Part shown: piece by piece, positions 1 to 64,000 of the stretch | How positions within the stretch are numbered: the stretch's first letter is position 1 | Layout of the letters: every line of letters begins with the position of its first letter | Assembly (NCBI GenBank): GCA_017428785.1 | Contig: JAFRQD010000048.1 | Coordinates: forward strand, 56,358-120,357 | Direction of reading: 5' to 3' | Length of the DNA: 64,000 nucleotides | DNA from: Bacteroidaceae bacterium | GTDB lineage: Bacteria; Bacteroidota; Bacteroidia; Bacteroidales; Bacteroidaceae | Made by a program: the position numbers and the translations under genes | The notes under the pieces: generated by a model | The model's input: only the letters and a program-made list of their open reading frames with translations | What the model was told of the DNA's origin: nothing | Database searches by the model: none

Positions 1-427
1 TTTTTGCTGCATTGTCTATCAAAGCCTCGATGGCAAGGCGGTAGCTGTCGAGCCCGAAGCCGCCTACGAAGCCCACGCATCCAGGGCTGATGATGCTGCG
101 ACGGCGGAACTCTTCGCGCTGATAGACATTGCTGATGTGCACCTCGACAGTAGGTGTGCTCACACTCCTCAGGGCATCGAGGATGGCGATGCTGGTGTGG
201 GTATAGGCTCCCGCATTGAGAACGATGCCGTCGCGGTCGAAGCCCACTTCATGAATCTTGTTGATGATTTCACCTTCCAGGTTGCTCTGGAAGTAGTCGA
301 TACGTACCTTGGGGAAGCGGGCACGCAGCTCCTTCAGGTAGTCTTCCCAAGCGCGTTTGCCATAAATCTCAGGCTCGCGAACGCCCAAAAGGTTAAGATT
401 TGGGCCATTGATAATTTGGATTCTCAT
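1..427 (-). CDS. aroQ: Type II 3-dehydroquinate dehydratase; the 3' end runs off the window
   Basis: My own minus-strand translation from the ATG at 427 reads MRIQIINGPNLNLLGVREPEIYG...NAGAYTHTSIAILDAL...VEVHISNVYQREEFRR, which are classic DHquinase II motifs. It is absent from the ORF track because there is no stop in the window. Confidence 0.9.
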   Translation of the reverse strand, partial: MRIQIINGPNLNLLGVREPEIYGKRAWEDYLKELRARFPKVRIDYFQSNLEGEIINKIHEVGFDRDGIVLNAGAYTHTSIAILDALRSVSTPTVEVHISNVYQREEFRRRSIISPGCVGFVGGFGLDSYRLAIEALIDNAAK

Positions 428-516
428 AATAAAACGAAGTTTGTTAGTTCATAGTCCATAGTTCATAGTCCATAGTTATGTGGTGCGAAAGCCTTATAAT
501 TATGTGTTTCTTGCTA

Positions 517-524
517 CAAAGATA
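517..524 (-). promoter_or_regulatory. Bacteroidota -7 box TATCTTTG, candidate aroQ promoter
   Basis: The plus strand reads caaagata, which matches TAnnTTTG on the minus strand, ~90 nt upstream of the aroQ ATG. Confidence 0.5.
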
Positions 525-568
525 TAAATAAATTAAGAATTAAAAAGGATGAATTGAGAATTATTTTA

Positions 569-576
569 TATTTTTG
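569..576 (+). promoter_or_regulatory. Bacteroidota -7 box TATTTTTG, candidate xerD promoter
   Basis: It matches TAnnTTTG and lies ~50 nt upstream of the xerD ATG. Confidence 0.5.
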
Positions 577-626
577 CAGCAAAAACGCAACTATGGACTA
601 TGAACTATGGACTATGAACTGACTTT

Positions 627-1559
627 ATGCACTATGAACTGACAAATACCAATGTTGTGGGCAACGCCATCCTCCGCCGCTACTTCCAGTACCTGCGGCT
701 GGAGAGGTCTTATACCGCAAACACCCTCGATGCCTATCTCAAAGACCTGCAGAAGCTGCTGAACTACTTTGCCGACGAGGGCATCGACTTCCGCAATGTC
801 ACGCTCGAGCAGCTGGACCACTTTGCGAAGGCTTTGCAGGAGCTCGGTGTAGGGCCCCGCTCCGTGGCTCGCATCCTGAGCGGCGTGCGTTCGTTCTACC
901 GTTTCCTGACCATCGAGAAAGAGATAGAGACCGATCCCACCGAGCTGCTCGAGAGTCCGAAGATAGGCAAGCATCTGCCCGAAGTGTTGAGTCTGAACGA
1001 GATTGACGAGATAGAGGCGGCCATCGACCTCAGCAAACCGGAAGGCGTGCGCGACCTCGCCATCATAGAGGTGCTGTTCAGTTGCGGACTGCGCATCAGC
1101 GAATTGGTCAACCTGAAGCTGAGCGAGCTCTACCTCGAGGAGGGCTACATCCGTGTGCACGGTAAGGGGAGGAAGGAAAGGCTTGTCCCCATCGGCGACT
1201 CCGCCATCGAGAAGTTGCGCGACTGGTTCGTGGTGCGGCAAGGCATCGCAGTGAAGCCCGGCGAGGACGACTATGTCTTCATCTCCCTCCGACGAGGCAA
1301 ACACCTCAGCCGCATCTCCCTCTTCGTCTATATCAAGGAGTATGCCGAGAAGGCGGGCATCAGGAAAAACATCAGCCCACACACCTTCCGCCACAGCTTC
1401 GCCACGCAGCTTTTGGAAGGAGGGGCTAATCTGCGAGCCATCCAAGCCATGCTCGGCCACGAAGACATCGGCACGACAGAGATATACATGCACATAGACA
1501 AGAGCCACCTCAGACAGGAGATTCTGGAGCATCATCCGAGGAACATAAAAGAGCCCTGA
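627..1559 (+). CDS. xerD: Tyrosine site-specific recombinase XerD
   Basis: 310 aa with a phage-integrase N-terminal SAM-like region (RRYFQYLRLERSYTANTLDAYLKDL) and catalytic-domain motifs (RDLAIIEVLFSCGLRISEL, HTFRHSFATQLLEGGANLRAIQAMLGHEDIGTTEIY). It is divergent from aroQ, which as I recall is common in Bacteroidota. Confidence 0.85.
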   Translation: MHYELTNTNVVGNAILRRYFQYLRLERSYTANTLDAYLKDLQKLLNYFADEGIDFRNVTLEQLDHFAKALQELGVGPRSVARILSGVRSFYRFLTIEKEIETDPTELLESPKIGKHLPEVLSLNEIDEIEAAIDLSKPEGVRDLAIIEVLFSCGLRISELVNLKLSELYLEEGYIRVHGKGRKERLVPIGDSAIEKLRDWFVVRQGIAVKPGEDDYVFISLRRGKHLSRISLFVYIKEYAEKAGIRKNISPHTFRHSFATQLLEGGANLRAIQAMLGHEDIGTTEIYMHIDKSHLRQEILEHHPRNIKEP

Positions 1560-1568
1560 GGGGGGGCG

Positions 1569-1660
1569 GAAAACGCCGCACGCGGCGATGCCCAACGCCG
1601 CACGCGGGGATTGCCATCGCCGCAGCCGGGGATTGCCATCGCCGCACGCGGCGTTTTTTG
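1569..1660. repeat. Tandem array with ~22 bp period of the palindromic unit CGCCGCACGCGG(GGATTGCCAT), directly after the xerD stop
   Basis: There are four copies of cgccgc-ac-gcggcg-type palindromes. The outer units read aaaacgccgcacgcggcg and cgccgcacgcggcgtttttt. Confidence 0.85.
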
Positions 1661-1797
1661 CTCCTCCCTGAGGAAATAAACTGCCTAAAACAGAGCAATT
1701 TGCATTTTCATGCACCAAAAGTTTGCATTTTGCAAGAAAAATACACCCTCCGACGCACTTTTTCGCGTTTTTTCATTGCACTTTGAAAATAAATTAC

Positions 1798-1805
1798 TAC
1801 TTTTG
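1798..1805 (+). promoter_or_regulatory. -7 box TACTTTTG upstream of the lrp-like gene
   Basis: It matches TAnnTTTG, 34 nt upstream of the ATG at 1839. Confidence 0.5.
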
Positions 1806-1838
1806 CTATCAATTTAACAAGCAACAACACTTATTATC

Positions 1839-2303
1839 ATGATTAAAGTAGACGATTTAGACAAAAAGATTCTCGAGATGATTTCCTGTAACGCCCGCAT
1901 TCCCTTCAAAGAGGTTGCTGAAGCATGCGGTGTGAGTCGTGCAGCCGTTCACCAGCGTGTTCAGCACCTCATCGAAGCCAATGTCATCACAGGCTCCGGC
2001 TTCCATGTCGACCCCTCGTGCCTGGGCTACAACACCTGCACCTTCATCGGCATCACGCTCGAAAAGGCATCAATGTATAATCGGGTTGTGGAGAAACTCG
2101 AGAAGATATCCGAAATCGTGGAATGCCACTTCACAACAGGCCCCTACACCATGCTTATCAAGCTCTACGCAAAGGACAACGCGCACTTGATGACGCTGCT
2201 CAACGACCGCCTGCAGGAGATAGACGGAGTGGTTTCCACAGAGACGCTCATCTCCCTCAAGCAGAGCTTCAAGAAAGAAGTGCCCATCGGATCCGACAAA
2301 TAG
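1839..2303 (+). CDS. Lrp/AsnC family transcriptional regulator
   Basis: 154 aa with an N-terminal HTH (LDKKILEMISCNARIPFKEVAEACGVSRAAVHQRVQHL) and a C-terminal RAM/AsnC_trans_reg-like domain. Confidence 0.85.
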   Translation: MIKVDDLDKKILEMISCNARIPFKEVAEACGVSRAAVHQRVQHLIEANVITGSGFHVDPSCLGYNTCTFIGITLEKASMYNRVVEKLEKISEIVECHFTTGPYTMLIKLYAKDNAHLMTLLNDRLQEIDGVVSTETLISLKQSFKKEVPIGSDK

Positions 2304-2310
2304 ACTGCCC

Positions 2311-4092
2311 ATGACACGCGAACACCCACTCATAGGCATCACGGGCAACTTTGGGGAGAAGGGCTGCGAACTGGCTGAGGGCTACTATCTCTCTGTCCTC
2401 AAGGCGGGAGGAACGCCGGTTGCCATTCCGCCTCACAACGACAAGCAAGCGCTCATCTCTCTCCTGGAAACCCTCGACGGCATCGTCTTCTCAGGAGGCG
2501 GCGACATCAACCCGCTCCTCCTCGGCGAAGAGCCTTTGCCTCAGCTCCATAGTGTCTGCCCGAAACGCGACGAGCCGGAACTCTTCCTCGCTCGCGAAGC
2601 CTTCCACCGGCAAATACCGATGCTGGGCATCTGCCGAGGCATACAAGTGATGGCAGCAGCCCTCGGAGGCAAAGTCTGGCAGGATATTTATATCATTGAA
2701 AATGGAAAATTGAATATTGAAGGGGAATGCGAAACCCAGAATCTTCAATCTTCAATCTTCAATCTTCAATCTTCAATAATAAAGCACTCTCAGGACATGC
2801 CCCGCCACTACGCTTCCCACACAGTCTGCCTCAAGGAAGGAAGTGTGCTCCAAGGCGCCTTCGGCAACAAACAGAGCATTGCTGTCAACTCCTTCCACCA
2901 TCAGGCAGTAAGAGACCCGGGACCGCATCTGAAGGTCTCGGCCATGAGTCCCGACGGCATCATCGAGGGTGTGGAAAGCAGCGAGCACAAGGCATTGCTC
3001 GGCGTACAGTGGCATCCCGAATGCTTCATCCTGAACAACGACGAGAGCCACATGTCGGTCTTCCGCTGGCTCATCAGCGAAGCCAGGACCTTCTCGATGG
3101 CAAAACACATCCACGACACATCTATTATATTAGACAGCCACTGCGACACACCGATGTTCTTCACGGAAAACAGCAGGGAGAACATTCAGATGTTCGGCAC
3201 CCGCTCCGACAAAGTGCTCGTCAACCTGCCGAAGATGAAGGAAGGCCGACTGGATGCATCCATCATGGTGGCCTATCTTCCACAAGGCCCGCGAACAGAA
3301 GAAGCCTACAAGGCTGTCACGGAAAAGGCAAACCGACTGCTCACCCAGATGGACGAGATAGTGCAGGCGAACAACGACCGTGTGGGCTTTGCCGAGACCG
3401 CAGACGACATCCTCCGGCTCAAGGCGCAAGGCAAGAAAGCCATCCTCAGAGGCATCGAGAACGGCTACGCCATCGGTAAGGACCTCAGCCTGCTGGAGCA
3501 ATTCAAGAAGCGCGGCATCGTCTATATGACACTGTGCCATAATGGCGACAACGACATCTGCGACTCGGCAAAAGGAAACGCTGAGCATGGAGGCCTGAGC
3601 GCCTTCGGCCGAGATGTCGTGAGCGAGATGAACCGGCTCGGCATCCTTGTGGACATGAGCCACGCTTCCGAGAAGAGTTTCTACGACGCGCTCGAACTCA
3701 GCAAGGTTCCCATCGTTTGCAGTCACAGCTCTGCACGCGCTCTTTGCGACCATCCGCGCAACCTAACCGACGACCAGATGCGGGCTTTGGCAAAGGCCGA
3801 CGGCGTGGCTCAGATAACGGTGTATCCAGGTTTCCTCCGCACCGACGGAGAAGCCACCGTCATCGACGCCATCGAGCACCTCTGCCACGCAGCAAAGATT
3901 ATGGGCGTGGAGCATGTCGGCCTCGGAACGGATTTCGATGGAGACGGCGGTGTGCCCGGCCTGGCCGATGCCTCCGAGATAATCAACTTCACCCGCCATC
4001 TGCTTCGACGCCAGTTCTCGGAACAGGACATCCGCCTCATCATGGGCGGAAACTTCCTGCGCGCCATGTCAACCGCCAAAATCCCGTTATAA
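2311..4092 (+). CDS. Fusion protein: class-I glutamine amidotransferase/peptidase C26 (PuuD-like) N-terminal domain plus membrane (renal-type, M19) dipeptidase C-terminal domain
   Basis: The N-terminal half has GGGDINP and PMLGICRGIQVM (nucleophile Cys) and HHQAV...WHPE. The C-terminal half has ILDSHCDTP, YMTLCHNGDNDICDS, VDMSHASEKSF, CSHSSARALCDHPRN and GLGTDFDG. Confidence 0.75.
   Translation: MTREHPLIGITGNFGEKGCELAEGYYLSVLKAGGTPVAIPPHNDKQALISLLETLDGIVFSGGGDINPLLLGEEPLPQLHSVCPKRDEPELFLAREAFHRQIPMLGICRGIQVMAAALGGKVWQDIYIIENGKLNIEGECETQNLQSSIFNLQSSIIKHSQDMPRHYASHTVCLKEGSVLQGAFGNKQSIAVNSFHHQAVRDPGPHLKVSAMSPDGIIEGVESSEHKALLGVQWHPECFILNNDESHMSVFRWLISEARTFSMAKHIHDTSIILDSHCDTPMFFTENSRENIQMFGTRSDKVLVNLPKMKEGRLDASIMVAYLPQGPRTEEAYKAVTEKANRLLTQMDEIVQANNDRVGFAETADDILRLKAQGKKAILRGIENGYAIGKDLSLLEQFKKRGIVYMTLCHNGDNDICDSAKGNAEHGGLSAFGRDVVSEMNRLGILVDMSHASEKSFYDALELSKVPIVCSHSSARALCDHPRNLTDDQMRALAKADGVAQITVYPGFLRTDGEATVIDAIEHLCHAAKIMGVEHVGLGTDFDGDGGVPGLADASEIINFTRHLLRRQFSEQDIRLIMGGNFLRAMSTAKIPL
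2694..2780. repeat. Hairpin-capable AT-rich element with (AATCTTC)x5, located in frame inside the C26 domain
   Basis: attgaaaatggaaaattgaatattgaagg is followed by five tandem aatcttc copies at 2740-2774. Together they translate as IIENGKLNIEGECETQNLQSSIFNLQSSII. The same TTCAAT/ATTGAA repeat family occurs intergenically at 36361, 39186, 43040 and 44290. Confidence 0.85.
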
Positions 4093-4123
4093 CGAAATCC
4101 CGTCATAACGAAGAAAAGAAAAG

Positions 4124-5116
4124 ATGAAAAGAGTTATCTTCTGGCTTTCCGCCATAATAATCCTCCTGCTTACATCATGCGACGGACAGAACAAAGGGAA
4201 GCGCCCCATCTCGGATACTATCGCCTTATCATCTTGTCCAGACTTCTCGGTAAGCAATGCCATGCTCTACATCAAAGAGCAATGCGAGTTCGGACCACGC
4301 GTCACAGGCAGCAATGCCTCCAGGCAATGTGGCGATTACCTTGTGGAGCGCTTCAAGGAATTCGGTGCTACGGTTGAGGAGCAGACAGGCGATGTGACCA
4401 TCTGGGACGGCACAAAACTGTCCGTCCGGAACATCATCGCACACATCAACCCCAGCAATCCCGACCGAATCCTGCTGTGTGCCCATTGGGACAGCCGTCC
4501 CTGGGCAGACAACGACCCCGACGAGGCCAACCATCACACGCCTATTCTGGCTGCCAACGACGGTGCCAGCGGAGTTGCTGTCATGCTGGAGATATGCCGG
4601 CTTCTGCAGGAAAGACCGGTACTCGTGGGCGTTGATATGATATGCTTCGACGCTGAGGACTTGGGGACACCGCAATGGGCAGAAGACCGCAACGGCTCCT
4701 CCGACACCTGGTGCCTCGGGTCGAAACTCTGGGCAGAACGAGCCAGAACAGACAACTACAAAGCGCGCTTTGGCATACTGCTCGACATGGTAGGCGGCTA
4801 CGGAGCAAGCTTCTCCCGTGAAGGCGTCAGCAAGCAACTGGCTCTGCCTATCGTCAACCGCGTCTGGCAACTTGCCGGGCAGCTCGGCTACAGGCAGTTC
4901 TTCCCGCTCACAGACGCTGGCTACATTACCGACGACCACATCAATGTGAACGATGCCGGCGTGCCGTGCATCGACATCATCCCCTATTACACCGACGGCC
5001 CAAGCAGCTTCGGTCCCACATGGCACACCCTGAAGGACACGCCGGAGAACATCGACCCGAATGTCCTCGAAGCCGTCGGCCAAACACTTACACAGCTGAT
5101 TTACAATGAGCATTAA
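4124..5116 (+). CDS. M28-family zinc peptidase fold, glutaminyl-peptide cyclotransferase-like lipoprotein
   Basis: It has a lipoprotein signal (LLLTSC) and the motifs LLCAHWDSRPWADND, AANDGASGVAVMLE and ICFDAEDLG, typical of bacterial type-II glutaminyl cyclase/M28. Confidence 0.6.
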   Translation: MKRVIFWLSAIIILLLTSCDGQNKGKRPISDTIALSSCPDFSVSNAMLYIKEQCEFGPRVTGSNASRQCGDYLVERFKEFGATVEEQTGDVTIWDGTKLSVRNIIAHINPSNPDRILLCAHWDSRPWADNDPDEANHHTPILAANDGASGVAVMLEICRLLQERPVLVGVDMICFDAEDLGTPQWAEDRNGSSDTWCLGSKLWAERARTDNYKARFGILLDMVGGYGASFSREGVSKQLALPIVNRVWQLAGQLGYRQFFPLTDAGYITDDHINVNDAGVPCIDIIPYYTDGPSSFGPTWHTLKDTPENIDPNVLEAVGQTLTQLIYNEH

Positions 5117-5528
5117 CCAGATACAGAACGAAATCATCGCGGAGTTCAGCGACTTCGACGATTGGATGGACCGCTACCAGCTACTCATCGACATGGGCAG
5201 CGAGCAGGAACCGCTCGACGAGCAATATAAGACGGAGCAAAACCTCATCGACGGCTGCCAGAGCCGGGTGTGGTTGCAGGCCGATTTAATCGATGGAATG
5301 GTGCATTTTCGTGCGGAAAGCGACGCATTGATCGTAAAGGGAATCGTCACTTTGCTTGTTCGCGTTCTCTCAGACCACACGCCGCAGGAGATACTCGATG
5401 CCGATCTGTACTTCATCGATCGCATCGGGCTTCGAGAACATCTCTCGCCGACCCGAAGCAACGGACTCGGGGCGATGCTCAAGCAAATGCGGATGTATGC
5501 CTTGGCCTTCAAAGTAAAGACCCCCTAA
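5106..5528 (+). CDS. sufE: SufE-family cysteine desulfuration protein
   Basis: 140 aa. The DGCQSRVWL motif and its overall length match SufE/CsdE. Confidence 0.8.
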   Translation: MSINQIQNEIIAEFSDFDDWMDRYQLLIDMGSEQEPLDEQYKTEQNLIDGCQSRVWLQADLIDGMVHFRAESDALIVKGIVTLLVRVLSDHTPQEILDADLYFIDRIGLREHLSPTRSNGLGAMLKQMRMYALAFKVKTP

Positions 5529-5612
5529 CCCCCTTAGGAGGAACTATTGGCAAATGATATGACGACTGAGGCCAAGCATCATAAGGAATTCCCCTTAAAG
5601 GGGGTTAGGGGG
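5521..5612. repeat. Perfect 15-bp inverted repeat (ccccctaaccccctt / aagggggttaggggg) straddling the sufE stop and the dusB start
   Basis: 5521-5535 is the exact reverse complement of 5598-5612. The distal arm is translated as part of the dusB N-terminus (PLKGVRGS). Confidence 0.9.
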
Positions 5613-6608
5613 TCCGCTTTGCTGGCACCGATGGAAGATGTCACCGACATCGGTTTCCGTCTACTTTGCCGGCAGATGGGCGCGGCGATGGTCTATTCTG
5701 AGTTCGTCTCGAGCGACGCCCTCATTCGCCTCGTGAACAAAAGTCTGCTCAAGCTGCAGATTTGTCCCGAGGAAAGGCCGGTAGCCATCCAGATATACGG
5801 CAAGGATGTCGATGCGATGCGCGAGGCGGCAAAGATTGTCGTGGAGCAGGCACACCCCGATGTGCTGGACATCAACTTCGGCTGTCCCGTCAAGAAGGTC
5901 GCGAGCAAAGGTGCCGGAGCCGGCATGCTGCAGAATGTGCCCGGCATCCTCGAGATAACAAAGGCTGTCGTGGAGGCTGTTCCCGATACGCCCGTCACCG
6001 TCAAAACCCGTCTGGCTTGGGACGAAAAGCACCTCCTTTTGCCCGACGGCACGCCCTTCATCGTCGACCTGGCCGAGCGCCTGCAGGACTGCGGCATCAA
6101 GGCATTGACCATCCACGGCCGTACAAGAGCACAGATGTACACCGGAGAGGCCGACTGGACATACATCGGGCAGGTGAAGGCCAATCCCCGCATGCATATC
6201 CCCATCATCGGCAACGGCGACATCACCTCTGCCGAAGAGGCCAGGCAAGCCTTCGACCGCTATGGCGTCGATGCCGTCATGATAGGCCGCGCCACCTTCG
6301 GACGCCCTTGGATATTCCACGAGATAGCCCATCCCGAGCAGCCGCTCACGCTCGACGAGAAGATAGACATACTTAAACAACAAGTGCTCATAAGCATCGA
6401 CCGTGCCTCGCAAGACCCCATCAAGGCCAAGTTCGGCAAAGACCCCGAGCTTTGCGGCATCCGTCATGTCCGTCGCCATCTCGCCGCCACGCCCCTCTTC
6501 AAAGGCATCCCCAACTATCGCGACACCCGCATCGCCATGCTCCGTGCTGAAAAGAAAGAGGACGTCTTCGCCCTCATCGAGCAAACGAGGCAGATGTTGA
6601 AAGCTTGA
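5559..6608 (+). CDS. dusB: tRNA-dihydrouridine synthase
   Basis: LAPMEDVTDIGFRLLCRQMGA, INFGCPVKKV and TIHGRT are Dus-family motifs. The ORF opens at TTG 5547 and the first in-frame ATG is at 5559, so the start is uncertain. Confidence 0.85.
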   Translation: MTTEAKHHKEFPLKGVRGSALLAPMEDVTDIGFRLLCRQMGAAMVYSEFVSSDALIRLVNKSLLKLQICPEERPVAIQIYGKDVDAMREAAKIVVEQAHPDVLDINFGCPVKKVASKGAGAGMLQNVPGILEITKAVVEAVPDTPVTVKTRLAWDEKHLLLPDGTPFIVDLAERLQDCGIKALTIHGRTRAQMYTGEADWTYIGQVKANPRMHIPIIGNGDITSAEEARQAFDRYGVDAVMIGRATFGRPWIFHEIAHPEQPLTLDEKIDILKQQVLISIDRASQDPIKAKFGKDPELCGIRHVRRHLAATPLFKGIPNYRDTRIAMLRAEKKEDVFALIEQTRQMLKA

Positions 6609-6688
6609 CAATTACCCAAATCGGATATCCAATATGGATAATTGTATTTGTCGACTTAACATAAACATTTATCTTTTCCTTCGTCACT

Positions 6689-7555
6689 TTAACAGCCAAC
6701 GAAAGACACTATTACTGAGAATATTACTACTATTATTCCTATGATATTATAGATAAAAGCTTCATTGGATTTTTTATTCATTTCACTATCAAAATCCTTA
6801 TCTATACCAGTATATATAGAGTTGTTTTCTTTGGCGGCCTTTTCTATATCCAAAGCTCCTGCATTTGTGGTAATACGGATACCATTATTTTGTCTTGATA
6901 CGCCATAGACTTTTAGAAGAATTCTTGATATTAAACGTGCTGCACCCTCCGCATCTTGTCCAAAATCTATTGCATACGAGATACTTGTTTTAATAAAAGA
7001 TTCTTTATGAGTCTCATAACCATTAGAAAATTCAAAATCCTCCGCATATTCGCGTGACATAAAAATAGGATACATCTCTAAATCCTTGAAATTCCTTTTA
7101 TAACTATCTTGTCGCAGCAATTTACTCATATATTTTGAAGGTCTCTGCATCTGACTTGTACGAAATCCTTTATTTTCTTGATATACTACATCATAAAATG
7201 TCAGTATTATTAACAAACCTCTATTTGTCGATGTAAAATCTATTACTGTTCCGTCATCCCATGTCCACAGCTTGCCTGCAGGAGAAAACACACTAATGTA
7301 CACCTCTCCTCCACATATATCTGTTCGGACATCTGTTCCTTCGGGATTATCAGCTTGAAGTTGGAGATTCTTTTGCAAATTTTCTATGAGTCCGGGGAAT
7401 ACCCAATCATTACTGTTAAGATAAGATATAGATTTAACATCTATTCCTTTTTCTACAAATCTTACCAACAAACTGCCGCAGTACTCACAGTTTTGTGCAT
7501 TCGTCGTGTTCGCGCCACAATTCGGGCAAACATAAGTTTTTAGTTCCATTTCCAA
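6689..7555 (-). CDS. Zinc-ribbon protein with a C-terminal transmembrane anchor (family not recognised); third gene of the AT-rich island operon
   Basis: It has an N-terminal CPNCGAN..x..CEYCGS zinc ribbon and a C-terminal hydrophobic helix (AFIYNIIGIIVVIFSVIVSFVGC). The gap to the upstream gene is 7 nt. Confidence 0.6.
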   Translation of the reverse strand: MEMELKTYVCPNCGANTTNAQNCEYCGSLLVRFVEKGIDVKSISYLNSNDWVFPGLIENLQKNLQLQADNPEGTDVRTDICGGEVYISVFSPAGKLWTWDDGTVIDFTSTNRGLLIILTFYDVVYQENKGFRTSQMQRPSKYMSKLLRQDSYKRNFKDLEMYPIFMSREYAEDFEFSNGYETHKESFIKTSISYAIDFGQDAEGAARLISRILLKVYGVSRQNNGIRITTNAGALDIEKAAKENNSIYTGIDKDFDSEMNKKSNEAFIYNIIGIIVVIFSVIVSFVGC

Positions 7556-7562
7556 AAGGTTT

Positions 7563-7910
7563 TTAATTATTATTATTAGTTGATAAATACCCTGCTGATA
7601 CTAACATCACTACTTGTAACAGAACAAGCAGTATGATTGCTATTAGATAGTAATTGTCATTAAAACGTTCTGCTGCAAGGCACCCACATATCAGCTCTAT
7701 GAGGGTAAACACGGGGAAAAGGCAGTTGAACGAAACTCTGTAGCCATCGCTCAGTTTCAAAGAGGAGACAACACTGAGCATTATGACAGACAGAATGATG
7801 ATTCCCGAGTTCAGCGCACAATTGAATGTGCTGTAACTTGACAGCATCAAGCCAAACAGTACGTTTAGCAGAAGCAAGATGCTTCCGATAATGATTGAAA
7901 TAGTCTTCAT
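7563..7910 (-). CDS. Small integral membrane protein with about 4 TM helices
   Basis: 115 aa and almost entirely hydrophobic in four segments. It sits 12 nt after the SPFH gene and 7 nt before the zinc-ribbon gene. Confidence 0.55.
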   Translation of the reverse strand: MKTISIIIGSILLLLNVLFGLMLSSYSTFNCALNSGIIILSVIMLSVVSSLKLSDGYRVSFNCLFPVFTLIELICGCLAAERFNDNYYLIAIILLVLLQVVMLVSAGYLSTNNNN

Positions 7911-7922
7911 ACCTTATTATAT

Positions 7923-9029
7923 TTATGGGGTTGGCGGAAGGGGAGGAGGACAGCTTTGGAACATACTGGCAAATTCAGGAAGTGAGGACATCTTTGCCCA
8001 CGCAGGCATTCCCTGCTTCCAGACAAGGGTATCGGCATTCACATGTCCATTCTGTATATAGCCGTTTATCGTGTTAGCATCAAACGGACCTTGCTGCTGC
8101 CCGTTTATTGCCACATAGTATGTCGTACTTTGTGGTATAGGTGGCGGGCCGACCTGTGCATTCATGTTTTGCCCGACCAAGCCTGCCATCTGCCCACCAA
8201 AGCCCGTGCCTGCATTCATGCCCATGCCAATACCAATAGCACCGCCAACAGCTCCCTCATTCTCAGCTGCACGTTCCATCACGCCAAAGCTACGGTCGGC
8301 TTGGTATAAGCTATGGCCCATCAGCTTCAACTTTGCCACCTGTTCCTTCGCTTCTTTCAGTTTGATGAAGCTTGGGTCGTTTTCCGGCACATTGATGGAC
8401 ATGATGTAGAAGTTCTCCAGCTTTATGCCATACTTGTTGAAGTCAGGTTGAAGCACTCCCCGCGTGTAATCCGAAATGTCGGTAAGATGTGAGTTGAGGT
8501 TGAGGATAGAGATGCCGTCCTTGTTCATCTTGTCGGACAGGATGTTGTTGAAGTGCGACATCATCATTCCCTTGAAATACGACTCAATCTTTTCCACCGT
8601 AAACGTGGCCATATTGCCTACAAGGTTTTCGATGAGGATTTTGTCGTCGTTCACTCTCATACCAAACTGACCAAAGGCACGGACGGGAACGATAATCTCA
8701 TACTTCGGGTCTTCAAGTTGGATGGGCGTGGGCGTACCCCACTTTGAATCAAGAACTGCCAAGTGATTGACAAACCACACCTCTGCCTGGAAAGGAGAAT
8801 TGCCACCGAAAGGCAGGTTAATGAGTTTGTTAAGCAGAGGGATGTTCTCTGTCTTAATGGTGTGGGTGCCTGGTCCAAAACTGTCGAGCACCTTGCCTCC
8901 TTTCACAAAGTAGGCAGTCTGTCCTGCGTACACAACCAATTGTGTACCTATCCGCAAATCATTGGAAGGGAATTTGTGAATCAACTCTCGTGAGTTGACT
9001 TCCCATTTCACAACATCAATAAGTGCCAT
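7923..9029 (-). CDS. SPFH/Band-7 family protein (YdjI/COG4260-like) with a C-terminal GYF_2-like domain
   Basis: The N-terminal ~250 aa resemble YdjI-type SPFH proteins, often annotated as virion core protein-like. A Gly/Met-rich linker follows, and the C-terminus (YYVAINGQQQGPF...TLVWKQGMPAWAKMSSLPEFASMF) fits the GYF_2 pattern. Confidence 0.65.
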   Translation of the reverse strand: MALIDVVKWEVNSRELIHKFPSNDLRIGTQLVVYAGQTAYFVKGGKVLDSFGPGTHTIKTENIPLLNKLINLPFGGNSPFQAEVWFVNHLAVLDSKWGTPTPIQLEDPKYEIIVPVRAFGQFGMRVNDDKILIENLVGNMATFTVEKIESYFKGMMMSHFNNILSDKMNKDGISILNLNSHLTDISDYTRGVLQPDFNKYGIKLENFYIMSINVPENDPSFIKLKEAKEQVAKLKLMGHSLYQADRSFGVMERAAENEGAVGGAIGIGMGMNAGTGFGGQMAGLVGQNMNAQVGPPPIPQSTTYYVAINGQQQGPFDANTINGYIQNGHVNADTLVWKQGMPAWAKMSSLPEFASMFQSCPPPLPPTP

Positions 9030-9430
9030 ATATGTATCCTATCATTCGTTGCCTACAGCCACCCCGACTCGGCGTTTGTGTTCGCTAAATGTTATGGATA
9101 CAAAAAGACGTGGGTAGCTTGTACTCGCTTATCCCACGCTCAGGCCCTGGAAATCGCCTTGTCAGAGGATAAGCAACCAATTGGCCCACGTCGTGACATA
9201 TATACTCCATACAAAAGTATGTGATATAAATCACCCACGCGGACGCTTCGATTGCGATATCTTCACTGACATTCAAATTTTCCAGGTTTGAGCGTAGAAG
9301 ATAACGTTCGTAAACGTCCTTTCTCCCTTTGGCAAAGCCCCCTTCCCGTTCCTCCGAAGGAGGAAGGCCGGTGTGCTCAGCCGCAGGAATCCATTAAGAT
9401 TTGACCCTCAAGCCCTTAAAAGAGCCACTT
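9030..9430 (-). promoter_or_regulatory. Candidate long structured 5' leader or ncRNA upstream of the SPFH operon
   Basis: It lies between a TAACTTTG -7 box (9439-9446, minus strand) and the ATG at 9029. It contains a locally GC-rich core with a 7-bp stem closed by a UUCG tetraloop (9349-9365, ttcctcc-ttcg-ggaggaa on the minus strand). No convincing ORF is present. Confidence 0.35.
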
Positions 9431-9438
9431 GGTCGGTG

Positions 9439-9446
9439 CAAAGTTA
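9439..9446 (-). promoter_or_regulatory. -7 box TAACTTTG for the SPFH operon
   Basis: The plus strand reads caaagtta. T-rich TTTG-containing sequence lies ~20-30 nt further upstream on the minus strand. Confidence 0.45.
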
Positions 9447-9812
9447 AGAAAAATATTAATACAACAAAAACAAATGAAAGAAAAAATGTTGCAAAACAAA
9501 GCAAAAACACTCGTCACTCGTCACCAATGCCATTTAAGTCATTATACGTCAATCACATACATGGGTGAAGAGTTGGTGATGAGTGGTTAAGAGACTCTTC
9601 ATCCTGGTACTTACTGAGAATCCGACGATTATAATGGAATGGTAATGAGTGATGAGCAAAATGCAATTTCATTTCATTCAACATTTCCCAATCTGTCTAC
9701 ATGTTTTCGCCTGAAAGCCGCATGGATAAAGGGATTACTTCAAATCATAACCTACATAAAGCCTACATAATACTACATATTCAAACATTGCATGCTTGGT
9801 TGGGCAACTTAA

Positions 9813-9867
9813 CACGTTAAGTTTGCGAACTTGGCACGTTAAGTTTGAGGTTTTACCACGTTAAGTT
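9813..9867. repeat. Three CACGTTAAGTT copies at exact 22-bp spacing; the first sits in an 18-bp palindrome (aacttaac-ac-gttaagtt)
   Basis: The copies start at 9813, 9835 and 9857. Confidence 0.85.
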
Positions 9868-10047
9868 CGGAGTATTTTCTCGCGACATTTAGCCGATGAT
9901 AATGCCGATACCTGAGAAATGGAAGACGGCAATGTACTGAGCGAAAGCAGAAGTGTATATAAGTTCCGATGGCCGTAAAGATAAGATAATTAGGCATCTT
10001 ACATATGATAAAATTAAGGATTTCGTGTGTAAAGGAAGATTTTTTTG

Positions 10048-10055
10048 TATCTTTG
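10048..10055 (+). promoter_or_regulatory. -7 box TATCTTTG for the GH78-like gene
   Basis: It matches TAnnTTTG, 20 nt upstream of the ATG at 10075. Confidence 0.55.
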
Positions 10056-10074
10056 CAGCAGAAATAGCAAAAAA

Positions 10075-12816
10075 ATGAAGATGAAAACCAGAAGCTTCTT
10101 TACATTCCTGTTCTTACTGGCAGCCTTGTGCATTCGGGCTGCTTTCAATGCTTACGACCTGCGCTGCGAGCTTTTGCACCAGCCGTGTGGCATCAACACG
10201 ACGACGCCTGCCCTGAGCTGGAAACTCACGCAGGACCACAATGGTGCGCGGCAGTCGGCCTATCAGATTCTTGCAGCCTCCAAGCCCAGTCTGCTTACGG
10301 AGGAGAAGGCCGACCTCTGGAACAGCGGCCGCGTTGAGAGCGAGCAGTCTATATGGGTGACGTATGCAGGCAAGCCGCTCGAAAGCAGGAGCGAGGTCTA
10401 TTGGCAAGTGAAGGTGTGGGACGAGAACGGCAAGAGCGGCGACTGGGCCCGCGGTGCCTGGTTCTCCGTCGGCATCCTCGACAAGCCGCTTTGGCAAGGC
10501 AAGTACATCGGCATGGGGCGAACGGACCGCAAGGTGCAGCCGCTCCTCTACAAATCGTTTGTCTGCACAGACACCAAGGCTCCTGCCTTCCTGCACATCA
10601 GCACGCTGGGCTATCACGAGATATACCTCAATGGCGAACGCATCGGCGACGATGTGCTGACGCCTTCCGTAGTGGAGTTCTCCAAACGCCATCAGGCGAT
10701 GAGCTATAAGCTGGGCGGGAAACTTCGCGAAGGCCGCAACGACCTGGTCATCTGGCTTGGTGGCGGATTCTACGACAACCCGAAGATTGTGGGTGTTGCA
10801 GAGGGCGGACCCTACGCTCTGGCGCAGATTGACCAGCAAACGGCGAGTGGCTGGCAGACGCTTGTCGCTACCGACGACACCTGGCAGTCGAGGGGGAGCG
10901 GTTACTACGACGACGGTCAGGCCGGAGCCTGGGCGTTCGGCGGTGAAATCGTGGAGGCGGCAGAGCTCCTGCCCGACTTCTCGTCCTCTACGCTCGACGC
11001 TGTCTCATGGCAAGGCGTGACGACGATGGAGCTGCCTGCCCAAGAGATAACGCCGATGATGTGCGAGCCGAACAAAATCATGATGGAGGTGCAGGCTGAG
11101 AAGGTGAGCCGCTTCGACGGGAACAAATGGATGGTGGACATGGGCCGCAGCATTGTGGGCTGGACGCGCATCAAGCTCGGGCATCTCCGCAAGGGACAGC
11201 GCATCACCATCAGCTACTGCGACATGCTGGCGCTCAGCGGCGACTTCGACGAAGGTGTCTTCACGGACCACTATATCGCAAGCGGCGATGGTGAGGAGAC
11301 TTTCTGCAACAAATTCAATTACCACGCTTATCGGTACATCAAGATAGAGGGCCTCGACCGTCAGCCTGCCCTTTCCGACATAGCAGGCATGCTCGTGCAT
11401 ACGGGCTACGAGAAGGCGGCGTCGTTCGTCTGCAGCGACAAGGACCTCTGCGCCATACACGACATGGTGCACTACACCTTCCGCTGTCTGACGCTCGGCG
11501 GCTATATGGTGGACTGCCCGCACATCGAGCGCCAGGGCTACGGCGGCGACGGCAATGCCTCCATCCTGGCTGCGCAGCTGCAATACGACATGTATCCGCT
11601 CTACCGCAACTGGCTGCAAGGCTATACCGACGCCCAGGGCGACGACGGCGAGGTGCCGCATGTGGGACCGGCCTTCTGGCAATGCGGCGGCGGCCCGTTC
11701 TGGTGCGCCTTCATCGCAAACGCTCCTTGGCAAACCTACCAGCAGTACGGCGACCTCAGGCTGCTGCAGTGGTACTACCCCAACATGCAGCGCTACCTGG
11801 CATACGCCGAGCAATTCATGCCCGACGGCTTGCTGACGGTGGAGCATCGCTGGCCGAGCACGCGCCGCAAGGACTGGTTCCTCGGCGACTGGGCGTTGCC
11901 CAACGAGGAGCATCAGACGCACACCGAGAGCATCGACCTCGTGAACTCTTGCTCCATGAGCTGGGTGTATGACATCATGGCTGCTACGGCCGAGCTGCTT
12001 GGCAAGACCGACGACGCACAGCTCTACAGGCAGAAGCGGACGGACATCAACCGCCTCATCCACGCTACATATTATAATAAGAAGAACGCCACCTACGCCA
12101 ACGGCCTGCAGCTCGACCAGAGCTTCCCACTCTTTGTCGGCGCCGTGCCCGAGGAGCTGCGGCAGAAGGTCAACAACGCCCTGAAGCGCGAGACCTACGA
12201 CCGTTTCGACGGCCACCTCTTCACCGGACTGGTGGGCGTTCCCATCGTGACACAGTGGTGCACCCGCGCCGGCAATGTCCAGCTCATGGCCGACATGCTT
12301 CGGCAGCACAGCTTCCCCGGCTATCTCTACATGATAGACAATGGCGCCACGACGACCTGGGAGCACTGGAACGCCCGACGCAGCCGCATCCACAACTGCT
12401 ACAACGGCATCGGCTCGTGGTTCTATCAGGCACTGGCAGGCATTCAAGGAGATCCCTCGAAGCCCGCCTACCGACACTTCTTCATACAGCCGCAGCTGCC
12501 AGACAGCCTGTCATTCGTGCGGGCTCTCAAGCCCACGCCCTACGGCGACATCAGTGTGGACTGGAAACGTTCGGCCAGCACATTCGACATGCGCCTCAGC
12601 ATCCCGGTCGGCACCACAGCCACAGTGCTCTGTCCGGAGGCGCTGCAGCCCGTCACAGTCGAGATGGCGCCGCGGAGCCTGAACCGTTCGGGCCTGGTCT
12701 TCAACGAAAAAGAGCGCAACCGCAAGCCCGACCCCGAACCTGAGCGCTTCAATCCCAAGGAACCGATTGAGCTGAGCAGCGGCACTTACCGCCTCATTTA
12801 TCGACTGAAAAAGTAG
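10075..12816 (+). CDS. Alpha-L-rhamnosidase-like glycoside hydrolase (GH78-related), secreted
   Basis: Starting from ATG 10075 gives the signal peptide MKMKTRSFFTFLFLLAALCIRA. The TTG at 10045 falls inside the promoter box. It has the six-hairpin catalytic-region motif DCPHIERQGYGGDGNAS and a rhamnosidase N-terminal-type beginning (YDLRCELLHQPCGINTTTPALSW). Confidence 0.7.
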   Translation: MKMKTRSFFTFLFLLAALCIRAAFNAYDLRCELLHQPCGINTTTPALSWKLTQDHNGARQSAYQILAASKPSLLTEEKADLWNSGRVESEQSIWVTYAGKPLESRSEVYWQVKVWDENGKSGDWARGAWFSVGILDKPLWQGKYIGMGRTDRKVQPLLYKSFVCTDTKAPAFLHISTLGYHEIYLNGERIGDDVLTPSVVEFSKRHQAMSYKLGGKLREGRNDLVIWLGGGFYDNPKIVGVAEGGPYALAQIDQQTASGWQTLVATDDTWQSRGSGYYDDGQAGAWAFGGEIVEAAELLPDFSSSTLDAVSWQGVTTMELPAQEITPMMCEPNKIMMEVQAEKVSRFDGNKWMVDMGRSIVGWTRIKLGHLRKGQRITISYCDMLALSGDFDEGVFTDHYIASGDGEETFCNKFNYHAYRYIKIEGLDRQPALSDIAGMLVHTGYEKAASFVCSDKDLCAIHDMVHYTFRCLTLGGYMVDCPHIERQGYGGDGNASILAAQLQYDMYPLYRNWLQGYTDAQGDDGEVPHVGPAFWQCGGGPFWCAFIANAPWQTYQQYGDLRLLQWYYPNMQRYLAYAEQFMPDGLLTVEHRWPSTRRKDWFLGDWALPNEEHQTHTESIDLVNSCSMSWVYDIMAATAELLGKTDDAQLYRQKRTDINRLIHATYYNKKNATYANGLQLDQSFPLFVGAVPEELRQKVNNALKRETYDRFDGHLFTGLVGVPIVTQWCTRAGNVQLMADMLRQHSFPGYLYMIDNGATTTWEHWNARRSRIHNCYNGIGSWFYQALAGIQGDPSKPAYRHFFIQPQLPDSLSFVRALKPTPYGDISVDWKRSASTFDMRLSIPVGTTATVLCPEALQPVTVEMAPRSLNRSGLVFNEKERNRKPDPEPERFNPKEPIELSSGTYRLIYRLKK

Positions 12817-12842
12817 TGATTTCGCACCCCCTGTGCGGGGGT

Positions 12843-12934
12843 AAAAAACGCCGCGTGCGGCGATGGCAATCCCCGCGTGCGGCGTTTGGCATTTCCGCAG
12901 GCGGCGTTTGGCATTTCCGCAGGCGGCGTTTGGA
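12843..12934. repeat. 22-bp-period palindromic array (GGCATTTCCGCAGGCGGCGTTT units) between convergent genes
   Basis: gcatttccgcaggcggcgtttg appears twice in perfect tandem, next to two cgccgcgtgcggcg palindromes. The array fills the whole gap between the GH78 stop and the tsaE stop. Confidence 0.85.
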
Positions 12935-12936
12935 GC

Positions 12937-13350
12937 TTAGGCTACGGTAATTCTACGTGCCTCATTCTCAAGCACTTCCACATGCACGCTGATTGTGTCC
13001 TCGGGCAACAGCTCCTCCACCAACTCCGGCCACTCGATAAAACAGGGATAACCGCTGTAGAAATATTCTTCGCAGCCGATGTCGCAAGCCTCCCGCAGGT
13101 TCTTGATGCGATAGAAGTCGAAGTGATAGACGGGCTCGCCATTGCCATCGACATACTCATTGACGATGGCAAAAGTGGGCGACGTCACAACATCCTCCAC
13201 ACCCAGGGCCTCGCAGATGGATTTGATGAAGGTCGTCTTGCCCGCCCCCATCTTGCCATAGAAGGCAAAGACGCGATTTTTGCCCATTTCATCGACAAAT
13301 TTCTGTGCCGCAGCTGCAAGACTCTGTATATTTTCGACTCGGATTTCCAT
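12937..13350 (-). CDS. tsaE: tRNA t6A37 biosynthesis ATPase TsaE
   Basis: 137 aa with Walker A FYGKMGAGKTTFIK and SPTFAIVNEY. Confidence 0.85.
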   Translation of the reverse strand: MEIRVENIQSLAAAAQKFVDEMGKNRVFAFYGKMGAGKTTFIKSICEALGVEDVVTSPTFAIVNEYVDGNGEPVYHFDFYRIKNLREACDIGCEEYFYSGYPCFIEWPELVEELLPEDTISVHVEVLENEARRITVA

Positions 13351-13397
13351 TTTCTTTTTGATTAAATTTCCGTCTCAGGAAGCATAAAAGCAGGCCT

Positions 13398-14990
13398 TCA
13401 CCGCTTCTTCCCCCTCAAGGTCACGAGCGGGACGAGCATCTCCTCCATACTGATGCCGCCGTGCTGGAACGTGTCCTTGTAGTACCCCACATAGTAGTTG
13501 TAGTTGTTGGGGTAGGCGAAGAAATCGTCCTGCATGGCAAAGATGTAGGTTGTGCTGATGTTGGGACTGGGCAGCCCAGCACGAATGGGGTCCTTTATCT
13601 CGAAGACCTCCTTCTGGTTGTAGGAGAGGTGCTTGCCCAGCTTGTAGCGGAGGTTGGTGTTCGTGTTGCGGTCTCCGATGACCTTGATGGGGTTGTAGCA
13701 TCGTATGCTGCCGTGGTCCGTGGTGAGCACCACGGTGCAATCCTGTGCGGCGAGGCTTCGGAAGAGGTTGCTCACCGCCGAATGGCGCAACCAGCTCTGC
13801 GTGATGCTCCGATAGGCGGCTTCGTTGCTTGCCAACTCCCTCACCATAAGGCTCTCCGTGCGAGCGTGGCTGAGCATATCTATGAAGTTGACAACCACCA
13901 CATTAAGGTCGTTCTTCAGCAACTGCGGTATCTGGGTGACGAACTTCTCGGCAGCGCTGGAATGGTTTATCTTATGGTAAGAGAAGGTGTTCTTGCGGCG
14001 ATAACGCTCGAACTGCGTGCGGACGAGAGGCTCCTCGTTGAGGTTCTTGCCTTCCTCACTGTCCTCGTCGACCCAAAGGTCAGGGAACATCTGGGCAATC
14101 TTGTTGGGCATGAGACCGCTGAAGATAGCGTTGCGCGCGTACTGCGTAGCGGTGGGAAGGATGCTGCAATAGAGGTTCTCGTCCACCGTAAAGGCGTCGG
14201 CTATCTCGTTCAGCAGCACGCGCCACTGGTCGTAGCGGAAGTTGTCGATGACGATGAGGAAGACCTTCTCGCCCTTGTCGAGCAGGGGAAAGACGGCTCG
14301 CTTGAAGATGTCGGGACTCATCAAGGGCCGCTCCTCCGACTTCTCGGGCGCTTTTGCTCCAAGGCGCGCTTCCTGTGCGCGGTCCTCCATCCAGGACATG
14401 TAGTTCTTGCGGATGAACTTGGCGAACTCCGCGTTGGCCTCATGCCGCTGCATGGCAAGCATCTCTTTCATGCCGCTATCCGTCTCGCTCAACTGCAGCT
14501 CCCAATATGTCAACTTCTTATAGACATCCTTCCACTCCTCGATGCTCGAAGCGTCGTTTATCTGCATGCCGAGGCGGGAGAAGTCCTGCTGGTAGTTGCT
14601 CTGCGCATGCTCCGTCACGATTTCCTTCTGCTGGATGTTCTTCTTCAGCGTCAGCAGGATTTGTGTGGGATTGACGGGCTTGATGAGGTAGTCGGCAATC
14701 TTGGCGCCAATGGCCTGCTCCATGATGTGCTCCTCCTCGCTTTTCGTCACCATCACCACCGGTGTGGCAGGCAGCAGCTCCTTGACGCGATTCAGGGTCT
14801 CGAGGCCGCTCAAGCCAGGCATGTTCTCGTCGAGAAGAATGAGGTCGAACGCCTCCTCCGCACAACGGTCAAGGGCATCGTAGCCGTTCGTCACGGTCTC
14901 CACTTCATAGCCTTTGTTCTCGAGGAACAGAATGTGGGCTTTCAAGAGCTCTATCTCGTCGTCCACCCAAAGCAACTTGTATGTAGTCAT
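13398..14990 (-). CDS. porX: Response regulator with a PglZ/alkaline-phosphatase-like output domain, PorX-type (T9SS regulator)
   Basis: The receiver domain reads LLWVDDEIELLKAHILFLENKGY...DENMPGLSGLETL...VVMVTKSEEEHIMEQAIGAKIADYLIKPVNPTQIL, followed by a ~380 aa PglZ-like domain. It strongly resembles PorX as I remember it from Porphyromonas. Confidence 0.75.
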   Translation of the reverse strand: MTTYKLLWVDDEIELLKAHILFLENKGYEVETVTNGYDALDRCAEEAFDLILLDENMPGLSGLETLNRVKELLPATPVVMVTKSEEEHIMEQAIGAKIADYLIKPVNPTQILLTLKKNIQQKEIVTEHAQSNYQQDFSRLGMQINDASSIEEWKDVYKKLTYWELQLSETDSGMKEMLAMQRHEANAEFAKFIRKNYMSWMEDRAQEARLGAKAPEKSEERPLMSPDIFKRAVFPLLDKGEKVFLIVIDNFRYDQWRVLLNEIADAFTVDENLYCSILPTATQYARNAIFSGLMPNKIAQMFPDLWVDEDSEEGKNLNEEPLVRTQFERYRRKNTFSYHKINHSSAAEKFVTQIPQLLKNDLNVVVVNFIDMLSHARTESLMVRELASNEAAYRSITQSWLRHSAVSNLFRSLAAQDCTVVLTTDHGSIRCYNPIKVIGDRNTNTNLRYKLGKHLSYNQKEVFEIKDPIRAGLPSPNISTTYIFAMQDDFFAYPNNYNYYVGYYKDTFQHGGISMEEMLVPLVTLRGKKR

Positions 14991-15030
14991 AGTCTATCAG
15001 AGTGTTCAGAATAATCAGGTGCGGCCAGCG

Positions 15031-18006
15031 TCACCAGCCAAAGGGGAAGTCGTCGTCATCTTGTGCCTCTGCCTCTTGCTCCTTCTCCTCCTGCTCCCGC
15101 TTGTCAAGCTCGTCGGGATCAAGAATCTCGAGGTCTGCGGGCGTATCTATCTTGAGGTCATCGGGCACATCGAGCGGGGCGAAGTGTTCGTCGTAGAAGG
15201 CTTTATAGTCTTCGAAGCTGAACTCTTTGCCTATCATCTTGAGGTTGTCGTCGGAGATGAGCAGCGTGCGGATGCCCTCGAGCCTCGTGCGCATGTGTTC
15301 GTCGGCATAGAGCTTCTGTGCATAGGCATGCACTTCGTCGTAGGCAAGGAAGCCTTTTATGATCATCATGGTCAAGCCGGCATCAGCCTGTATCTCGATG
15401 TCGAAGTTACGTGCCATGAAGTTCGTGAAGTTATAATGCGCCATCTCAAAGACAAGCATGTTCTCGTCGAGACTGCCCGTCGGGTAAGCGAGGACGAAGT
15501 TGAAGTTGCAGTAGCGGTCGTCCTTGAGTGTGGGGGCGGTATCTGTGCTGTCGCTTGCTTCGCCACGGGAGCGGCGGCTCCAGATGCTGCTGGCGTCGTA
15601 GCGGTCGTCCATGAGCAGGCGCCCTTCATCAAGCCCCTTGACAATGGACTGGGCAATCTCTGTGACCTCTTCCCTCGGGAACTTCTGCACGACATCGCGA
15701 AGCGTGACCATGAAGGTGTCGCGTTCGCCTCCGTAGAGTGAGCTCATGGCCCGGATGAACATCATGCGGGCTCTGTGTTTGCCTTCGGGGAAGTTGTCGG
15801 TGCTGAACTGATAGTTCTCCTCGACCTTTGCATAGTTCTCTGTCTGATAGGCTGCGTAGGCTTCTGCATAGATACTGTCTTCGACGTGCTTGCCTTCGCG
15901 AGCTATCATCTCGTAGTTCGGGTTGCCGAGCAGGAAAGCGAGCTTGGCGTCGGGATAGTCCTCGAGCAGATAGCCTTTATATTCCTCTGCGCCTTCCAGG
16001 TCCTCGAGGCGTCCGTAGAGCAGGAAGAGGTGATAGAAGACATTGTCTATGTTGTCGTGTTCCGGGAAGTCGTTGAGGAAGCGGATCATCGTCTTCTCTG
16101 CCAGAGGGAAGTTCTCGAGCTGTTCCTGTTCCTGGATGCCGGCATTGTAGAGGGCGTCGCCAAGCAGACGGTTCGATTCCGCCATCTGCTCTTCTGTGAA
16201 AGGTATCTGCTTGAGATAGTATTCCCGCTCATGGGGGTCGTTGGCCAGAGAGTCCTTGCGAGCCTGTTCCTTTGCGGCGATGCTGTCGGCCTCGGCTGCG
16301 CTGGTGGCGGCGCCGAAGAGGCTGTCGGCTGCGGCCTCGTCGAAGTCTGCATACTTCTTGGCTTCTTCTTCGCTCATGTTCTTGAGGAGAGACTGCTTGT
16401 TGCTGATGCGCCAGAAGTTCTCATTAGGTCGGGTGCCCCAACGCCTCTGGAACTCTTGGAGACCGCTGCGCACTGTGTTGGGATTGTAGAAGTACCAGTC
16501 GCCCTGCTGCTGGCCGCCCATCATGCCCATCTGGTTCATCTGGCTTGCTCCGCCTTGCTTGTTCATCCCTGCTCCGTTGTTCCCTGCCATGCCATTGTTC
16601 GGGGCGTTGGGGTTGAGGGTGCCGTTGGCGGCAGCCTTCTTGGCTTCCTCTTTTTCCTTCCTGCGAAGCTCGGCAATGACGCGGTCGATGGCTGCAAGGT
16701 AAACCTCTTCCGGACTCTGTGCCAATACCTGCAGGCTGTCTTGCAGCTTGATGGTGCTCAGGTGCGGTTCCAGGTCGTTGAGTATCTTGCTGCGACGGTC
16801 GCTTTCCTTGTATTCCTGATGTTCCTTGTCGAGCGCGCTGACGCACTGCTTGTAGGTGCGGGCTGCCTCGATGTAGTTCTCCTGTCCCCAGTAGAGCTGG
16901 CTGAGGTGGAGGAGCAGTGTGGCCTTGTCGGGGCCGTTCTTCTTGCTTTCCTCCAGACCTTTCTCCCAAGCATAGATGCAGTGGGTGGTGTCCTCGTTGC
17001 TGAGGTAGATGTTGCCCATCGCATAATAGACCTTGTCGAGGTAGTCCTTGTTCTTGTCGCTCTTGGCCATGCGCTTGAGGCGTGCTATCATCTGGCGGAA
17101 CTTGCCCTTGTGCATGACTTCGGTCTGCATGATGCGGGCGTTGAAGGCTATCTCGTAAGGCGGATTGGCGCGTATCACTTTGGAGAGCGCCTTGTAGGCC
17201 ATCGTGTCGCGGCCTGTCTCGTGATAGAGCTGGGCCAACAGGAAGTTGAGACGCGCCTTGGGCAGCTTGCCTTTGGTTGTCTTGATGGTATTCTTCAGGT
17301 AAGGGATAGCTTCCTGATACTGACGCGTGAGCACATAGTAGCCTGCCTTCGTGTTGTCCACCTCCGCCTGTCCTTTGCGCGTGATGCTGTCCCGTTTCAT
17401 CTTGTTCAGCAGGTCTTCTGCGTCGTAAGGCCAGTTCAGGGCCACATAGCATCGCGCCAGCTTTGCCTTGGCGACAGATGTGATGTCGGGCTGCGAGCTG
17501 TAGAGGCGCAGGATATAGTTGTAGGTGGAAGCCGCCTCGAAGAACTCGCCCTTCTGGAACTGAGCGTCCGCCATCATGAACCAAGCGCGGTAGATGTAGG
17601 GATTGAACTCCTTGCGTGCAAGGAACTCCTTCTCCTTTTCCGAGCGCCTTTTGTTGCCTTTCGTGACGGGACGCTTCTTGATGCTGTGCACCTTGATGGC
17701 CTTCTCGCTCTTTGTGATGGCGGTCTCGTAGTTGCTCTTGCCCATGCCTGCCGTCGACTTGTTGGTGCAGATATACATGGGCAGTATTTCGTTGAAATTG
17801 TCCTTGTGGCCCTTGCTTTGTGCCTCAAAGCCCTCGAGGTAGGCCACTTGGCCGTTGTAGAGCGTATTGTAGTGAGCCGTCAAAGCATGGTAGGCACGAG
17901 TGGCGGATGTGTTCTTCTTGGTGGTACACGAGACAATGAGGACAAGCAACATGATGAAGCCCATCATGCCGCAACGCCTTATACGTATAGACTTTTGCCT
18001 GCTCAT
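15031..18006 (-). CDS. porW: TPR-repeat lipoprotein, PorW/SprE-like T9SS component
   Basis: It has a lipobox (LIVSC), then AYHALTAHYNTLYNG, many TPR-like repeats and a Gly/Asn/Gln/Met-rich low-complexity insert. It lies in an operon with porX. The start may instead be the internal MMGFIM. Confidence 0.55.
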   Translation of the reverse strand: MSRQKSIRIRRCGMMGFIMLLVLIVSCTTKKNTSATRAYHALTAHYNTLYNGQVAYLEGFEAQSKGHKDNFNEILPMYICTNKSTAGMGKSNYETAITKSEKAIKVHSIKKRPVTKGNKRRSEKEKEFLARKEFNPYIYRAWFMMADAQFQKGEFFEAASTYNYILRLYSSQPDITSVAKAKLARCYVALNWPYDAEDLLNKMKRDSITRKGQAEVDNTKAGYYVLTRQYQEAIPYLKNTIKTTKGKLPKARLNFLLAQLYHETGRDTMAYKALSKVIRANPPYEIAFNARIMQTEVMHKGKFRQMIARLKRMAKSDKNKDYLDKVYYAMGNIYLSNEDTTHCIYAWEKGLEESKKNGPDKATLLLHLSQLYWGQENYIEAARTYKQCVSALDKEHQEYKESDRRSKILNDLEPHLSTIKLQDSLQVLAQSPEEVYLAAIDRVIAELRRKEKEEAKKAAANGTLNPNAPNNGMAGNNGAGMNKQGGASQMNQMGMMGGQQQGDWYFYNPNTVRSGLQEFQRRWGTRPNENFWRISNKQSLLKNMSEEEAKKYADFDEAAADSLFGAATSAAEADSIAAKEQARKDSLANDPHEREYYLKQIPFTEEQMAESNRLLGDALYNAGIQEQEQLENFPLAEKTMIRFLNDFPEHDNIDNVFYHLFLLYGRLEDLEGAEEYKGYLLEDYPDAKLAFLLGNPNYEMIAREGKHVEDSIYAEAYAAYQTENYAKVEENYQFSTDNFPEGKHRARMMFIRAMSSLYGGERDTFMVTLRDVVQKFPREEVTEIAQSIVKGLDEGRLLMDDRYDASSIWSRRSRGEASDSTDTAPTLKDDRYCNFNFVLAYPTGSLDENMLVFEMAHYNFTNFMARNFDIEIQADAGLTMMIIKGFLAYDEVHAYAQKLYADEHMRTRLEGIRTLLISDDNLKMIGKEFSFEDYKAFYDEHFAPLDVPDDLKIDTPADLEILDPDELDKREQEEKEQEAEAQDDDDFPFGW

Positions 18007-18122
18007 ACCTTATATTATAACGCACGCACGCGCGCTTTTATTGTGTTCGAATCTTTTATTTTAGGCTCTCCGCTTCCACTTTCCCGCCTTTCGGCATCAT
18101 CATTTCCCTTCGCCCGTTTCTT

Positions 18123-18207
18123 GATACGCAGGCTGCGGATGCAGGTGCGCAGACTGCGGATGTCGGGATGCTGGCTGCGTTTGCACAGACGCTGCTTGCG
18201 TATCAAG
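18123..18207. repeat. GC-rich hairpin array (GATACGCAGGCTGCG... / ...CGCTGCTTGCGTATC)
   Basis: The outer arms are near-complementary and the internal units gcaggctgcggat/gcagactgcggat repeat. A related array is at 62229-62320. Confidence 0.7.
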
Positions 18208-18284
18208 AACCACATGTGCTCCGACAGGAAAGACGGGCTTCGGGGCAGGGAAAGAGCGTGTGCGGGGACAAAGATTGGCTCCCG

Positions 18285-19988
18285 TCAGCCGCCGTTTTCC
18301 CTGATGATGAGAAACGCCTCGTCCTTCAGCTCGTCGGGCAAGTTCACCCTGCGCAGTTCGAGGCTGTGCAGCCAGCCCGACACCTCGTCGGGCCGCATGG
18401 TATAGAGCACCTCGCGAAACTCCTCCACTTCCTCCTCGCTATAGCTTGTCCTGCCGCGGAAGCGGTCGAGCTCCTCGTCTTCGTAATAGTCTGCCTCGCT
18501 GACGTCTCGCAAGCTGTCCATCTCGCAGACCTCATGCTGACCGCAGCACCAACTAGCGGCTTCGTACCTTCTCCCTGCCTCTCCCTTGTCAGGAGTGGGG
18601 CTGATAGTCTCAGCATCTTGATTCTCCCCTTGCATGGGGGAGTCAGAGGGGCTCTCTATCTTGAACCCCACTGCACTGAGGTCGTCCCAAAACCTCGGGT
18701 ACGACTTGCTTACGACCTGCGGATTGTTTATCTGTATCCGACTGTTCGTGCGAAGGCAGACAGGCGCAAAGGCCATTGCCATGCGGTGGTCTTCGTAGGT
18801 GTCGAACGCAAGAGGACCTCTCCCCGCCTTTCCCTCTATGGAGAGCCCCACGTTTGCTTTCCCCTCGGAAGACGGCATCAACAGGTCGTTCCCCTGCACC
18901 TCCACATCCACCAGCTTGCCGAGTTCCTTCTCCAACGCTGCGATGCGGTCGGTCTCCTTGATGCGAAGGCTCTGCAGGCCAAAGAGATGGAAGGGGACGC
19001 CGAGCATGGCGCAGGTCACTGCAAAGGTCTGTGCCAAGTCGGGCTGGTGCGTGAAGTCCTGGCTGAAGAAGGAGGTGATGCTCGGGCTCTTACGGAGCCT
19101 CGTGACCTCCGTGCCGTCGGGCTCCACATAAAACTGTGTCTCGACGCCCAGCTCGCCGAACATGCGCCATACCCGGCTGTCGCCCTGAATGCTGTCGTGA
19201 TGCAGGCCGATGAGTTCCACCTCGGCATTCGCGTCACGAGAGAGCGCTACAATCTCGTACCAATAACTGGCTGCGCTCCAGTCGCTCTCGATATGATACG
19301 GACGCTGCAGGTAGGCTCGCGGCTCTACTTCGATGGCATCGTCGCCCTGCCACCCGACCTTCGCTCCGAAATCTCGCATCATGCTGATGGTCATGTCCAA
19401 GTAGGGACGGCTCGCTATCGTGCCCGTCAAGGTGAGACGCAGGCCTTTCCTCAGCGTGGGCGCTATCATCAAAAGAGCCGAGATGTACTGCGAACTGACA
19501 TTGCCGGGAACGGTCAGAGCGCCGCCTTCGAGGTCGTCGCGACCCGTGATGCGCAAAGGCGGGAAGCCCTCCTCGCCCTCGTATTTGATGTTGGCGCCCA
19601 GCTGACGGAGGGCATCGACGAGGATGCCGATAGGACGGTGCTTCATGCGCTCCGTTCCCGTTATCACATGCTCGCCAGGCGTGACACTCAGAAAAGCCGT
19701 CATAAACCGCATGGCCGTGCCGGCAGCTCCAATGTCGATAGGCACTCTCCCCATCTTCTCCCCCTCTGAAGGAAGACGCTTATTGTCAGCTCTCCCCGTA
19801 TAAGGAGAACCCGAGAGAGTCTGCAAGGCCCGAAGCATCACCTGGGTATCGTCGGAATCCGACAGGTTGTCGGGCAACAAAGCGTTCTTGCTCAACGCAT
19901 TAAGCACTAAAGCACGGTTACTGATACTCTTGCTTGCAGGTAGCACAATACGCCCCCTGATTTGGTTTCCTGAACTTATCTTTAGCAT
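18285..19988 (-). CDS. aroA: 3-phosphoshikimate 1-carboxyvinyltransferase (EPSP synthase) with an in-frame internal insertion and a ~125 aa C-terminal extension
   Basis: MLKISSGNQIRGRIVLPASKSISNRALVL, IDIGAAGTAMRF and NPQVVSKSYPRFWDDL identify AroA. After ...GFKIE the ORF continues through a repeat-derived linker into a CCGQHEVCE...DYYEDEELDRF...EEVEEFREVL module. I chose the start at 19988 because a minus-strand -7 box (20021-20028) overlaps the longer ORF start. Confidence 0.8.
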   Translation of the reverse strand: MLKISSGNQIRGRIVLPASKSISNRALVLNALSKNALLPDNLSDSDDTQVMLRALQTLSGSPYTGRADNKRLPSEGEKMGRVPIDIGAAGTAMRFMTAFLSVTPGEHVITGTERMKHRPIGILVDALRQLGANIKYEGEEGFPPLRITGRDDLEGGALTVPGNVSSQYISALLMIAPTLRKGLRLTLTGTIASRPYLDMTISMMRDFGAKVGWQGDDAIEVEPRAYLQRPYHIESDWSAASYWYEIVALSRDANAEVELIGLHHDSIQGDSRVWRMFGELGVETQFYVEPDGTEVTRLRKSPSITSFFSQDFTHQPDLAQTFAVTCAMLGVPFHLFGLQSLRIKETDRIAALEKELGKLVDVEVQGNDLLMPSSEGKANVGLSIEGKAGRGPLAFDTYEDHRMAMAFAPVCLRTNSRIQINNPQVVSKSYPRFWDDLSAVGFKIESPSDSPMQGENQDAETISPTPDKGEAGRRYEAASWCCGQHEVCEMDSLRDVSEADYYEDEELDRFRGRTSYSEEEVEEFREVLYTMRPDEVSGWLHSLELRRVNLPDELKDEAFLIIRENGG

Positions 19989-20020
19989 TTTCCTTTTACC
20001 ATTTTTCATCAAAAACGGCA

Positions 20021-20028
20021 CAAAGTTA
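20021..20028 (-). promoter_or_regulatory. -7 box TAACTTTG for aroA
   Basis: The plus strand reads caaagtta, ~33 nt upstream of the ATG at 19988. Confidence 0.5.
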
Positions 20029-20060
20029 CGAAAAAGTTTGGAAGGAACAAAAAAATGTCA

Positions 20061-20068
20061 TACCTTTG
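20061..20068 (+). promoter_or_regulatory. -7 box TACCTTTG for tRNA-Pro
   Basis: It matches TAnnTTTG, 20 nt upstream of the tRNA 5' end. Confidence 0.55.
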
Positions 20069-20087
20069 CAGCGCGAAACACAAGGAA

Positions 20088-20160
20088 CGGGATGTAGCGC
20101 AGTTGGTAGCGCACACGTCTGGGGGGCGCGAGGTCGCAAGTTCGAGTCTTGTCATCCCGA
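20088..20160 (+). tRNA. tRNA-Pro (anticodon GGG)
   Basis: Manual cloverleaf fold: acceptor stem CGGGATG/CATCCCG, D arm GCGC-AGTTGGTA-GCGC, anticodon loop CT-GGG-GG, T arm GCAAG-TTCGAGT-CTTGT, discriminator A. There is one A-C mismatch in the anticodon stem, and CCA is not encoded. Confidence 0.85.
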
Positions 20161-20166
20161 CCTTAG

Positions 20167-20210
20167 AAAGAGCCGAAAGCTTGAACACAAGCAGTCGGCT
20201 CTTTCTTTTT
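20167..20210 (+). terminator. Intrinsic terminator hairpin, possibly bidirectional
   Basis: gaaagagccga ... tcggctctttc followed by ttttt. It lies between the tRNA and the convergent stop at 20211. Confidence 0.7.
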
Positions 20211-21272
20211 CTACAGTTTATCGATGGCGGGCTGAATGTCTTTCGACCAATCGGAACCAGAGGCGGCTATGCGGCCATCGGGTGTGACAAGGATAATATA
20301 AGGCAGGCGCTTGACGCCCCACTGCTGTACGAGCGGACTTGCGAGCGCCTTGAAGTCGCAATAACTCGGGAAGTCGATTGTGTCGCGCTTCTCTATCCGG
20401 TTCAGTTCTCTTTCGTCTGCATCGAGAGAATAGCTGATGAGCTCGATGTCCTTGCCTTTCGACTTCAGTTCCCGACGCAGGCGTTTTGCCCGATAGAGTG
20501 CGCTCTGACTGCCGCTCTTCCATGTCGCCCAGAATGCGATGAGCAGGAGTTTGTCCTTATAATCTGCCCGTTTGATGGTTCTTTCCTCTGTGCCGTTGCC
20601 GCCATGCTCAGGCTTCAAGGTAAGGGAGAAGTCGGGCAGACGATTGCCGACGCGCAGTTTGCCGAGAGAGCGGACATGCGAGGAGAGTTTCGACAGGGCG
20701 AGGTCATCGGGACAAGCGCGGCTAAGGCTGTCATACAGCTCTGTAGCTTCTTTGACAGATACCTCGTCGTCGCATAGGAAATAGGTGGCGAAGAGGTATC
20801 GGCTCATGTCGAGAGTGGGATGCTCGAGGATGTAGTTGTGGGCGATATCCTTCGTCTCTGTAGCCGACTTGCCGTTGGACTCGAGTCGGAACTCTGTAAA
20901 GACTTCATTGTCCTCGGAGCCCGAGACTTCCACTTCGCTGAGGTTCTGTGCATCGCCCTTTATGACGAGGTCGGCCCCAGGATTGCCGAAGACGACAAGC
21001 TCCGACTGGTTCGGGTAGAGGATGTGCAGGGTAGCTGTCTCCAGAGTGGGCAGTGTGTAGGAGAAGAGGCCGTCGCGGATGTGCAAGGTGTCCACCCTGT
21101 CCAGCCCCTCGTCGGTGCTGTAGATGAGGAAGACGCCCTGCTCCAAGTGCTCGAACTCCCCTTTGAGGCGAACCTCTTTGGGGTGTCCGGTACAACATAT
21201 AAAAAGTAAGAAGATAGAAGAAGATAGAAGAAGATATGCTGCTTTCAGCAGCGAAGATAGAGGACAAAACAT
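20211..21272 (-). CDS. TlpA/AhpC-TSA-like thioredoxin-fold lipoprotein lacking the CXXC motif
   Basis: The C-terminal thioredoxin-like domain reads LLLIAFWATWKSGSQ where canonical TlpA proteins have WASWCGPC. The N-terminal half resembles the DUF4369-type domain. The start is taken at MFCPLSS. Confidence 0.6.
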   Translation of the reverse strand: MFCPLSSLLKAAYLLLSSSIFLLFICCTGHPKEVRLKGEFEHLEQGVFLIYSTDEGLDRVDTLHIRDGLFSYTLPTLETATLHILYPNQSELVVFGNPGADLVIKGDAQNLSEVEVSGSEDNEVFTEFRLESNGKSATETKDIAHNYILEHPTLDMSRYLFATYFLCDDEVSVKEATELYDSLSRACPDDLALSKLSSHVRSLGKLRVGNRLPDFSLTLKPEHGGNGTEERTIKRADYKDKLLLIAFWATWKSGSQSALYRAKRLRRELKSKGKDIELISYSLDADERELNRIEKRDTIDFPSYCDFKALASPLVQQWGVKRLPYIILVTPDGRIAASGSDWSKDIQPAIDKL

Positions 21273-21350
21273 ATTCCATCCCCTTTTATCTTCTTTTATC
21301 TTCATCTATTCCTCTGTCTTCTTCTATCTTCCTCTATCTTCTGCTATCTT
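21207..21350. repeat. Imperfect inverted arrays of GAAGATA/TATCTTC heptamers around the start of the TlpA-like gene
   Basis: agaagatagaagaagatagaagaagata at 21208-21236 faces tatcttcctctatcttctgctatcttct at ~21320-21350. The proximal arm encodes the signal-peptide core LLLSSSIFLLF. Confidence 0.75.
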
Positions 21351-21357
21351 CTGCTGT

Positions 21358-23052
21358 TTATTGCAGCAGGCTCTTTACTGCGCTGGCATACTTCACGAAC
21401 TCATAGTCGTTGGCAGCACGTTCAGCGAGAGACGGGTCCTGCTTGATGGCTTTTGCCAAAGCGCTGGTGACAGTGCTTGCGTCGCCGGTGCGGGCTGCGA
21501 GGACGGCCTGCAGGTAGCTTGTGATGGCGTCGGCATTCTTGATGCCCGACAGCGTGTTCTTGGCGCTGGTATAGTCCTTTGCAAGAATCTGGGCGAGGGC
21601 GGCGCTATTGCTCATCACGCCAGCCAGGTCGCTGGCAGCCTGGGTGTAGTTGCCCTTGGCGATGTTGAGGTTGCCCATCACTTCCTTGAAGGTCTCGGAG
21701 CCGCTTCCCTTGGCGAGATAGCTCTCGGCGGCAGCGATATCGCCGTCCTTGAGTGCGAGCAGAGCCAGGTTTGTATTGACTTCAGGGGCGTTCTTATTGA
21801 TGCTTGCGGCACGCTTCAGGTAGGCCTGAGCCATTTCGGGCTGGCCGTTAGCGATTGCCATCTGTGCCAAGTTGTTGAGAGGACGGTAGTCGCTCGGGTA
21901 CTGCTGGGCGACTGCCTCGTTCCATTTCTGACGGGTTTCGTTGTCCTTCACCAGCTTGTTGGCGCCATAAACAAGTTCTTCTACGCTGAGCTTGCTGGGG
22001 TCTTTCTCGTACTGAGCCAGGATCTGGTCGTCGCTGCGGCCGATGACTTCGTAGTTCACGATGAGTCTTGCACGGCGAAGCTCGGGCAGGATGCTCTCCT
22101 TGATGTCTGTGAAGACCTCGCTCATGTTGCGGATTTGCTGTTCGCGCTCCTCAGGATCCTTATACATGGAGAGGACACGCAGGATGACGTCTCTGTCTTG
22201 CAGGTTGCTCTTGCTGATGAGTTCCTGGAAGCCGTCCCAGTCCTCGGCTGTGAACTTGGTGTCCACATCGGCCTTCATCTGAATCTTCTTCAGCTCGCCT
22301 TTCAAATAGTCGGCGCTGACATTCTGACGCTTCTCGGCCAGTTGCTCGTTGAACTTGAACTTGCCGTCGGGGCTTGCGTAGGCACTTACCTCGATGTTCT
22401 GCAGGGCACGCGTCTCTTCGTTGTCGTTGATTTCACGCAGAATCTTGCCCAAGTCCTTGATGCTGACGCTATTGAGTTCGCTGGCACGGAGATTAGCCTG
22501 GTTGATGAGGAACTTGATGTTGGCTTCCTGCTTCTGCCCGATGATGCGCTGGAAGGCGTCGGGAGCGGTTGACGCCGTCATGCCGCAACGGCTGAGGAGC
22601 TGGCTTGTGGCGAGCACGCCGTAGCCAATCTTCACCTCAGGGATGCTGACCACCTTCTTGCCGAGCTTGGCATCGAAGCGGGCATAGAGGTCGCTGTTCT
22701 GCATAGCCTCCTCGTATGTGAAGTTCGTCTTCATCGTATAGACGCCGCCCATCTTGTAGCTGATGGTAGTGCCGTTGCCCTCCACCTTCTCGCCCTGGAA
22801 GGTAGCGCTCTGTCCCACGGCCTCGCCTCCATTGTACTTGAGGACTGGGGTGACCGTGACTTCTGCCTTCTTCTTCATGTACTTGACGGGGAAGGTGCCG
22901 TTGATAGTGGCAGGAACCTCGTTGCCGACAAGCTCGAGGGGAGTGGGGGTCACGGTGAAATTCTCGTCAGTAAGCTTGCCCAGCTTGCTGCAAGATGACA
23001 GCACAAAAGCAGATGCGGCTGCCATAAGGAAAAGGAACTTTGTACTTTTCAT
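21358..23052 (-). CDS. Lipoprotein with an OmpA-like segment and C-terminal TPR-like repeats
   Basis: It has a lipobox (VLSSC), the segment SAYASPDGKFKFNEQLAEKRQNVSADYL resembling the OmpA-family peptidoglycan-binding motif, and an Ala-rich TPR-like C-terminus. Confidence 0.45.
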   Translation of the reverse strand: MKSTKFLFLMAAASAFVLSSCSKLGKLTDENFTVTPTPLELVGNEVPATINGTFPVKYMKKKAEVTVTPVLKYNGGEAVGQSATFQGEKVEGNGTTISYKMGGVYTMKTNFTYEEAMQNSDLYARFDAKLGKKVVSIPEVKIGYGVLATSQLLSRCGMTASTAPDAFQRIIGQKQEANIKFLINQANLRASELNSVSIKDLGKILREINDNEETRALQNIEVSAYASPDGKFKFNEQLAEKRQNVSADYLKGELKKIQMKADVDTKFTAEDWDGFQELISKSNLQDRDVILRVLSMYKDPEEREQQIRNMSEVFTDIKESILPELRRARLIVNYEVIGRSDDQILAQYEKDPSKLSVEELVYGANKLVKDNETRQKWNEAVAQQYPSDYRPLNNLAQMAIANGQPEMAQAYLKRAASINKNAPEVNTNLALLALKDGDIAAAESYLAKGSGSETFKEVMGNLNIAKGNYTQAASDLAGVMSNSAALAQILAKDYTSAKNTLSGIKNADAITSYLQAVLAARTGDASTVTSALAKAIKQDPSLAERAANDYEFVKYASAVKSLLQ

Positions 23053-23088
23053 TGTGTTATTTGAGTTATTTTATCGTTTTTTCGGGCG

Positions 23089-23135
23089 CAAAGATACGAA
23101 AAAAAATGAAGAATGAAGAATGAAGAATAAAGAAT
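23089..23135 (-). promoter_or_regulatory. Promoter cassette: (ATTCTTC)n heptamers + T-run + cgTATCTTTGc -7 box
   Basis: The minus strand reads attctttattcttcattcttcattcttcattttttttcgtatctttgcgcc. A near-identical ~45 nt string precedes the GH51 gene at 59042-59090. Confidence 0.55.
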
Positions 23136-23205
23136 TTTCGCTATTTTGCGCCAATTGTCCTCCACGCCATTCTTCTCCCCTCAAAAGGGAGGCCGAGAGG
23201 GGGCT

Positions 23206-23853
23206 TTATCCCACAAAATCGAGGATATCCTGAGGCCGTTCCGCAAAGATTGTGGCGCCATGAGCCACCAGGAAGTCTCGGCTGCGGAACCCCCACAGAA
23301 CCGAGATGCAAGGCAGCCCGGCATTCGAGGCCGTCTGGAGGTCCACATCGGAATCTCCCACATAGATTGCCTCCTCTTTCGATACGCCAAGACGCTCCAG
23401 AGCCTGTATCACCATATCCGGCTCAGGCTTTCGCGGAACACCCTGCTGCTCGCCTATGGCCACATCTATCACACCGTTGAAGAACAAGTCCGCCAGCTCA
23501 TCCACACCCTTCTGCAGCTTGTTGCTGACCACTGCCATACGATAGCCCTTCGCATGAAGCGCGGTAAGGAGGGAGGCGACGCCTGGATAGAGGCACGTAT
23601 GGTCCTGGCAATGAATGATATAGTGAGCACGAAAAGCCTCGAAGCAGCGCTCCAGCTTTATCGAATCGGTGTCCTCCGGAACCGAACGCTCCACGAGCTT
23701 CCTGACGCCATTGCCCACGAAGCGGCGCACCTCATCGAGCGACCTTTCGGGGAAGTCGCAGCTGCGAAGCGCATGATTCACACTCAGATAGAGATCCTCG
23801 AGCGTGTCCGTCAGCGTCCCATCCAAGTCAAATATGATAGCCTTGTACTTCAT
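23206..23853 (-). CDS. HAD-IA family hydrolase (phosphoglycolate phosphatase-like)
   Basis: MKYKAIIFDLDGTLTDT (DxDGT motif I), VVSNK (motif II) and YVGDSDVD (motif IV). The start is taken at MKYK. Confidence 0.8.
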   Translation of the reverse strand: MKYKAIIFDLDGTLTDTLEDLYLSVNHALRSCDFPERSLDEVRRFVGNGVRKLVERSVPEDTDSIKLERCFEAFRAHYIIHCQDHTCLYPGVASLLTALHAKGYRMAVVSNKLQKGVDELADLFFNGVIDVAIGEQQGVPRKPEPDMVIQALERLGVSKEEAIYVGDSDVDLQTASNAGLPCISVLWGFRSRDFLVAHGATIFAERPQDILDFVG

Positions 23854-23874
23854 CCGTCTTTTCGTTTCCGGCTG

Positions 23875-24041
23875 CAAAGGTACGGATAAGCGAGCACAAT
23901 ACAAAAGGAAAACCAAAGTTTTTCTTTTTATTGTCGAGCAGAAGTACCTTCGAGCGCAGTCTCAAAGGTACGGATAAGCGAGCACAATACAAAAGGAAAA
24001 CGAAAGTTTTTCTTTTTATTGTCGAGCAGAAGTACCTTCGA
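23875..24041. repeat. Tandem duplication (two 79-nt copies, period 88) that includes a minus-strand TACCTTTG -7 box
   Basis: 23875-23953 and 23963-24041 differ at one position that I could see (aaaacc vs aaaacg). Confidence 0.9.
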
Positions 24042-24173
24042 CGAATTTCAAGGGTACAAAAACTTTCATTGGTGTCCGGTAAAAATATTTCATCATCTCT
24101 TGCACCCTCCTAACCATCGGCATTTAGAGCAAAATATGATTGGCAGGGGCTTGGGACGCCCCAAAGGGGCAGA

Positions 24174-24329
24174 AAGATGTCAGCCCAGGGCAGCGCCCTG
24201 GGTTTGTGGCGCAACAGTAGAATGCGCCCTAAAGGGGCAAAAGATTTGTGTTTTAGTGCTTTTGCTCTTACAGAGCGTCATTTGCCGCGGCATTTCAATA
24301 CCCAGGGCGATGCCCTGGGCTGACATCTT
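24174..24329. mobile_element. MITE-like palindromic element with 17-bp perfect terminal inverted repeats
   Basis: aagatgtcagcccaggg (24174-24190) is the exact reverse complement of ccctgggctgacatctt (24313-24329). Each arm also carries the local palindrome cccagggc..gccctggg. There is no ORF of its own. Confidence 0.6.
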
Positions 24330-24548
24330 AACGGCCCTACAGGCCGAATTCACCGGACAGCAATAAAAAACTTTAGTTCACAATTCATATCTCACTATAC
24401 ATATTTTCTTTTCTTATTACACCAAATTTTTATTCCTCCCTCCCTGCCGAAACTCTTCCGGCGAGCCGTAAAGGCGGATTTGGCGGCCTGAATCGCCCCT
24501 TCCCGGCAGTCGCGCCACAAAACCCCGCAGGCGGCGTTCATTGATTTA

Positions 24549-24606
24549 TCATGATGCAGCAATTGATTATTCATGATGCAGCAATTGAATCATCATGATG
24601 CAGCAA
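24549..24606. repeat. Three CATGATGCAGCAA copies at 22-23 bp spacing
   Basis: The copies start at 24549, 24572 and 24594. Confidence 0.85.
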
Positions 24607-24700
24607 CGAACACAGCACGCCATCTTTTGCAACGCACCCTGCGAAATGGACGCATTCCCCGTCCCAAATCAGGCATCGCCGACGGGAAGGACACCAATGA

Positions 24701-24748
24701 CAAAAAGAAGAGCGGCCCGCCTGACTGTCTTGTCAAGCGGGCCGCTCT
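24701..24748 (-). terminator. Intrinsic terminator after small peptide A
   Basis: On the minus strand: agagcggcccgc-loop-gcgggccgctct followed by a T-rich tail. The stem is homologous to the terminator at 26878-26922. Confidence 0.7.
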
Positions 24749-24813
24749 GTGTCTCCCTACCCCTCTAAGGGAAGAGGCAGGGGCGATTTATCACATAGAG
24801 CGAGGCTCTGAGA

Positions 24814-24990
24814 TTACCATTCCTCGTCCCAGATGTTCTTGCTGTCGGCACTTTCCTTGGCCATACCAGTTGAACCTCCAGGGATTGGATTGTCATCGTT
24901 ATCATTCAACTGTCCATCGGAGGCTGCGATGATGCTGCACATAGAGAGGGTGACAGTGAGTGTCTCGGGAATAATATATGTCTTTTTCAT
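24814..24990 (-). CDS. Small acidic peptide A (58 aa), MKKTYIIPE...NIWDEEW family
   Basis: MKKTYIIPETLTVTLSMCSIIAASDGQLNDNDDNPIPGGSTGMAKESADSKNIWDEEW. It starts ~40 nt downstream of T9SS cargo A and has three paralogues in the window. Confidence 0.6.
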   Translation of the reverse strand: MKKTYIIPETLTVTLSMCSIIAASDGQLNDNDDNPIPGGSTGMAKESADSKNIWDEEW

Positions 24991-25031
24991 TGTCTTATGC
25001 AAATTATAATTTAAGAGAAAAGATTTTAGAA

Positions 25032-26690
25032 TTAGAAGAGAACCTTCTTACCGTTCACGATGTTGATGCCCTTCTGCATCTTCTGGAGGCGCTGGCCTGC
25101 AAGGTTGTAGATAGCACCACCTTCAGCAGCATTGTGGATTGCCTCAATGCCTGTAGCATTCTCGTCAAAGACGAAGCTCTTCACATTGACATCGCTATCG
25201 ATAACGACATAAGCGCGATCCATAGCCACTGTGCTCTCATTAGCTCTGTAGAAGCCAATGTTATGAGTAGCATCTGCATAAAGAATGAAGACCTTGTTTG
25301 TTGCACTGTAGGTTAATATTACACTCGAGCCCTGACCGCGACGAAGGACATTGGTAGCAGGCACCTCATCGGGTGTTTCTGTAGTGACGGGAATTTCAAC
25401 CTCGCCATTGGTGCCACCTGCCTTAACAAGAACTACAGGAACTCCAGCGCCAACGATGTTAATGGGATTATACACGAGTCTGGTGCCGTCCAAAGTCAGA
25501 TAAGAAACCTGAATGCCAGAGTTTGTGAAGTCGAGCGCTCTGTCGCAGCAGAATGTTGCATAGCCGTAGCTGCTTACAGACACCTTAATCAGAGAAGCGA
25601 GCGTCGTCAAATCGATGTCGTCGATGGCGGCATAGCTGCCACTGTTAGCGCTGCAAGAAATGCGGACATACACATCAGAATATTCGCCCAGGTTGACTTC
25701 AACCTTTTGGTAGCTTGTGCCGGTAATGCTCTTTGAGGTTACAGCATCACCCCAGTTAGTGCCATCGGAAGAAACATTGACAGACCAGGTAGCTGTGGCA
25801 TCTGCACCACCTCTTGCATAGAAGGTGAGAGTGCCAGGACTGGTGATTTTCGTTGTGGTTGTGATTGTAGAGCCATTGTGTGCACGGCCACAATTTTCGC
25901 CAGCATGATAAATGTAGTTTGACTGTTCAACGCCGCTGAATACCCAGCTTTCCTCATAACTGGTCAAAGCGCTTTCGAAGTCAACCTTATATTCAGGAGA
26001 AACCGAACTACGATCGAAGTTGATGGTCACCTTAACTGTTGTGCCTTCAGCTGCTTCGGTCACAGCAAATTCGTTGCCATTCTGGGTTACGGTAGCTGTA
26101 CCTTCCGTCACAGTATAAGCAGGCTCTGCAAAGACATAGCCCATAGTCGGCTTGGCTGTGATGACATTGCCCACAACAGACTGGATTGTTCCCCAACCCT
26201 CTTCGTTTACTTCAGCTGTAACTGTATAGGGGAAAACGGGAGCGGTGTAAGTGACTGTGACAGATTGAATCGTGAGGTTTGTATAAGTATAATCATGGGA
26301 AAAAGCCACAGACTCACAATCCAAGCCAGAAACTGTGATAGTCTTCGATGAACTCAGATTTTGATTACTTCCATTGTCCACTGAATAATGCCAAGCATGA
26401 GCATCACTTGCAACAAACTCAATGGAATGGATCTTTGAACCATAGGTCAGAGCCTCTGCTGTCAAAGAGACAGTAAACTTGTCACTTGATGCGGGTACTG
26501 TTATAGCATGACCGCTCAAAGCACCTGTCGTTGAATAAGTGACGAAGGGGTCCACTTTTCCACTGGCAGCAGTGAATTTAGTGAGGGTAGCTGTAACATC
26601 TTCTGCCCAAGCTGTGCCTGCAAAGGCTGTAGTCATAACGGCTACGAGCATGCAGACGCGCAGCCATACCTTGTTAAATACTTGTTTCAT
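25032..26690 (-). CDS. T9SS cargo protein A (552 aa) with a C-terminal sorting domain
   Basis: The signal peptide MKQVFNKVWLRVCMLVAVMTTAFAGTAWA is nearly identical to that of cargo C. The C-terminus GGAIYNLAGQRLQKMQKGINIVNGKKVLF fits the Por_Secre_tail/CTD pattern. A shared pre-CTD module begins at SSYGYATFCCDRALDFT. Confidence 0.7.
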   Translation of the reverse strand: MKQVFNKVWLRVCMLVAVMTTAFAGTAWAEDVTATLTKFTAASGKVDPFVTYSTTGALSGHAITVPASSDKFTVSLTAEALTYGSKIHSIEFVASDAHAWHYSVDNGSNQNLSSSKTITVSGLDCESVAFSHDYTYTNLTIQSVTVTYTAPVFPYTVTAEVNEEGWGTIQSVVGNVITAKPTMGYVFAEPAYTVTEGTATVTQNGNEFAVTEAAEGTTVKVTINFDRSSVSPEYKVDFESALTSYEESWVFSGVEQSNYIYHAGENCGRAHNGSTITTTTKITSPGTLTFYARGGADATATWSVNVSSDGTNWGDAVTSKSITGTSYQKVEVNLGEYSDVYVRISCSANSGSYAAIDDIDLTTLASLIKVSVSSYGYATFCCDRALDFTNSGIQVSYLTLDGTRLVYNPINIVGAGVPVVLVKAGGTNGEVEIPVTTETPDEVPATNVLRRGQGSSVILTYSATNKVFILYADATHNIGFYRANESTVAMDRAYVVIDSDVNVKSFVFDENATGIEAIHNAAEGGAIYNLAGQRLQKMQKGINIVNGKKVLF

Positions 26691-26804
26691 ACCAATAAAA
26701 CTTAAAAAATTGCTTTGGTTAATACTGTTTATTTTGTTATTTCGAATTGCAGATAATCAAGACACTTCTTGGCTTATATCTATAAGTCTTCTACAAAACG
26801 GGCG

Positions 26805-26812
26805 CAAAGGTA
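26805..26812 (-). promoter_or_regulatory. -7 box TACCTTTG for cargo A
   Basis: The plus strand reads caaaggta, ~115 nt upstream of the ATG at 26690. Confidence 0.5.
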
Positions 26813-26877
26813 TGACATTTTTAGCAAGCAGCAAAGGGATATTCCATATTTCTGTATATAGATGCAAATAAAGTACA

Positions 26878-26922
26878 ACAAAAAAGCAGCCCGCCTGACA
26901 AAAAATGTCAAGCGGGCTGCTC
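26878..26922 (-). terminator. Intrinsic terminator after small peptide B
   Basis: On the minus strand: agcagcccgcttgac-loop-gtcaggcgggctgct followed by tttttt. Confidence 0.75.
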
Positions 26923-26972
26923 TATATTGACTTGCCCCTCTAAAGGAGGAGGCAAAGCTGAGGTATTACCTA

Positions 26973-27140
26973 TTACCACTCTTCGTTCCAGACATTCTTG
27001 TCGGAAGCGCTTTTGACTTCAACATTTGCTGCGTCAACAGAGCCGGTGGTGTCGACGGTCACATTGGGCGAAGCGGCCAGCACCTTATGTGCTCCAAGCC
27101 TTATCTCTTCCGATGCTGGTATGATATATGACTTCTTCAT
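26973..27140 (-). CDS. Small acidic peptide B (55 aa), same family
   Basis: My own translation reads MKKSYIIPASEEIRLGAHKVLAASPNVTVDTTGSVDAANVEVKSASDKNVWNEEW. Its ATG overlaps the TGA of cargo B (ATGA). It is below the ORF-track length cutoff. Confidence 0.6.
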   Translation of the reverse strand: MKKSYIIPASEEIRLGAHKVLAASPNVTVDTTGSVDAANVEVKSASDKNVWNEEW

Positions 27141-29752
27141 CTCCTGAGCACTTTTTTACCGTTCACGATATTGATGCCGCGCTGCAACTTCTGGAGGCGC
27201 TGACCGGCGAGGTTGTAGATAACTCCGTTGTCTGTTGTCTGTTGTCCGTTGTCAATGGTCTCAATGCCAGTCGCGTCATCATCGAAGCTGAAGGCTAAGA
27301 CTTTGACATTGCTGTCGCCAATAGCGCTTGCCGGAAGCAGAGCTTTGCCCTTGGGCGCTGTGCCTGGGTTGACCTTGACAAAGGTCTGGCCGCTAAGACC
27401 GTAATAGGCATCTGCCTCAACATAAGTGGGAGCAAGAGTGCCTTCAAGCAGATTGCCGTCCAGCACATTGTCGCTGGCAGCAGAAGTCAACGCAATGGTA
27501 GCGCCTGGTTCGCCTTTCAGCAAGAGGCCTGTGCCTCCCTTAACCTTGCCCGTCACCTGTTCGAAGGTGATGGCTGTCCCGTTCACACCGGTTATCTGCC
27601 ATGCACTGTAGTCCTCGGCATCGGTGAAGTCAAGAGGATACTCGGAGCAATAGGTGGCATAGCCGCTCGCATTCAGGTTTGTGGTGAGACTATTCGTCGC
27701 AAAATGCACGATAATGCTGGTGATTTGAGTGTTATAAGCATTCGTCACCTGTAGAGTATAAACCGTTCCTGCACTTCGATGGGATTCATCGATGATGTAG
27801 CTATTTGTTCCCGTGGATCCTGTTGTTTCTGTGCTGACAGAAGTATTGCCTACATAGATGTTCTGCTTAACCTTAGAAGAAGCTCCCGTTCTACCAATAA
27901 CATCTATCCTTGTTACTGCCTTATCGAAAGCAGGAAGAGTCAATGTGGAGCCGCTCTTGCCAAGAATCAAATATTTATCCTGTGCATTATAGTAATAGGA
28001 GGATGAAGCAGTTAACGTAACAGTATAGCCTTGGGCATTAGTATAACTCTTGGTAGTGTTTGTTCCTGTGGTTGGCAAATCCCAGCTATTTGATGTGAAG
28101 TCCAATGTCTCCGTTGACTCGGCCACGTATGCCTCCGTCTTCCCTTCCGGTTGAGTCACCGTAAAGATAAATACACTGTTGCTTGAGTTGTAGTCAGTGC
28201 CTTCGCCATAAGTGACGCTGATGATGCATTCTCCCACAGCAACAGGCGTAACGGTAAGCCCGTCGACAGTGGCCACAGCTTCGTTGCTGCTGCTGAGTGT
28301 CACAGAGCCGTCGGTAGTAAAGTGCGTACCATTAACCAACGTGAATGATGAGCCGTAAGGAACAGTCGTAGGGGTGCTGTATGTGGTAGGGTTTATCTGT
28401 TCGGCCTCCACGAACTTGTAGAGCTGGATGGCCTTCTGACTTGTATAAGTAGAACTCTTGAAGTAACGGAAACGCTCCTGACCTGATGTGGCATTATACC
28501 TGAGATATGCGCCACCACTGCTCTTGATATTGGCATTGCCATCTCCATCAAAGGAAATAGCGTTCGTATAGCTTTGGGTTGTGCTTGAAGAAAGTCCGTT
28601 AGAATCGCTCGTGTTGCCTATATAATAGCCACTTGCACTCTTTATGGAGTAGCCTCCGCTAATTGCTGTGATGGTAAAGGCAGAGGCGTTGACCGTTGCC
28701 GATGCACTGATGGCATTGCCGGAGATAGTGACAGACTGAGTATTCTTCGTGGCATCGAGCGATGTCAGCGAACCGTCGAAGACAAGACTCCCGCCTTCAT
28801 AGACAATGAGATACTGACCGTCGGTGAGGTCGTCGGCAGAAGTAACCTTTACATAAGTGTCGCCTGCAGGTGTGTCTCCGCCTTGACCTCCGCTACTGCT
28901 GCCACCATCGTAGTTGTCGTAGCTGAAGGCCTCGTTCGTCTTGCTGCCCCAGATGTATTGTTCCAGACCAGGATAGTCGATGAAAGGATTGCGGTTGCCT
29001 TGAATGCCATAGACAGCATTGTTGCGAGCCGTCTCCTTTTGGCTTACAGGGTCATCTGCTGCCCAGGCAAGAAGCATGCTCAGCTGCCAAGCCTTTAAGC
29101 CCGGATATGTATTGCCGTCAAGCGTCGCCCTTGAATCACTGTAGTTCGAGTACCAATCGGGGAGTTTCTCCTCATAACGCGTCACCATATAAAAATATGT
29201 ACGCGCGAAGTCACCTTTGTACTCATCGTTTGGCTCGAAGACCGTGCCTGAGTATCCGCTGACAGAACAAGTGCCCAGTTTGCTGAAGCCGTTGGCTGAG
29301 GAGTAGGAGGCATTTCCCACTTCTCCGAAGGGATAGTTGTCGCGCTTGTTATTTACAAAGCCGTCGGTAGGATACATGTGGTGCAGGTCGGTGTACATCG
29401 GCCCCACCTCTCCCCCAAACCAACTCTTTGGGAACGAATGCTCGCGATTGTACTTTTGGTTTTCCCCATCGAAATTACCTGCTTGGTCTGTGCCGAACGT
29501 ATAATTGGTGATGTTGGAATACATATCCCACACCTTGCCGTCGCTGCGCTTGTCCGTGGTTCTGAATGCAGTCCAAAGATAGTCGTACGACTTTTCTATA
29601 TTCGTTTGGATGATGCCGCAGAGCGCAGTCTTCAGGGCAGCGCCCTTCTTGCCGTCGGCGTTCCTATAGTAATCGCCCGAACTGTTCGGCGCAGCAGCAA
29701 AAGTGCACATCGCCACTGCAGCCAGCAGCAAGGTCATGTAAGTTCGTTTCAT
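27137..29752 (-). CDS. T9SS-secreted extracellular nuclease (Endonuclease I family N-terminal domain plus accessory domains and CTD)
   Basis: The start at MKRTYMTLLLAAVAMCTFAAA gives a signal peptide. NREHSFPKSWF and DLHHMYPTDGFVNNKRDNYPFGEV match Endonuclease_1 motifs. The C-terminus is VIYNLAGQRLQKLQRGINIVNGKKVL. Confidence 0.7.
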   Translation of the reverse strand: MKRTYMTLLLAAVAMCTFAAAPNSSGDYYRNADGKKGAALKTALCGIIQTNIEKSYDYLWTAFRTTDKRSDGKVWDMYSNITNYTFGTDQAGNFDGENQKYNREHSFPKSWFGGEVGPMYTDLHHMYPTDGFVNNKRDNYPFGEVGNASYSSANGFSKLGTCSVSGYSGTVFEPNDEYKGDFARTYFYMVTRYEEKLPDWYSNYSDSRATLDGNTYPGLKAWQLSMLLAWAADDPVSQKETARNNAVYGIQGNRNPFIDYPGLEQYIWGSKTNEAFSYDNYDGGSSSGGQGGDTPAGDTYVKVTSADDLTDGQYLIVYEGGSLVFDGSLTSLDATKNTQSVTISGNAISASATVNASAFTITAISGGYSIKSASGYYIGNTSDSNGLSSSTTQSYTNAISFDGDGNANIKSSGGAYLRYNATSGQERFRYFKSSTYTSQKAIQLYKFVEAEQINPTTYSTPTTVPYGSSFTLVNGTHFTTDGSVTLSSSNEAVATVDGLTVTPVAVGECIISVTYGEGTDYNSSNSVFIFTVTQPEGKTEAYVAESTETLDFTSNSWDLPTTGTNTTKSYTNAQGYTVTLTASSSYYYNAQDKYLILGKSGSTLTLPAFDKAVTRIDVIGRTGASSKVKQNIYVGNTSVSTETTGSTGTNSYIIDESHRSAGTVYTLQVTNAYNTQITSIIVHFATNSLTTNLNASGYATYCSEYPLDFTDAEDYSAWQITGVNGTAITFEQVTGKVKGGTGLLLKGEPGATIALTSAASDNVLDGNLLEGTLAPTYVEADAYYGLSGQTFVKVNPGTAPKGKALLPASAIGDSNVKVLAFSFDDDATGIETIDNGQQTTDNGVIYNLAGQRLQKLQRGINIVNGKKVLRR

Positions 29753-29790
29753 AGTTAGTTTTACAAACTTTTGTATATTATCATAACAAT

Positions 29791-30411
29791 TTATTGTCTG
29801 TTGTAGTCCTCGACTGCCCATAGGATGCTGCGTTTCATTTCTTCCCACGAAACATCCTTGAACATTCGGGGCATAGGGTTCTGCTCAGCATCTTCAAAAT
29901 AAGTGAGACTTAACAGCGCACGATATTCAGAGTAATTCGGATACTTCTCCTTGTAGAAAGCAAATATCTGAGACAGACCATAATGCTGAATGAGAAAATA
30001 CATATCTACGAAATCCTTCCTCGTTCCGCGCCCAAGAATAGCGTTAACCTTCAGCGCTGCAATATCCTTTGGTGAAGCCAAGCGCAAGCCATCTTCAAGA
30101 ATCGGGTCGTCTATCCAAGGATAGCAATCATAGCTGACGAAATCAGTCTTTACGCCACAGACACGATAAGTCTTAATCTTCGCCGTGCATCTTTCAGGAA
30201 TAGTTTGCCCTATTTGTTCTAAGACGGAGGTCGTTATCTGCGTGTCTTCCTCAATAGTGCCAAAGAAATCCAAATCAATGGAACTGCGATGCCCATACTG
30301 TAAGGCCAAAGCAGTACCGCCAACCAGACGAGTCTCGGAGAACAAAGGTTCTGCCATCAGACGTCTCAGGAGTTCCAAAGTGTTGGGTTGGATTGTCTGG
30401 TACGATAGCAT
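29791..30411 (-). CDS. Nucleotidyltransferase AbiEii/AbiGii-family toxin (type IV TA)
   Basis: LVGGTALALQYGHRSSIDLDFF near the N-terminus and the ~200 aa length are typical of the DUF1814/AbiEii family in Bacteroidota. Confidence 0.65.
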   Translation of the reverse strand: MLSYQTIQPNTLELLRRLMAEPLFSETRLVGGTALALQYGHRSSIDLDFFGTIEEDTQITTSVLEQIGQTIPERCTAKIKTYRVCGVKTDFVSYDCYPWIDDPILEDGLRLASPKDIAALKVNAILGRGTRKDFVDMYFLIQHYGLSQIFAFYKEKYPNYSEYRALLSLTYFEDAEQNPMPRMFKDVSWEEMKRSILWAVEDYNRQ

Positions 30412-30740
30412 CTGTATTCTTCTTTCTTAGTATGTGATATAGCACAGATGAAAGATAGGCAAACGGGATCAAGGGTACGCAAGCCCTTACAAACCTCCAC
30501 AATTTTCGGCAGCTCGTAAATCTCATTGATAAGCTTCCAATCCTGCATCTCCCCATACTCCAGGACACGCTGAATCACATAAGCAGGATACTTGTTCAAA
30601 TCCAACTTCGACAGGTCCGCGTCCCAGAACAGATTTTCCGTGAAACGGCTCATAATGTTTTCCTCGTCGGCCTGATGCAATGCCATCTTCATTCTTTTCA
30701 AAATTGCGCTTCTCAAAACCTCATCATCGCTCCCGCCCAC
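30366..30740 (-). CDS. Putative cognate antitoxin/partner of the AbiEii-like toxin (family not confidently recognised)
   Basis: It overlaps the toxin start by 46 nt. FWDADLSKLDLNKYPAYVIQRVLEYGEMQDWKLI resembles small proteins I recall upstream of AbiEii-like genes in Bacteroidales. The start codon is uncertain. Confidence 0.45.
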   Translation of the reverse strand: MGGSDDEVLRSAILKRMKMALHQADEENIMSRFTENLFWDADLSKLDLNKYPAYVIQRVLEYGEMQDWKLINEIYELPKIVEVCKGLRTLDPVCLSFICAISHTKKEEYRCYRTRQSNPTLWNS

Positions 30741-30805
30741 TTAAGGGCAGGAGCGATGAGAGACAATTCAATACATCTTACGTCCGACATCAGACGCAAG
30801 TCTGC

Positions 30806-30985
30806 TTACCACTCCTCGTCCCAGACGCCTTTGTCGGTCGAGTTGTTCTCCTTTGTCAGGATTTGGCTTTGGTCATCGATTACTGGAGCGTCTGAATCAC
30901 TATAGACAGTCAGTGACTGAGCCATCATTTGCATTGCTACGAGCTGTATAGTCAGCGATTCGGGAATAATATATGTCTTTTTCAT
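30806..30985 (-). CDS. Small acidic peptide C (59 aa), same family
   Basis: My own translation reads MKKTYIIPESLTIQLVAMQMMAQSLTVYSDSDAPVIDDQSQILTKENNSTDKGVWDEEW. It lies ~100 nt downstream of cargo C and is below the ORF-track cutoff. Confidence 0.6.
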   Translation of the reverse strand: MKKTYIIPESLTIQLVAMQMMAQSLTVYSDSDAPVIDDQSQILTKENNSTDKGVWDEEW

Positions 30986-31082
30986 AATATATATACCTTT
31001 TTTTCTTTAAAAGTTAAGAGTTACGAAAGAAATATTCCTTCCCCAACCCCTCTTTTGAGGAGAGGGCTGGGGTGAGGCTTTT

Positions 31083-34000
31083 TTACTTCAGAATCTTCTT
31101 TCCGTTCACGATGTTGATGCCGCGCTGCATCTTCTGGAGGCGCTGACCTGCGAGGTTGTAGATAACTCCGTTGTCTGTTGTCAGTTGACCGTTGTCAATG
31201 GTCTCGATGCCAGTTGCGTCATCGTCGAAGCCATAGAATGCCTTTGCCTGACCGGCAGAAGATGTAACCTGGAGGTAAGCCTTGCCTGCAGGAATCACGA
31301 TGCCAGCCTGCACCTTGTAGAAGCCAACGCCATCAAACTGAGCGAGGCAATACTGTGAGCCGTCGGCAGTAACAGCAGCTGTAGCAGCAACGAGGTCGTT
31401 GTTGGTGATTTCAGCAACAGTTTCTGTAGTATAGGTGAACTCATAAGTGCCTGCACTTGCCTTTACAAGGACAGCTGCACCAGCAGGAATGCCATCAGTA
31501 ACTGCTGTGAGTTGAGCAGAAGTAGCACCCTCGTTGACTTTCGCAGCATAAACCTCAACACCCGTAGGAATTTCGAGATTTGCGGCAGCAACTATTGTGG
31601 CATAACCGGCAGGACTTACAGTCACAGTCTGAGAGGTGGGAACTTCCTCTACCTTCTTGTAGAGCTGGATAGCTTGCTGACCAGTCTTATTATAGTAACG
31701 GAAACGTTCTTGACCAAGTGCGCTGTTAAAATACAAACTATAATCACCAACTGTTATGGATACATTGCCGTCGTTGAATGTAATGATATTTGCTTGAGCT
31801 TCTTCGCTTGTGTTCAACGTGTTCTTGCTTCCTGTATGATAGATATAAAGCCCACTTGCTGAACATATAGAATATCCGTCTTCCATTGCGGCAATCGTAA
31901 CTTCTGCTGCTTCTGTTGTTTCATCTGCTGCAATCTCGTTATTACTGATAGTCACACTAATCGTATTGCTTGCAGCATCCAATTCTTCAAGACCACCATT
32001 GAAGGCTACGCTGCCCTCTTCATAGACGATGAGGTACTGGCCATCGGTGAGGTCATCTGTAGAAGTTACCTTCACATACTTGTCACCAGTAACAGGTGTT
32101 ACACTACCCTGTACTGCTGTAGCATTGATTGTCACACTGCTGTTAGGCATATAGAACGACCAAGCACCTTGGGTTTCTGTTAAGGTCACTTCGTTATTGC
32201 TTGCATCCAGAACAGTGACGCTCTCCAAAGTATATCCCTCTGTAACGCTGAGAGAGAAGTAAACCAATGTGCCTACTGCCACATTATCACCCAACGTAAT
32301 ATCTTCCATGTCGCCATCATAAAGACTTGATATTTCAACATGGCTCAATGTTCCTGCAGTAACGGTTGTTTGGACAGGTGCCTCAACTTCTTCAATGTCA
32401 GCAGCACTGCGAGGAAGAATTTCCTTGGTGCTGTTGAACTGCTGATAAACACCTGTGATGTTATAAACCTTACCTGCTTCAAGAGCACCAAAAGCAAACA
32501 GAGAGTTGTAAACCTGAATAGAGGTTGTGCCGTCAGTAAGATAATACTTAGTGGTACTACCGCTATCATCAACACTGCAAGTGAGGTTCTCATAGCTAAC
32601 AAGTGCACCAGTATTCACACCAGCGAGGCTTGCCATTGCGACATTGGCTGTTGTTACAGAGCCACCTGTAGTAATCGTCAGGTCAGAAGCATTCAAACCA
32701 GTAACCTCTGCAGAGCCATTAAACTTTTGCACCTTACAAGCTACTGCTGTACCAGAAAGAATGTTGCCAACTGAATAGGTGTTGTTCAAACCACCATTAG
32801 TATCATAGATAATAAAACCGTTACCTGCATTGTCAGTAACAAAGACATTCTTGCCATTTGTTGAAATGGCAGAAACAACCCAATTATTGAAGGTTACATT
32901 CACATCTGTTGCTGTGCTCCCTACTTCTGTTGCTTTTTCAAAGAGGGCGGGAATAGTTGTGTAAATGACAGGAGCAGCAGCCTGAGTGACTGTCACTTCC
33001 TTAGTTACAGAGCCATAGGTCAAAGTAACAGTAGCAGAGCGGCTTTCTGTTGCTTCATTTGCAGTAGCAGTAAATGTCACGGCACTTTCACCTACAACAA
33101 AATTAGAAATCCAATTAGCATTAGCAGTTGTTGATGCCGTGAGAGATGTACCTTCAACGGGATTGCTGATTGTGTAGTTGATGCTACCACTTGTTGCGTT
33201 GTATGCGATGTTCACATCGCTTGCAGAAATAGAGGGATCTGTGCTAGGCAGACCAATAGTGATAGTAGCTTTGGACATATCACAACGGCTACTTCCACTA
33301 CCAGTGAAAAGAACAGATGATTCTGAACCTGTCCAGGTTTTAGAACTCGAGTTATAAGTTCCATTATCGGCAGAAATTGTTGCACTCCATGTTCCTGCAG
33401 AAGTGAAAACAATACTCTTGATTTCATATCCTTCTGGAGCGTCAAATGTCAGTTTGTTATTCGGATAGAAGCGAATTTGAGAGTCATTGACATAGTGATT
33501 ACCACCGCCAGCATATGTTATTGTTACATTGTCTTTTGTTCCGCTGATAGGAGTATCATCTGTAATGCCAGCTGCTGAGCCACCATAGTTTGTACCAAAG
33601 AAATTGTCATTGAGAGCTATCTCTATTTCTGTCGGCTGCACATAAGGAGCACTGCTAGTAACTGTCATCTCGTATGTGGCAGAAGAAGACTGATAGGTAT
33701 TAGCCACACCTGCATAGGTGGCAGTGAAGGTAACTGTGCCTGCTCCAACAAGGGTAACTGCACCATCTGCATCAATGGTAGCAACGTCCTCATCGCTTGA
33801 ACTCCAAGCAACGGTTGCACCAGAAACGGCAGAGCCATTAGCCGTAACTGTTGCAGACAAAGAACCTGCAGCTGTGCCAGCATAAACATCTGTGTTTGTA
33901 ATGCTTGTTGCATCAATGGTAGTTGTGGTCTCTACAGCAGAAGAACCGCCAGTAGAATAAGTAACAGTAACACCATCTATACGTCTATTGCCTGTTGAGC

Positions 34001-34406
34001 CGCCAATAGTAAATTTCACACTCGAAGCAGAGCCTGTCCAAGTGCCATTAGTGTATGTTCCTACATCTGTAGTAATTTTGTTTGAGCCGTCACCGTTACC
34101 AAAACTAATAACAATTTTAGTTATAGTATAGGAACTGGTTACAATGAAGTAGTTACCACCATAGCAACGAATAGCTGTTCCTGATGTAAAATACTTTGGA
34201 GCATTTGATGAGTTTGTTCCTTTATCAAAAGTAATACTGAATGCCGTTCCTACATACTCATCAATGGTTTCGTTATTTACATAATTTTGTTCAGAGAATG
34301 TTACACTCTCTTCTGCTGCCCAAACTGTTCCAGCTAGGGCGGTGGTCATTACGGCTACGAGCATGCCGACACGCAGCCAAAACTTGTTGAATAGATTTTT
34401 TTTCAT
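31083..34406 (-). CDS. T9SS cargo protein C (1107 aa): Ig-like (Big_2-type) repeats, modules shared with cargo B, and a CTD
   Basis: The signal peptide is MKKNLFNKFWLRVGMLVAVMTTALAGTVWA. A Big_2-like segment reads VAWSSSDEDVATIDADGAVTLVGAGTVTFTATYAG. The module YVKVTSTDDLTDGQYLIVYE...QERFRYY...AIQLYKKVE is shared with cargo B. The C-terminus is VIYNLAGQRLQKMQRGINIVNGKKILK. Confidence 0.7.
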   Translation of the reverse strand: MKKNLFNKFWLRVGMLVAVMTTALAGTVWAAEESVTFSEQNYVNNETIDEYVGTAFSITFDKGTNSSNAPKYFTSGTAIRCYGGNYFIVTSSYTITKIVISFGNGDGSNKITTDVGTYTNGTWTGSASSVKFTIGGSTGNRRIDGVTVTYSTGGSSAVETTTTIDATSITNTDVYAGTAAGSLSATVTANGSAVSGATVAWSSSDEDVATIDADGAVTLVGAGTVTFTATYAGVANTYQSSSATYEMTVTSSAPYVQPTEIEIALNDNFFGTNYGGSAAGITDDTPISGTKDNVTITYAGGGNHYVNDSQIRFYPNNKLTFDAPEGYEIKSIVFTSAGTWSATISADNGTYNSSSKTWTGSESSVLFTGSGSSRCDMSKATITIGLPSTDPSISASDVNIAYNATSGSINYTISNPVEGTSLTASTTANANWISNFVVGESAVTFTATANEATESRSATVTLTYGSVTKEVTVTQAAAPVIYTTIPALFEKATEVGSTATDVNVTFNNWVVSAISTNGKNVFVTDNAGNGFIIYDTNGGLNNTYSVGNILSGTAVACKVQKFNGSAEVTGLNASDLTITTGGSVTTANVAMASLAGVNTGALVSYENLTCSVDDSGSTTKYYLTDGTTSIQVYNSLFAFGALEAGKVYNITGVYQQFNSTKEILPRSAADIEEVEAPVQTTVTAGTLSHVEISSLYDGDMEDITLGDNVAVGTLVYFSLSVTEGYTLESVTVLDASNNEVTLTETQGAWSFYMPNSSVTINATAVQGSVTPVTGDKYVKVTSTDDLTDGQYLIVYEEGSVAFNGGLEELDAASNTISVTISNNEIAADETTEAAEVTIAAMEDGYSICSASGLYIYHTGSKNTLNTSEEAQANIITFNDGNVSITVGDYSLYFNSALGQERFRYYNKTGQQAIQLYKKVEEVPTSQTVTVSPAGYATIVAAANLEIPTGVEVYAAKVNEGATSAQLTAVTDGIPAGAAVLVKASAGTYEFTYTTETVAEITNNDLVAATAAVTADGSQYCLAQFDGVGFYKVQAGIVIPAGKAYLQVTSSAGQAKAFYGFDDDATGIETIDNGQLTTDNGVIYNLAGQRLQKMQRGINIVNGKKILK

Positions 34407-34545
34407 TTTGATAAAGTTTTTAAATTGTTTATTGAAATATGTTGTTTTGTTTGATTGTCGTCGTAATGACCGAAGGGGGTAAGAACAAGCAGCTACAGCG
34501 TGGGGTTGAGGGTAGTAGGAACCTGAACTTTATCCAAATCGCGCA

Positions 34546-34553
34546 CAAAGGTA
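34546..34553 (-). promoter_or_regulatory. -7 box TACCTTTG for cargo C
   Basis: The plus strand reads caaaggta, ~140 nt upstream of the ATG at 34406. Confidence 0.5.
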
Positions 34554-34774
34554 CTTCTTTTTGCGGTTCATGCAAAGAAAAAGCATATTTATTTTCTTTA
34601 AAAAGAAAAAAAAGGAGAATTTGGTTTAATAACAGGGGATATCGGACTTGGTGGTTTGGACTGGGACACGAGGTCTCTGAAAAATCAAAATGTCAATATT
34701 TATGCCTTCTCGCTTTCTTTTTGCTATTTTCACACGAAATTTTTACGGGCGCAAAATGGAAAATTTGGAGCCGG

Positions 34775-34885
34775 AAAACGCGGCGTTTGCAGACTTCGCA
34801 GGCGGCGTTTGGAAACTCCGCAGGCGATGTTGGCAATTTCCGCAGGCGGCGTTTGGATTTTCCGCTGCCTGCGTTGGCGGATTTC
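34775..34885. repeat. 22-bp-period CCGCAGGCGGCGTTTGG-type palindromic array
   Basis: It belongs to the same family as 12843-12934, with 4-5 degenerate units. Confidence 0.8.
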
Positions 34886-35233
34886 TACAGCCGAAAATAG
34901 CATTTTTCGCGATGAAATGGGGTGTTTTTGCTATCTGGAGTTGTCAATCCGAGCATCGGACATTGGTCTTCGGGCATTGACCATCAGGAAATGCCTCTTG
35001 TAAATCATGCAGTTATGAAACAATCGCGTTCTAAGCGCAAAAAACCGATTTTTGGTGCAAAAGTAAGGGCGACGACTTTTTAAGCGATTCTCGGCGAATC
35101 GCGGAAAATCAAGATGTAAGCAAGATGGCTGATTTAGTTACTTTTTGTCATTTTACAGAAAGATGATTTCCCCACCCCTCGCTTCGCTCTTCCCCTCCCC
35201 TCAGATGGGAGGGGAGTTGAGGATGCACAGTTC

Positions 35234-35309
35234 GGGCGGATTTGAAATCCGTCCGCAGATAAGTGGGGATTTGAAATCCCCGATTTAATACTGCCGGATT
35301 GCAAATCCG
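35234..35309. repeat. Three hairpins of the form GGATT-NNNN-AATCC just downstream of the LuxR-type gene
   Basis: The three units are gggcggatttgaaatccgtcc, ggggatttgaaatcccc and ccggattgcaaatccg. Confidence 0.8.
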
Positions 35310-35323
35310 TCAGGACGGGGAGC

Positions 35324-36292
35324 CTAGAGCTGCACCTCGTCGAGGTTGACGAGGCCGTTGACGATGGCGTAGATGGTGAGGCCTGCGGCGGAGCGTATCT
35401 GGAGCTTACGGCTGATGTTGCGGCGATGCGTCATCACCGTGTTGACCGAGATGAAGAGGGCTTCGGCTATCTCCTTGTTGGAGAGGCCCTTCACGACCTG
35501 CACGATGATTTCCTTCTCGCGCTCGCTGAGGGCGTTGTTCGACGCTTCGCCCTTCTCCTCGCAGCTATCGGGAATGGGCTGTCCGCCCTTCAGCCTGACT
35601 TCATGCTCGAGCCTGCGGATGCACTCGGCAAAGAGCGTGTCCTCCATGTGGCAATGGCTGTGGAGGTCTTCGTCCGTCATGAAGATGTCCATGAGCACTT
35701 CGCCCATGAGCGATGCGTTGTTGTCGCTGGGATAGTACTTCACGATGATGCTCTTGAGCTCGCTGAGGCTCTTCTCGATGCTGGCGTGCTGCTCGTCGTA
35801 CTGTTCCTCGATGCTTCGGAAGGATTCCTGTGGCAAGTTCCCTTGCAGCAGCGTCTCCACATAGGGATGCACATGGTTGTTCTCGAAGGTCATGTGCCGC
35901 TCCACCTCCTGCGCATACTCGTCGTAGAAGCGCAGGATGAGCATCGCCAGGCGGTTTCCGCTGGAGAGGTCGATGGCCTCGAGCAGCTTGCGCCGGATGC
36001 CAGGCAGGCGGAAATCGACGAAGTAGCTGTGGGAGTTCTTCAGGTAGGCGATGAGCGCCGGCACATCCACCTGCTCCGCCATCTCGCTGATGCGGGCGTG
36101 TGCGGCGTCTTTCACATAGTTGACGACCGTCAGGAATGTGCTGACATCCACTCCGGCATTGCGGCAAGTGGCCTCCACCGTTTGGTCGCCAAAGCCGAGC
36201 TTGATGCCGAAACGGCTAATTATCTGCAAGATGCGATAGTCATCACTGATGACGTCGCTCATAGGGTCTGTGGAATGATATTTCTCGGTCAC
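35324..36292 (-). CDS. One-component regulator: ScdA-N/hemerythrin-like sensor region fused to a LuxR-type HTH
   Basis: The C-terminus (LSEREKEIIVQVVKGLSNKEIAEALFISVNTVMTHRRNISRKLQI) is a GerE/LuxR HTH. The N-terminal ~240 aa have His/Glu-rich helical repeats (HSYFVDFRLPGIRRKL, HMTFENNHVHPY, DLHSHCHMED) suggesting a hemerythrin-like metal site. Confidence 0.6.
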   Translation of the reverse strand: MTEKYHSTDPMSDVISDDYRILQIISRFGIKLGFGDQTVEATCRNAGVDVSTFLTVVNYVKDAAHARISEMAEQVDVPALIAYLKNSHSYFVDFRLPGIRRKLLEAIDLSSGNRLAMLILRFYDEYAQEVERHMTFENNHVHPYVETLLQGNLPQESFRSIEEQYDEQHASIEKSLSELKSIIVKYYPSDNNASLMGEVLMDIFMTDEDLHSHCHMEDTLFAECIRRLEHEVRLKGGQPIPDSCEEKGEASNNALSEREKEIIVQVVKGLSNKEIAEALFISVNTVMTHRRNISRKLQIRSAAGLTIYAIVNGLVNLDEVQL

Positions 36293-36492
36293 CTCTGTTA
36301 TTTATTGTTTGATGGTTTACTATTTACTGTTTAATTCAATGCAAAGGTACGCTTTTTTGTTGAAGATTGGAGATTGAAGATTGAACATTCTGTTCAAAGA
36401 ACGGCAATTTCATCATTATTAGGTATGGCTGGGAGAGGCTTCCGAGGGCAAAATCATATTTTTTGCGTATTGCAGGGAACGGGAAGTCGCCG

Positions 36493-36500
36493 TACCTTTG
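36493..36500 (+). promoter_or_regulatory. -7 box TACCTTTG for the iron-type cluster
   Basis: It matches TAnnTTTG, ~108 nt upstream of the ATG at 36608. Confidence 0.5.
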
Positions 36501-36511
36501 CCGCCGGAAAA

Positions 36512-36590
36512 CCTAGGAGAGCCTAGGAAGCTCTAGGAAATCCTAGAAATGCCTAGGAAAACCTAGGAGAGCCTAGGAAGCCCTAGGATT
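36512..36590. repeat. Eight tandem CCTAGGA(A/G)-type units with a ~10 bp period, between the promoter box and the start codon
   Basis: The sequence reads cctaggagag cctaggaagct ctaggaaat cctagaaatg cctaggaaaa cctaggagag cctaggaagc cctaggatt. Most units carry the CCTAGG palindrome. Confidence 0.9.
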
Positions 36591-36607
36591 AAGAAAAACA
36601 AAAGACT

Positions 36608-37921
36608 ATGACAAAATCATCTCTTGCAGCTTTGATGCTGCTCATTGCCGGCTCTGCTTCGGCACAATGGAACACGGACTCTACCGAGATAGACAGCTAC
36701 GAGCGCTTCCGCATCGGCGGTTATGGCGAGGCGGTGGCTGCCTTCAAGGACTACGGCACCAACCGCTTCTACGGCAGCAGCGAGGGCAATACCCGCATGC
36801 ACCGCAACACCATCTCCATCCCTCGCTTTGTCCTGGCTGGCGACTACAAGTTCAACAAGCACTGGAACGTAGGCGTGGAGGTAGAGTTCGAGAGCGGCGG
36901 CACCGGCTCTGCCTTCGAGATAGAGAACTCGGAAAACGGCGAGTACGAGACCGAGGTGGAGAAAGGCGGCGAGGTTGCCATCGAGCAGTTCCACATCACC
37001 TACCACCTCAACCAGTACTTCAATGTCCGCGCCGGTCATATCATCGTGCCTGTCGGACTGAACAACGCGCACCACGAGCCCATCAACTTCTTCGGCACCG
37101 TACGGCCCGAGGGCGAGACGAGCATCATCCCCAACACCTGGCACGAGACCGGCCTCAGCCTCTTCGGACAGGTGGGCAGGAAGTGGGCCTCGTTCAACTG
37201 GGAAGCACAGGTCGTGGCAGGCCTCAACGCCAACGGCTTCGACCGCAACAACTGGGTGAACAAGGGCAAGCAGGGCTTCTTCGAGACCGACAACTTCACC
37301 TCCCCAGGCTATGTGCTCCGCATCAACTACACAGGCGTTCCGGGTCTGCGAGTGGGCTCCAGCTGGTATCACGTGCAGAACGCGGCATCGAACGCCGACA
37401 AGCCTACGACCTACAGCTTCCGCGTGCCCGTCAACCTATGGAGCGTCGATGCACAGTATCAGCATCGCTATGGCATCGTCCGCGGCAACATACTGAGCGG
37501 CAAGGTGGGCAACAGCACATTGCTCAGCGCCCGCAATGTCCGCCAAAGCAACGCCAGCCCGTACTCCAAGACGGCACCCATAGCAAGCAAAGCCGTCAGC
37601 TACGGCATCGAGGGCGGCCTGCGCCTGAAGGGCTTCTTCCACAGCACAAAGGCCCCCGACATCATTCCCTTCGCCCGCTACGAGTACTACAACGCTCAGG
37701 AGAAAGGCGAGGCAGGACAGGTGATGGAGGCGCGTCTCAAGACCTCCATGTGGACCTTCGGCCTCAACTACCGTCCTATACCTTATATTATAATAAAGGC
37801 CGACTACACAACCCGCAGAATAGGCGGCGGCAAGTACAACAGCGAGAACGAGTTCGCGCTGGGCATCGCCTTCACCGGCTGGTTTAAGGGGAAAAGGAGC
37901 TTCTATGGCTTCTCAGAATAA
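36608..37921 (+). CDS. Outer-membrane beta-barrel (porin-like) protein
   Basis: It has the signal peptide MTKSSLAALMLLIAGSASAQ, an alternating amphipathic beta-strand pattern, and an aromatic-rich C-terminal region (ALGIAFTGWF). Confidence 0.5.
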   Translation: MTKSSLAALMLLIAGSASAQWNTDSTEIDSYERFRIGGYGEAVAAFKDYGTNRFYGSSEGNTRMHRNTISIPRFVLAGDYKFNKHWNVGVEVEFESGGTGSAFEIENSENGEYETEVEKGGEVAIEQFHITYHLNQYFNVRAGHIIVPVGLNNAHHEPINFFGTVRPEGETSIIPNTWHETGLSLFGQVGRKWASFNWEAQVVAGLNANGFDRNNWVNKGKQGFFETDNFTSPGYVLRINYTGVPGLRVGSSWYHVQNAASNADKPTTYSFRVPVNLWSVDAQYQHRYGIVRGNILSGKVGNSTLLSARNVRQSNASPYSKTAPIASKAVSYGIEGGLRLKGFFHSTKAPDIIPFARYEYYNAQEKGEAGQVMEARLKTSMWTFGLNYRPIPYIIIKADYTTRRIGGGKYNSENEFALGIAFTGWFKGKRSFYGFSE

Positions 37922-38005
37922 ACGGAATAATCAGAGAGCCCAGAGTCCTCAGAATAATCAAAGCAATAGGAATAACCAGAATCTCTAATAAATTAAACAA
38001 ACAAC

Positions 38006-39190
38006 ATGAAAAAGAACATCTTTATCCTTGGCACAATTGCCATCGCACTGACTGCCGTATCGTGCAGCAAAGACTCAGACGACAACAAGGTTATCGTGGA
38101 TCCTGTTGAAACAATGCCCGAGGGCACAGCCGACGTCACAATCAACGAGACCGACGCCAACTATGCGGACTATCAGACGAACTGGTGCAACTATGCAGCC
38201 GCCGTGTCCTCTCGCCTGAAGGACGACGCCGCAAAGCTCTACAAGGCATGGAACGAAGGCCTTGACGGGGAAGCCTATCAGACAACCTTCAAGGAAGTGA
38301 AAGGCGCTTACACCAGCCCCAACAACTGCATCGAGCAGATTATAGACGGCTGCATCGACATCTCGAACGAGGTTGGGGAAAGCAAGATCGGCGACCCGCG
38401 CGACAAGTGGGAGAACAAGAAGTACACAGAGGCAGTCTATGCCGTTGAGTCCTGGTACAGCTTCCACTCGATTCAAGACTACGCAAACAACATCCGCTCC
38501 ATCCAGAACGCCTTCAACTGCACCTACAAAGGCACTCAGGGAAGCCACAGCATCGCTGCCTATTTGCGCAACAACGGACAGGCCGAGTTCGCAAACCAAG
38601 TGAATGCCGGCATCACCGCCGCCATCAACTCCATCGAGGGCATGGCCGCTCCTTTCCGCAGCCACATAGGCAATCCGAGCGTGCTCACTGCTATGGAGGC
38701 TTGCAACAACCTGAAGAATACCCTACGCACGCTGAAGGCAAAGGTCGAGAACTTCGAGGACCAAGCAGAGCTGAAAGCCATCGTGGCCGATTATGTCGAT
38801 GTCGTCGTGCTGCCGACCTACAAGGACCTTGCAGACGCAAATGCCGCCCTTCACTCTGCTGTGCAGGCGCTTGCGGCAAGTCCCTCCAATGCGACCTTCG
38901 AAGCAGCAGCCGCAGCATGGATGGCTGCCCGTCAGCCTTGGGAGATGAGCGAGGCCTTCCTGTTCGGTCCCGTCGACGAACTTGGCCTTGACCCCAATAT
39001 GGATTCGTGGCCTCTCGACCAGGATGCTATTAAGAACGTGCTTCGCAGCGGCGACTTCTCCGGCCTGGATTGGAGCGGCGACTACGATGAGGAGAACGAG
39101 GGCATTGCCGATGCCCAGAGCATCCGCGGGTTCCATACGCTCGAGTTCCTGCTCTTCAAGAACGGACAGCCGAGAAGAATTGGTAATTGA
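38006..39190 (+). CDS. Imelysin (peptidase M75) family lipoprotein
   Basis: It has a lipobox (LTAVSC), two imelysin-type helical halves, and the conserved GFHTLEFLLF motif near the C-terminus. Confidence 0.7.
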   Translation: MKKNIFILGTIAIALTAVSCSKDSDDNKVIVDPVETMPEGTADVTINETDANYADYQTNWCNYAAAVSSRLKDDAAKLYKAWNEGLDGEAYQTTFKEVKGAYTSPNNCIEQIIDGCIDISNEVGESKIGDPRDKWENKKYTEAVYAVESWYSFHSIQDYANNIRSIQNAFNCTYKGTQGSHSIAAYLRNNGQAEFANQVNAGITAAINSIEGMAAPFRSHIGNPSVLTAMEACNNLKNTLRTLKAKVENFEDQAELKAIVADYVDVVVLPTYKDLADANAALHSAVQALAASPSNATFEAAAAAWMAARQPWEMSEAFLFGPVDELGLDPNMDSWPLDQDAIKNVLRSGDFSGLDWSGDYDEENEGIADAQSIRGFHTLEFLLFKNGQPRRIGN

Positions 39191-39277
39191 ACATTGAACA
39201 TTGAAGATTGAAGATTGAAGATTGAAAATTGAGACGTTGGTTCATTGAACATCGAACACAGAAGATTGAACATTGAG
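39186..39277. repeat. ATTGAA(C/G)-type heptamer arrays bridging the imelysin stop and the next gene's TTG start
   Basis: The two stretches are attgaacattgaacattgaagattgaagattgaagattgaaaattgag and ttcattgaacatcgaacacagaagattgaacattgag. Confidence 0.9.
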
Positions 39278-40781
39278 ACACATTATTTATATATGCTTAG
39301 CACTCCTCCTTGTCGCTTGCGACAGGGAGGATGAGTGCTTTTCTGCAGCGGACTTCGAGACGCACGAAGGCTATGCCTTGAGTGCAGGCACGAGCACGGT
39401 GTTCATCAACTCGAGCTTTGCCTACGACACGGAAGCCGACTGGGTGGAGAACATCAAGGCGAACTCGCGCCGCTTCGTCAATGGCGATGGCCTCTACGAC
39501 GATGCTCTGACGCAGGCTGCGGGTCTTGGCCCTGTCTATGCAGGCTATTCCTGCGGTTCTTGCCATCGGAATGCAGGCAGGACGAAGCCGGCCTTGTGGA
39601 CGCAGACAGGCACCGACGCCGACGGCACACCGGTCTATGGTTCCGGCAGCTATGGGTTCAGTTCGATGCTTGTCTATGTCACGAGGAAGAACGGCGCCTT
39701 CTTCCAGAACTATGGGCGTGTTTTGCACGACCAGAGCATCTACGGTGTGACGGCTGAAGGCAAGCTCGAATGTCGTTGGCACGAGCAGTCGTTCGCCTTC
39801 CCCGACGGTGAGACGTACAGCCTCGCCTATCCCGAATACACCATCACCGACTGGTATAAAGGCTACGGCGAGACAGGCGAGCCCATCAATCCCGATGAGC
39901 TTTTCTGCACCGTCCGCATTCCGCTTCGGCATGTAGGCATGGGGCAGATGATGGCCCTCGACAGGAATGAGATAGAGCAGCTTGCGGCAAAGTCGAACTA
40001 TCCGGAGTATGGCATAAGCGGCCGCTGCAACTACATCACCGAGCGCGGCATCCGGCAACTGGGGCTTTCGGGCAACAAGGCACAGCACGCGGACTTGACG
40101 GTCGAGCTTGGCTTCTCGTCGGACATGGGCGCGACCAACAGCCGTTATCCCGAAGAGATATGTGAAGGCCAGTCGCAGATGCAGGAGGGTTCGATGATGG
40201 GGTTGCTCTACGACAAGCTCGACGTCACGACCGAGGACATGGAGGATGTGGACTTTTACCTGCACGGGCTTGGTGTACCGGCCAGGAGGCTGGGCAGCAC
40301 GAAGCAGCCTGCCGCCTACAAAGGGCGCACCATCAACGAGCGGGAACTCGTTGCGATTGGCGAGCAGAAGTTCTACGAAGCGAAGTGTCACCTCTGCCAC
40401 GTCACGACGCTCCACACCAGACCGCGCGGCGCCACGCTCCTGAACGGCACAGAGTTGCCGTGGCTGGGCGGACAGACGGTGCATCCCTACAGCGACTACC
40501 TGCTCCACGACATGGGCAGCGAGCTGATGGGCGTCGGCCTGAACGACAACTATGTGAGCGGTCTGGCCCGAGGCAACGAATGGCGCACGACGCCGCTCTG
40601 GGGCATAGGACTGCAGGAGAAGGTCAACGCACACACCTACTTCCTGCACGACGGCCGGGCACGCAACCTGACGGAAGCCATCATGTGGCACGGCGGCGAG
40701 GGAGAGGCCAGCAAGAACCTCTTCGCGAAGATGGAGAAGGACGACCGCTCGGCCCTCATAAAGTTCCTGGAGAGCCTGTAA
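39273..40781 (+). CDS. DUF1111-family di-haem oxidoreductase (putative peroxidase/thiol oxidoreductase) lipoprotein
   Basis: It has two CxxCH motifs (CGSCHRN and CHLCHVT), a lipobox (LLVAC), and adjacency to an imelysin gene. The start is TTG because no in-frame ATG is nearby. Confidence 0.7.
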   Translation: MRHIIYICLALLLVACDREDECFSAADFETHEGYALSAGTSTVFINSSFAYDTEADWVENIKANSRRFVNGDGLYDDALTQAAGLGPVYAGYSCGSCHRNAGRTKPALWTQTGTDADGTPVYGSGSYGFSSMLVYVTRKNGAFFQNYGRVLHDQSIYGVTAEGKLECRWHEQSFAFPDGETYSLAYPEYTITDWYKGYGETGEPINPDELFCTVRIPLRHVGMGQMMALDRNEIEQLAAKSNYPEYGISGRCNYITERGIRQLGLSGNKAQHADLTVELGFSSDMGATNSRYPEEICEGQSQMQEGSMMGLLYDKLDVTTEDMEDVDFYLHGLGVPARRLGSTKQPAAYKGRTINERELVAIGEQKFYEAKCHLCHVTTLHTRPRGATLLNGTELPWLGGQTVHPYSDYLLHDMGSELMGVGLNDNYVSGLARGNEWRTTPLWGIGLQEKVNAHTYFLHDGRARNLTEAIMWHGGEGEASKNLFAKMEKDDRSALIKFLESL

Positions 40782-40784
40782 TAA

Positions 40785-40816
40785 AGTTCATAGTTCATAG
40801 TTTAAAGTTCATAGTT
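40785..40816. repeat. CATAGTT heptamer array next to the porin start codon
   Basis: The sequence is agttcatagttcatagtttaaagttcatagtt, from the same family as 446-477. Confidence 0.9.
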
Positions 40817-40821
40817 ATAAT

Positions 40822-42126
40822 ATGAAAAAGACATACATACTACTTTTAGTCAGCCTTCTCGCCTTGCCAACTATGGCCGAGGAACATGAGAAGGAGAGAA
40901 ACATCACCTTCGAGAAGTACAACTTCAGGAGTGCCGACCTCGGGCAGCAGACAGAAGGCATCGACATGGAGAACGGCGTGCTGGGCATAGCTGACGACAG
41001 AGGCTTCACGCTGCAGTCGCGCGACGGCCGATTCATCTTCAAGCCGTACCTGTTCATGCAGGCAAGAGGCCAATACCATTACTATGACGACGAGGGTCTG
41101 GACAAAGCGTACAACCAGGACAATGTGGCCAACTCGGGCTTCTCGATGCCTTACGCCATCCTGGGTTTCACAGGCACCACCTTTGGCCGGCTCGACTACA
41201 ACCTGAGCATCAATGCTGCCGGCAGCGGCGGCAATGTCCTGCAACAGGCCTGGGTGGACTACCGCATCTCGCCTGCCGCACGCTTCCGTGCCGGCAAGTT
41301 CAAGACGCCCTTCTTCCACGCCTACCTCACCACGCTTGGCGAGACACTCTTCCCCTGTCTGCCCACGTCGCTGACAGCCTCGGTCATCATGCCCTATAGC
41401 CTGAACGCCGTCACACCAAGTATCGGCACAGGCTTTGACCTCGGCTTCCAGTTCCACGGCAAGGCAAGGCTCAATAAGAAGCCGGACAGCTGGATGATGG
41501 GCTACGAGGTGGGACTCTGGAACGGCAGCGGCAGCGGCGTGAACAGCGCGACGAAGACGCTCTCCGACGACGCCCACATCCCCTCCCTGCTCTATGCCGG
41601 TCGCCTCACCTTCATGCCTTGGGGCAACATGCCTGCCACGCAGGGAAACAGCCACATGCTCAAGGGACGCCACATGCTCTTTGGCGTGAGCGGCGGCATC
41701 AACGTGGAGAGTGAGAGCGAGAGCACCAACGACACGCGGCTCGGCGCAGAGTGGAGCATGCTCTACGGCCGCTGGTACGCCGCAGCAGAGGCCTACTGGA
41801 TGCACGTCAGCTTCACCAAAAGGCAGAAAATCGACACGAGCTACAACTTCTGGGGCGCGTACGGACAGGTGGGCTACTTCTTCACGAAGAGTCTGCAGGC
41901 TGGCTTCCGCTACGACTTCCTCGACCGCAACGGCTCGGGCAAGGACGGCATCCTCAACATGCCGGCTGCCGTGGTGAACTACTATGTCAACAAGTGCAAC
42001 CTGAAACTCTCGGCGATGTATCAGTTTACGGGCAGGTACGGACACGAGACGCAACTGGACCGCGACAACGACGACCTGGGGCTGAGCACACACGCCGCAA
42101 CCTTGCAGCTGCAGTACAGCTTCTAA
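40822..42126 (+). CDS. Phosphate-selective porin O/P-family outer membrane protein
   Basis: It has a signal peptide, the segments FIFKPYLFMQARGQY and RFRAGKFKTPF characteristic of porin O_P, and a terminal Phe (LQYSF). Confidence 0.65.
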   Translation: MKKTYILLLVSLLALPTMAEEHEKERNITFEKYNFRSADLGQQTEGIDMENGVLGIADDRGFTLQSRDGRFIFKPYLFMQARGQYHYYDDEGLDKAYNQDNVANSGFSMPYAILGFTGTTFGRLDYNLSINAAGSGGNVLQQAWVDYRISPAARFRAGKFKTPFFHAYLTTLGETLFPCLPTSLTASVIMPYSLNAVTPSIGTGFDLGFQFHGKARLNKKPDSWMMGYEVGLWNGSGSGVNSATKTLSDDAHIPSLLYAGRLTFMPWGNMPATQGNSHMLKGRHMLFGVSGGINVESESESTNDTRLGAEWSMLYGRWYAAAEAYWMHVSFTKRQKIDTSYNFWGAYGQVGYFFTKSLQAGFRYDFLDRNGSGKDGILNMPAAVVNYYVNKCNLKLSAMYQFTGRYGHETQLDRDNDDLGLSTHAATLQLQYSF

Positions 42127-42160
42127 ATAGTCCATAGTTCATAGTCCATAGTTCATAGTT
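42127..42160. repeat. CATAGTY heptamer array between the porin stop and the next start
   Basis: The sequence is atagtccatagttcatagtccatagttcatagtt. Confidence 0.9.
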
Positions 42161-42173
42161 AGAGTCTCTACTA

Positions 42174-42920
42174 ATGAAACCTATACATTATATATTATAT
42201 ATATGTGCGGTCGTCGGGCTTGCAGCTTGCGACAGCGGCGACATTCAAGAAAAGGTCTATACTGTCGATGAAAAGGGCAAAACGGTGAAGGTGACTGCCC
42301 GCCTGAGCAACCTCAGCGAATGGGAAGGTACGGGCTACACACTGGCTGTGGCGGGCTTCACTGCGGACAGCAAATTCGCCCTGCTGCAAAGGGCATTGCC
42401 CTCGAGTGCCGAGGACGGAACCCCCGTCAGCATCGTCCTGTCGAACATCAGCAATGAGGTGCAGACGGTGGAGGTGGCGCTGACCAATTCACTGCGCAAA
42501 CGCATCATCTCCCTTGCCACAATCAATATGTCGGAGCACGCCGAGAAGAGCGCTCGCGACACCATCCGGCTCGACCTGGGCACAGTGGATGCGGGGCACT
42601 TCGGTGTCTTGCAGACAGCCATCTTCAATCGCGCTTGCATCCAATGCCACGGAGGAAACGGGCGCTCGGCAGCCGGACTGAACCTGACGGAAGGCAACGC
42701 CAGAGCCAACCTCGTGGATGTGCCGAGCACGAGGCAAGAGGGGATGCTCCGCGTGGAGAGCGGAAATGTGGAACGCTCCCTGCTCCATCTCATCCTCAAC
42801 GAGGGAGGAGAGCATCTGCTCACACACAACCACACAGAAATCCTCAGCAGTCAGTTCAAGACAAACCTCGAGGAAGTGAATTACCTGATAGACAGCTGGA
42901 TAGAACGCCTCACGCCATAG
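42174..42920 (+). CDS. Lipoprotein with a single CxxCH haem-binding motif
   Basis: It has a lipobox (GLAAC) and CIQCHGG in the C-terminal half. It is the last gene of the imelysin cluster. Confidence 0.5.
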   Translation: MKPIHYILYICAVVGLAACDSGDIQEKVYTVDEKGKTVKVTARLSNLSEWEGTGYTLAVAGFTADSKFALLQRALPSSAEDGTPVSIVLSNISNEVQTVEVALTNSLRKRIISLATINMSEHAEKSARDTIRLDLGTVDAGHFGVLQTAIFNRACIQCHGGNGRSAAGLNLTEGNARANLVDVPSTRQEGMLRVESGNVERSLLHLILNEGGEHLLTHNHTEILSSQFKTNLEEVNYLIDSWIERLTP

Positions 42921-43012
42921 CTCCAAACGCCGCCTGCGGAAATGGCAATCGCCGCACGCGGGGATTGGCATCGCCGCACGCGGAAATTGGCATCGCCGCA
43001 CGCGGCGTTTTC
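42921..43012. repeat. 22-bp-period CGCCGCACGCGG(GGATTGGCAT) palindromic array directly after a stop codon
   Basis: There are four units from the same family as 1569-1660, ending in cgccgcacgcggcgtttt. Confidence 0.85.
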
Positions 43013-43088
43013 AAGCCCCCTGCAAGGCGTTTTTCTTCATCACGCAATAATTTTCAATATGCAATTTTCAATTTTCAATTATTTATCG

Positions 43089-43096
43089 TACCTTTG
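43089..43096 (+). promoter_or_regulatory. -7 box TACCTTTG
   Basis: It lies 24 nt upstream of the ATG at 43120 and is preceded by TTTCAAT heptamers. Confidence 0.55.
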
Positions 43097-43119
43097 CACC
43101 CAATATTACATAAAGCACC

Positions 43120-44268
43120 ATGCAATTTAAGAAAAAATATCTGGAAAAACTCGGTGCCACTATCGAACTGACGGCCTTTGCCCCAGAGAAAAAGACTGCG
43201 GAATACCACGCTATCCTGCACGTCGAATCGCGAGGCGAAGCCTTTCTGGAACAGTTCCGACGCATCTGCCAGGCGGAAACCCAACTGCTTGAGTCAGAAG
43301 ACATAAAAGGCGCCAAACCCGTCTTCAAGCGGTACTTCCTGTCCGATGCCACTAATCAAAGGCCTCTCATGGGACAGGACGACACATGCACCGTTTCATA
43401 CATTCAGCAACCGCCACTCGACGGAAGCAAAATCGCTCTGTGGCTCTACCTGCAACGCGGCACAGACATCACACCGAATGCCGACGAGAAACAGTCCACC
43501 ATCGTGCGCCACAACGGCTACGAACACCTGTGGACAATGGGCATGACAACGAGCGAGGGCAGCAGCTACGGGCAGTCGGAACACCTCCTGGTGGACTATG
43601 CGAAACTCCTCGAAAGCTATGACATGACTCTGGAAGACAACTGCATCCGCACATGGTTCTTCGTCCGCGATGTCGATACACAATACAAAGGCCTCGTGGT
43701 TGCCCGTTGGGAGAACTTCACCCTGCACGGCCTGACGCCCGAGACACACTACATCGCCTCCACAGGCATCGGCGGAAATCCGCCCGACCCAAAGGCCATC
43801 ATCCAGCTGGGATGCTATGCCCTGAAAGGCTTCAAGCCAGAGCAGCAGCGCTACCTCTATGCCGCATCGCACCTCAACCGCACCAGCGAGTACGGAGTGA
43901 CCTTCGAGCGAGGCACACTGCTGCAGTTCGGAGACCGCAACCACGCCATCATCTCCGGCACAGCCAGCATCAACAACAAGGGCGAAGTGGAGCATGTGGG
44001 GAACATCGAGCTGCAGACGAAACGCATGTGGGAGAACGTGGAGAAACTCCTCGAGGAAGCAGGAATGACCATGAACAACGCAGCTCAACTCATTGTCTAT
44101 CTGCGCGATGGCTCCGACTTCGAAACCGTCAAGGAGATGTTCCGCAAGAAGTATCCGCACATCCCCACAGTCTTCACACTCGCTCCCGTGTGCCGTCCAT
44201 CATGGCTCATCGAGATGGAATGCATGGCCATACAAGCCGCAGAGAACGACTGCTTTAATGATTTCTAA
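43120..44268 (+). CDS. RidA/YjgF-fold protein, possibly an FkbO/Hyg5-type chorismatase
   Basis: The C-terminal ~130 aa look like an endoribonuclease L-PSP/RidA domain (ISGTASINNKGEVEHVGNIELQTKRMWENVEKLLEEAG...VYLRD). A ~380 aa two-domain length fits the chorismatase family. This assignment is tentative. Confidence 0.4.
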   Translation: MQFKKKYLEKLGATIELTAFAPEKKTAEYHAILHVESRGEAFLEQFRRICQAETQLLESEDIKGAKPVFKRYFLSDATNQRPLMGQDDTCTVSYIQQPPLDGSKIALWLYLQRGTDITPNADEKQSTIVRHNGYEHLWTMGMTTSEGSSYGQSEHLLVDYAKLLESYDMTLEDNCIRTWFFVRDVDTQYKGLVVARWENFTLHGLTPETHYIASTGIGGNPPDPKAIIQLGCYALKGFKPEQQRYLYAASHLNRTSEYGVTFERGTLLQFGDRNHAIISGTASINNKGEVEHVGNIELQTKRMWENVEKLLEEAGMTMNNAAQLIVYLRDGSDFETVKEMFRKKYPHIPTVFTLAPVCRPSWLIEMECMAIQAAENDCFNDF

Positions 44269-44289
44269 GCAAGCGAAGGGTCGTCGCCC

Positions 44290-44323
44290 CAATGTTCAAT
44301 GTTCAATATTCAATGTTCAATAT
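44290..44323. repeat. (TTCAATG/A)x5 heptamer array immediately upstream of ychF
   Basis: The sequence is caatgttcaatgttcaatattcaatgttcaatat, ending 6 nt before the ATG. Confidence 0.9.
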
Positions 44324-44329
44324 AATTAA

Positions 44330-45427
44330 ATGAAAGCCGGCATAGTAGGCCTTCCCAATGTAGGCAAGTCAACCCTCTTCAACTGCCTGTCGAGCGCAAA
44401 GGCTCAGGCAGCCAATTTCCCTTTCTGTACCATCGATGCACAACTCGGCCAGGTAACGGTCCCCGATGAGAGACTGACCAAGCTCGCCGAACTCGTGCAC
44501 CCGGGACGCATCGTGCCCGCAGTCTGCGACATCGTCGATATTGCCGGTCTCGTGAAAGGCGCCAGCAAGGGCGAAGGCCTGGGCAACCAGTTCCTGGCCA
44601 ACATCCGCGAGTGCGACGCCATCATCCATGTGCTACGCTGCTTCGACAACGACGGCATCGTGCATGTTGACGGCAGCGTCAATCCCGTCCGCGACAAGGA
44701 AATCATCGATGCGGAACTGCAAATCAAAGACCTCGAGACCATCGAGAACCGCATCAAGAAAGTGGAGAAACAGGCAAAAGTGGGCGGCGACAAGCAGGCC
44801 AAGGTTGAGCTCGACGTGCTGCTCCGCTACCAAGACGCCCTCAACAAAGGCCTCAGTGCTCGGAGCGTCAGCTTCGAGACCGAAGACGAACTGACGGCAG
44901 CCGCCGGCCTCTTCCTGCTCACCACGAAGCCCGTCCTCTATGTCTGCAACGTCGACGACGCGTCGGCTGCCACAGGCAACGCCTATACGGAGGCCGTCAA
45001 GAAAGCCATCAAGGGCGAGGATGCCGAGATGCTCATCATCTCAGCACAGACGGAAGCCGACATCGCAGAACTCGAGACCTACGAAGAGAAGCAGATGTTC
45101 CTCGAAGACCTCGGTTTGACGGAGAGCGGCTGCAACCGCCTCATCAAGGCCATCTACCACCTGCTCACGCTGCAGACCTTCATCACGGCAGGCGAGATGG
45201 AAGTGAAGGCCTGGACCTTCCGCCGCGGCTGGAAGGCACCGCAATGTGCCGGCGTCATCCACACGGACTTCGAGAAAGGCTTCATCCGCGCAGAGGTCAT
45301 CAAGTACGAGGACTATATCCACTACGGCTCGGAAGCCGCCGTCCGCGACGCCGGCAAGATGAGCGTCGAGGGCAAGGACTATGTCGTGCAGGACGGCGAC
45401 ATCATGCATTTTAGATTCAACGTGTAG
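44330..45427 (+). CDS. ychF: Redox-regulated ribosome-binding ATPase YchF
   Basis: MKAGIVGLPNVGKSTLFN, DIAGLVKGASKGEGLGNQFL and the C-terminal TGS/YchF domain (HTDFEKGFIRAEV). Confidence 0.9.
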   Translation: MKAGIVGLPNVGKSTLFNCLSSAKAQAANFPFCTIDAQLGQVTVPDERLTKLAELVHPGRIVPAVCDIVDIAGLVKGASKGEGLGNQFLANIRECDAIIHVLRCFDNDGIVHVDGSVNPVRDKEIIDAELQIKDLETIENRIKKVEKQAKVGGDKQAKVELDVLLRYQDALNKGLSARSVSFETEDELTAAAGLFLLTTKPVLYVCNVDDASAATGNAYTEAVKKAIKGEDAEMLIISAQTEADIAELETYEEKQMFLEDLGLTESGCNRLIKAIYHLLTLQTFITAGEMEVKAWTFRRGWKAPQCAGVIHTDFEKGFIRAEVIKYEDYIHYGSEAAVRDAGKMSVEGKDYVVQDGDIMHFRFNV

Positions 45428-45453
45428 CTTTAATCCTTAATCTTTAATCTGAA

Positions 45454-46299
45454 ATGCAATTTCAATATATCACTTGGAATCCCGATGTCGTTGCCCTCGA
45501 CCTGGGCTTCTTCGCCATTCGTTGGTACTCGCTCTTCTGGGCGATTGGCCTTGTTTCTGTGTATCTCTTGATGCACAGGCTTTATAAACAGCAGAAGATC
45601 AGTGAGGAGCAGTTCGAGCCGATGTTCATGTATTGCTTCCTCGGCATCCTTATAGGCGCAAGATTGGGGCATTGCCTGTTCTACGAGCCGGGCTATTACC
45701 TGTCACATCCTGTTGAGATGCTGCTGCCTTTCCGCAATGTTCCGGGCAAAGGCTGGACGTTCACCGGCTACGAAGGGCTGGCGAGCCACGGTGGCACGCT
45801 CGGCCTCATGATTGCTCTCTGGCTTTATGCCAAGCACGTCGGCCTCAAGTTCCTGCACGTCCTCGACAATGTCGCCATCGTCACGCCCATCTGTGCCTGT
45901 GCCATCCGCCTCGGCAACCTCATGAACTCCGAGATAATAGGAAGGCCGACCGACCTGCCGTGGGCTTTCATCTTCGAGAAGGTTGACATGCTCCCTCGCC
46001 ACCCGGGGCAGCTCTACGAGGCCATCTGCTACGCCATCTTCTTCGGCATTCATTGGTTCTTCTACCGTCGCTATCCGCAGAAGGTGGGCAGCGGCTTCTT
46101 CTTCGGCCTCTGCCTCTTCCTCATCTTCACAAGCAGAATCTTCATCGAGTACACAAAGGAGAACCAGGAAGCCTTCGAGGACGGCATGCTCTTCAACATG
46201 GGCCAACTGCTCTCTGTCCCCTTTGTCCTGCTCGGCCTCTACTGTATGATTAAAGCCTTATCCTCGTCTGAACAGACAGGTCGTTCTTCCAAGGGCTGA
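45454..46299 (+). CDS. lgt: Prolipoprotein diacylglyceryl transferase
   Basis: It is multi-TM with [34 protein letters not shown] and [10 protein letters not shown]. Confidence 0.85.
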
Positions 46300-48187
46300 G
46301 GATTCGCTGTAGGGCGGTGCCTTGCTCGTCGCGGTCGAAGTAGCGCAGCAGGCTGTAACGCGCTTCGAGCCACCACTTTTCATTCTTGCTTTTCCAACGG
46401 CACGCGAGGATGCCAAGCATGCCGTGCCCGTAGTATGAGGCGGACGAGATGGTGCTGTAGAGTGCCGGCGACTGCAGATATATGCGGCTCAGGTAGTCGT
46501 CGGTATTGAAGTAGCCGAGCTGTGCGTTGAACGTCAAGTTCGGCTTCGGCAACATGTATCGGGCATTTTGGCTGACGAGGAAGCCGTTCCTGCCCAGCAC
46601 ATTGTGGAAGAAGCCCGTTGTCTGCAGCCGCAACTTGCCAGAAGGCTCGCAAGTCCATTGCAGTTTGACGCGGTGATGCGGCTCCATCAGGTCGCCATTC
46701 TCTTTCCTTTTCAGTTGGTAGCGAGCGAGGAGCGTGTGTTGCCTCGAGAGTGTGTAGCTGCCTTGCAGCATGAAGTCCTGGCCTGTGCTGCTGTGCGTCA
46801 TGCGGTAACGCGGCCAGGGATGATGGAAGAAGTCGGCATAGGCGGTCAGCTGCAAACCAGCCAAAGGTTCCGCTTGCAGGTGGAGAAGCACGCCGCTCTC
46901 GTTCTGCGCGTTGCTGTTCTCGGCGAGCGAACTGGCGTAGAACGAGTAGTACTGATAGGCATAGAAGCGTTGGACGGCAGAGAGGATGTAGTTCCGAGTA
47001 ATCGTCCACGACGCGCGATTGATGGTTGCCCAGCCGCCGCCGGCAGAGCTGTAGGCCGTCTCTCCGGCAAAGGACAGGCGGTAGCGCGTGTAGCCGTAGT
47101 TCACGCCTGCCGTGCCGAAAGCATCTCCTTTCGGATAAATCGCCCTGTACTGCTGGCTGCCGGGATTGAGGACGCGGCTGAACTTCTGCCAGTAGCCCGT
47201 CGCCCCCAGATGGAAGCCCTTGTTGTACCAGGCAATGTTGCCGCCAAGCATGGTGCTGCCCACATTCCTTCGTCGCTCCCATTCCGATGCCGTCCGATGG
47301 TAGCCGTCGGTCCGCAAGGTCTGCACTTCGCCCTCACTTGTCAGCGTGGCATCGCGCTTTCGGTATGAGCCGAAGGTGCTCAACTTGAGGTGCTTGGACA
47401 AAGACAGCGTGACGGCAGCACCGCGGAGGAAGTTCGTCTCGTCCATGCCTGTCATAGGACGGATGCCGCCTTGTGTCTTGAGCGGCGGCGTGCTCTTGCT
47501 GTTCCAAGTGCTTCCGCCCAGCACCAAGCCCTCGCCAAACCCGATGCGGTAGTCGCCGACTATTGCCTTGTCGAGGATGCCGACGTCGTGCAGCATGGCA
47601 TACGCCCCGTAGCTGTCGTAATAACGCTCGCCTGCGTCCTTCTCCACTCGCAGCCCTGCCTGAAAATGCCGGCTGTTGCCTATCTGATAGCGAATGCGGT
47701 GGTAGAGCGCATCGCCACGATAACCGTTCTTCTGTTGCTGCCCTACCCTATAATAAAGAGGGATGTCGAGGCGTGTCGAGAAGTCGTGGCGGAGGCTCCT
47801 AAACAGCTTGTCTTTGGCGTTTTGCTGTATCGGCTCGGCATAGACAAAGAGCGAAAGCCGCCTGCGCGTCACGTCGTCGATGAGCGGCACGAGTCGCAAC
47901 TCCGAGAGCGTCTGCATCTGTCCGTGCAGATAGATGTAGGCGTGAATCTGCTCAATCTGTGCCTCAGAGAGAAACGGCAACTGCAGAAAGTCCTCCACAG
48001 TTGCCGTGTTGATGTTAATTGGATGCTCCGAAAGCTCCTTCAACTCCTGCAGATGCAGCTGAAGGTCCTCTTCTTCTGCCCGCTCCACATCGCTTGTGTA
48101 CTCCTCCACGAAGTCGTCCCAATCATACTTCTGCGCAGCTAAGGAAGAAGCGAGAAGCATGAAAAAGAGGAACAAAAGCAGGCGCAT
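46250..48187 (-). CDS. Helix-hairpin-helix (ComEA-like) domain protein with a large putative beta-barrel C-terminal region
   Basis: The start at [19 protein letters not shown] gives a signal peptide. It has the HhH motifs [25 protein letters not shown], and the rest is rich in alternating aromatic beta-strand pattern. Confidence 0.5.
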
Positions 48188-48195
48188 CTTACTTC

Positions 48196-50817
48196 CTATT
48201 TCTTTATAGTATATGTGCCGGCTGTGTATTCCTTCGCAGTCGTCTCGCCAGGGAGGGTGACGGTGGCTGTGGTGCCTTTGGGGATGGTGAAGGTCCATGT
48301 CCATTGGTCGCCCTTATACCGCCATTCGCTCTTGATTGTGCCGGCTGCAGACTTGTACTCCGCCTTGAGATGTCCCAGGCGCTTGTCGGGAACGGGCTTC
48401 ATGATGATGTGCTTGAAGCCAGGCTGCGTCGGGTCGGCAGCTATGCCGGCTGCGGTTTCCCAAAGCCATTCGCAGACGCATCCGTAAGCATAATGGTTGA
48501 AGCTGTTCATGCCGCGCGGGCCCATGCCCTTGTCCACGGTGTACGAGTTCCAACGCTCCCAGATGGTGGTTGCGCCGTTATCGACGGAGTAGAGCCACGA
48601 CGGGTTCTTGTGCTGGAAGAGGAGCTCGTAGGCGATGTCCTGCATGCCGTTCTCGGTAAGGGTCTGCATGAGGATAGATGTGCCAAGGAATCCTGTCTGC
48701 AGACAGTTGTCGTGTTCCTCGAAGTTCTTGCGGAGGCGGGCAATCATGGCGTCCTTCGCAGCCCCCTGAAGCAGGTTGTTCTTGAGGGCGAAGAGTGCCG
48801 GCGTCTGCATCGTGTTGAGGATGTCGAGTTTGAACGTGCCGTCGGCATTGAGGAACTTATCAAGGATATAGGCTTTTGCTTCGGCCAGCATCTTGTCATA
48901 ATAAGCGGCGTCGCGGCCTGTGGCACGAGCCATGTCGGCCATCATGCCTGCGTCTATTGCCCAATACGACGCGCTGAGGTAGTTCCAATACACTATCGTC
49001 TCGGGCTTCGGCTGACCGTTCTCGTGGCTCCGACCGCTGCAACTCTCCAGGGGTTCATAGCTCAGCCAGTCCGCCCACTGGTAGTTGCCGTTCTCGCCCG
49101 TCATGACGGTATGCTCGTACTTCGTCTCGTAGATGTGTTCCATGAAGAGGTCCATCGCCTCCCAGTTCTCGTCGACAATGTCTTTGTCGCCAAACTGCTT
49201 CCACACCGTCCAAGGCACAATGATGCCGGCATCAGCCCAGCCCAGCCTCATCATGTCGCCGTTGCCCTTGCCATCGCCTGCCCCATATTGTGCGAGAGGC
49301 GCGACGCCCGGGAAGGCGCCCGTCGGCGACTGCGTGTCTCTCATGTCCCGCATCCACTTATGGAAGAAGCGGTCTGTGTTGGCGAAGAACGTTCCAGTCT
49401 CCGTGAAGACCTGCGTGTCGGCCGTCCAACCCAGGCGTTCGTTGCGCTGCGGACAGTCCGTCGTGACCGAGAGATAGTTGGAGCGTTGGCCCCAGACCGT
49501 ATTGGAGATGAGCTTGTTGATGTCGTCGTTGCCCGTCGTGATAGTGCCTGTCTCCATTTCCTTCGTGATGGAAGAGACGGGGACGGACTTTATGCGACGG
49601 ATTGTGACCTCGTCCGTAGCGGTTATCGACACGTAGCGATAGCCGAAGAAGGTGCTGCGAGGAACGAACGACCGATAGCCTTTCAGGGCGTCGAATGTGT
49701 AGCGGAGTATCATGCCGGTGTCGGGGATGCGGAGGTTGAGGCGGTGCGTGCTGCCTTCCGGCCCGTCCATGCCGCGGCTCTTTGCGCCATTTCCGTCGTT
49801 CAATAACTCGCTCGGGAGGCAAGTCAGCACGGTGCCTTCCTTCGCTTTGAACTCGAAGGCGGGAACTGCGGAAGCGTTCTGACCGAAATCCACCACAAGT
49901 GTCTCGCCCGGACGAACCGTCATGGGCTTGCCCGGAGCGAACTCCTCGACGATGTTGACCTTGCCGAACTGGTCGTCGGTTGCGCCTGTCGTACCTTTCC
50001 AAGCGTAGGCCTTGACGGGAGACAACGCGAGGTCCCAACGATGATAAATCTCTGCGCCATCGGTCGGCCACACCTTTCCCTGGAATTCCTCATTGAGTTC
50101 CGGCTCGCTGAACAAGGCATCGAAATACATATCTCCGCGCTTATGTTCGTCATAGTCCTCGCCGTCGAAGATGGCGGCGTGTGTGACGGGACCTGCCACG
50201 CCTGCCTTCCAGTCCTTCAGGTTCGTGGGGAAATGCTCCTCGCTGCCGTCGTCGTAGGTCAACGAAAGCACGCCCCTGAAGGCGACCTTCTTGCCGATCA
50301 TGCCGTCGTGACCGCCGGGAGTGATGATCTTGTCAGCCCACCAGCCCGGCACAACCTGCACAGCCAGCCAGTTCTCCAGTCCCGCGCCTTTCCAGAAGGC
50401 CTTCGTGATGTCGTAAGTAAAGCTGTACTTCGTCTTCTCGAAGTGCGTGAAGCCGGGCTTCAAGACCTCGTTGCCGACAAGATTTCCATTGATGTAAAGC
50501 TCGTAGGTGCCCAAGGCGGTGGTCTTCCAGATGGCCCTCTTCACCTTCTTCGCATTGCGGGGATGGCTGAAGAACCAGCTTGCGCCGTCGGCCGCCCGCG
50601 TACCATCGACCACTTTTCCCGTGACCACCTGCGCATCCTTGGCGCTTATCCAGGCCGATTCGTTCCATGGCCCCACCAAATGATAGTCGATAAGTTTGCC
50701 GACTGTCTGTTGCGCGTTGCAAGCCAAAGCACTAAGCATCAGAAAAAACGCAAAGAGAGACCCTCTCTGACTCCCCCTTAAAAGGGGAGAAAAAACGTTA
50801 GATTCTTGGATTCTCAT
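48196..50817 (-). CDS. Alpha-L-rhamnosidase (GH78)
   Basis: TDCPQRNERLGWTADTQVF and WADAGIIVPW are canonical GH78 six-hairpin domain motifs. It is 873 aa with a signal peptide. Confidence 0.8.
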   Translation of the reverse strand: MRIQESNVFSPLLRGSQRGSLFAFFLMLSALACNAQQTVGKLIDYHLVGPWNESAWISAKDAQVVTGKVVDGTRAADGASWFFSHPRNAKKVKRAIWKTTALGTYELYINGNLVGNEVLKPGFTHFEKTKYSFTYDITKAFWKGAGLENWLAVQVVPGWWADKIITPGGHDGMIGKKVAFRGVLSLTYDDGSEEHFPTNLKDWKAGVAGPVTHAAIFDGEDYDEHKRGDMYFDALFSEPELNEEFQGKVWPTDGAEIYHRWDLALSPVKAYAWKGTTGATDDQFGKVNIVEEFAPGKPMTVRPGETLVVDFGQNASAVPAFEFKAKEGTVLTCLPSELLNDGNGAKSRGMDGPEGSTHRLNLRIPDTGMILRYTFDALKGYRSFVPRSTFFGYRYVSITATDEVTIRRIKSVPVSSITKEMETGTITTGNDDINKLISNTVWGQRSNYLSVTTDCPQRNERLGWTADTQVFTETGTFFANTDRFFHKWMRDMRDTQSPTGAFPGVAPLAQYGAGDGKGNGDMMRLGWADAGIIVPWTVWKQFGDKDIVDENWEAMDLFMEHIYETKYEHTVMTGENGNYQWADWLSYEPLESCSGRSHENGQPKPETIVYWNYLSASYWAIDAGMMADMARATGRDAAYYDKMLAEAKAYILDKFLNADGTFKLDILNTMQTPALFALKNNLLQGAAKDAMIARLRKNFEEHDNCLQTGFLGTSILMQTLTENGMQDIAYELLFQHKNPSWLYSVDNGATTIWERWNSYTVDKGMGPRGMNSFNHYAYGCVCEWLWETAAGIAADPTQPGFKHIIMKPVPDKRLGHLKAEYKSAAGTIKSEWRYKGDQWTWTFTIPKGTTATVTLPGETTAKEYTAGTYTIKK

Positions 50818-50915
50818 AGTTTTATGTTTTGATAGTTATTTAGTTTAATCTTTCTTCTCCTCTTGTTGAACCCGCACTTGGTTCTCGCCCTTTAAGGGAG
50901 AGTTAGAGAGGGTCC
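50754..50915. repeat. Inverted pair of GGGGAG/CTCCCC-type hairpin elements straddling a gene junction
   Basis: gaccctctc (50760-50768) is the reverse complement of gagagggtc (50906-50914). Each arm also has a local palindrome (tcccccttaaaagggga / cgccctttaagggag). The arms translate as SPLLRGSQRG (GH78 N-terminus) and SPLKGENQ (upstream gene C-terminus). Confidence 0.8.
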
Positions 50916-51375
50916 ACTCCGCGAAGACACGCGCCGCGCTCTCCACCTTGCGGGCACAGGGCCTGACGCGATAGTACTCGGCGTTTCTTTCGTCGGGCTG
51001 CGATGTGTTGGTCTCTGCCTTGACGCCGTTCATCTGCAACAGCTCGGCACAAATGATGCTGCCGTTTCTTTGGCGGAATGTCTCGAGGAACTGGCGCACG
51101 AGCTGATAGCAGGCGGCCTTTCCCTCACGGTCCTCGCCCCGAGTCTGGCCGCTTTCCAAGCCCGCGAGAATCACGAGAGCCGAGCACGTGCCGCACATCA
51201 TCCGCATCCGTCCCACGCCGCCTCCGAAGCCGGCACTAATCCTGAGCGCCATCTCCTCGTCCAGTCCGTAGAGGTCCGAAAAGGCACAAACGACACTCTG
51301 GCAGCAGCCGTAGCCCTGCATAAACAGCTCCACAGCCCTTTGTATGCGGCTATCCAAGTCAATTTCCTGAGTCAT
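50845..51375 (-). CDS. C_GCAxxG_C_C family protein
   Basis: MQGYGCCQSVVCAF and MMCGTCSALV fit the family's Cys pattern. The start is taken at MTQEIDL. Confidence 0.6.
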   Translation of the reverse strand: MTQEIDLDSRIQRAVELFMQGYGCCQSVVCAFSDLYGLDEEMALRISAGFGGGVGRMRMMCGTCSALVILAGLESGQTRGEDREGKAACYQLVRQFLETFRQRNGSIICAELLQMNGVKAETNTSQPDERNAEYYRVRPCARKVESAARVFAEWTLSNSPLKGENQVRVQQEEKKD

Positions 51376-51379
51376 ATTG

Positions 51380-51445
51380 TTTGCATTTACATGTATGTGC
51401 AATTGCATTTACATGTACGTGCAATTGCATCTACATGTATGTGCA
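51380..51445. repeat. Three tandem 22-bp units TTGCATTTACATGTA(T/C)GTGCAA
   Basis: The units at 51380-51401, 51402-51423 and 51424-51445 are nearly identical. Each contains the ACATGT palindrome flanked by TGCA. Confidence 0.9.
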
Positions 51446-51504
51446 ATGAACTTAACGTGCGATGTTTTATGTTTCGATATACGGAGTTTAGTATTTCGAT
51501 GTGT

Positions 51505-54126
51505 TTAGTTGCCTCCCTTCACCAGTTTCTTTATGTCGTTCAGCTTGCTGAGTGCCTCGAAGGGAGTGAGGTTGTTGATGTCCAGGCCGAGTATCTCGTC
51601 GCGAATCTGGCAGAGGACCGGGTCGTCGAGCTGAAAGAAGTTGAGCTGCACGCCGCTGTCTCTTGCCCCTTGCTCCTTGCTCCTTGCCCCCAGGTTCTGG
51701 TGGTTGACGGCTCCCTCGAGCTCCTTCAGGATGACGTTCGCCCTGGCGACAATGGCTCTGGGCATGCCTGCGAGCTTCGCCACATGTATGCCAAAGCTGT
51801 GCTCCGACCCGCCGCGTTCCAGCTTTCGAAGGAAGATAACCTTCCCGTCGACCTCCTTCACGCTCACATTAAAGTTCTTGATGCGGGCGAAGTTGCGTTC
51901 CATCTCGTTCAGTTCGTGATAGTGCGTGGCAAAGAGCGTGCGGGCGTGACCGCGATTATTCTCGTGGATGTACTCCACGATGGCCCATGCAATCGAGATG
52001 CCATCGTAGGTGCTCGTGCCTCTGCCCAGTTCGTCGAAGAGCACCAGACTGCGTTCCGAGAGGTTGTTCAGGATGCCTGCCGCCTCGTTCATCTCAACCA
52101 TGAAGGTACTCTCGCCGATGCTGATGTTGTCGCTCGCCCCGACACGCGTGAAGATCTTGTCAACATAACCGATGCGCGCACTCTCCGCCGGCACGAAACT
52201 TCCCATTTGAGCGAGAAGCGTGATGAGTGCCGTCTGACGGAGCAAAGCGCTCTTACCCGCCATGTTCGGGCCGGTGATGATGATGATTTGCTGTGTCTGG
52301 GTATCGAGGAAGACGTCGTTGGCGATGTATCGTTCCCCGATGGGGAGCTGCTTTTCGATAACCGGATGGCGTCCTCCATGTATGTCTATCACGTCGCTGT
52401 CATCGACGAGTGGGCGAATGTAGCGATTCTCCTCTGCGCTCTGGGCGAAGGAAAGGAGGCAGTCGAGCTGGGCGAGCAGCGTGGCGTCCTTCTGTATGGG
52501 AGCAACATACGCTGCCAAAGCCGTGATGAGACGGTCGAAGAGTTGTGCCTCGAGGCTGAGGATGCGTTCCTCTGCACCCATGATCTTGTCCTCGTACTCC
52601 TTGAGTTCCTGGGTGATGTAACGCTCGGCTTGGGTCAATGTCTGCTTGCGAATCCAGTCGGCAGGCACTTGGTCCTTGTATGTGTTGCGCACCTCGAGGT
52701 AGTAGCCAAACACGTTGTTGTAGCCAATCTTAAGGCTTTGGATGCCGGTCGCCTCTATCTCCCTTTGCTGCATCTCCAGCAAGTAGCCCTTGCCTTGATA
52801 GGCTATTTTGCGCAACTCGTCGAGCTCCGCATCCACACCATCCATGATGACACCACCGTTCGCAACGAGCAGGGGGCAGTCGGGACGCACTTCGCGAGCT
52901 ATCCTGTCGCGTATCTCGGCACAGAGTTCGAGCTGCTCTCCTATCTCGCGAAGCGTGCCGTCTTCGGCTCCGCAGCAGGTCGTCTTTATCGATTCAACTG
53001 CCTGCAAAGCCACTCGAAGCTGCACGATGTCCCTGGGCGAGACACGCCTCGCACTCACCTTCGAAATGATGCGCTCGAGGTCGCCTACTGTCTGGAGCGG
53101 CTCCAAGACAGCCTCTCTCGTGTCGGGATTGCGGAAGAAACTCTCCACAACGTCTTGCCTTTTGCTTATCTGGGCAGGGTCTTTCAGGGGGAAGAGCATC
53201 CAGCGATGCAGCATGCGGGCTCCCATCGGAGTGACCGTCTTGTCGATGACGTCGAGGAGCGATATGCCGCCCTCGTTCATGCTGGCTATCAGCTCGAGGT
53301 TCCTGACCGTGAACTTGTCGAGCCGCACGAAGCGGTCTTCCTCGATGCGGCGAAGAGAAGTGATGTGGCCGAGCTGCTGGTGCTGCGTCATCTCCATGTA
53401 TTGCAGGATGACGCCTGCCGCTATGACGCCGCTTTGCAGGTGCTCCACGCCGAATCCCTTCAGGTTCTTCACCTCGAAATGGCGCAGGAGCTTCTGCTTC
53501 GCCGACTGCTCCGAGAAAGCCCAGTCATCGAGTTCAAAGGTGACATAGCGTGTGCCGAAGCATCCCTCGAACATCGCTCTCCGCCCTCGCTCGTAGAGGA
53601 CTTCCTTCGGAGCAAAGGAGGCCATGAGCTTGTCGATGTAGTCCGTCGTGCCTTCCGTCACGAGGAACTCGCCGGTACTGATGTCGAGGAGAGACATTCC
53701 GCAAGCCTGCTTGCCGAAGTTTATGGCGCAGAGGAAGTTGTTCTCCTTGTGGTTGAGCACCGTGTCTGCCATCGTCACACCAGGCGTCACCAGCTCCGTG
53801 ATGCCTCGCTTGACGAGCGTCTTCGTCATCTTCGGGTCTTCGAGCTGGTCGCAGATGGCAACCCTCTTGCCTGCCCTGACGAGCTTCGGCAGGTATGTGT
53901 CGAGGGCATGATAGGGGAAGCCTGCCATCGCGGTGCTTTGCGCAGCAGGATTCTTGCCATTGCTTCGGCGGGTAAGCGTGATGCCGAGTATCTCCGCAGC
54001 AATCACCGCATCGTCGGCATACGTCTCGTAGAAGTCGCCACAACGGAACAAGAGCAACGCCTCGGGGTGTTTCGCCTTGAGGTCGTAGAACTGCTTCATC
54101 ATCGGTGTCAACGCTTCCTGTGCCAT
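51505..54126 (-). CDS. mutS: DNA mismatch repair protein MutS
   Basis: [28 protein letters not shown], Walker [14 protein letters not shown], and [12 protein letters not shown]. Confidence 0.95.
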
Positions 54127-54131
54127 AATGC

Positions 54132-54932
54132 TTAGTCTTTTATCTTGATGTTATCGATGGCGAAGGACGAAGTGCCGCTCATCTCGACATCGGCAACGAT
54201 GGTCGGCATCACGTCGTAGTTGAGCACAAGGCCCGTGATGTATTTCAAGCCAGGCGTACAAAGCACACGGACTGTCTCGCCGGAGAGGTCGTAGCTTAAC
54301 TGCTCGCCAATCCATACGGGCTCTTCACCGAAGCCGCCCATATCGCTGACGGTATCGGTGACGCAGCACAGCAGGCGCTTCTCGTCGTAGAACGAGATGC
54401 TTTGTCCTTCGATGCTATAGCCAAGCCTTTGGAGCAAAGCCTGCTGCATGTCGTATGGATTGATGCTTTGCACGATGTTGGCAGAGCCGTCGTCGTTTAC
54501 ATGAAGCTGATACAGGCGCTGCACGAAGATGCCTGTTCCCTCCATTTCTCCGCAAGCGAGCCACAAGGTCTGTGTCTCTGCATCGTATCGCGCTGACGGA
54601 TTATTGCCGTGACGAATGTCGGGGAAAGATGTTGTCTGACCGTCTTTTACAACCACCACGCCCATGCCTTCCGAGGACCGTTCTTCGCTGAGACGCATCA
54701 GACTCCAGACTTCGATGTTTTCCTTCGTGTCTTCGAACGTCTTCTCATATCGTTCGTCAAGTTCTACGTAAGCCATCGCCTCACGTACTTCTGTCGAAGC
54801 CGGCTCAAGTCCGAATGCCTCCTCGATAGTGCCCGAAACAGGTTTCACCTCGATGTCTTTGCCCTGACAAGCTATCATGATGCCGCACACAACCAGTGCC
54901 GCAACCATCCACAAACTGCCGTTCCTTATCAT
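54132..54932 (-). CDS. Hypothetical lipoprotein
   Basis: It has the signal/lipobox GIMIAC. I recognise no family. It is 5 nt upstream of mutS, so it is probably co-transcribed. Confidence 0.45.
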
Positions 54933-55015
54933 CCTTCTCTATACATTATATATTATAATATGTCATCTGACCCTGCAAAGATAACGATTATTTCTGGAAT
55001 GGCAAAGTGTTTGGG

Positions 55016-55058
55016 CAGAAAAAGCGCTGAGGCAAGCGAACTATGTCGCTTGCCTCAG
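55016..55058 (-). terminator. Intrinsic terminator after small peptide D
   Basis: On the minus strand: ctgaggcaagcga-loop-tcgcttgcctcag followed by gcttttt. Confidence 0.7.
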
Positions 55059-55104
55059 TGAATATTATAGCTTATTTCCCTTTAATGAAGATTAGGGAAA
55101 GGCT

Positions 55105-55275
55105 TTACCATTCCTCGTCCCAGAGGTTGACGTTCTTGTTTTCCTTTGTCAGGATGTCGCCTTCGTCATCAATTATGTCATCACTGCTGTCAACAATAGG
55201 CAACGACTCTGCCATCATGTGCATTGTGCCGAGCGCAACAACAAAGCAGGTCGGCTGATTATAAAACTTCTTCAT
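55105..55275 (-). CDS. Small acidic peptide D (56 aa), same family
   Basis: My own translation reads MKKFYNQPTCFVVALGTMHMMAESLPIVDSSDDIIDDEGDILTKENKNVNLWDEEW. Its ATG shares one base with the TAA of cargo D (TAATG). It is below the ORF-track cutoff. Confidence 0.6.
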   Translation of the reverse strand: MKKFYNQPTCFVVALGTMHMMAESLPIVDSSDDIIDDEGDILTKENKNVNLWDEEW

Positions 55276-58200
55276 TAGTATAAAACTTTTTTGCCGTTTA
55301 TAATGCTAATTCCCTTCTGAGCCTTGCCCATGCGCTGACCGGCGAGGTTGAAGATAGAGCCATTGACCATTGAAGATTGACCTTCTACCATTTCAATAGC
55401 TGTTGCTTCGTCTTCCTCGAAGCCATAGAAGCTCTTCACGCCGGCACTAATTACGAGATAAGCCTTGCCAGCGGGAATAACAATCTCTTCTTTAACTCTA
55501 TAGAAGCCTACTGCGCCGTTCTTCGCTGCGAGGCAATACTGTGTGCCGTTGGCTGTGACAGCTTCTGTTGCAGCAATGAGTTCGTTGTCGGCAACTGCCG
55601 CTGCATACTCTACAGCGTATGGGAAGTTGTATGTGCCTGCATTTGCCTTAACAACAACTGCTTCGCCTTCAGGGATAGAGCCAGTGATAGGTTCGAGGTG
55701 AACACTGTTGCCGTTAACCTGAGCGGCAAAGACTTCTACGCCTTCTGGAATATCAAGGTCGGCTTCGGCAACGAATGTAGCATAACCAGCATCTGAGACA
55801 GTCACAGCTTGTGTGGGAGTTTCCCCTTCCATCCATACAAGTACAGGATACTCGCCAACCTTAATAAACTTCCAGTCGTTCGTCATATCCCAACCCATTG
55901 TTGTCGCGTAGAAGCTCTTGCACTGCATGTCTTCATCGGTAGCGGTCTTGCCTTGATAGCCATTGAGATTATCGAACTCCATTGTCATGCCGGCTTTCAA
56001 CTCTGCAGAAGCATCGTTATGGGTTGACTTAAAGATTGTGGAAGCTGCAACATAGTTGTTCCCGTATGTGGAGTTCGTATGTTGAGCCACAAGCGGAGTG
56101 ATTGTTGTCTTCGCTGTTGTAAGCATTGTGGCTGCCATGATGTTATTCTGTATGGTTGTTGCATTGTCTTTTTCGATAAGAGAGATAAAGCCTCCGACAT
56201 TGCCTGCACCATTACCACACCTTACCGAGCCAAGGAACAAACTCTTCTCGAGAGTAAGTCCACTGGATGTTCCGACGAATCCACCGGCCTGATAAACTGT
56301 GGAATAAACTTCTGCATCTGTGATGCAATTGGAAATAACGCAAGTCCCTTCTGTATTGCCCACGAATGCACCTACATGGTCAAAGCCTTCTACTTTAGAG
56401 CCATTCATAATGGCAACACGGTTGAAGGTTGTGTTCTTTGCATTACCGACGATAATGCCGACATTCTGGGTGCCATTGACCTTCACGTTTGCTTTATCGA
56501 ATCCGAGGTCGTGGATGTTTGCGCCATTGGTCAAGCCAAAGAGACCGGTGTTCTTCTTGACAACATTAATATATAGATTCTTAAGCCAGTGACCGCCACC
56601 GTCGAACTCGCCGCTGAAGGGAACAATGTGGTCGTTTGCTTCTTCGCCATTGCCAAAGCCGGCAAAGCCCGCAAGGTCAACATCCTGTGTCAGACGAATA
56701 TTGACGGTTGCACCGCCTTGAATCATAGCTTTCAGCCAATTAAACTGTGCCACAGTTGTCGGCTCATAGAAGCCATTGTTCAAGGCCATGAAGTTGGGGT
56801 TAGGCTGATTACATACTGTGCAGATGCCATTTGCATCGTATGTATGATTACCTGTAGCAGGCTCAACGCCTGTCAACCTTGTAACGCCGCAAACGGAGCA
56901 TTGCTGTTCGCCGCCACCGTCAGCAACACAGGTCGGTGCCACATAAGTGGTGTTCACCCAAGTATGGTTCTGACAAGCACCAACAACATGGAACTCGCCT
57001 ATCTGCTGATAGCCGTTTCCTTTCATTGAAGTCAATGTCAGTCTGATATACTTGAAGGCATCGCTGACATTGGAGGGCTTAAATTCGAATGTCTTGTAGT
57101 TAAGGTTGTCAATGGGGTCACCGCCTGTTACCTCGTCAATGGTAGTCCAGGTGCTGTTATCATCGGAACCTTCTATACGCCACTCTTTGGGAGCACGGTT
57201 GGTATAAGAACCGTCATCATGGGTTGTGAACGAATAGCTCTTTACCGAATGAGGTGTATCATCGTCAGTCTTGATGGTAAGAGTTTTACCGGCAAGGGCA
57301 TCACCGCCACTGCCTCCCCACTTGCCATTCAAAGTCCAGTCAACAGCTTTTCTGGAATTCTGGTCTGCGTCTGCACCACGAGTATCTGTTGATTCTAACC
57401 AACTATAGGTTACAACGGGATTCTTGTCGTAGCAGAAATTGAATTTCGTCAATTGAATGAAACCACCATCATCAAGGGTTACCTTGAAGTACTTATAAGC
57501 GGTGCCCACGGTGCTCTTGTCGCAGAAGAAGCGTTGCGTGTAATTGTTCTTTTGCTGTACAAAGCCACCAAGACTGGAGAGTTGTACCCAGGATGAAGAA
57601 TTGGCATCGTTTTTAGCGTTCTCATCATTGCTTCCATAAAGTGACCACTTTGACACGCAACGGCCATACTGCTCATTGTCGTTGGCAGTTGTCATCTCAT
57701 AGCCCCACATATATACAGCCTGAGAGGCTTCGACGATAGCATAGCAGTCTTCGGCACCAGCTACATTGCTTGCGTTGCCGCAGTACTTGGTTGTAAGGCA
57801 ATCGTCGAAGAGGTTGTTCATGCCTTCGTTCGTATTATTGGTGTTGCTGTGTCCCGTTATATATGTAAAATCCACTTTATCCAAAGGATAAGTGGCATCC
57901 GTGAAGCTGAACCCATCCATCTGGCAGTATTCATTCCACCCTCCGGCAAGTTCCTTCACTTCAATCTTATAATAGTTATAGAAGTTATTGGCGTCAGAAT
58001 TGGAAAGAGTTAAGGAAGCTTCTGCGAATTGACCTGTAGGCAAGTCCTCGTCTTTGGAATCAATCAAGACCCAGCCGGCAGCGTTGCGAGTGGCATCTGC
58101 TTCACTGCTGAAGTTTCCTGCATAAATCTCCCACTTCTTCCAGTTGCGCCCTGTAAAAGTATGCGTGTCACCTGCAATTACCAATTTATACGAGGTAGCT

Positions 58201-58406
58201 TTGATTGGGAGAGAAGTCTTGAAGACAACATAGGGGTCATCATCGTAGGTTCCCCACTTTGTGTCTGTCTTGCCGTCGAACAACTTGGCAGGTCCTTCAC
58301 CCGCATCCCAGTTTGAACCGCTCAATGCTGTATATACGATGGCATTGGCATTCTGTACGATCAGCAACATGAGTGCTGTTGCGAATAAGGTTAACAGTTT
58401 CTTCAT
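55275..58406 (-). CDS. T9SS cargo protein D: F5/8-type-C (discoidin)-like domains, GLUG-motif region, shared pre-CTD module and CTD
   Basis: The start at MKKLLTLFATALMLLIVQNANA gives a signal peptide. AKLFDGKTDTKWG is discoidin-like. GLUG-like repeats are present (VGAFVGN, AGGFVGT, VGGFISL). The C-terminal module DAGYATFVAEADLDIPEGVEVF...GSIFNLAGQRMGKAQKGISIINGKKVLY follows. Confidence 0.7.
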   Translation of the reverse strand: MKKLLTLFATALMLLIVQNANAIVYTALSGSNWDAGEGPAKLFDGKTDTKWGTYDDDPYVVFKTSLPIKATSYKLVIAGDTHTFTGRNWKKWEIYAGNFSSEADATRNAAGWVLIDSKDEDLPTGQFAEASLTLSNSDANNFYNYYKIEVKELAGGWNEYCQMDGFSFTDATYPLDKVDFTYITGHSNTNNTNEGMNNLFDDCLTTKYCGNASNVAGAEDCYAIVEASQAVYMWGYEMTTANDNEQYGRCVSKWSLYGSNDENAKNDANSSSWVQLSSLGGFVQQKNNYTQRFFCDKSTVGTAYKYFKVTLDDGGFIQLTKFNFCYDKNPVVTYSWLESTDTRGADADQNSRKAVDWTLNGKWGGSGGDALAGKTLTIKTDDDTPHSVKSYSFTTHDDGSYTNRAPKEWRIEGSDDNSTWTTIDEVTGGDPIDNLNYKTFEFKPSNVSDAFKYIRLTLTSMKGNGYQQIGEFHVVGACQNHTWVNTTYVAPTCVADGGGEQQCSVCGVTRLTGVEPATGNHTYDANGICTVCNQPNPNFMALNNGFYEPTTVAQFNWLKAMIQGGATVNIRLTQDVDLAGFAGFGNGEEANDHIVPFSGEFDGGGHWLKNLYINVVKKNTGLFGLTNGANIHDLGFDKANVKVNGTQNVGIIVGNAKNTTFNRVAIMNGSKVEGFDHVGAFVGNTEGTCVISNCITDAEVYSTVYQAGGFVGTSSGLTLEKSLFLGSVRCGNGAGNVGGFISLIEKDNATTIQNNIMAATMLTTAKTTITPLVAQHTNSTYGNNYVAASTIFKSTHNDASAELKAGMTMEFDNLNGYQGKTATDEDMQCKSFYATTMGWDMTNDWKFIKVGEYPVLVWMEGETPTQAVTVSDAGYATFVAEADLDIPEGVEVFAAQVNGNSVHLEPITGSIPEGEAVVVKANAGTYNFPYAVEYAAAVADNELIAATEAVTANGTQYCLAAKNGAVGFYRVKEEIVIPAGKAYLVISAGVKSFYGFEEDEATAIEMVEGQSSMVNGSIFNLAGQRMGKAQKGISIINGKKVLY

Positions 58407-58491
58407 TTGTTTTTTGTTATTGATTTGCTTATTGTTAATAATAATAATCTTTTTTCTTGTTGTGTGCGGGTTTTTGCACACAGAACTTCCG

Positions 58492-58499
58492 CAAATATA
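58492..58499 (-). promoter_or_regulatory. -7 box TATATTTG for cargo D
   Basis: The plus strand reads caaatata, ~86 nt upstream of the ATG at 58406. Confidence 0.5.
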
Positions 58500-58865
58500 T
58501 AGTTTTTTATGGAAATTACCTACCAGCACCATTGTTAAAAAATGTCAAATGCATCAAAATATATTGTTTGGCGTTTTTAAGATTGGGGAAACCAAGTGAC
58601 TGATAACATGAGATGACAAGCACTTTTGTAAAGATTTTTCTCTTGCGGATGCGTTTTAAGCGCGTTTTTTGACAGTCGTGGCACTTTTCATCACCCGAGG
58701 CGAGAAGTGGGCTCAAAACGCATGCCTATTGACAATCAATTGGTTACAAAGCATCATCTCAAGACAAAATATCATAAAGGTATCAGAATCCTTCGAGGTG
58801 CTGGCAAACGAAGTAAAGTTTTAGGTGAAATTTGACGGAAAAAGACACTCAACGCAACAGGCGGG

Positions 58866-58965
58866 AAATGCAAACTCCGCATGCGGCGTTGGTCATCACA
58901 GCACGCGGCGTTGGTCATCACAGCACGCGGCGTTGGAAAAGGCGGCACGCGACACAGGCAAATGC
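58866..58965. repeat. 22-bp-period array GCACGCGGCGTTGGTCATCACA
   Basis: gcacgcggcgttggtcatcaca is repeated, with degenerate flanking units. Confidence 0.85.
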
Positions 58966-59041
58966 AACGTTTTTCATCCGATTTTTTGTAAAGATATTTC
59001 CGAGAATGCTGAAGGCAGCACAACAACTGCCTTTTTAAAAA

Positions 59042-59090
59042 AATTCTGCATTCTTCGTTCTTCATTCTTCATTTTTTCGTATCTTTGCAG
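59042..59090 (+). promoter_or_regulatory. Promoter cassette (ATTCTTC heptamers + T-run + TATCTTTG at 59080-59087) for the GH51 gene
   Basis: The sequence is attctgcattcttcgttcttcattcttcattttttcgtatctttgcagg, nearly identical to the cassette at 23086-23135 on the minus strand. Confidence 0.55.
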
Positions 59091-59115
59091 GCAAAACGAC
59101 AAAACAAAAGACATC

Positions 59116-61113
59116 ATGAAACGCATCCTGACTTTGGCAGTCGCTGCTTTGGCTGCCTTTTTGAACATTGAAGCCGCCTCACAAATGAAGGCTCCGAAAG
59201 GCGGCAAGGCGATTAGCGACGAACTGCTCGGCATCTTCTTCGAGGACATCAGCTATGCTGCCGACGGCGGCATCTTCGCCGAACTCGTGCAGAACGGCTC
59301 GTTCGAGTACAACCCGACGGAACGCGACGGATGGGGGCCAGGCACCTCGTGGCGCTTCATTCGTCCCGGCCATTCGCTCGGACGCATGGAGCCTCGCATG
59401 GACAATCCGCTGCATCCGAACAATCCCACATACATGCGCCTCTACATCGAACGCGTGGGACATTACTATGACTACGACGGCTGGACGGGCGTCGGCCTGG
59501 AGAACAGCGGCTTCGACGGCTTTGCTGTGAAGGCCGGACAGAAGTACGACTTCTCCGTGTTCCTGCGAAATGTCGAGGGAGGCAACAAGGAAGTTCGAGT
59601 CGTTCTGGTTGAGCCAGGACGTCCCGCAAAGCTTTTGGCAGACCAGACAATCGTGGCGTCGTTGAACACATGGCAGCAAATCCCGACCACGCTCACGCCT
59701 TCGGAGAGCAGCCCTCGAGCTGTCCTGCAACTACTTGTGTTAGGCAAGGGAGCCATTGATGTCGATGAGGTTTCGCTCATGCCTCAAGATACATACAAAG
59801 GGCACGGACTTCGCAAGGACTTGATTCAAGCGCTTGCCGACCTGAAGCCTAAGTTTATGCGCTTCCCCGGAGGCTGTGTCGTGCATGGTGGCGGCGACGG
59901 ATTCTGGGACACTTATCGCTGGAAGTTGACCCTCGGACCGCGTCACAAACGCAAACACCTGAAGAACACTTGGGGCTACCATCAGTCGATGGGGCTCGGC
60001 TACTACGAGTACTTCCAGCTTTGTGAAGACCTCGATATGGAGCCGGTGCCTATCCTGCCTTGCGGCGTGAGCTGCCAGGGAACCAATGGCGGCTGGGGCA
60101 TGAAGGGACAGGCGCAGGATGTGGCTCCGATGTCGGAGATGGACGAATGGACGCAGGACGCGCTCGACCTCATCGAGTGGGCCAAAGGCGACGTCACCAC
60201 GAAGTGGGGCAAGATTCGTGCCGAGCAAGGCCATCCGAAGCCCTTTGGCCTGAAGTATCTCGGCCTGGGCAATGAGGAACGCATCTCGCCCGAGTTCTGC
60301 GAGCGATTCAAGTATATGTACGAACGCGTGACGAAGGCGCATCCCGAGATAGTCATCGTGGGAACTGTCGGCCCTGGCTCGCATCCGGGCAACAGCGACT
60401 ACGATAACGGCTGGAAACTTTGCGACGAGCTCGGCATACCCTTGGCAGACGAACACTACTACGAGCCGCGCGACTTTTTCCTCAACAACAGGCAGTACGA
60501 CAGCTATCCGCGTGGCAAGAAGACGAAGGTCTATCTTGGCGAGTACGCTGCGAAGGACTCTAAACTCATCGACGCGCTGGCAGAAGGCCTCTATCTGCTG
60601 CATGTTGAGCGCAACGCCGACGTGGTTTGCATGACGAGCTATGCGCCGCTCTTCGCACGCAAGAACAACACTTCATGGAACCCCGACCTGATTTATTTCG
60701 ACAACGAGAAGCCTTTCCTGACCTGCAGCTACTATGTGCAGCAGATGTTCGGGCAGTCGGCAGGGCAGTACTTCTATGGCGACTGCGTACGCTTCGAGGG
60801 CGATAAGGCCGGCGTGGTGCAGCCTGTAGAGAACAGCCACTACGGCCAGTCTGTCGTTCTGAACACCAAGACGCGCCGCCTCTATGTGAAGCTCTGCAAC
60901 GCCACGGACGAGGCAAAAGTGGCACACATCAACCTGAGTCGCTTCGGCAAGGCGAAATGGGCGACAAAGACGGTGCTCTGCGGTCAGCCCGACGACAAGA
61001 ACAACTTCGACCAGCAACCCATCGCGCCTGTGCAGCAAGCCTTCAATGCCCGGAGCCGCATGGACATGTCCCTGCCGCCCTACTCGTTCACGATGCTGGA
61101 GGTGGAGTTGTAG
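59116..61113 (+). CDS. Alpha-L-arabinofuranosidase (GH51-like), secreted
   Basis: The start at MKRILTLAVAALAAFLNIEA gives a signal peptide. LLGIFFEDISYAADGGIFAELVQNGSFEY, RFPGGCVV and YLGLGNEE (acid/base Glu) are present. The long ORF-track N-terminus (58825) runs through a repeat array and the promoter. Confidence 0.6.
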   Translation: MKRILTLAVAALAAFLNIEAASQMKAPKGGKAISDELLGIFFEDISYAADGGIFAELVQNGSFEYNPTERDGWGPGTSWRFIRPGHSLGRMEPRMDNPLHPNNPTYMRLYIERVGHYYDYDGWTGVGLENSGFDGFAVKAGQKYDFSVFLRNVEGGNKEVRVVLVEPGRPAKLLADQTIVASLNTWQQIPTTLTPSESSPRAVLQLLVLGKGAIDVDEVSLMPQDTYKGHGLRKDLIQALADLKPKFMRFPGGCVVHGGGDGFWDTYRWKLTLGPRHKRKHLKNTWGYHQSMGLGYYEYFQLCEDLDMEPVPILPCGVSCQGTNGGWGMKGQAQDVAPMSEMDEWTQDALDLIEWAKGDVTTKWGKIRAEQGHPKPFGLKYLGLGNEERISPEFCERFKYMYERVTKAHPEIVIVGTVGPGSHPGNSDYDNGWKLCDELGIPLADEHYYEPRDFFLNNRQYDSYPRGKKTKVYLGEYAAKDSKLIDALAEGLYLLHVERNADVVCMTSYAPLFARKNNTSWNPDLIYFDNEKPFLTCSYYVQQMFGQSAGQYFYGDCVRFEGDKAGVVQPVENSHYGQSVVLNTKTRRLYVKLCNATDEAKVAHINLSRFGKAKWATKTVLCGQPDDKNNFDQQPIAPVQQAFNARSRMDMSLPPYSFTMLEVEL

Positions 61114-61180
61114 AAGCGAGGGGCGAAGCGTGCTCTTCGCATTGAAAAGCGCGCCTTTTTTCATAGAGAATCCCTGAAGA

Positions 61181-62194
61181 ATGAAGAATAACATCATGTC
61201 TTTTCTATTGACGCTGAGCCGTTGGCTGGCGCGATACACGAGTGCCTTCATCATCCTGATTGCCATCGTAGCCTTCTTCCTGCCCGACTCCTTTGCGTGG
61301 GTGCAGCAAGGGCAGAGGGCTTCGGTCATCCTTGGCCTCATCATGCTGACGATGGGCTGCACGCTCTCCACGGAAGACTTCCGCATCCTGCTCTCCCGTC
61401 CCGTTGACATCCTCATCGGCAGCATAGCGCAGTACACCATCATGCCGCTGGTGGCCTGGATGCTGGCCCGACTCTTCCACCTCGATGCCTTCATGGCAGC
61501 CGGCATCATACTGGTCGGCTGCTGTCCCGGAGGCGTGAGCAGCAACATCATGAGCTTCCTGTGCAAAGGCGATGTGGCCTACAGTGTGGGCATGACCACC
61601 GTCAGCACCGTCCTCTCTCCCTTTGTGACGCCCTTACTGGTGCTGTGGCTGGCGGGGGCAGAGATCGACGTCGATGCCTGGGGAATGTTCCAGAACATCT
61701 TGCTCGTGACGCTGCTGCCGGTGACGCTCGGCGTGGCCTTCAACTATTTCTTCTCCGGAAGGAAATACTTCCGGCACTTGCAGCAAATCATGCCGGGCGT
61801 GAGTGTGCTGTGCCTGGCCTGCATCGTGGGAGGCGTCATCTTTACCGTCCATCCGCAACTGCAGGCAAACGGGCTGAAACTCATCCTGCTGACGCTGGCC
61901 GTCGTCACCCTGCACAACGGCACAGGCTATCTGCTGGGCTACTTGGTCGGCAAGGCCTTCGGCTTCAACACAGCCAAGCGGCGAACCCTCTCCATCGAGG
62001 TGGGAATGCAGAATGCAGGCATGGCCACCGTGCTGGCCCGCAACTTCTTCGCCTCGCCAACCATCATCGCGATGAATCCCATGGCTGCCCTCGCCGTCAT
62101 TCCCTGCGCCATATCCTGTGCCTACCACAGCATATCGGGCACGCTGCTGGCTGGCTACTTTTCCTGGCAGGACACGCGGAAAACCGGCTCCTAA
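61181..62194 (+). CDS. Bile acid:sodium symporter (BASS/SBF) family transporter
   Basis: It is multi-TM with CCPGGVSSNIMSFL and SIEVGMQNAGMA. Confidence 0.8.
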   Translation: MKNNIMSFLLTLSRWLARYTSAFIILIAIVAFFLPDSFAWVQQGQRASVILGLIMLTMGCTLSTEDFRILLSRPVDILIGSIAQYTIMPLVAWMLARLFHLDAFMAAGIILVGCCPGGVSSNIMSFLCKGDVAYSVGMTTVSTVLSPFVTPLLVLWLAGAEIDVDAWGMFQNILLVTLLPVTLGVAFNYFFSGRKYFRHLQQIMPGVSVLCLACIVGGVIFTVHPQLQANGLKLILLTLAVVTLHNGTGYLLGYLVGKAFGFNTAKRRTLSIEVGMQNAGMATVLARNFFASPTIIAMNPMAALAVIPCAISCAYHSISGTLLAGYFSWQDTRKTGS

Positions 62195-62228
62195 GCGCCT
62201 GGCATAGAGCACACTCCGTGCCTGCCAC

Positions 62229-62320
62229 TTGATACGCAAGCTGCGTATGCACATCCGCAGGTTGCATCCCAACATACACAAGTTGCGCCTCTCCGTACGC
62301 AGCTTGCGTATTGACATTTC
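62229..62320. repeat. Hairpin array of ATACGCA-AGC-TGCGTAT-type units
   Basis: gatacgcaagctgcgtatg ... gtacgcagcttgcgtattg; it is related to 18123-18207. Confidence 0.75.
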
Positions 62321-62445
62321 TGCACCCCCGAAAACCTGTTCTCGGGCGCCGCATCTGTGATTTCCCCTGCCTGTGTTTTGGATTCCTTTTGGCGACGAGC
62401 TACAAAATTTGTGCCTCCGAAAGTACAAGGTGTTGCAAAAAAATG

Positions 62446-62453
62446 TATATTTG
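62446..62453 (+). promoter_or_regulatory. -7 box TATATTTG for the CotH-like gene
   Basis: It matches TAnnTTTG, 69 nt upstream of the ATG at 62522. Confidence 0.5.
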
Positions 62454-62521
62454 CATAGCTAATCCATGAAATACGGCATGCAGAAAAGCTCTGTTTGCCA
62501 AAAAGAACAATGAAACACACT

Positions 62522-64000
62522 ATGAGAAAGAGCAATATTGCCTTACTGCTTCTGATGACTTTCTTATGCTCCGCTCTTCCGCTGCAAGGGCTGCATGCAG
62601 AGGGCCTCGGCACGAAACTGGTGGGGACTGCGATGGGCGCTGACGAGAATTCGCGCTCGTGGGTGGGACTGGACCTGGGCACGCCTCACATCATCTACCG
62701 CGTGGGATGGCGCCAACTCGCGGGTACCTCGGAGTCGGGCAGCGTGGTGCTGGGACTCTTCGAAGGCTCCAACCGCGAGGACTTCATGGATGCCATTCCT
62801 CTCTACATGATTACAGAGGAAGGGACAGCAGGCGAGTTCTCGTATGCCGAAGTGCAGGTCTCGCGAGGCTTCCGCTATGTCCGTTGGTGCGCTCCTGCCG
62901 ACACGCACAGCGACATTGCCGAGGTGGAGTTCTACGGCTACCAAAACGAAGGAAACGACAGCCGGTTCTATCAGATTTCCAATCTGCCGACACTCTCCTA
63001 CCACACCTATGCAGGGATAGAGCCCTACGACAAAGTGCATGAGCTGGAGTCGGAAATGTGCATCATCTACGACGGCGGAACCCGTCTGCAAGAGTATCCC
63101 ATATTGGCTCGCGAGCGAGGGAACGGCTCCCGCTATGAGCTCTTCAAGAAGCGCCCCTACCGCATCAAGTTCAACGACGGGAAGTCGCACCACATGCTGC
63201 GTGGCTCAGCACTGGAAAGCCCAGCCAAGGCAAAGAAATGGACGCTCATACCCAACTGGCGCGACAAGAGTCTGATGCGCAACAACGTCGCCTTCGAGAT
63301 GAGCCGACGGCTGGGGCTCAAATATACGCCATGGATTCAGAATGTCGACGTCATAGTGAACGGACAATACAAAGGCAACTATCAGCTCTGCGACCAAGTG
63401 ACGGTGGGACCAAACCGCGTGGACATCTTTGAAATGCTGTCAGGCGACATCGACTATCCCAGCATCACCGGCGGATATCTCCTCGAGATAACAAGCCCGG
63501 GAGGGGAGGCCTACCATTTCAGTTCAAGCCACGGCATCCCCGTCGACATCAAGTCGCCCGACGAAGATGACATCACATCCGAGCAATTCTCCTACATTCA
63601 AAATGCATTCCTCGAGATGGAAGCCAAACTTTGGGCAGACAATTATCAGGATCCCGAAAAGGGGTATCGCAGCAAGCTCGACTTGGAAAGTTTCCTGCGG
63701 CTCTTTCTGGTGGGTGAGTTCTCAGGCAACAACGACGCCATGTGGAGCATATATCTGTATAAGGAAAGGGAGGACGACCTCTTTTACTTCGGGCCGGTAT
63801 GGGATTTCGACCTCAGCATGGACAATGACCAGCGGACGTATCCGGCAAACGGGAAGCCTGACTGGCTTTTCAACTATGGCGCGGCTGTCAGCGGCATACG
63901 CGAATTCGTGAATCGCATCCTTTCCGATCCGTATGCCAACGAGGCGCTGAGCAACATCTGGAGTAAGATGCGAGACAGCGGCGCATTCAGCCAAGACAGT
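62522..64000 (+). CDS. CotH kinase-family protein with an N-terminal discoidin-like domain; the 3' end runs off the window
   Basis: My own translation reads MRKSNIALLLLMTFLCSALPLQG...; KWTLIPNWRDKSLMRNNVAFEMSRRLGLKYTPWIQNVDVIVNGQYKGNYQLCDQV is the typical CotH core. It is absent from the ORF track because there is no stop in the window. Confidence 0.65.
   Translation, partial: MRKSNIALLLLMTFLCSALPLQGLHAEGLGTKLVGTAMGADENSRSWVGLDLGTPHIIYRVGWRQLAGTSESGSVVLGLFEGSNREDFMDAIPLYMITEEGTAGEFSYAEVQVSRGFRYVRWCAPADTHSDIAEVEFYGYQNEGNDSRFYQISNLPTLSYHTYAGIEPYDKVHELESEMCIIYDGGTRLQEYPILARERGNGSRYELFKKRPYRIKFNDGKSHHMLRGSALESPAKAKKWTLIPNWRDKSLMRNNVAFEMSRRLGLKYTPWIQNVDVIVNGQYKGNYQLCDQVTVGPNRVDIFEMLSGDIDYPSITGGYLLEITSPGGEAYHFSSSHGIPVDIKSPDEDDITSEQFSYIQNAFLEMEAKLWADNYQDPEKGYRSKLDLESFLRLFLVGEFSGNNDAMWSIYLYKEREDDLFYFGPVWDFDLSMDNDQRTYPANGKPDWLFNYGAAVSGIREFVNRILSDPYANEALSNIWSKMRDSGAFSQDS

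Follow-up and report, generated by a model that had tools for sequence, protein, structure and literature searches.

A mobile four-part SPFH-GYF module of the Bacteroidales, with a structured leader RNA and an exchangeable zinc-ribbon gene, between dusB and a GH78 gene of a gut Bacteroidaceae genome

The closest known system to the locus described here is PspA-SamGHI (YdjGHI) of Bacillus subtilis, in which the SPFH protein SamI requires SamG/SamH for its membrane recruitment (PMC8581546; bioRxiv 10.64898/2026.02.06.704340), the latter source also describing normal biofilms for a pspA mutant and a SamGHI developmental phenotype that is independent of PspA. A further point of reference is GltJ of Myxococcus gliding motility, a protein whose zinc ribbon binds the linker, an adjacent zinc ribbon being found in 44% of bacterial GYF proteins (PMC11135422). 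Two broader likenesses are the SPFH cage complexes (HflK/C-FtsH, QmcA-YbbJ/NfeD, stomatin, flotillin) and the cassette-swapping conflict loci (polymorphic toxin C-terminal replacement, hsdS-type shuffling), where replaceable, anciently diverged 3' modules follow a conserved 5' adaptor. The SPFH-GYF architecture itself was reportedly listed by Balaji and Aravind in 2007 and, to our knowledge, has never been studied since.

The window, i.e., the whole 64 kb stretch analyzed (mean GC 0.529, sd 0.055), comes from a gut Bacteroidaceae genome and holds, between dusB and a GH78 gene, a horizontally acquired cassette of ~3.2 kb, an instance of a mobile module of four parts that recurs in Bacteroidales: a promoter with a ~240-nt leader RNA, an SPFH-GYF protein, a dedicated four-TM (4-TM) protein, and at least one tail-anchored zinc-ribbon protein (Table 1). 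The AT-rich trough that the first-pass annotation had seen here, and had read as a sign of horizontal acquisition, is reproduced both by windowed GC (0.414 in 6609-10044 versus 0.536 across the remaining window, with the lowest 1-kb value of all 64 kb, 0.356, inside the island) and by GC3, which is 0.57, 0.47 and 0.27 for the SPFH-GYF, 4-TM and zinc-ribbon genes versus 0.69-0.80 for the flanking genes. Acquisition is further supported by the occurrence of the module at unrelated chromosomal sites, some of them beside integrases/recombinases, and by sister lineages (DusB 91-92% identical) in which the site is empty or otherwise filled, the stretch from dusB to GH78 holding different genes and none of the three of the island; compared across relatives, the junction thus shows an accessory island whose presence or absence differs even among close ones. 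Just as had been stated, the island and its surroundings showed neither an integrase or transposase gene nor a convincing direct repeat at the flanks, and the XerD-like gene at 627-1559 also occurs in island-less relatives. The extent once given as 6612-10040 needs correction at its right edge: the match to island-less relatives ends at the dusB stop and restarts near 9978, and since homology breaks at ~6608 and 9806-9949 is relic host DNA, the inserted DNA is ~6609-9800. This relic contains a 56-nt remnant of an SSF transporter gene (9894-9949), counterpart of the sister-lineage gene whose place the cassette took, and three copies of CACGTTAAGTT (at 9813, 9835 and 9857, spaced 22 nt). The SSF relic, the structured leader RNA and the way in which the zinc-ribbon gene is replaced and multiplied in tandem are not part of the first-pass annotation.

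Table 1. Features of the dusB-GH78 island, in window coordinates
Feature	Coordinates	Strand	Details and basis
Left junction	6609..6688	.	AT-rich spacer, dusB stop to zinc-ribbon gene stop; homology to island-less relatives ends ~6603-6608
Zinc-ribbon tail-anchored protein, 286 aa (GenBank MBQ6191991.1)	6689..7549	-	N-terminal zinc ribbon, orphan alpha/beta domain, C-terminal TM helix; 575 homologues, alignment A1; alternative TTG start 7555 (288 aa)
4-TM integral membrane protein, 115 aa, own family	7563..7910	-	Hydropathy; position after SPFH-GYF gene
SPFH-GYF protein, 368 aa (GenBank MBQ6191992.1)	7923..9029	-	SPFH(Band_7_1) - long helix - G/M-rich low-complexity linker - PPPIPQ - GYF_2 - CPPPLPPTP tail; Pfam, hydropathy, AF2, Foldseek
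Conserved structured leader RNA, ~240 nt	9100..9342	-	Profile match 9324-9102; rod-like long hairpin
Leader 5' part	9343..9432	-	Predicted small stable hairpins, e.g., CCTTCCTCC-TTCG-GGAGGAACGG at 9367-9346; MFE fold of 403-nt leader
Putative Bacteroidetes-type promoter	9439..9470	-	TTTG ... 19 nt ... TAACTTTG; -7 box 9446-9439; consensus match
Right-side relic host DNA	9806..9949	.	blastn + tblastn vs L049 and L046

All three minus-strand reading frames called earlier (368, 115 and, as 6689-7555, 288 aa) were recovered, and so was the 12-nt gap between genes 1 and 2, whereas the 7-nt gap claimed for genes 2 and 3 holds only with the TTG start, the ATG at 7549, used by homologues and the public annotation alike, leaving 13 nt. 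The assignment of an SPFH domain with a C-terminal GYF_2 to the first gene is borne out by Pfam (Band_7_1, E 2e-50; GYF_2, E 7e-18), both proline motifs being kept in 21 loci; no TM segment was detected by hydropathy, and the product is probably a soluble scaffold protein. Its AF2 model (pLDDT 75; linker 245-299 disordered) is matched by Foldseek with probability 1.00 to the stomatin, prohibitin, HflK/C, QmcA and flotillin cage subunits, on which the predicted SPFH1/2 and long helix superpose, and also to the GltJ GYF domain; against 7z3c, the GYF domain gives E 1e-6. The module shares with the cage systems an operon in which small membrane proteins accompany the SPFH protein; unlike them, it has no N-terminal membrane anchor, NfeD or protease partner, its domain is Band_7_1 and not Band_7, and the likeness comes from a predicted fold. 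The four helices attributed to the 115-aa protein are seen as hydrophobic segments at residues 4-22, 31-49, 61-79 and 89-107, with no match in Pfam, NCBIfam, PADLOC or PHROG; of 1.84 billion representatives, 265 clusters at the 50% identity level belong to its family, the best 150 of which span 72-141 aa (mostly 110-120 aa), and its gene, always immediately 3' of the SPFH-GYF gene, is apparently unannotated in the GenBank MAG, because the accessions of the neighbouring proteins run consecutively. The zinc ribbon and membrane anchor claimed for the third protein are likewise there (Zn_ribbon_3 at residues 7-29, TM helix at 266-284), the ribbon scoring 26.1 bits, slightly below the 27-bit cut-off, and being matched by all 35 aligned homologues (best 1e-10). 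The AF2 model of this protein (pLDDT 85, pTM 0.80) has no fold match in PDB or BFVD, and its sequence has none in PDB.

The resemblance to pspA-ydjGHI that had been proposed stands for the SPFH homology (31% identity to YdjI/SamI over 216 aa, E 5e-26), the ribbon and the overall layout, and falls for the 115-aa 4-TM protein, which is unrelated to the TPM-domain YdjH/SamH. What is shared with SamI/YdjI is an anchor-less Band_7_1 SPFH followed by a G/M/N/Q-rich linker and, at the C-terminus, a small adaptor domain, GYF_2 standing where SamI has a C-terminal Zn_ribbon_3; what is shared with SamG/YdjG is one or more N-terminal zinc ribbons, a domain of ~200 aa and a C-terminal TM, detectable homology being that of the ribbon alone (30 columns). 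Both systems place a second integral membrane partner in a single operon, whereas the module, as comparison with the B. subtilis locus confirmed, has no PspA, a reversed gene order and the added GYF domain, besides being mobile, having a swappable partner and carrying a structured leader RNA. With GltJ, whose solved GYF is homologous to the GYF_2 found here, there is in common a flexible linker before GYF, a functionally linked zinc ribbon and proline-rich motifs as candidate GYF ligands (PMC11135422; PMC2034487); unlike in GltJ, ribbon and GYF are on separate polypeptides, the GYF is fused to SPFH, and the MglA/MglB/AglZ context is missing.

A motif-based scan over 185,579 species genomes yielded 19 Bacteroidales/Fibrobacter loci, and in 19/19 of these species loci the SPFH-GYF, 4-TM and zinc-ribbon families co-occur strictly and in the identical order. 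The backbone (leader, SPFH-GYF gene and 4-TM gene) retains 84% nucleotide identity up to the gene 2/3 boundary (dN/dS 0.05-0.2: 0.05 for the SPFH-GYF gene, 0.16-0.20 for the 4-TM gene); there, the nucleotide homology to backbones 92% identical stops, protein identity going from 92% (SPFH-GYF) and 73-75% (4-TM) to 38% (zinc-ribbon), with synonymous sites of the third gene saturated. That gene is, then, a variable, swapped and anciently diverged cassette of a mosaic operon, often in tandem arrays (at least two zinc-ribbon/TM genes per locus in at least 7 loci examined). Strong conservation in its product is limited to the 30-residue ribbon (mean pairwise identity 71%, versus 22% for the middle and 16% for the tail; pN 0.036, pS saturated), and a YAIDFGxDAEGAA motif also stays conserved in alignment A1. 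Spare tandem copies downstream are shared with the cassette-swapping conflict loci; in contrast to those, the module has no recognisable toxin, immunity or restriction domain, and its proteins, rather than being secreted, are cytoplasmic with a tail anchor; nor were invertase sites identified in it.

We tentatively infer from this that exchangeable zinc-ribbon adaptors recruit an SPFH scaffold, the whole possibly serving as a conflict system rather than in housekeeping. The SPFH protein would assemble, as a ring or cage, at the inner membrane on its cytoplasmic side; lacking an anchor, it may be recruited there by the 4-TM and tail-anchored zinc-ribbon proteins, as SamI is by SamG/SamH. The zinc ribbon could dock where the scaffold ends in linker and GYF, as though the GltJ ZnR-linker-GYF switch had been split over two polypeptides, and the exchangeable domain would give specificity, as a sensor or client. 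The swapping of the zinc-ribbon component for alleles of ancient divergence, and its multiplication in arrays on a mobile cassette, point to a ligand that most likely varies and comes from outside, from phages or competitors; the module would then act in conflict or defence at the membrane. A membrane-stress or abortive-infection role, as the first-pass annotation suggested, may likewise be conceivable, though PADLOC matched none of the genes. Counted against this reading are the orphan alpha/beta fold of the middle domain, the lack of a recognisable enzymatic effector in the module, the zero matches in PADLOC and PHROGs, and the 146 flanking ORFs, mostly housekeeping and with no consistent defence-island signature. 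Also counted against it is an operon of B. finegoldii (HTH, 226 aa, YidD-like, SPFH-GYF of 406 aa, a 251-aa TM protein, and a ZnR-TPR of 192 aa), whose SPFH-GYF is 39% identical to that of the module and appears core chromosomal (>1000 contigs), and which has a diverged copy of the rod-like leader upstream, its core-like standing fitting a physiological membrane role; a membrane protein and a Zn_ribbon_3 protein follow downstream in both, but the partners are non-homologous (TPR vs alpha/beta domain) and there are extra genes.

It is this paralogous operon, together with the homology to SamI in the same anchor-less, low-complexity-linker layout, the SamG-like layout of the zinc-ribbon partner, the missing effector domains, the zero PADLOC matches on the island genes and the PspA-independence of the SamGHI phenotype, that speaks for an accessory envelope-stress or membrane-homeostasis module, a PspA-less functional analogue of SamGHI that organises or stabilises microdomains of the membrane with no conflict role, its partner diversity a product of weak constraint and recombination. 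Such an explanation is possible, though somewhat less likely: the module is sporadic (the 19 loci of the above scan), varies in presence among close relatives and is accompanied by integrases and recombinases, and a backbone 92% identical on which the partner has been exchanged for long-diverged alleles, with tandem arrays besides, is not what weak constraint predicts, because the zinc ribbon and the YAIDFGxDAEGAA motif are conserved.

Upstream of the SPFH gene lies a rod-shaped, previously undescribed leader RNA (no match in Rfam), with an MFE of -90.9 kcal/mol (z = -5.0). Its long-range helix, in which the 5' block CCTGGAAAAT (9286-9277) pairs with the 3' block GATTTCCAGG (9155-9146), has 97% of cells paired and 7/7 pairs covarying; alternatively, the RNA could fold locally into a compound hairpin (CGTGGG 9191-9186 with CCCACG 9114-9109, and, as a second stem, GCTTATCC 9174-9167 with GGATAAGC 9134-9127), 88.5% paired and with 12/18 pairs covarying, after which comes a U-run at 9108-9100. 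A 5' hairpin of differing sequence opens the leader at other loci as well, and a TAnnTTTG box precedes the element in 21/22. The long hairpin followed by the U-run, and the alternative pairings, suggest that the leader may hold the operon under post-initiation control. The promoter box directly upstream and the hairpin with U-run at the 3' end would also suit a small RNA independent of the operon, with a promoter and terminator to itself, working in trans or as an RNP with the zinc-ribbon proteins (nucleic acid binding being frequent among zinc ribbons), and in two loci (L011 and L021) the element is indeed followed by another -7 box and by additional ORFs; this is nevertheless unlikely, given that at 16 loci a spacer of 28-72 nt without a TAnnTTTG box is all that separates the element from the SPFH ATG, and that an nhmmer profile search over 0.54 Mb returned a single match per locus, on the operon strand and always upstream of the SPFH gene.

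The mobility of the module is also seen in its neighbourhoods elsewhere: in B. acidifaciens one identical SPFH-GYF protein is found in at least 3 contexts adjoining tyrosine integrases, where the module borders small elements with an integrase; there and in L028 an ORF of 195 aa with a Phage_integrase domain is its immediate upstream neighbour; serine recombinases and a tRNA are near it in L030, and toxin-antitoxin, Fic and VapE genes are also among its neighbours. The small B. acidifaciens elements, the 195-aa ORF and the nearby VapE-like and AAA_25 genes would agree with cargo acting for a mobile element (entry exclusion, addiction/stabilisation, or membrane remodelling for transfer), an improbable reading to us, however, as most loci, the window included, have no element genes adjoining the module, it was not found in IMG/VR viral contigs, and conjugation/replication genes show no consistent co-occurrence. 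That the rod is a DNA-level element, such as a MITE-like palindrome or an invertible promoter segment, is hardly credible: the rod does amount to a long inverted repeat, if an imperfect one, and a short tyrosine-recombinase-like ORF adjoins it in a few loci, but in the 0.54 Mb searched it is present in a single copy per locus solely upstream of the module operon, compensatory changes run throughout its interior helices and not just the ends, the sense strand folds more stably than the antisense in 19/19 homologues (by a mean of -14.7 kcal/mol, with 6-17 G-U pairs), and the promoter box lies outside the palindrome.

The locus is directly shown to be an island by comparison with its sister lineages, whose DusB is 91-92% identical and in which the entire left-hand synteny and the GH78 gene are kept. 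Between dusB and the GH78 gene, one of these lineages (L049) has a single SSF transporter gene and two others (L046 and L050) have AraC, 202-aa, 114-aa, Peptidase_C11 and SSF genes, with neither any of the three operon proteins nor the leader RNA being present in that interval of the three, which bears out the horizontal acquisition proposed in the first-pass annotation. Because homology to the sister lineages ends at the dusB stop codon and restarts near 9978, and a 56-nt remnant of the sister-lineage SSF gene survives at 9894-9949, the insertion of ~3.2 kb of DNA (about 6609-9800) was accompanied by the loss of the transporter gene. The drop in base composition claimed by eye is also seen in windowed GC (0.414 in 6609-10044 vs 0.536 in the rest of the window, the lowest-GC 1-kb window of all 64 kb falling inside the island region) and in GC3, which decreases along the operon from 0.57 through 0.47 to 0.27 (genes 1, 2 and 3), neighbouring genes being at 0.69-0.80. 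As had been noted, no integrase or direct repeats flank the island in the window, and a search for direct and inverted repeats around it returned short chance-level matches only, with nothing att-like among them. Other low-GC stretches of the window (31083-34406, minus strand; ~26000-26700; ~57500-58500; 1-kb GC 0.40-0.45) may represent further acquired DNA, the largest one coinciding with a 1107-aa minus-strand ORF. Three copies of CACGTTAAGTT with an exact 22-nt spacing (at 9813, 9835 and 9857, span 9813-9867) sit in the interval that separates the promoters of the island and of GH78, the first of them belonging to the palindrome AACTTAACACGTTAAGTT, and a fourth copy is found at 51449 (minus strand); as a 27-nt piece overlapping the first copy recurs downstream of the SSF gene in L046, these repeats are probably host DNA rather than island DNA, and perhaps operator sites.

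The operon itself consists of three minus-strand ORFs arranged head to tail, as claimed, and the domains attributed to their products were all recovered by Pfam and hydropathy: Band_7_1 and GYF_2 in protein 1 (SPFH-GYF), four TM segments in protein 2 (4-TM), and a zinc ribbon with a C-terminal TM segment in protein 3. Of the two claimed intergenic gaps, that of 12 nt stands, whereas that of 7 nt holds only with the TTG start of gene 3; with the ATG used by homologues and the public annotation, it is 13 nt. The GenBank record of this Bacteroidaceae MAG apparently lacks an annotation of the 4-TM gene: only Logan and ENA contain its exact sequence, and the flanking proteins have consecutive accessions.

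Coordinates of the operon, its leader and the small ORFs accompanying related operons (L-numbers are comparison loci from other genomes)
Feature	Position	Strand	Remark
Gene 1, SPFH-GYF	7923-9029	minus	368 aa; MBQ6191992.1
Gene 2, 4-TM	7563-7910	minus	115 aa
Gene 3, zinc ribbon	6689-7555 (TTG start) or from ATG at 7549	minus	288 aa (TTG) or 286 aa (ATG); MBQ6191991.1
Leader RNA, profile match	9324-9102	minus	E 2e-27
-7 box TAACTTTG	9446-9439	minus	consensus match
Long-range 7-bp helix, CCTGGAAAAT with GATTTCCAGG	9286-9277 with 9155-9146	minus	covariation
Short Phage_integrase-domain ORF	L037 6044-6631; L028 4518-5105		195 aa
Extra ORFs	L021 4199-5527		81/159/197 aa
Extra ORF	L011 3892-4305		137 aa
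Extra ORF	L007 5748-5993		
Extra ORF	L055 4566-4820		
Extra ORFs	several loci		81-87 aa

The three families do co-occur. When one genome per species was scanned by motif, the zinc-ribbon family (575 detectable members) turned up in 19 Bacteroidales/Fibrobacter MAGs (Bacteroidaceae, Prevotella, Alloprevotella, Porphyromonadaceae, Muribaculaceae, Rikenellaceae, Paludibacteraceae and one Fibrobacter; where a host is named, the samples are from the gut or rumen of sheep, yak, horse or chicken), and the order SPFH-GYF, 4-TM protein of 113-118 aa, zinc-ribbon protein on one strand was seen in 19/19 of these loci, the SPFH gene being split in L019 and truncated in L024. Genes flanking the module are unrelated between loci, and operon GC is below flank GC. 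An identical island-type SPFH-GYF sequence is present in B. acidifaciens in at least three different contexts, adjoining tyrosine integrases, and the island type is also found in B. salyersiae and B. finegoldii; neighbours elsewhere include VapE-like and HigBA genes, Fic/RhuM, serine recombinases with a tRNA, and ParE/YoeB. The zinc-ribbon family has no relative in IMG/VR viral contigs, the module family is absent from PHROGs, and phage records gave three weak SPFH matches only.

The operon is also a mosaic. Over 21 loci, proteins 1, 2 and 3 have mean pairwise identities of 63%, 39% and 34%, respectively, and protein 3 divides into a zinc ribbon at 71%, a middle at 22% and a tail at 16%. Two loci at other genomic sites, L055 and L057, are 84% identical to the window at the DNA level over a stretch that starts with the leader RNA and breaks off exactly where gene 2 ends (protein identities of 92%, 73-75% and 38% for proteins 1, 2 and 3, respectively), gene 3 of L057 being alignable over its first 110 nt only. 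Genes 1 and 2 have dN/dS values of 0.05 and 0.16-0.20, respectively, and synonymous sites of gene 3 are saturated (pS 0.75-0.79 vs ~0.5 in the backbone) with a ribbon pN of just 0.036; together with the break at the end of gene 2, this identifies gene 3 as an anciently diverged allele exchanged between backbones, and not simply as a gene that evolves fast, a reading that its much lower GC3 fits as well. Two or more zinc-ribbon/TM genes stand in tandem in L007, L011, L015, L025, L027, L029, L033, L055 and L057. What emerges is a mobile four-part module (leader RNA and three kinds of genes) that is under purifying selection and in which the backbone is constant and the zinc-ribbon partner exchangeable; such cassette swapping on a constant backbone points to a specificity determinant.

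The fourth part resides in the 1-kb non-coding stretch upstream of the SPFH gene, which contains a block conserved between otherwise dissimilar loci. An nhmmer profile built from 19 copies located this ~243-nt leader element exactly once per locus in the 0.54 Mb searched, in every case on the same strand as the operon and ahead of the SPFH gene, and the Bacteroidetes -7 box TAnnTTTG lies just upstream of it in 21/22 loci; no such box was found in the 28-72-nt spacer to the ATG at the 16 loci where the element abuts the SPFH gene. A long rod-like hairpin is predicted for every copy (fold z-scores of -5.0, -5.1 and -6.3 for three of them), the sense strand being more stable than the antisense in 19/19 copies, by a mean of 14.7 kcal/mol, with 6-17 G-U pairs. 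A DNA palindrome, a MITE or an invertible (promoter) segment is very unlikely in view of this strand bias, of the single copy per locus, of compensatory changes within the interior helices and of a promoter box situated outside the palindrome, and a leader peptide or other coding origin was rejected, as tblastx frames were only scattered and the variation takes the form of base-pair covariation. In the long-range 7-bp helix, 97% of cells are paired and both-sided changes occur in 7/7 pairs, while for the whole 22-pair long-range set 82% of cells are paired and 18/22 pairs covary, compared with 63% paired in shuffles (0/500 reaching 82%) and 36-54% on sliding the partners. Good pairing is likewise seen in a local compound hairpin at the 3' end, after which a U-run comes (88.5%, with 12/18 pairs covarying). 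Since both pairing schemes share nucleotides, the rod and the local hairpin would be either alternative folds or a pseudoknot, the energies for the window leader being -90.9 for the rod vs -77.2 kcal/mol for the terminator-constrained fold.

This layout, i.e., a hairpin and U-run between promoter and ORF with competing pairings, is that of an attenuator or riboswitch-like leader, and the element is read here as a probably cis-acting RNA of the attenuator or processing type. The main alternative is a stand-alone small RNA. In B. finegoldii, a paralogous SPFH-GYF operon with different partner proteins is preceded by a diverged leader that has kept the rod (z -3.9), so that the RNA is tied to the SPFH-GYF gene itself. 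Rfam gave no gathering-score match in the window, with only snoRNA noise (E >= 0.026) in 8900-10150, and no match at the leader element of L037, L030, L015 and L023. Two known RNA motifs were met elsewhere in these loci. One is a FopS-family Bacteroidetes sRNA (RF04319, 63 bits) in L023, a Prevotella MAG, whose position (10876-10946, minus strand) is a few kb away from the module; the two are probably unrelated. The other, in the horse-gut MAG L015 (3933-3969, minus strand), is the abiF RNA motif, which exceeds the gathering score with 58.5 bits, precedes the leader element by ~250 nt and indicates an AbiF-type abortive-infection gene adjoining the module there.

With respect to the proteins, protein 1 matches Band_7_1 (PF13421, E 2e-50) and GYF_2 (PF14237, E 7e-18) and has no TM segment (maximum 19-residue hydropathy of 0.94); NCBIfam adds a sub-threshold GltJ match over the GYF region only. 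Its AF2 model comprises a beta-rich N-terminal region plus SPFH (block-mean pLDDT 53-95, mostly 81-95, lower at residues 61-80), a long helix (219-257), a disordered G/M-rich linker (245-299), the GYF domain and a proline tail, and the motifs PPP[IL]PQ before and [CT]PPP[IL]P after the GYF, which are candidate ligands of that domain, are kept in 21/21 loci compared. The SPFH part is matched by Foldseek to the cage subunits of stomatin, prohibitin, HflK/C, QmcA and flotillin (probability 1.00, E 2e-8 to 1e-6, ~230 aligned columns); the model resembles stomatin, prohibitin, HflK/C and flotillin in having the SPFH fold followed by a long helix, but is missing their N-terminal TM helix or hairpin anchor. 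The SPFH+GYF architecture was already listed by Balaji and Aravind in 2007, who also remarked that bacterial GYF domains have proline-rich flanks and TM proteins as neighbours (PMC2034487). Neither Pfam nor NCBIfam has a match for protein 2, which belongs to a small, self-contained family (265 clusters at 50% identity among 1.84 billion representatives; the best 150 of these 265 are 72-141 aa long, mostly 110-120 aa). Protein 3 begins with Zn_ribbon_3, scoring 26.1 bits against a cut-off of 27, although 35/35 aligned homologues match the family, and with the nearly invariant N-terminus YVCPNCGANTTNAQNCEYCGSLLVRF; an alpha/beta domain with a conserved YAIDFGxDAEGAA motif follows (pLDDT 85, pTM 0.80). 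As its single TM segment is at the extreme C-terminus, it is predicted to be a tail-anchored cytoplasmic protein. It is not proline-rich (6 prolines in 286 residues), its model has no significant fold match in PDB (best E 0.015) or BFVD (best E 0.005), with TM scores below 0.2, its sequence has no relative in PDB, and NCBIfam returned weak noise matches only.

PspA-SamGHI (YdjGHI) of Bacillus is induced by envelope stress through sigma-W, and its likeness to the present operon had been put forward in the first-pass annotation. A B. subtilis-type pspA-ydjGHI locus, retrieved and domain-typed for comparison, encodes PspA_IM30, YdjG (Zn_Ribbon_TF and a C-terminal TM helix), YdjH (TPM_phosphatase, E 3e-23) and YdjI (Band_7_1, a low-complexity region and Zn_ribbon_3 at 302-322). 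The likeness survives in the SPFH domain of protein 1 (31% identical to YdjI over 216 aa, E 5e-26), in its anchor-less, linker-bearing layout with a low-complexity region at 245-299, and in the layout of protein 3, which has an N-terminal ribbon, a ~200-aa domain and a C-terminal TM segment, as does YdjG. It fails for protein 2, which is without similarity to the TPM protein YdjH (E 0.96), and, in sequence, for protein 3 outside the ribbon, the profile alignment to YdjG being limited to 30 columns of one ribbon (probability 88%); the C-terminus of protein 1 is GYF_2, in contrast to the Zn_ribbon_3 of YdjI. No PspA_IM30 was found in the operon proteins, the called genes within ~8 kb on either side or the related loci listed, just as had been stated. 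Given this mixed match, the module falls outside the SamGHI family as defined, yet it plausibly works like it.

SamI reaches the membrane only with SamG and SamH (PMC8581546). In GltJ, the Myxococcus gliding protein, the ribbon binds the linker beside the GYF and acts as a switch, and ~44% of bacterial GYF proteins have an adjacent zinc ribbon (PMC11135422). The GYF of protein 1 matches the solved GltJ one (7z3c, E 1e-6, and a structural match), but the ribbon of the module sits on the third protein instead of being contiguous with the GYF in one polypeptide; likewise, SamI carries Zn_ribbon_3 in cis, whereas in the module it is found on the partner, with the GYF in its place. By analogy, such a relocation, together with the GltJ switch, suggests a contact of the ribbon with the linker/GYF in trans.

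What, then, might the module do? The SPFH-GYF protein would form rings at the inner face of the membrane, to which it would be recruited by the 4-TM protein and, via the invariant ribbon, the tail-anchored partner; the variable domain of that partner would confer specificity, and the leader RNA would limit expression of the operon. A conflict or defence role at the membrane is the reading we tentatively favour, short of thinking it probable, because of the mobility, sporadic distribution, allele swapping and arrays. Against it stand the lack of a PADLOC match (none of the three proteins hit a PADLOC-DB v2 family at E <= 1) and of an effector domain, the core-like paralogue in B. finegoldii, and a context without a consistent defence signature: enrichment in defence islands was rejected, as the 146 flanking ORFs scanned with Pfam and PADLOC are mainly housekeeping ones with a few recombinases and HTH genes, and, within the best 25 of 142 PADLOC families matched, all matches were due to two protein kinases. 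A PspA-independent role in membrane homeostasis ranks second and is deemed somewhat unlikely; a role for the mobile element itself ranks third and is quite improbable. Within the favoured conflict or defence role, a bolder version, namely a new kind of mobile, membrane-based anti-phage or anti-competitor system resembling abortive infection, in which an SPFH-GYF cage would hold, or be triggered by, interchangeable sensor or effector cassettes sharing a zinc-ribbon docking tag, with the leader RNA as a new RNA family gating expression, is offered as a speculative and unlikely one.

SPFH, GYF and zinc ribbon are all components of a familiar sort, the SPFH+GYF fusion having been listed in 2007, and the module is rated as one of the SamGHI-like SPFH kind, additionally bearing a new RNA motif. 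The fixed trio, the 4-TM family, the swappable ribbon-tagged partner and the leader RNA are undescribed in Pfam, NCBIfam, PADLOC, PHROGs (where no match was found), Rfam and the literature searched (SPFH in defence, SPFH-GYF in Bacteroides, an sRNA), which holds no report of the module or leader. SPFH proteins are universal, but, to our knowledge, the recruitment and role of the anchor-less ones are poorly understood, and we know of SamGHI as the sole studied case of such recruitment. Being compact, mobile, naturally modular and present in cultured B. acidifaciens and B. salyersiae, the module makes the recruitment logic (zinc ribbon in trans, linker/GYF, 4-TM partner) directly testable; in these two species it is represented by WP_289749927.1 and WP_217740223.1, respectively. 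If the specificity determinant were aimed at phages or competitors, the module would count as the first defence system based on SPFH. The leader RNA, with very clear covariation, absent from Rfam and linked to one operon family, is a candidate new class of cis-regulatory RNA for Bacteroidota, for which we are aware of few such classes.

Several copies in other genomes show peculiarities of their own. In L020 (a Bacteroidales MAG), the module has the same 201-aa Fe/Mn superoxide dismutase gene on either side (4202-4804 and 9046-9648), which suggests that it was inserted by a recombination event duplicating its target gene. In L037-L041 (B. acidifaciens-type) and L028 (Rikenellaceae MAG), the gene immediately upstream of the leader RNA codes for a 195-198-aa Phage_integrase-domain protein, perhaps a truncated integrase, perhaps a small site-specific recombinase linked to the module. 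In some operons, additional short ORFs separate the leader from the SPFH gene, or the 4-TM gene from the zinc-ribbon gene; they have no Pfam match and did not cluster into families across three or more loci. L024 is a degenerate copy, in which a 140-aa ORF (913-1335) joins the SPFH N-terminus to a 4-TM remnant and, farther downstream, a 1026-aa protein (3566-6646) with an N-terminal GLGGTGGK motif matches the linker/GYF of protein 1. Finally, a Vibrio coralliilyticus plasmid (L043, 5971-8124) encodes a Band_7_1 SPFH protein (32% identical, full length) and, next after it, a 352-aa protein whose N-terminus has a CxxC pair resembling a zinc ribbon; the pairing of SPFH with an N-terminal ribbon therefore reaches beyond Bacteroidota and Firmicutes, and the neighbourhood there, with adjoining TIR-domain and TRAFs-binding-domain genes, is defence-like.

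Follow-up and report, generated by a model that had tools for sequence, protein, structure and literature searches.

What is a gene for an acidic protein of fewer than 60 residues doing directly behind a gene for a large secreted protein, four times over, in one stretch of a Bacteroidaceae genome? The stretch (the window, 64,000 nucleotides; assembly GCA_017428785.1, contig JAFRQD010000048.1, positions 56,358 to 120,357) was first described in an earlier note made from the sequence alone. The note proposed that four cargo genes with unrelated N-terminal halves share a module just before a T9SS C-terminal sorting domain, and that each is followed by a gene for a small peptide that is a dedicated partner of that module or of the secretion pathway. 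The observation is confirmed, and it extends well beyond this genome. The interpretation is partly supported: the gene pairing follows the module, but the proposed role is inferred.

All eight open reading frames lie on the minus strand, with cargo genes taken from their ATG starts. The features are as follows; p denotes a small-protein gene and c its cargo gene, and bit scores are against profiles built for the small-protein family and for the module.

24814..24990, minus strand: small-protein gene p1 (58 aa, MKKTYIIPE...NIWDEEW), 73 bits; identical to NCBI hypothetical protein IJK51_06870
25032..26690, minus strand: cargo gene c1 (552 aa), with a Sec signal peptide, a weak F5/8-type C hit and the C-terminal module (272 bits)
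25035..25595, minus strand: C-terminal module of c1 (beta-sandwich, linker, basic tail), from the module alignment
24709..24748, minus strand: terminator-like hairpin after p1 (dG -36.5 kcal/mol), followed by a T-run; the next bases are TCTTTTTG
26973..27140, minus strand: small-protein gene p2 (55 aa), 75 bits; its ATG overlaps the c2 stop codon (ATGA)
27137..29752, minus strand: cargo gene c2 (871 aa), with Endonuclease I (Endonuclease_1, E 7e-75), Big_2 and the C-terminal module (261 bits)
27140..27694, minus strand: C-terminal module of c2, from the module alignment
26883..26923, minus strand: terminator-like hairpin after p2 (dG -34.0), followed by a T-run
30806..30985, minus strand: small-protein gene p3 (59 aa), 93 bits; identical to NCBI hypothetical protein IJK51_06900
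31083..34406, minus strand: cargo gene c3 (1107 aa), with Big_2, BACON and the C-terminal module (273 bits)
31086..31637, minus strand: C-terminal module of c3, from the module alignment
30720..30762, minus strand: terminator-like hairpin after p3 (dG -34.6)
55105..55275, minus strand: small-protein gene p4 (56 aa), 102 bits; its ATG overlaps the c4 stop codon (TAATG)
55275..58406, minus strand: cargo gene c4 (1043 aa), with F5/8 type C, a weak Glug hit and the C-terminal module (271 bits)
55278..55817, minus strand: C-terminal module of c4, the one modelled with AlphaFold2
55027..55058, minus strand: terminator-like hairpin after p4 (dG -23.5), followed by a T-run; the next bases are CGCTTTTTC
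15031..18006, minus strand: context, T9SS lipoprotein PorW/SprE (NF052312, 661 bits against a cutoff of 250)
13398..14990, minus strand: context, T9SS response regulator PorX (NF052313, 829 bits against a cutoff of 300)

The gaps from cargo stop codon to peptide ATG are 41, -4, 97 and -1 nt for pairs 1 to 4, respectively. The four peptides align end to end, with invariant residues M1, K2, K3, Y5, P8, L15, A22, S24, D30, K45, W54, E56, E57 and W58. The four cargo proteins share a C-terminal module of about 185 residues, whereas their N-terminal parts are unrelated.

Are the small genes real? Absence of homologues outside this genome had been named at the outset as grounds for rejecting the finding, and so had neutral evolution; neither was observed. 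The small ORFs belong to a conserved family, MKKxYxxP…AxS…K…W[DN][ED][ED]W, that comprises 265 clusters at 90% identity and 1,194 representatives at 50% identity, almost all 45–65 aa. The median dN/dS is 0.41, and 99.5% of pairs fall below 1, indicating purifying selection. Moreover, invariant Pro8 uses all four codons, and the conserved Glu residues mix GAA and GAG. The family has no Pfam or NCBIfam model. However, the note's expectation that routine annotation would miss these ORFs is wrong: NCBI lists IJK51_06870 and IJK51_06900 as hypothetical proteins, and the ENA, JGI and Logan gene calls include these ORFs.

Does the pairing hold elsewhere? Here too a criterion had been set beforehand, namely that homologues should be linked to CTD-bearing genes. 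Across about 120 loci from ruminant-gut Prevotellaceae/Bacteroidaceae MAGs and metagenomes, 109 peptide genes lie -4 to +234 nt downstream, on the same strand, of a gene ending in the shared module. These comprise 39 of 42 peptide genes in 32 genome loci plus the window, and 70 of the 78 scorable peptide genes in 80 metagenome loci. In loci chosen by the module rather than by the peptide, 8 of 9 module genes are followed by the peptide gene. Counted another way, 86 of 97 genes with sandwich plus tail are followed by it, as are all four module genes in the window. The linkage is not absolute: about 10–20% of module genes lack the peptide; four loci place a family member after a Flg_new_2 plus Dockerin_1 gene (the dockerin sequence was read in all four, but Pfam was run on only one of them); and three loci carry orphan members. 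Nevertheless, this is far beyond chance.

What, then, does the peptide track? As the note had claimed, it is the shared C-terminal module and not the functional N-terminal domains; this holds in more than 100 loci with very different cargo bodies. In another strain (L033), the whole cargo body is replaced while the tail and the identical peptide stay together; the conserved segment corresponds to the c3 tail plus p3 (30799-31230). Peptide identity and module identity correlate (Mantel r = 0.34; none of 2,000 permutations reaches it), although the covariation signals could come from shared descent of the cassette alone. Peptide charge and tail charge do not co-vary (rho 0.007), even though the peptide has a median net charge of -5 and the last 30 cargo residues have +5.

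The layout resembles an operon. Start and stop codons overlap or abut in 14 of 39 pairs. Strong hairpins follow 84% of the peptide genes (median dG -25.9, against -13.5 in controls), beginning a median of 42 nt after the stop codon. No third gene recurs in 112 loci. Each cassette is therefore read as a two-gene operon: promoter, large Sec-exported protein, acidic protein of about 56 residues, and intrinsic terminator. This structure is inferred from same-strand adjacency, start/stop overlaps and the terminator-like hairpins, as no transcript data were examined.

Is the cargo tail a T9SS sorting domain, as the note had labelled it? The label is not supported by any model at threshold. The four window proteins give no hit at E <= 0.1 to the type A models (PF18962 and TIGR04183); only 2 of 42 modules give weak hits (E 6e-4 and 0.013); and typical short tails from the same loci also fail, the best at E 0.037 and 14 bits against a cutoff of 23. 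The type B and type C models are likewise not matched. In the AlphaFold2 model of the c4 module (mean pLDDT 85.9), residues 1–125 form a beta-sandwich at above 90, followed by a low-confidence linker and a short C-terminal hairpin. The tail, only about 45 aa, is thus not predicted as the seven-strand Ig-like sandwich of about 70–100 aa seen in RgpB, PorZ and Hbp35. A Foldseek search of the PDB lists no solved CTD, the best E-value being 0.28, and the sandwich that precedes the tail has no structural match.

Other features do resemble type A cargo. The extreme C-terminus has the Gly-hydrophobic strand and the Lys residues typical of motifs D and E: it reads IYNLAGQRL...KGINIVNGKKVLK, and in the module alignment IYNLAGQRLxKMQKGINIVNGKKVLK, with near-invariant G, K and K. 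The cargo proteins carry hydrophobic Sec signal peptides (Kyte-Doolittle hydrophobicity, KD, 2.2–2.8). PorW/SprE and PorX are encoded in the window, and another module-bearing contig encodes a Peptidase_C25 protein next to PorV; whether cargo secretion depends on this machinery was not tested. The tail is not demonstrably a T9SS signal.

What does the small protein itself look like? Modelled alone it is predicted to be disordered (pLDDT 59, pTM 0.19). It has a conserved N-terminal motif (MKKxYxxP, then a weakly predicted short helix ending in A-x-S), a variable Gly/Ser/Asp-rich linker, and a conserved Trp-acidic C-terminal motif (K-E...N-V-W-D-E-E-W). The N-terminus is not a Sec-type (SPase I) signal: although the A-x-S site is conserved, 173 of 246 members have a charged residue within 14 aa after Pro8, and the maximum 10-aa KD has a median of 1.57, well below that of the cargo signal peptides. 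A periplasmic role, or the co-secreted role that the note had suggested, would need an unknown export route. PDZ-type docking of a free C-terminus, also suggested there, is unlikely, because a large subfamily ends ...YNVWDDDWS(N/K), with 1–3 residues after the last Trp.

The explanation favored, tentatively, is that the small protein is a dedicated accessory of the cargo's conserved C-terminal module, that is, of the beta-sandwich and the basic T9SS-like tail. It would be made beside the cargo C-terminus, often by translational coupling, and would then bind the module as a two-motif chaperone or adaptor, keeping it competent for export, sorting or surface attachment. The family, its selection, the gene pairing, the operon-like layout and the presence of T9SS genes in the genome come directly from the data; binding to the module, the compartment (probably the cytoplasm, because there is no Sec-type signal) and any effect on secretion are inferences, for neither physical nor functional interaction was examined, and the evidence for a chaperone or adaptor is limited to genetic linkage and co-divergence. 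Lacking a Sec-type signal, the peptide may never meet the folded module in the periplasm. A bolder version is possible but doubtful: the cassettes would define a new class of T9SS-type secretion signal, a beta-sandwich plus a short basic tail, that needs its own co-translated mini-protein, whose two conserved motifs would bridge the cargo C-terminus to an export, sorting or attachment component. This would be the first cargo-class-specific small chaperone or adaptor described for type IX secretion. In agreement with the note, no literature precedent was found for a T9SS accessory of this kind.

Among the alternatives, two survive about equally, and both are unlikely. In the first, the peptide is a cytoplasmic regulatory reporter: each cargo operon would release a stoichiometric small acidic protein that titrates a regulator, for example the PorXY-SigP pathway or another factor, matching secretion capacity or envelope stress responses to cargo load without touching the cargo. 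The peptide would be co-expressed as the last cistron of each cargo operon; there are several copies per genome, with conserved end motifs and a variable linker; no signal peptide is present; PorX lies in the window; and the members found after dockerin-ended genes or as orphans fit a role not tied to one module. However, linkage to one module family is very tight, at about 90%; peptide and module co-diverge; no regulator gene recurs nearby; and there is no precedent.

In the second, the peptide is exported. The first 24 residues would act as an atypical leader cleaved after the invariant A-x-S, releasing an acidic Trp peptide of about 30 residues that meets the cargo module or the T9SS outside the cytoplasm, or acts as a secreted signal. 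The MKK start, the near-invariant A22 and invariant S24 in the -3/-1 positions, a leader of about 24 aa, the helix predicted (at low confidence) at residues 9–19, and the roughly 30% of members with no charged residue in the segment after P8 are consistent with this view. Against it, 70% of members have one or more charged residues in the would-be h-region and 45% have two or more; the p2-type N-terminus (IIPASEEIRLGAHKVLAAS) is plainly not Sec-like; the most conserved residues (K2, Y5 and P8) lie in the N-terminal part, which is unusual for a generic signal peptide; and there is neither a Cys lipobox nor a twin-arginine motif.

Less likely still is a ribosomally made natural-product precursor, modified and exported by enzymes encoded elsewhere, as for the dispersed prochlorosin precursors or Trp-crosslinked peptides such as darobactin. 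The genes are short and multi-copy, the layout (a conserved leader-like N-terminus, a hypervariable middle and a conserved aromatic C-terminus, which would serve as follower) is suggestive, and the motifs are aromatic-x-x-x-aromatic (WDEEW, YNVWDDDW). Yet no maturase, protease or transporter recurs in the 112 loci, although an unlinked maturase is not excluded; no Pfam or NCBIfam leader model is hit; and translational coupling to unrelated large secreted-protein genes is not a feature of known precursor genes. Least likely is a role in cis, as a 3' ORF that stabilizes the mRNA or as an arrest or termination-coupled peptide whose released product would not matter: the fixed position just before a terminator, the strong conservation of the last ~16 residues (which would fit a ribosome-tunnel arrest motif) and of the first five codons (ATG AAA AAG ACA TAT) are outweighed by selection on the amino acids at both ends with free synonymous change, by hairpins that begin outside a terminating ribosome's footprint, by the position of known arrest and leader peptides upstream of the gene they control rather than at the end of the operon, and by an N-terminal motif that would already be outside the ribosome tunnel.

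Which known systems come closest? For T9SS type B CTDs, studied in Flavobacterium johnsoniae and P. gingivalis (PMC12618676, PMC9143113), the cargo is likewise defined by a conserved C-terminal region rather than by its functional domains, and cargo genes are often linked to genes for cognate PorP/SprF shuttle proteins (PMC12618676). A region longer than the minimal CTD (more than 200 residues) is needed for secretion (PMC10202324), much like the ~185-aa module here. However, the adjacent gene here encodes a 53–65 aa acidic peptide, predicted to be disordered and without a signal peptide, and no PorP/SprF-like gene recurs nearby. Small acidic secretion chaperones and adaptors, including T3SS class I chaperones, T6SS Eag/DUF4123 adaptors and Tat REMPs such as TorD, are cytoplasmic, are encoded adjacent to the cognate secreted protein, and are specific for a targeting region rather than for the catalytic part. 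There is no sequence or fold relation, and those proteins are folded, at about 100–200 aa. T9SS cargo crosses the inner membrane unfolded through Sec, and the T9SS effector review searched never mentions a chaperone.

Finally, rumen and gut Bacteroidota enzymes in the PDB carry the same tail: 4KCA_A (an arabinanase), 7JVI_A and 8BBL_A. No partner peptide is known for them, and the paper examined describes no function for the appendage. Their C-termini match the module profile (4KCA_A residues 578-681 at E 3.8e-7; 8BBL_A residues 735-888 at E 0.002), and the module is therefore a recurrent appendage of secreted glycoside hydrolases.

The four cassettes comprise eight ORFs, all of which lie where the earlier note placed them:
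24814-24990, minus strand, small ORF p1 (58 aa), starting 41 nt after the stop codon of c1
25032-26690, minus strand, large gene c1
26973-27140, minus strand, small ORF p2 (55 aa), starting at -4 nt relative to the stop codon of c2
27137-29752, minus strand, large gene c2
30806-30985, minus strand, small ORF p3 (59 aa), starting 97 nt after the stop codon of c3
31083-34406, minus strand, large gene c3
55105-55275, minus strand, small ORF p4 (56 aa), starting at -1 nt relative to the stop codon of c4
55275-58406, minus strand, large gene c4

The observation is confirmed. The four peptides align without difficulty, with fourteen invariant residues: M1, K2, K3, Y5, P8, L15, A22, S24, D30, K45, W54, E56, E57, and W58. 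The four large proteins have different amino-terminal parts: Endonuclease_1; Big_2 plus BACON; F5/8 type C with a weak Glug hit; and a weak F5/8 type C hit only. They share a carboxyl-terminal module of ~185 aa, and each carries a hydrophobic amino-terminal signal peptide, nearly identical in c1 and c3. In addition, c2 (residues 290-461) and c3 (residues 766-932) share a second, internal module of about 170 aa (YVKVTS.DDLTDGQYLIVYE...QERFRY...AIQLYK; 53% identity, E 2e-38), for which Pfam gives only weak sub-threshold hits (Fascin and PRP8_domainIV, on c2).

Neither Pfam nor NCBIfam recognizes the small ORFs. The earlier note had made the existence of homologues outside this genome a condition for its claim, and these are abundant. 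A profile of the four peptides found 265 clusters at 90% identity, of which all of the best 120 are 53-81 aa and are called "hypothetical protein" where named; among them are the window's own copies, IJK51_06870 and IJK51_06900, from a Bacteroidaceae MAG. The earlier note's expectation that annotation would miss these ORFs is therefore wrong, as routine gene callers do find them. An exhaustive HMMER search of 1.84 billion representatives found 1,194 clusters at E <= 0.001, nearly all 45-65 aa; the cluster names of distant members were uninformative. The family consensus is MKKTYIxPxxLTVxLGTxxMMAESL, followed by a variable Gly/Ser/Asp/Thr-rich stretch and then ILTKENKDVNLWDEEW. Across the family, K2, Y5, P8, S24, and the two Trp residues are invariant. 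Neutral evolution, likewise named beforehand as fatal to the idea, is not what was found: median pairwise dN/dS is 0.41, with 99.5% of pairs below 1, while Pro8 uses all four codons and the conserved Glu residues mix GAA and GAG. Selection acts on the protein.

A further condition set in the earlier note was that homologues be linked to CTD genes. A scan of one genome per GTDB species with one carboxyl-terminal pattern returned 32 loci, all from uncultured Prevotellaceae, Bacteroidaceae, or Bacteroidales MAGs, most of them named for rumen or other ruminant-gut samples. HMMs were then built for the peptide and for the module, and six-frame ORFs were scanned. Of 42 peptide genes, 39 lie -4 to +234 nt downstream, on the same strand, of an ORF that ends in the module; one more sits at a contig edge, and two are degenerate orphans. 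Fourteen of the 39 pairs overlap or abut, which is typical of translational coupling. A metagenome scan with a divergent subfamily, ending ...YNVWDDDWS(N/K), gave the same picture, with 70 of the 78 scorable peptide genes linked.

Because these loci were chosen by the peptide, contigs were also looked up for proteins found with the module profile; in these, 8 of 9 module genes are followed by a family member. Over all loci, 86 of 97 genes with sandwich plus tail are followed by the peptide, whereas genes with only a distant tail mostly are not. One apparent exception turned out to carry a more divergent peptide, ...WDFGW. Clustering of all ORFs of at least 120 aa in 112 loci found no recurrent third gene, which argues against a linked maturase, transporter, or PorP/SprF-like gene.

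Each peptide gene in the window is followed by a strong hairpin (dG -23.5 to -36.5). The next 12 bases are T-rich in three cases, whereas after p3 there is only a short TTTT. Across 118 loci, the best downstream hairpin has a median dG of -25.9, against -13.5 for control positions, and starts a median of 42 nt after the stop codon. The unit is therefore cargo gene, peptide gene, terminator. The hairpins after p1 (window 24709-24748) and p2 (window 26883-26923) share nearly the same stem (AGAGC[G/A]GCCCGCTTGACA...), and a similar stem appears after a peptide gene in another locus, L003. This may be a repeated terminator or REP-like element.

The peptide goes with the module rather than with the enzyme, as the earlier note had proposed. 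In another strain (locus L033, 6219-9506, compared with window 30799-34406), the flanks are 92-98% identical to the window, but the whole body of cargo c3 is replaced by an unrelated 1000-aa protein (Flg_new, CHB_HEX_C_1, Fn3_assoc). Homology stops inside the signal-peptide codons (window 34312-34406), resumes in the last ~150 nt of the cargo gene, and runs through the identical peptide gene (window 30799-31230). The conserved ends may serve as recombination arms for swapping surface-protein bodies. Peptide identity and module identity also correlate across 33 pairs (Mantel r = 0.34; 0 of 2,000 permutations reach it), although shared descent of the cassette could explain this on its own. Inter-protein mutual information is read in the same way: the top pairs exceed a permuted-pairing null (0.56 against at most 0.36), but they involve subfamily-defining columns, suggesting shared descent and not contacts. 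The region between p3 and c2 (window 29791-30740) also differs between the strains. There, an AbiEii-family nucleotidyltransferase gene (29791-30411) and a DUF6922 gene are absent from the otherwise collinear L033, so this looks like a recent insertion of a toxin-antitoxin or abortive-infection pair.

AlphaFold2 with 90 homologues gives a confident model of the module (mean pLDDT 85.9), in which residues 1-125 form a predicted β-sandwich at above 90, followed by a low-confidence linker and a short carboxyl-terminal hairpin. A Foldseek search of the PDB found nothing below E 0.28. The module profile finds 1,273 homologous clusters, and none of the best 120 has any Pfam domain. By sequence, the module matches the carboxyl termini of three solved gut or rumen enzymes: 4KCA_A at E 3.8e-7, and 7JVI_A and 8BBL_A at about 0.002.

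The tail (IYNLAGQRLxKMQKGINIVNGKKVLK) looks like motifs D and E of type A CTDs, which carry the essential lysines. However, Pfam and NCBIfam models gave no T9SS CTD hit at threshold: no window protein matches such a model; only 2 of 42 modules give weak hits; and a second scan, of eight more modules, returned nothing at all. Even the more typical short tails in these loci fail. Many secreted proteins there end in ...YDLSGRRV...KGIYI.NGKKVIIK, which the type A model TIGR04183 does not detect (best E 0.037); five of these have no trailing peptide gene (L116 17384-19093, L045 8530-10182, L007 7402-9363, L091 866-4414, and L115 5189-9025). Current CTD models may under-call cargo in rumen Prevotellaceae. 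The genome does have T9SS genes: PorX (13398-14990) and PorW/SprE (15031-18006), both well above cutoff, are adjacent on the minus strand of the window, about 7 kb from the three-cassette cluster. Another module-bearing contig encodes a Peptidase_C25 protein next to PorV. "T9SS cargo" is thus a reasonable inference, but the tail does not meet the T9SS CTD models, and the label used in the earlier note is only partly verified.

The peptide is acidic, with a median net charge of -5. Alone, it is predicted to be disordered, with a weak helix at residues 9-19; the model is of low confidence (pLDDT 59) and was not used for a fold search. Its amino terminus is not a Sec signal: 70% of members have a charged residue in the would-be h-region, and hydrophobicity is well below that of the cargo signal peptides. 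Nor is it a lipoprotein, since the Cys at position 18 is not conserved. The last 30 residues of the cargo are basic (+5), but there is no compensatory correlation between peptide and tail charge across 76 pairs (rho 0.007). A large subfamily has one to three residues after the last Trp, which argues against the PDZ-type recognition of a free carboxyl terminus entertained in the earlier note.

The wider family is not tied to this one module in every lineage. Four metagenome loci from two closely related lineages (L089 4060-5190; also L104, L106, and L107) place a family member (...YSVWDDDWSE) after a short gene, of 295 aa, that ends in a dockerin-like sequence instead of the sandwich-and-tail module. 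The sequence was read in all four; Pfam on L089 confirmed Flg_new_2 plus Dockerin_1 (type I) at E 1.5e-10. A BspA-type LRR / F5/8 type C protein of 1155 aa lies just upstream. Three further loci (L080 about 2822-3004, L103 about 536-721, and L110 5001-5183) carry an orphan subfamily (MKKxYxKP...NINYGGGS...ARVKQxDYNVWNDDWNK) with no cargo gene upstream; in L110 it lies near DUF6175, caspase-domain, WecG/NTP_transf_5, and glycosyltransferase genes.

Together, these results establish the gene pair but not its function; the interpretation in the earlier note is supported only in part. The best-supported reading, held tentatively, is that the mini-protein is a module-specific accessory, which would be made next to the cargo carboxyl terminus and act as a two-motif chaperone or adaptor for export, sorting, or attachment. 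This role is inferred from gene context, and no peptide-module interface was modelled. The nearest precedent within type IX secretion is the pairing of type B CTD cargo with cognate PorP/SprF shuttle genes (PMC12618676; PMC9143113). There the partner is a PorP/SprF-type shuttle protein, not a 56-aa peptide. Literature searches for WDEEW and for T9SS-linked small proteins found nothing relevant, and the T9SS effector review that was searched does not contain the word chaperone. The family is real, conserved, and previously undescribed; its gene-context association is one of the tightest one can expect; and it is restricted, as far as sampled, to ruminant-gut Prevotellaceae-like bacteria.

Rumen Prevotellaceae are major fibre degraders, and much of their enzyme and adhesin repertoire is displayed or secreted. 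Here, a large set of secreted proteins with highly varied amino-terminal parts shares one unannotated module, and nearly every one is paired with the same unannotated mini-protein. If the mini-protein is needed for export or anchoring, it adds a component to a secretion pathway for which that review describes no cargo chaperone; it gives a simple genomic marker for a cargo class that current CTD models miss; and it would have to be co-expressed for heterologous production or display of these enzymes. The pair is also a clear example of a small protein whose likely role can be read from gene context, and shows cargo bodies being exchanged between conserved signal-peptide and tail-plus-peptide ends.

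Other readings are less likely. A cytoplasmic regulator that reports cargo expression is doubtful, and an exported peptide with an atypical leader, which the conserved A-x-S keeps possible, is about equally so. A natural-product precursor with an unlinked maturase is improbable; a radical-SAM-like CxxxCxxC motif (RCNIHCRHC) does occur in the ORF downstream of a module gene that lacks the peptide (locus L022, about 8950-9450), but it was seen only once and does not recur in other loci. A purely cis-acting 3' ORF is least likely of all; attenuation through stalling at the stop codon was rejected because the hairpins begin about 42 nt beyond it. Finally, a programmed frameshift fusing cargo and peptide was considered, because p2 and p4 are, on inspection of the sequence, in the -1 frame behind an A6 run. 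It was dropped, as other loci use other frames and their gaps of 20-230 nt mostly hold stop codons.

Tandem repeats flank the cassette cluster (window 23875-24041, 24540-24606, and 34780-34893): an 88-bp unit (1.9 copies, 98% match) and two arrays with 22-bp units.
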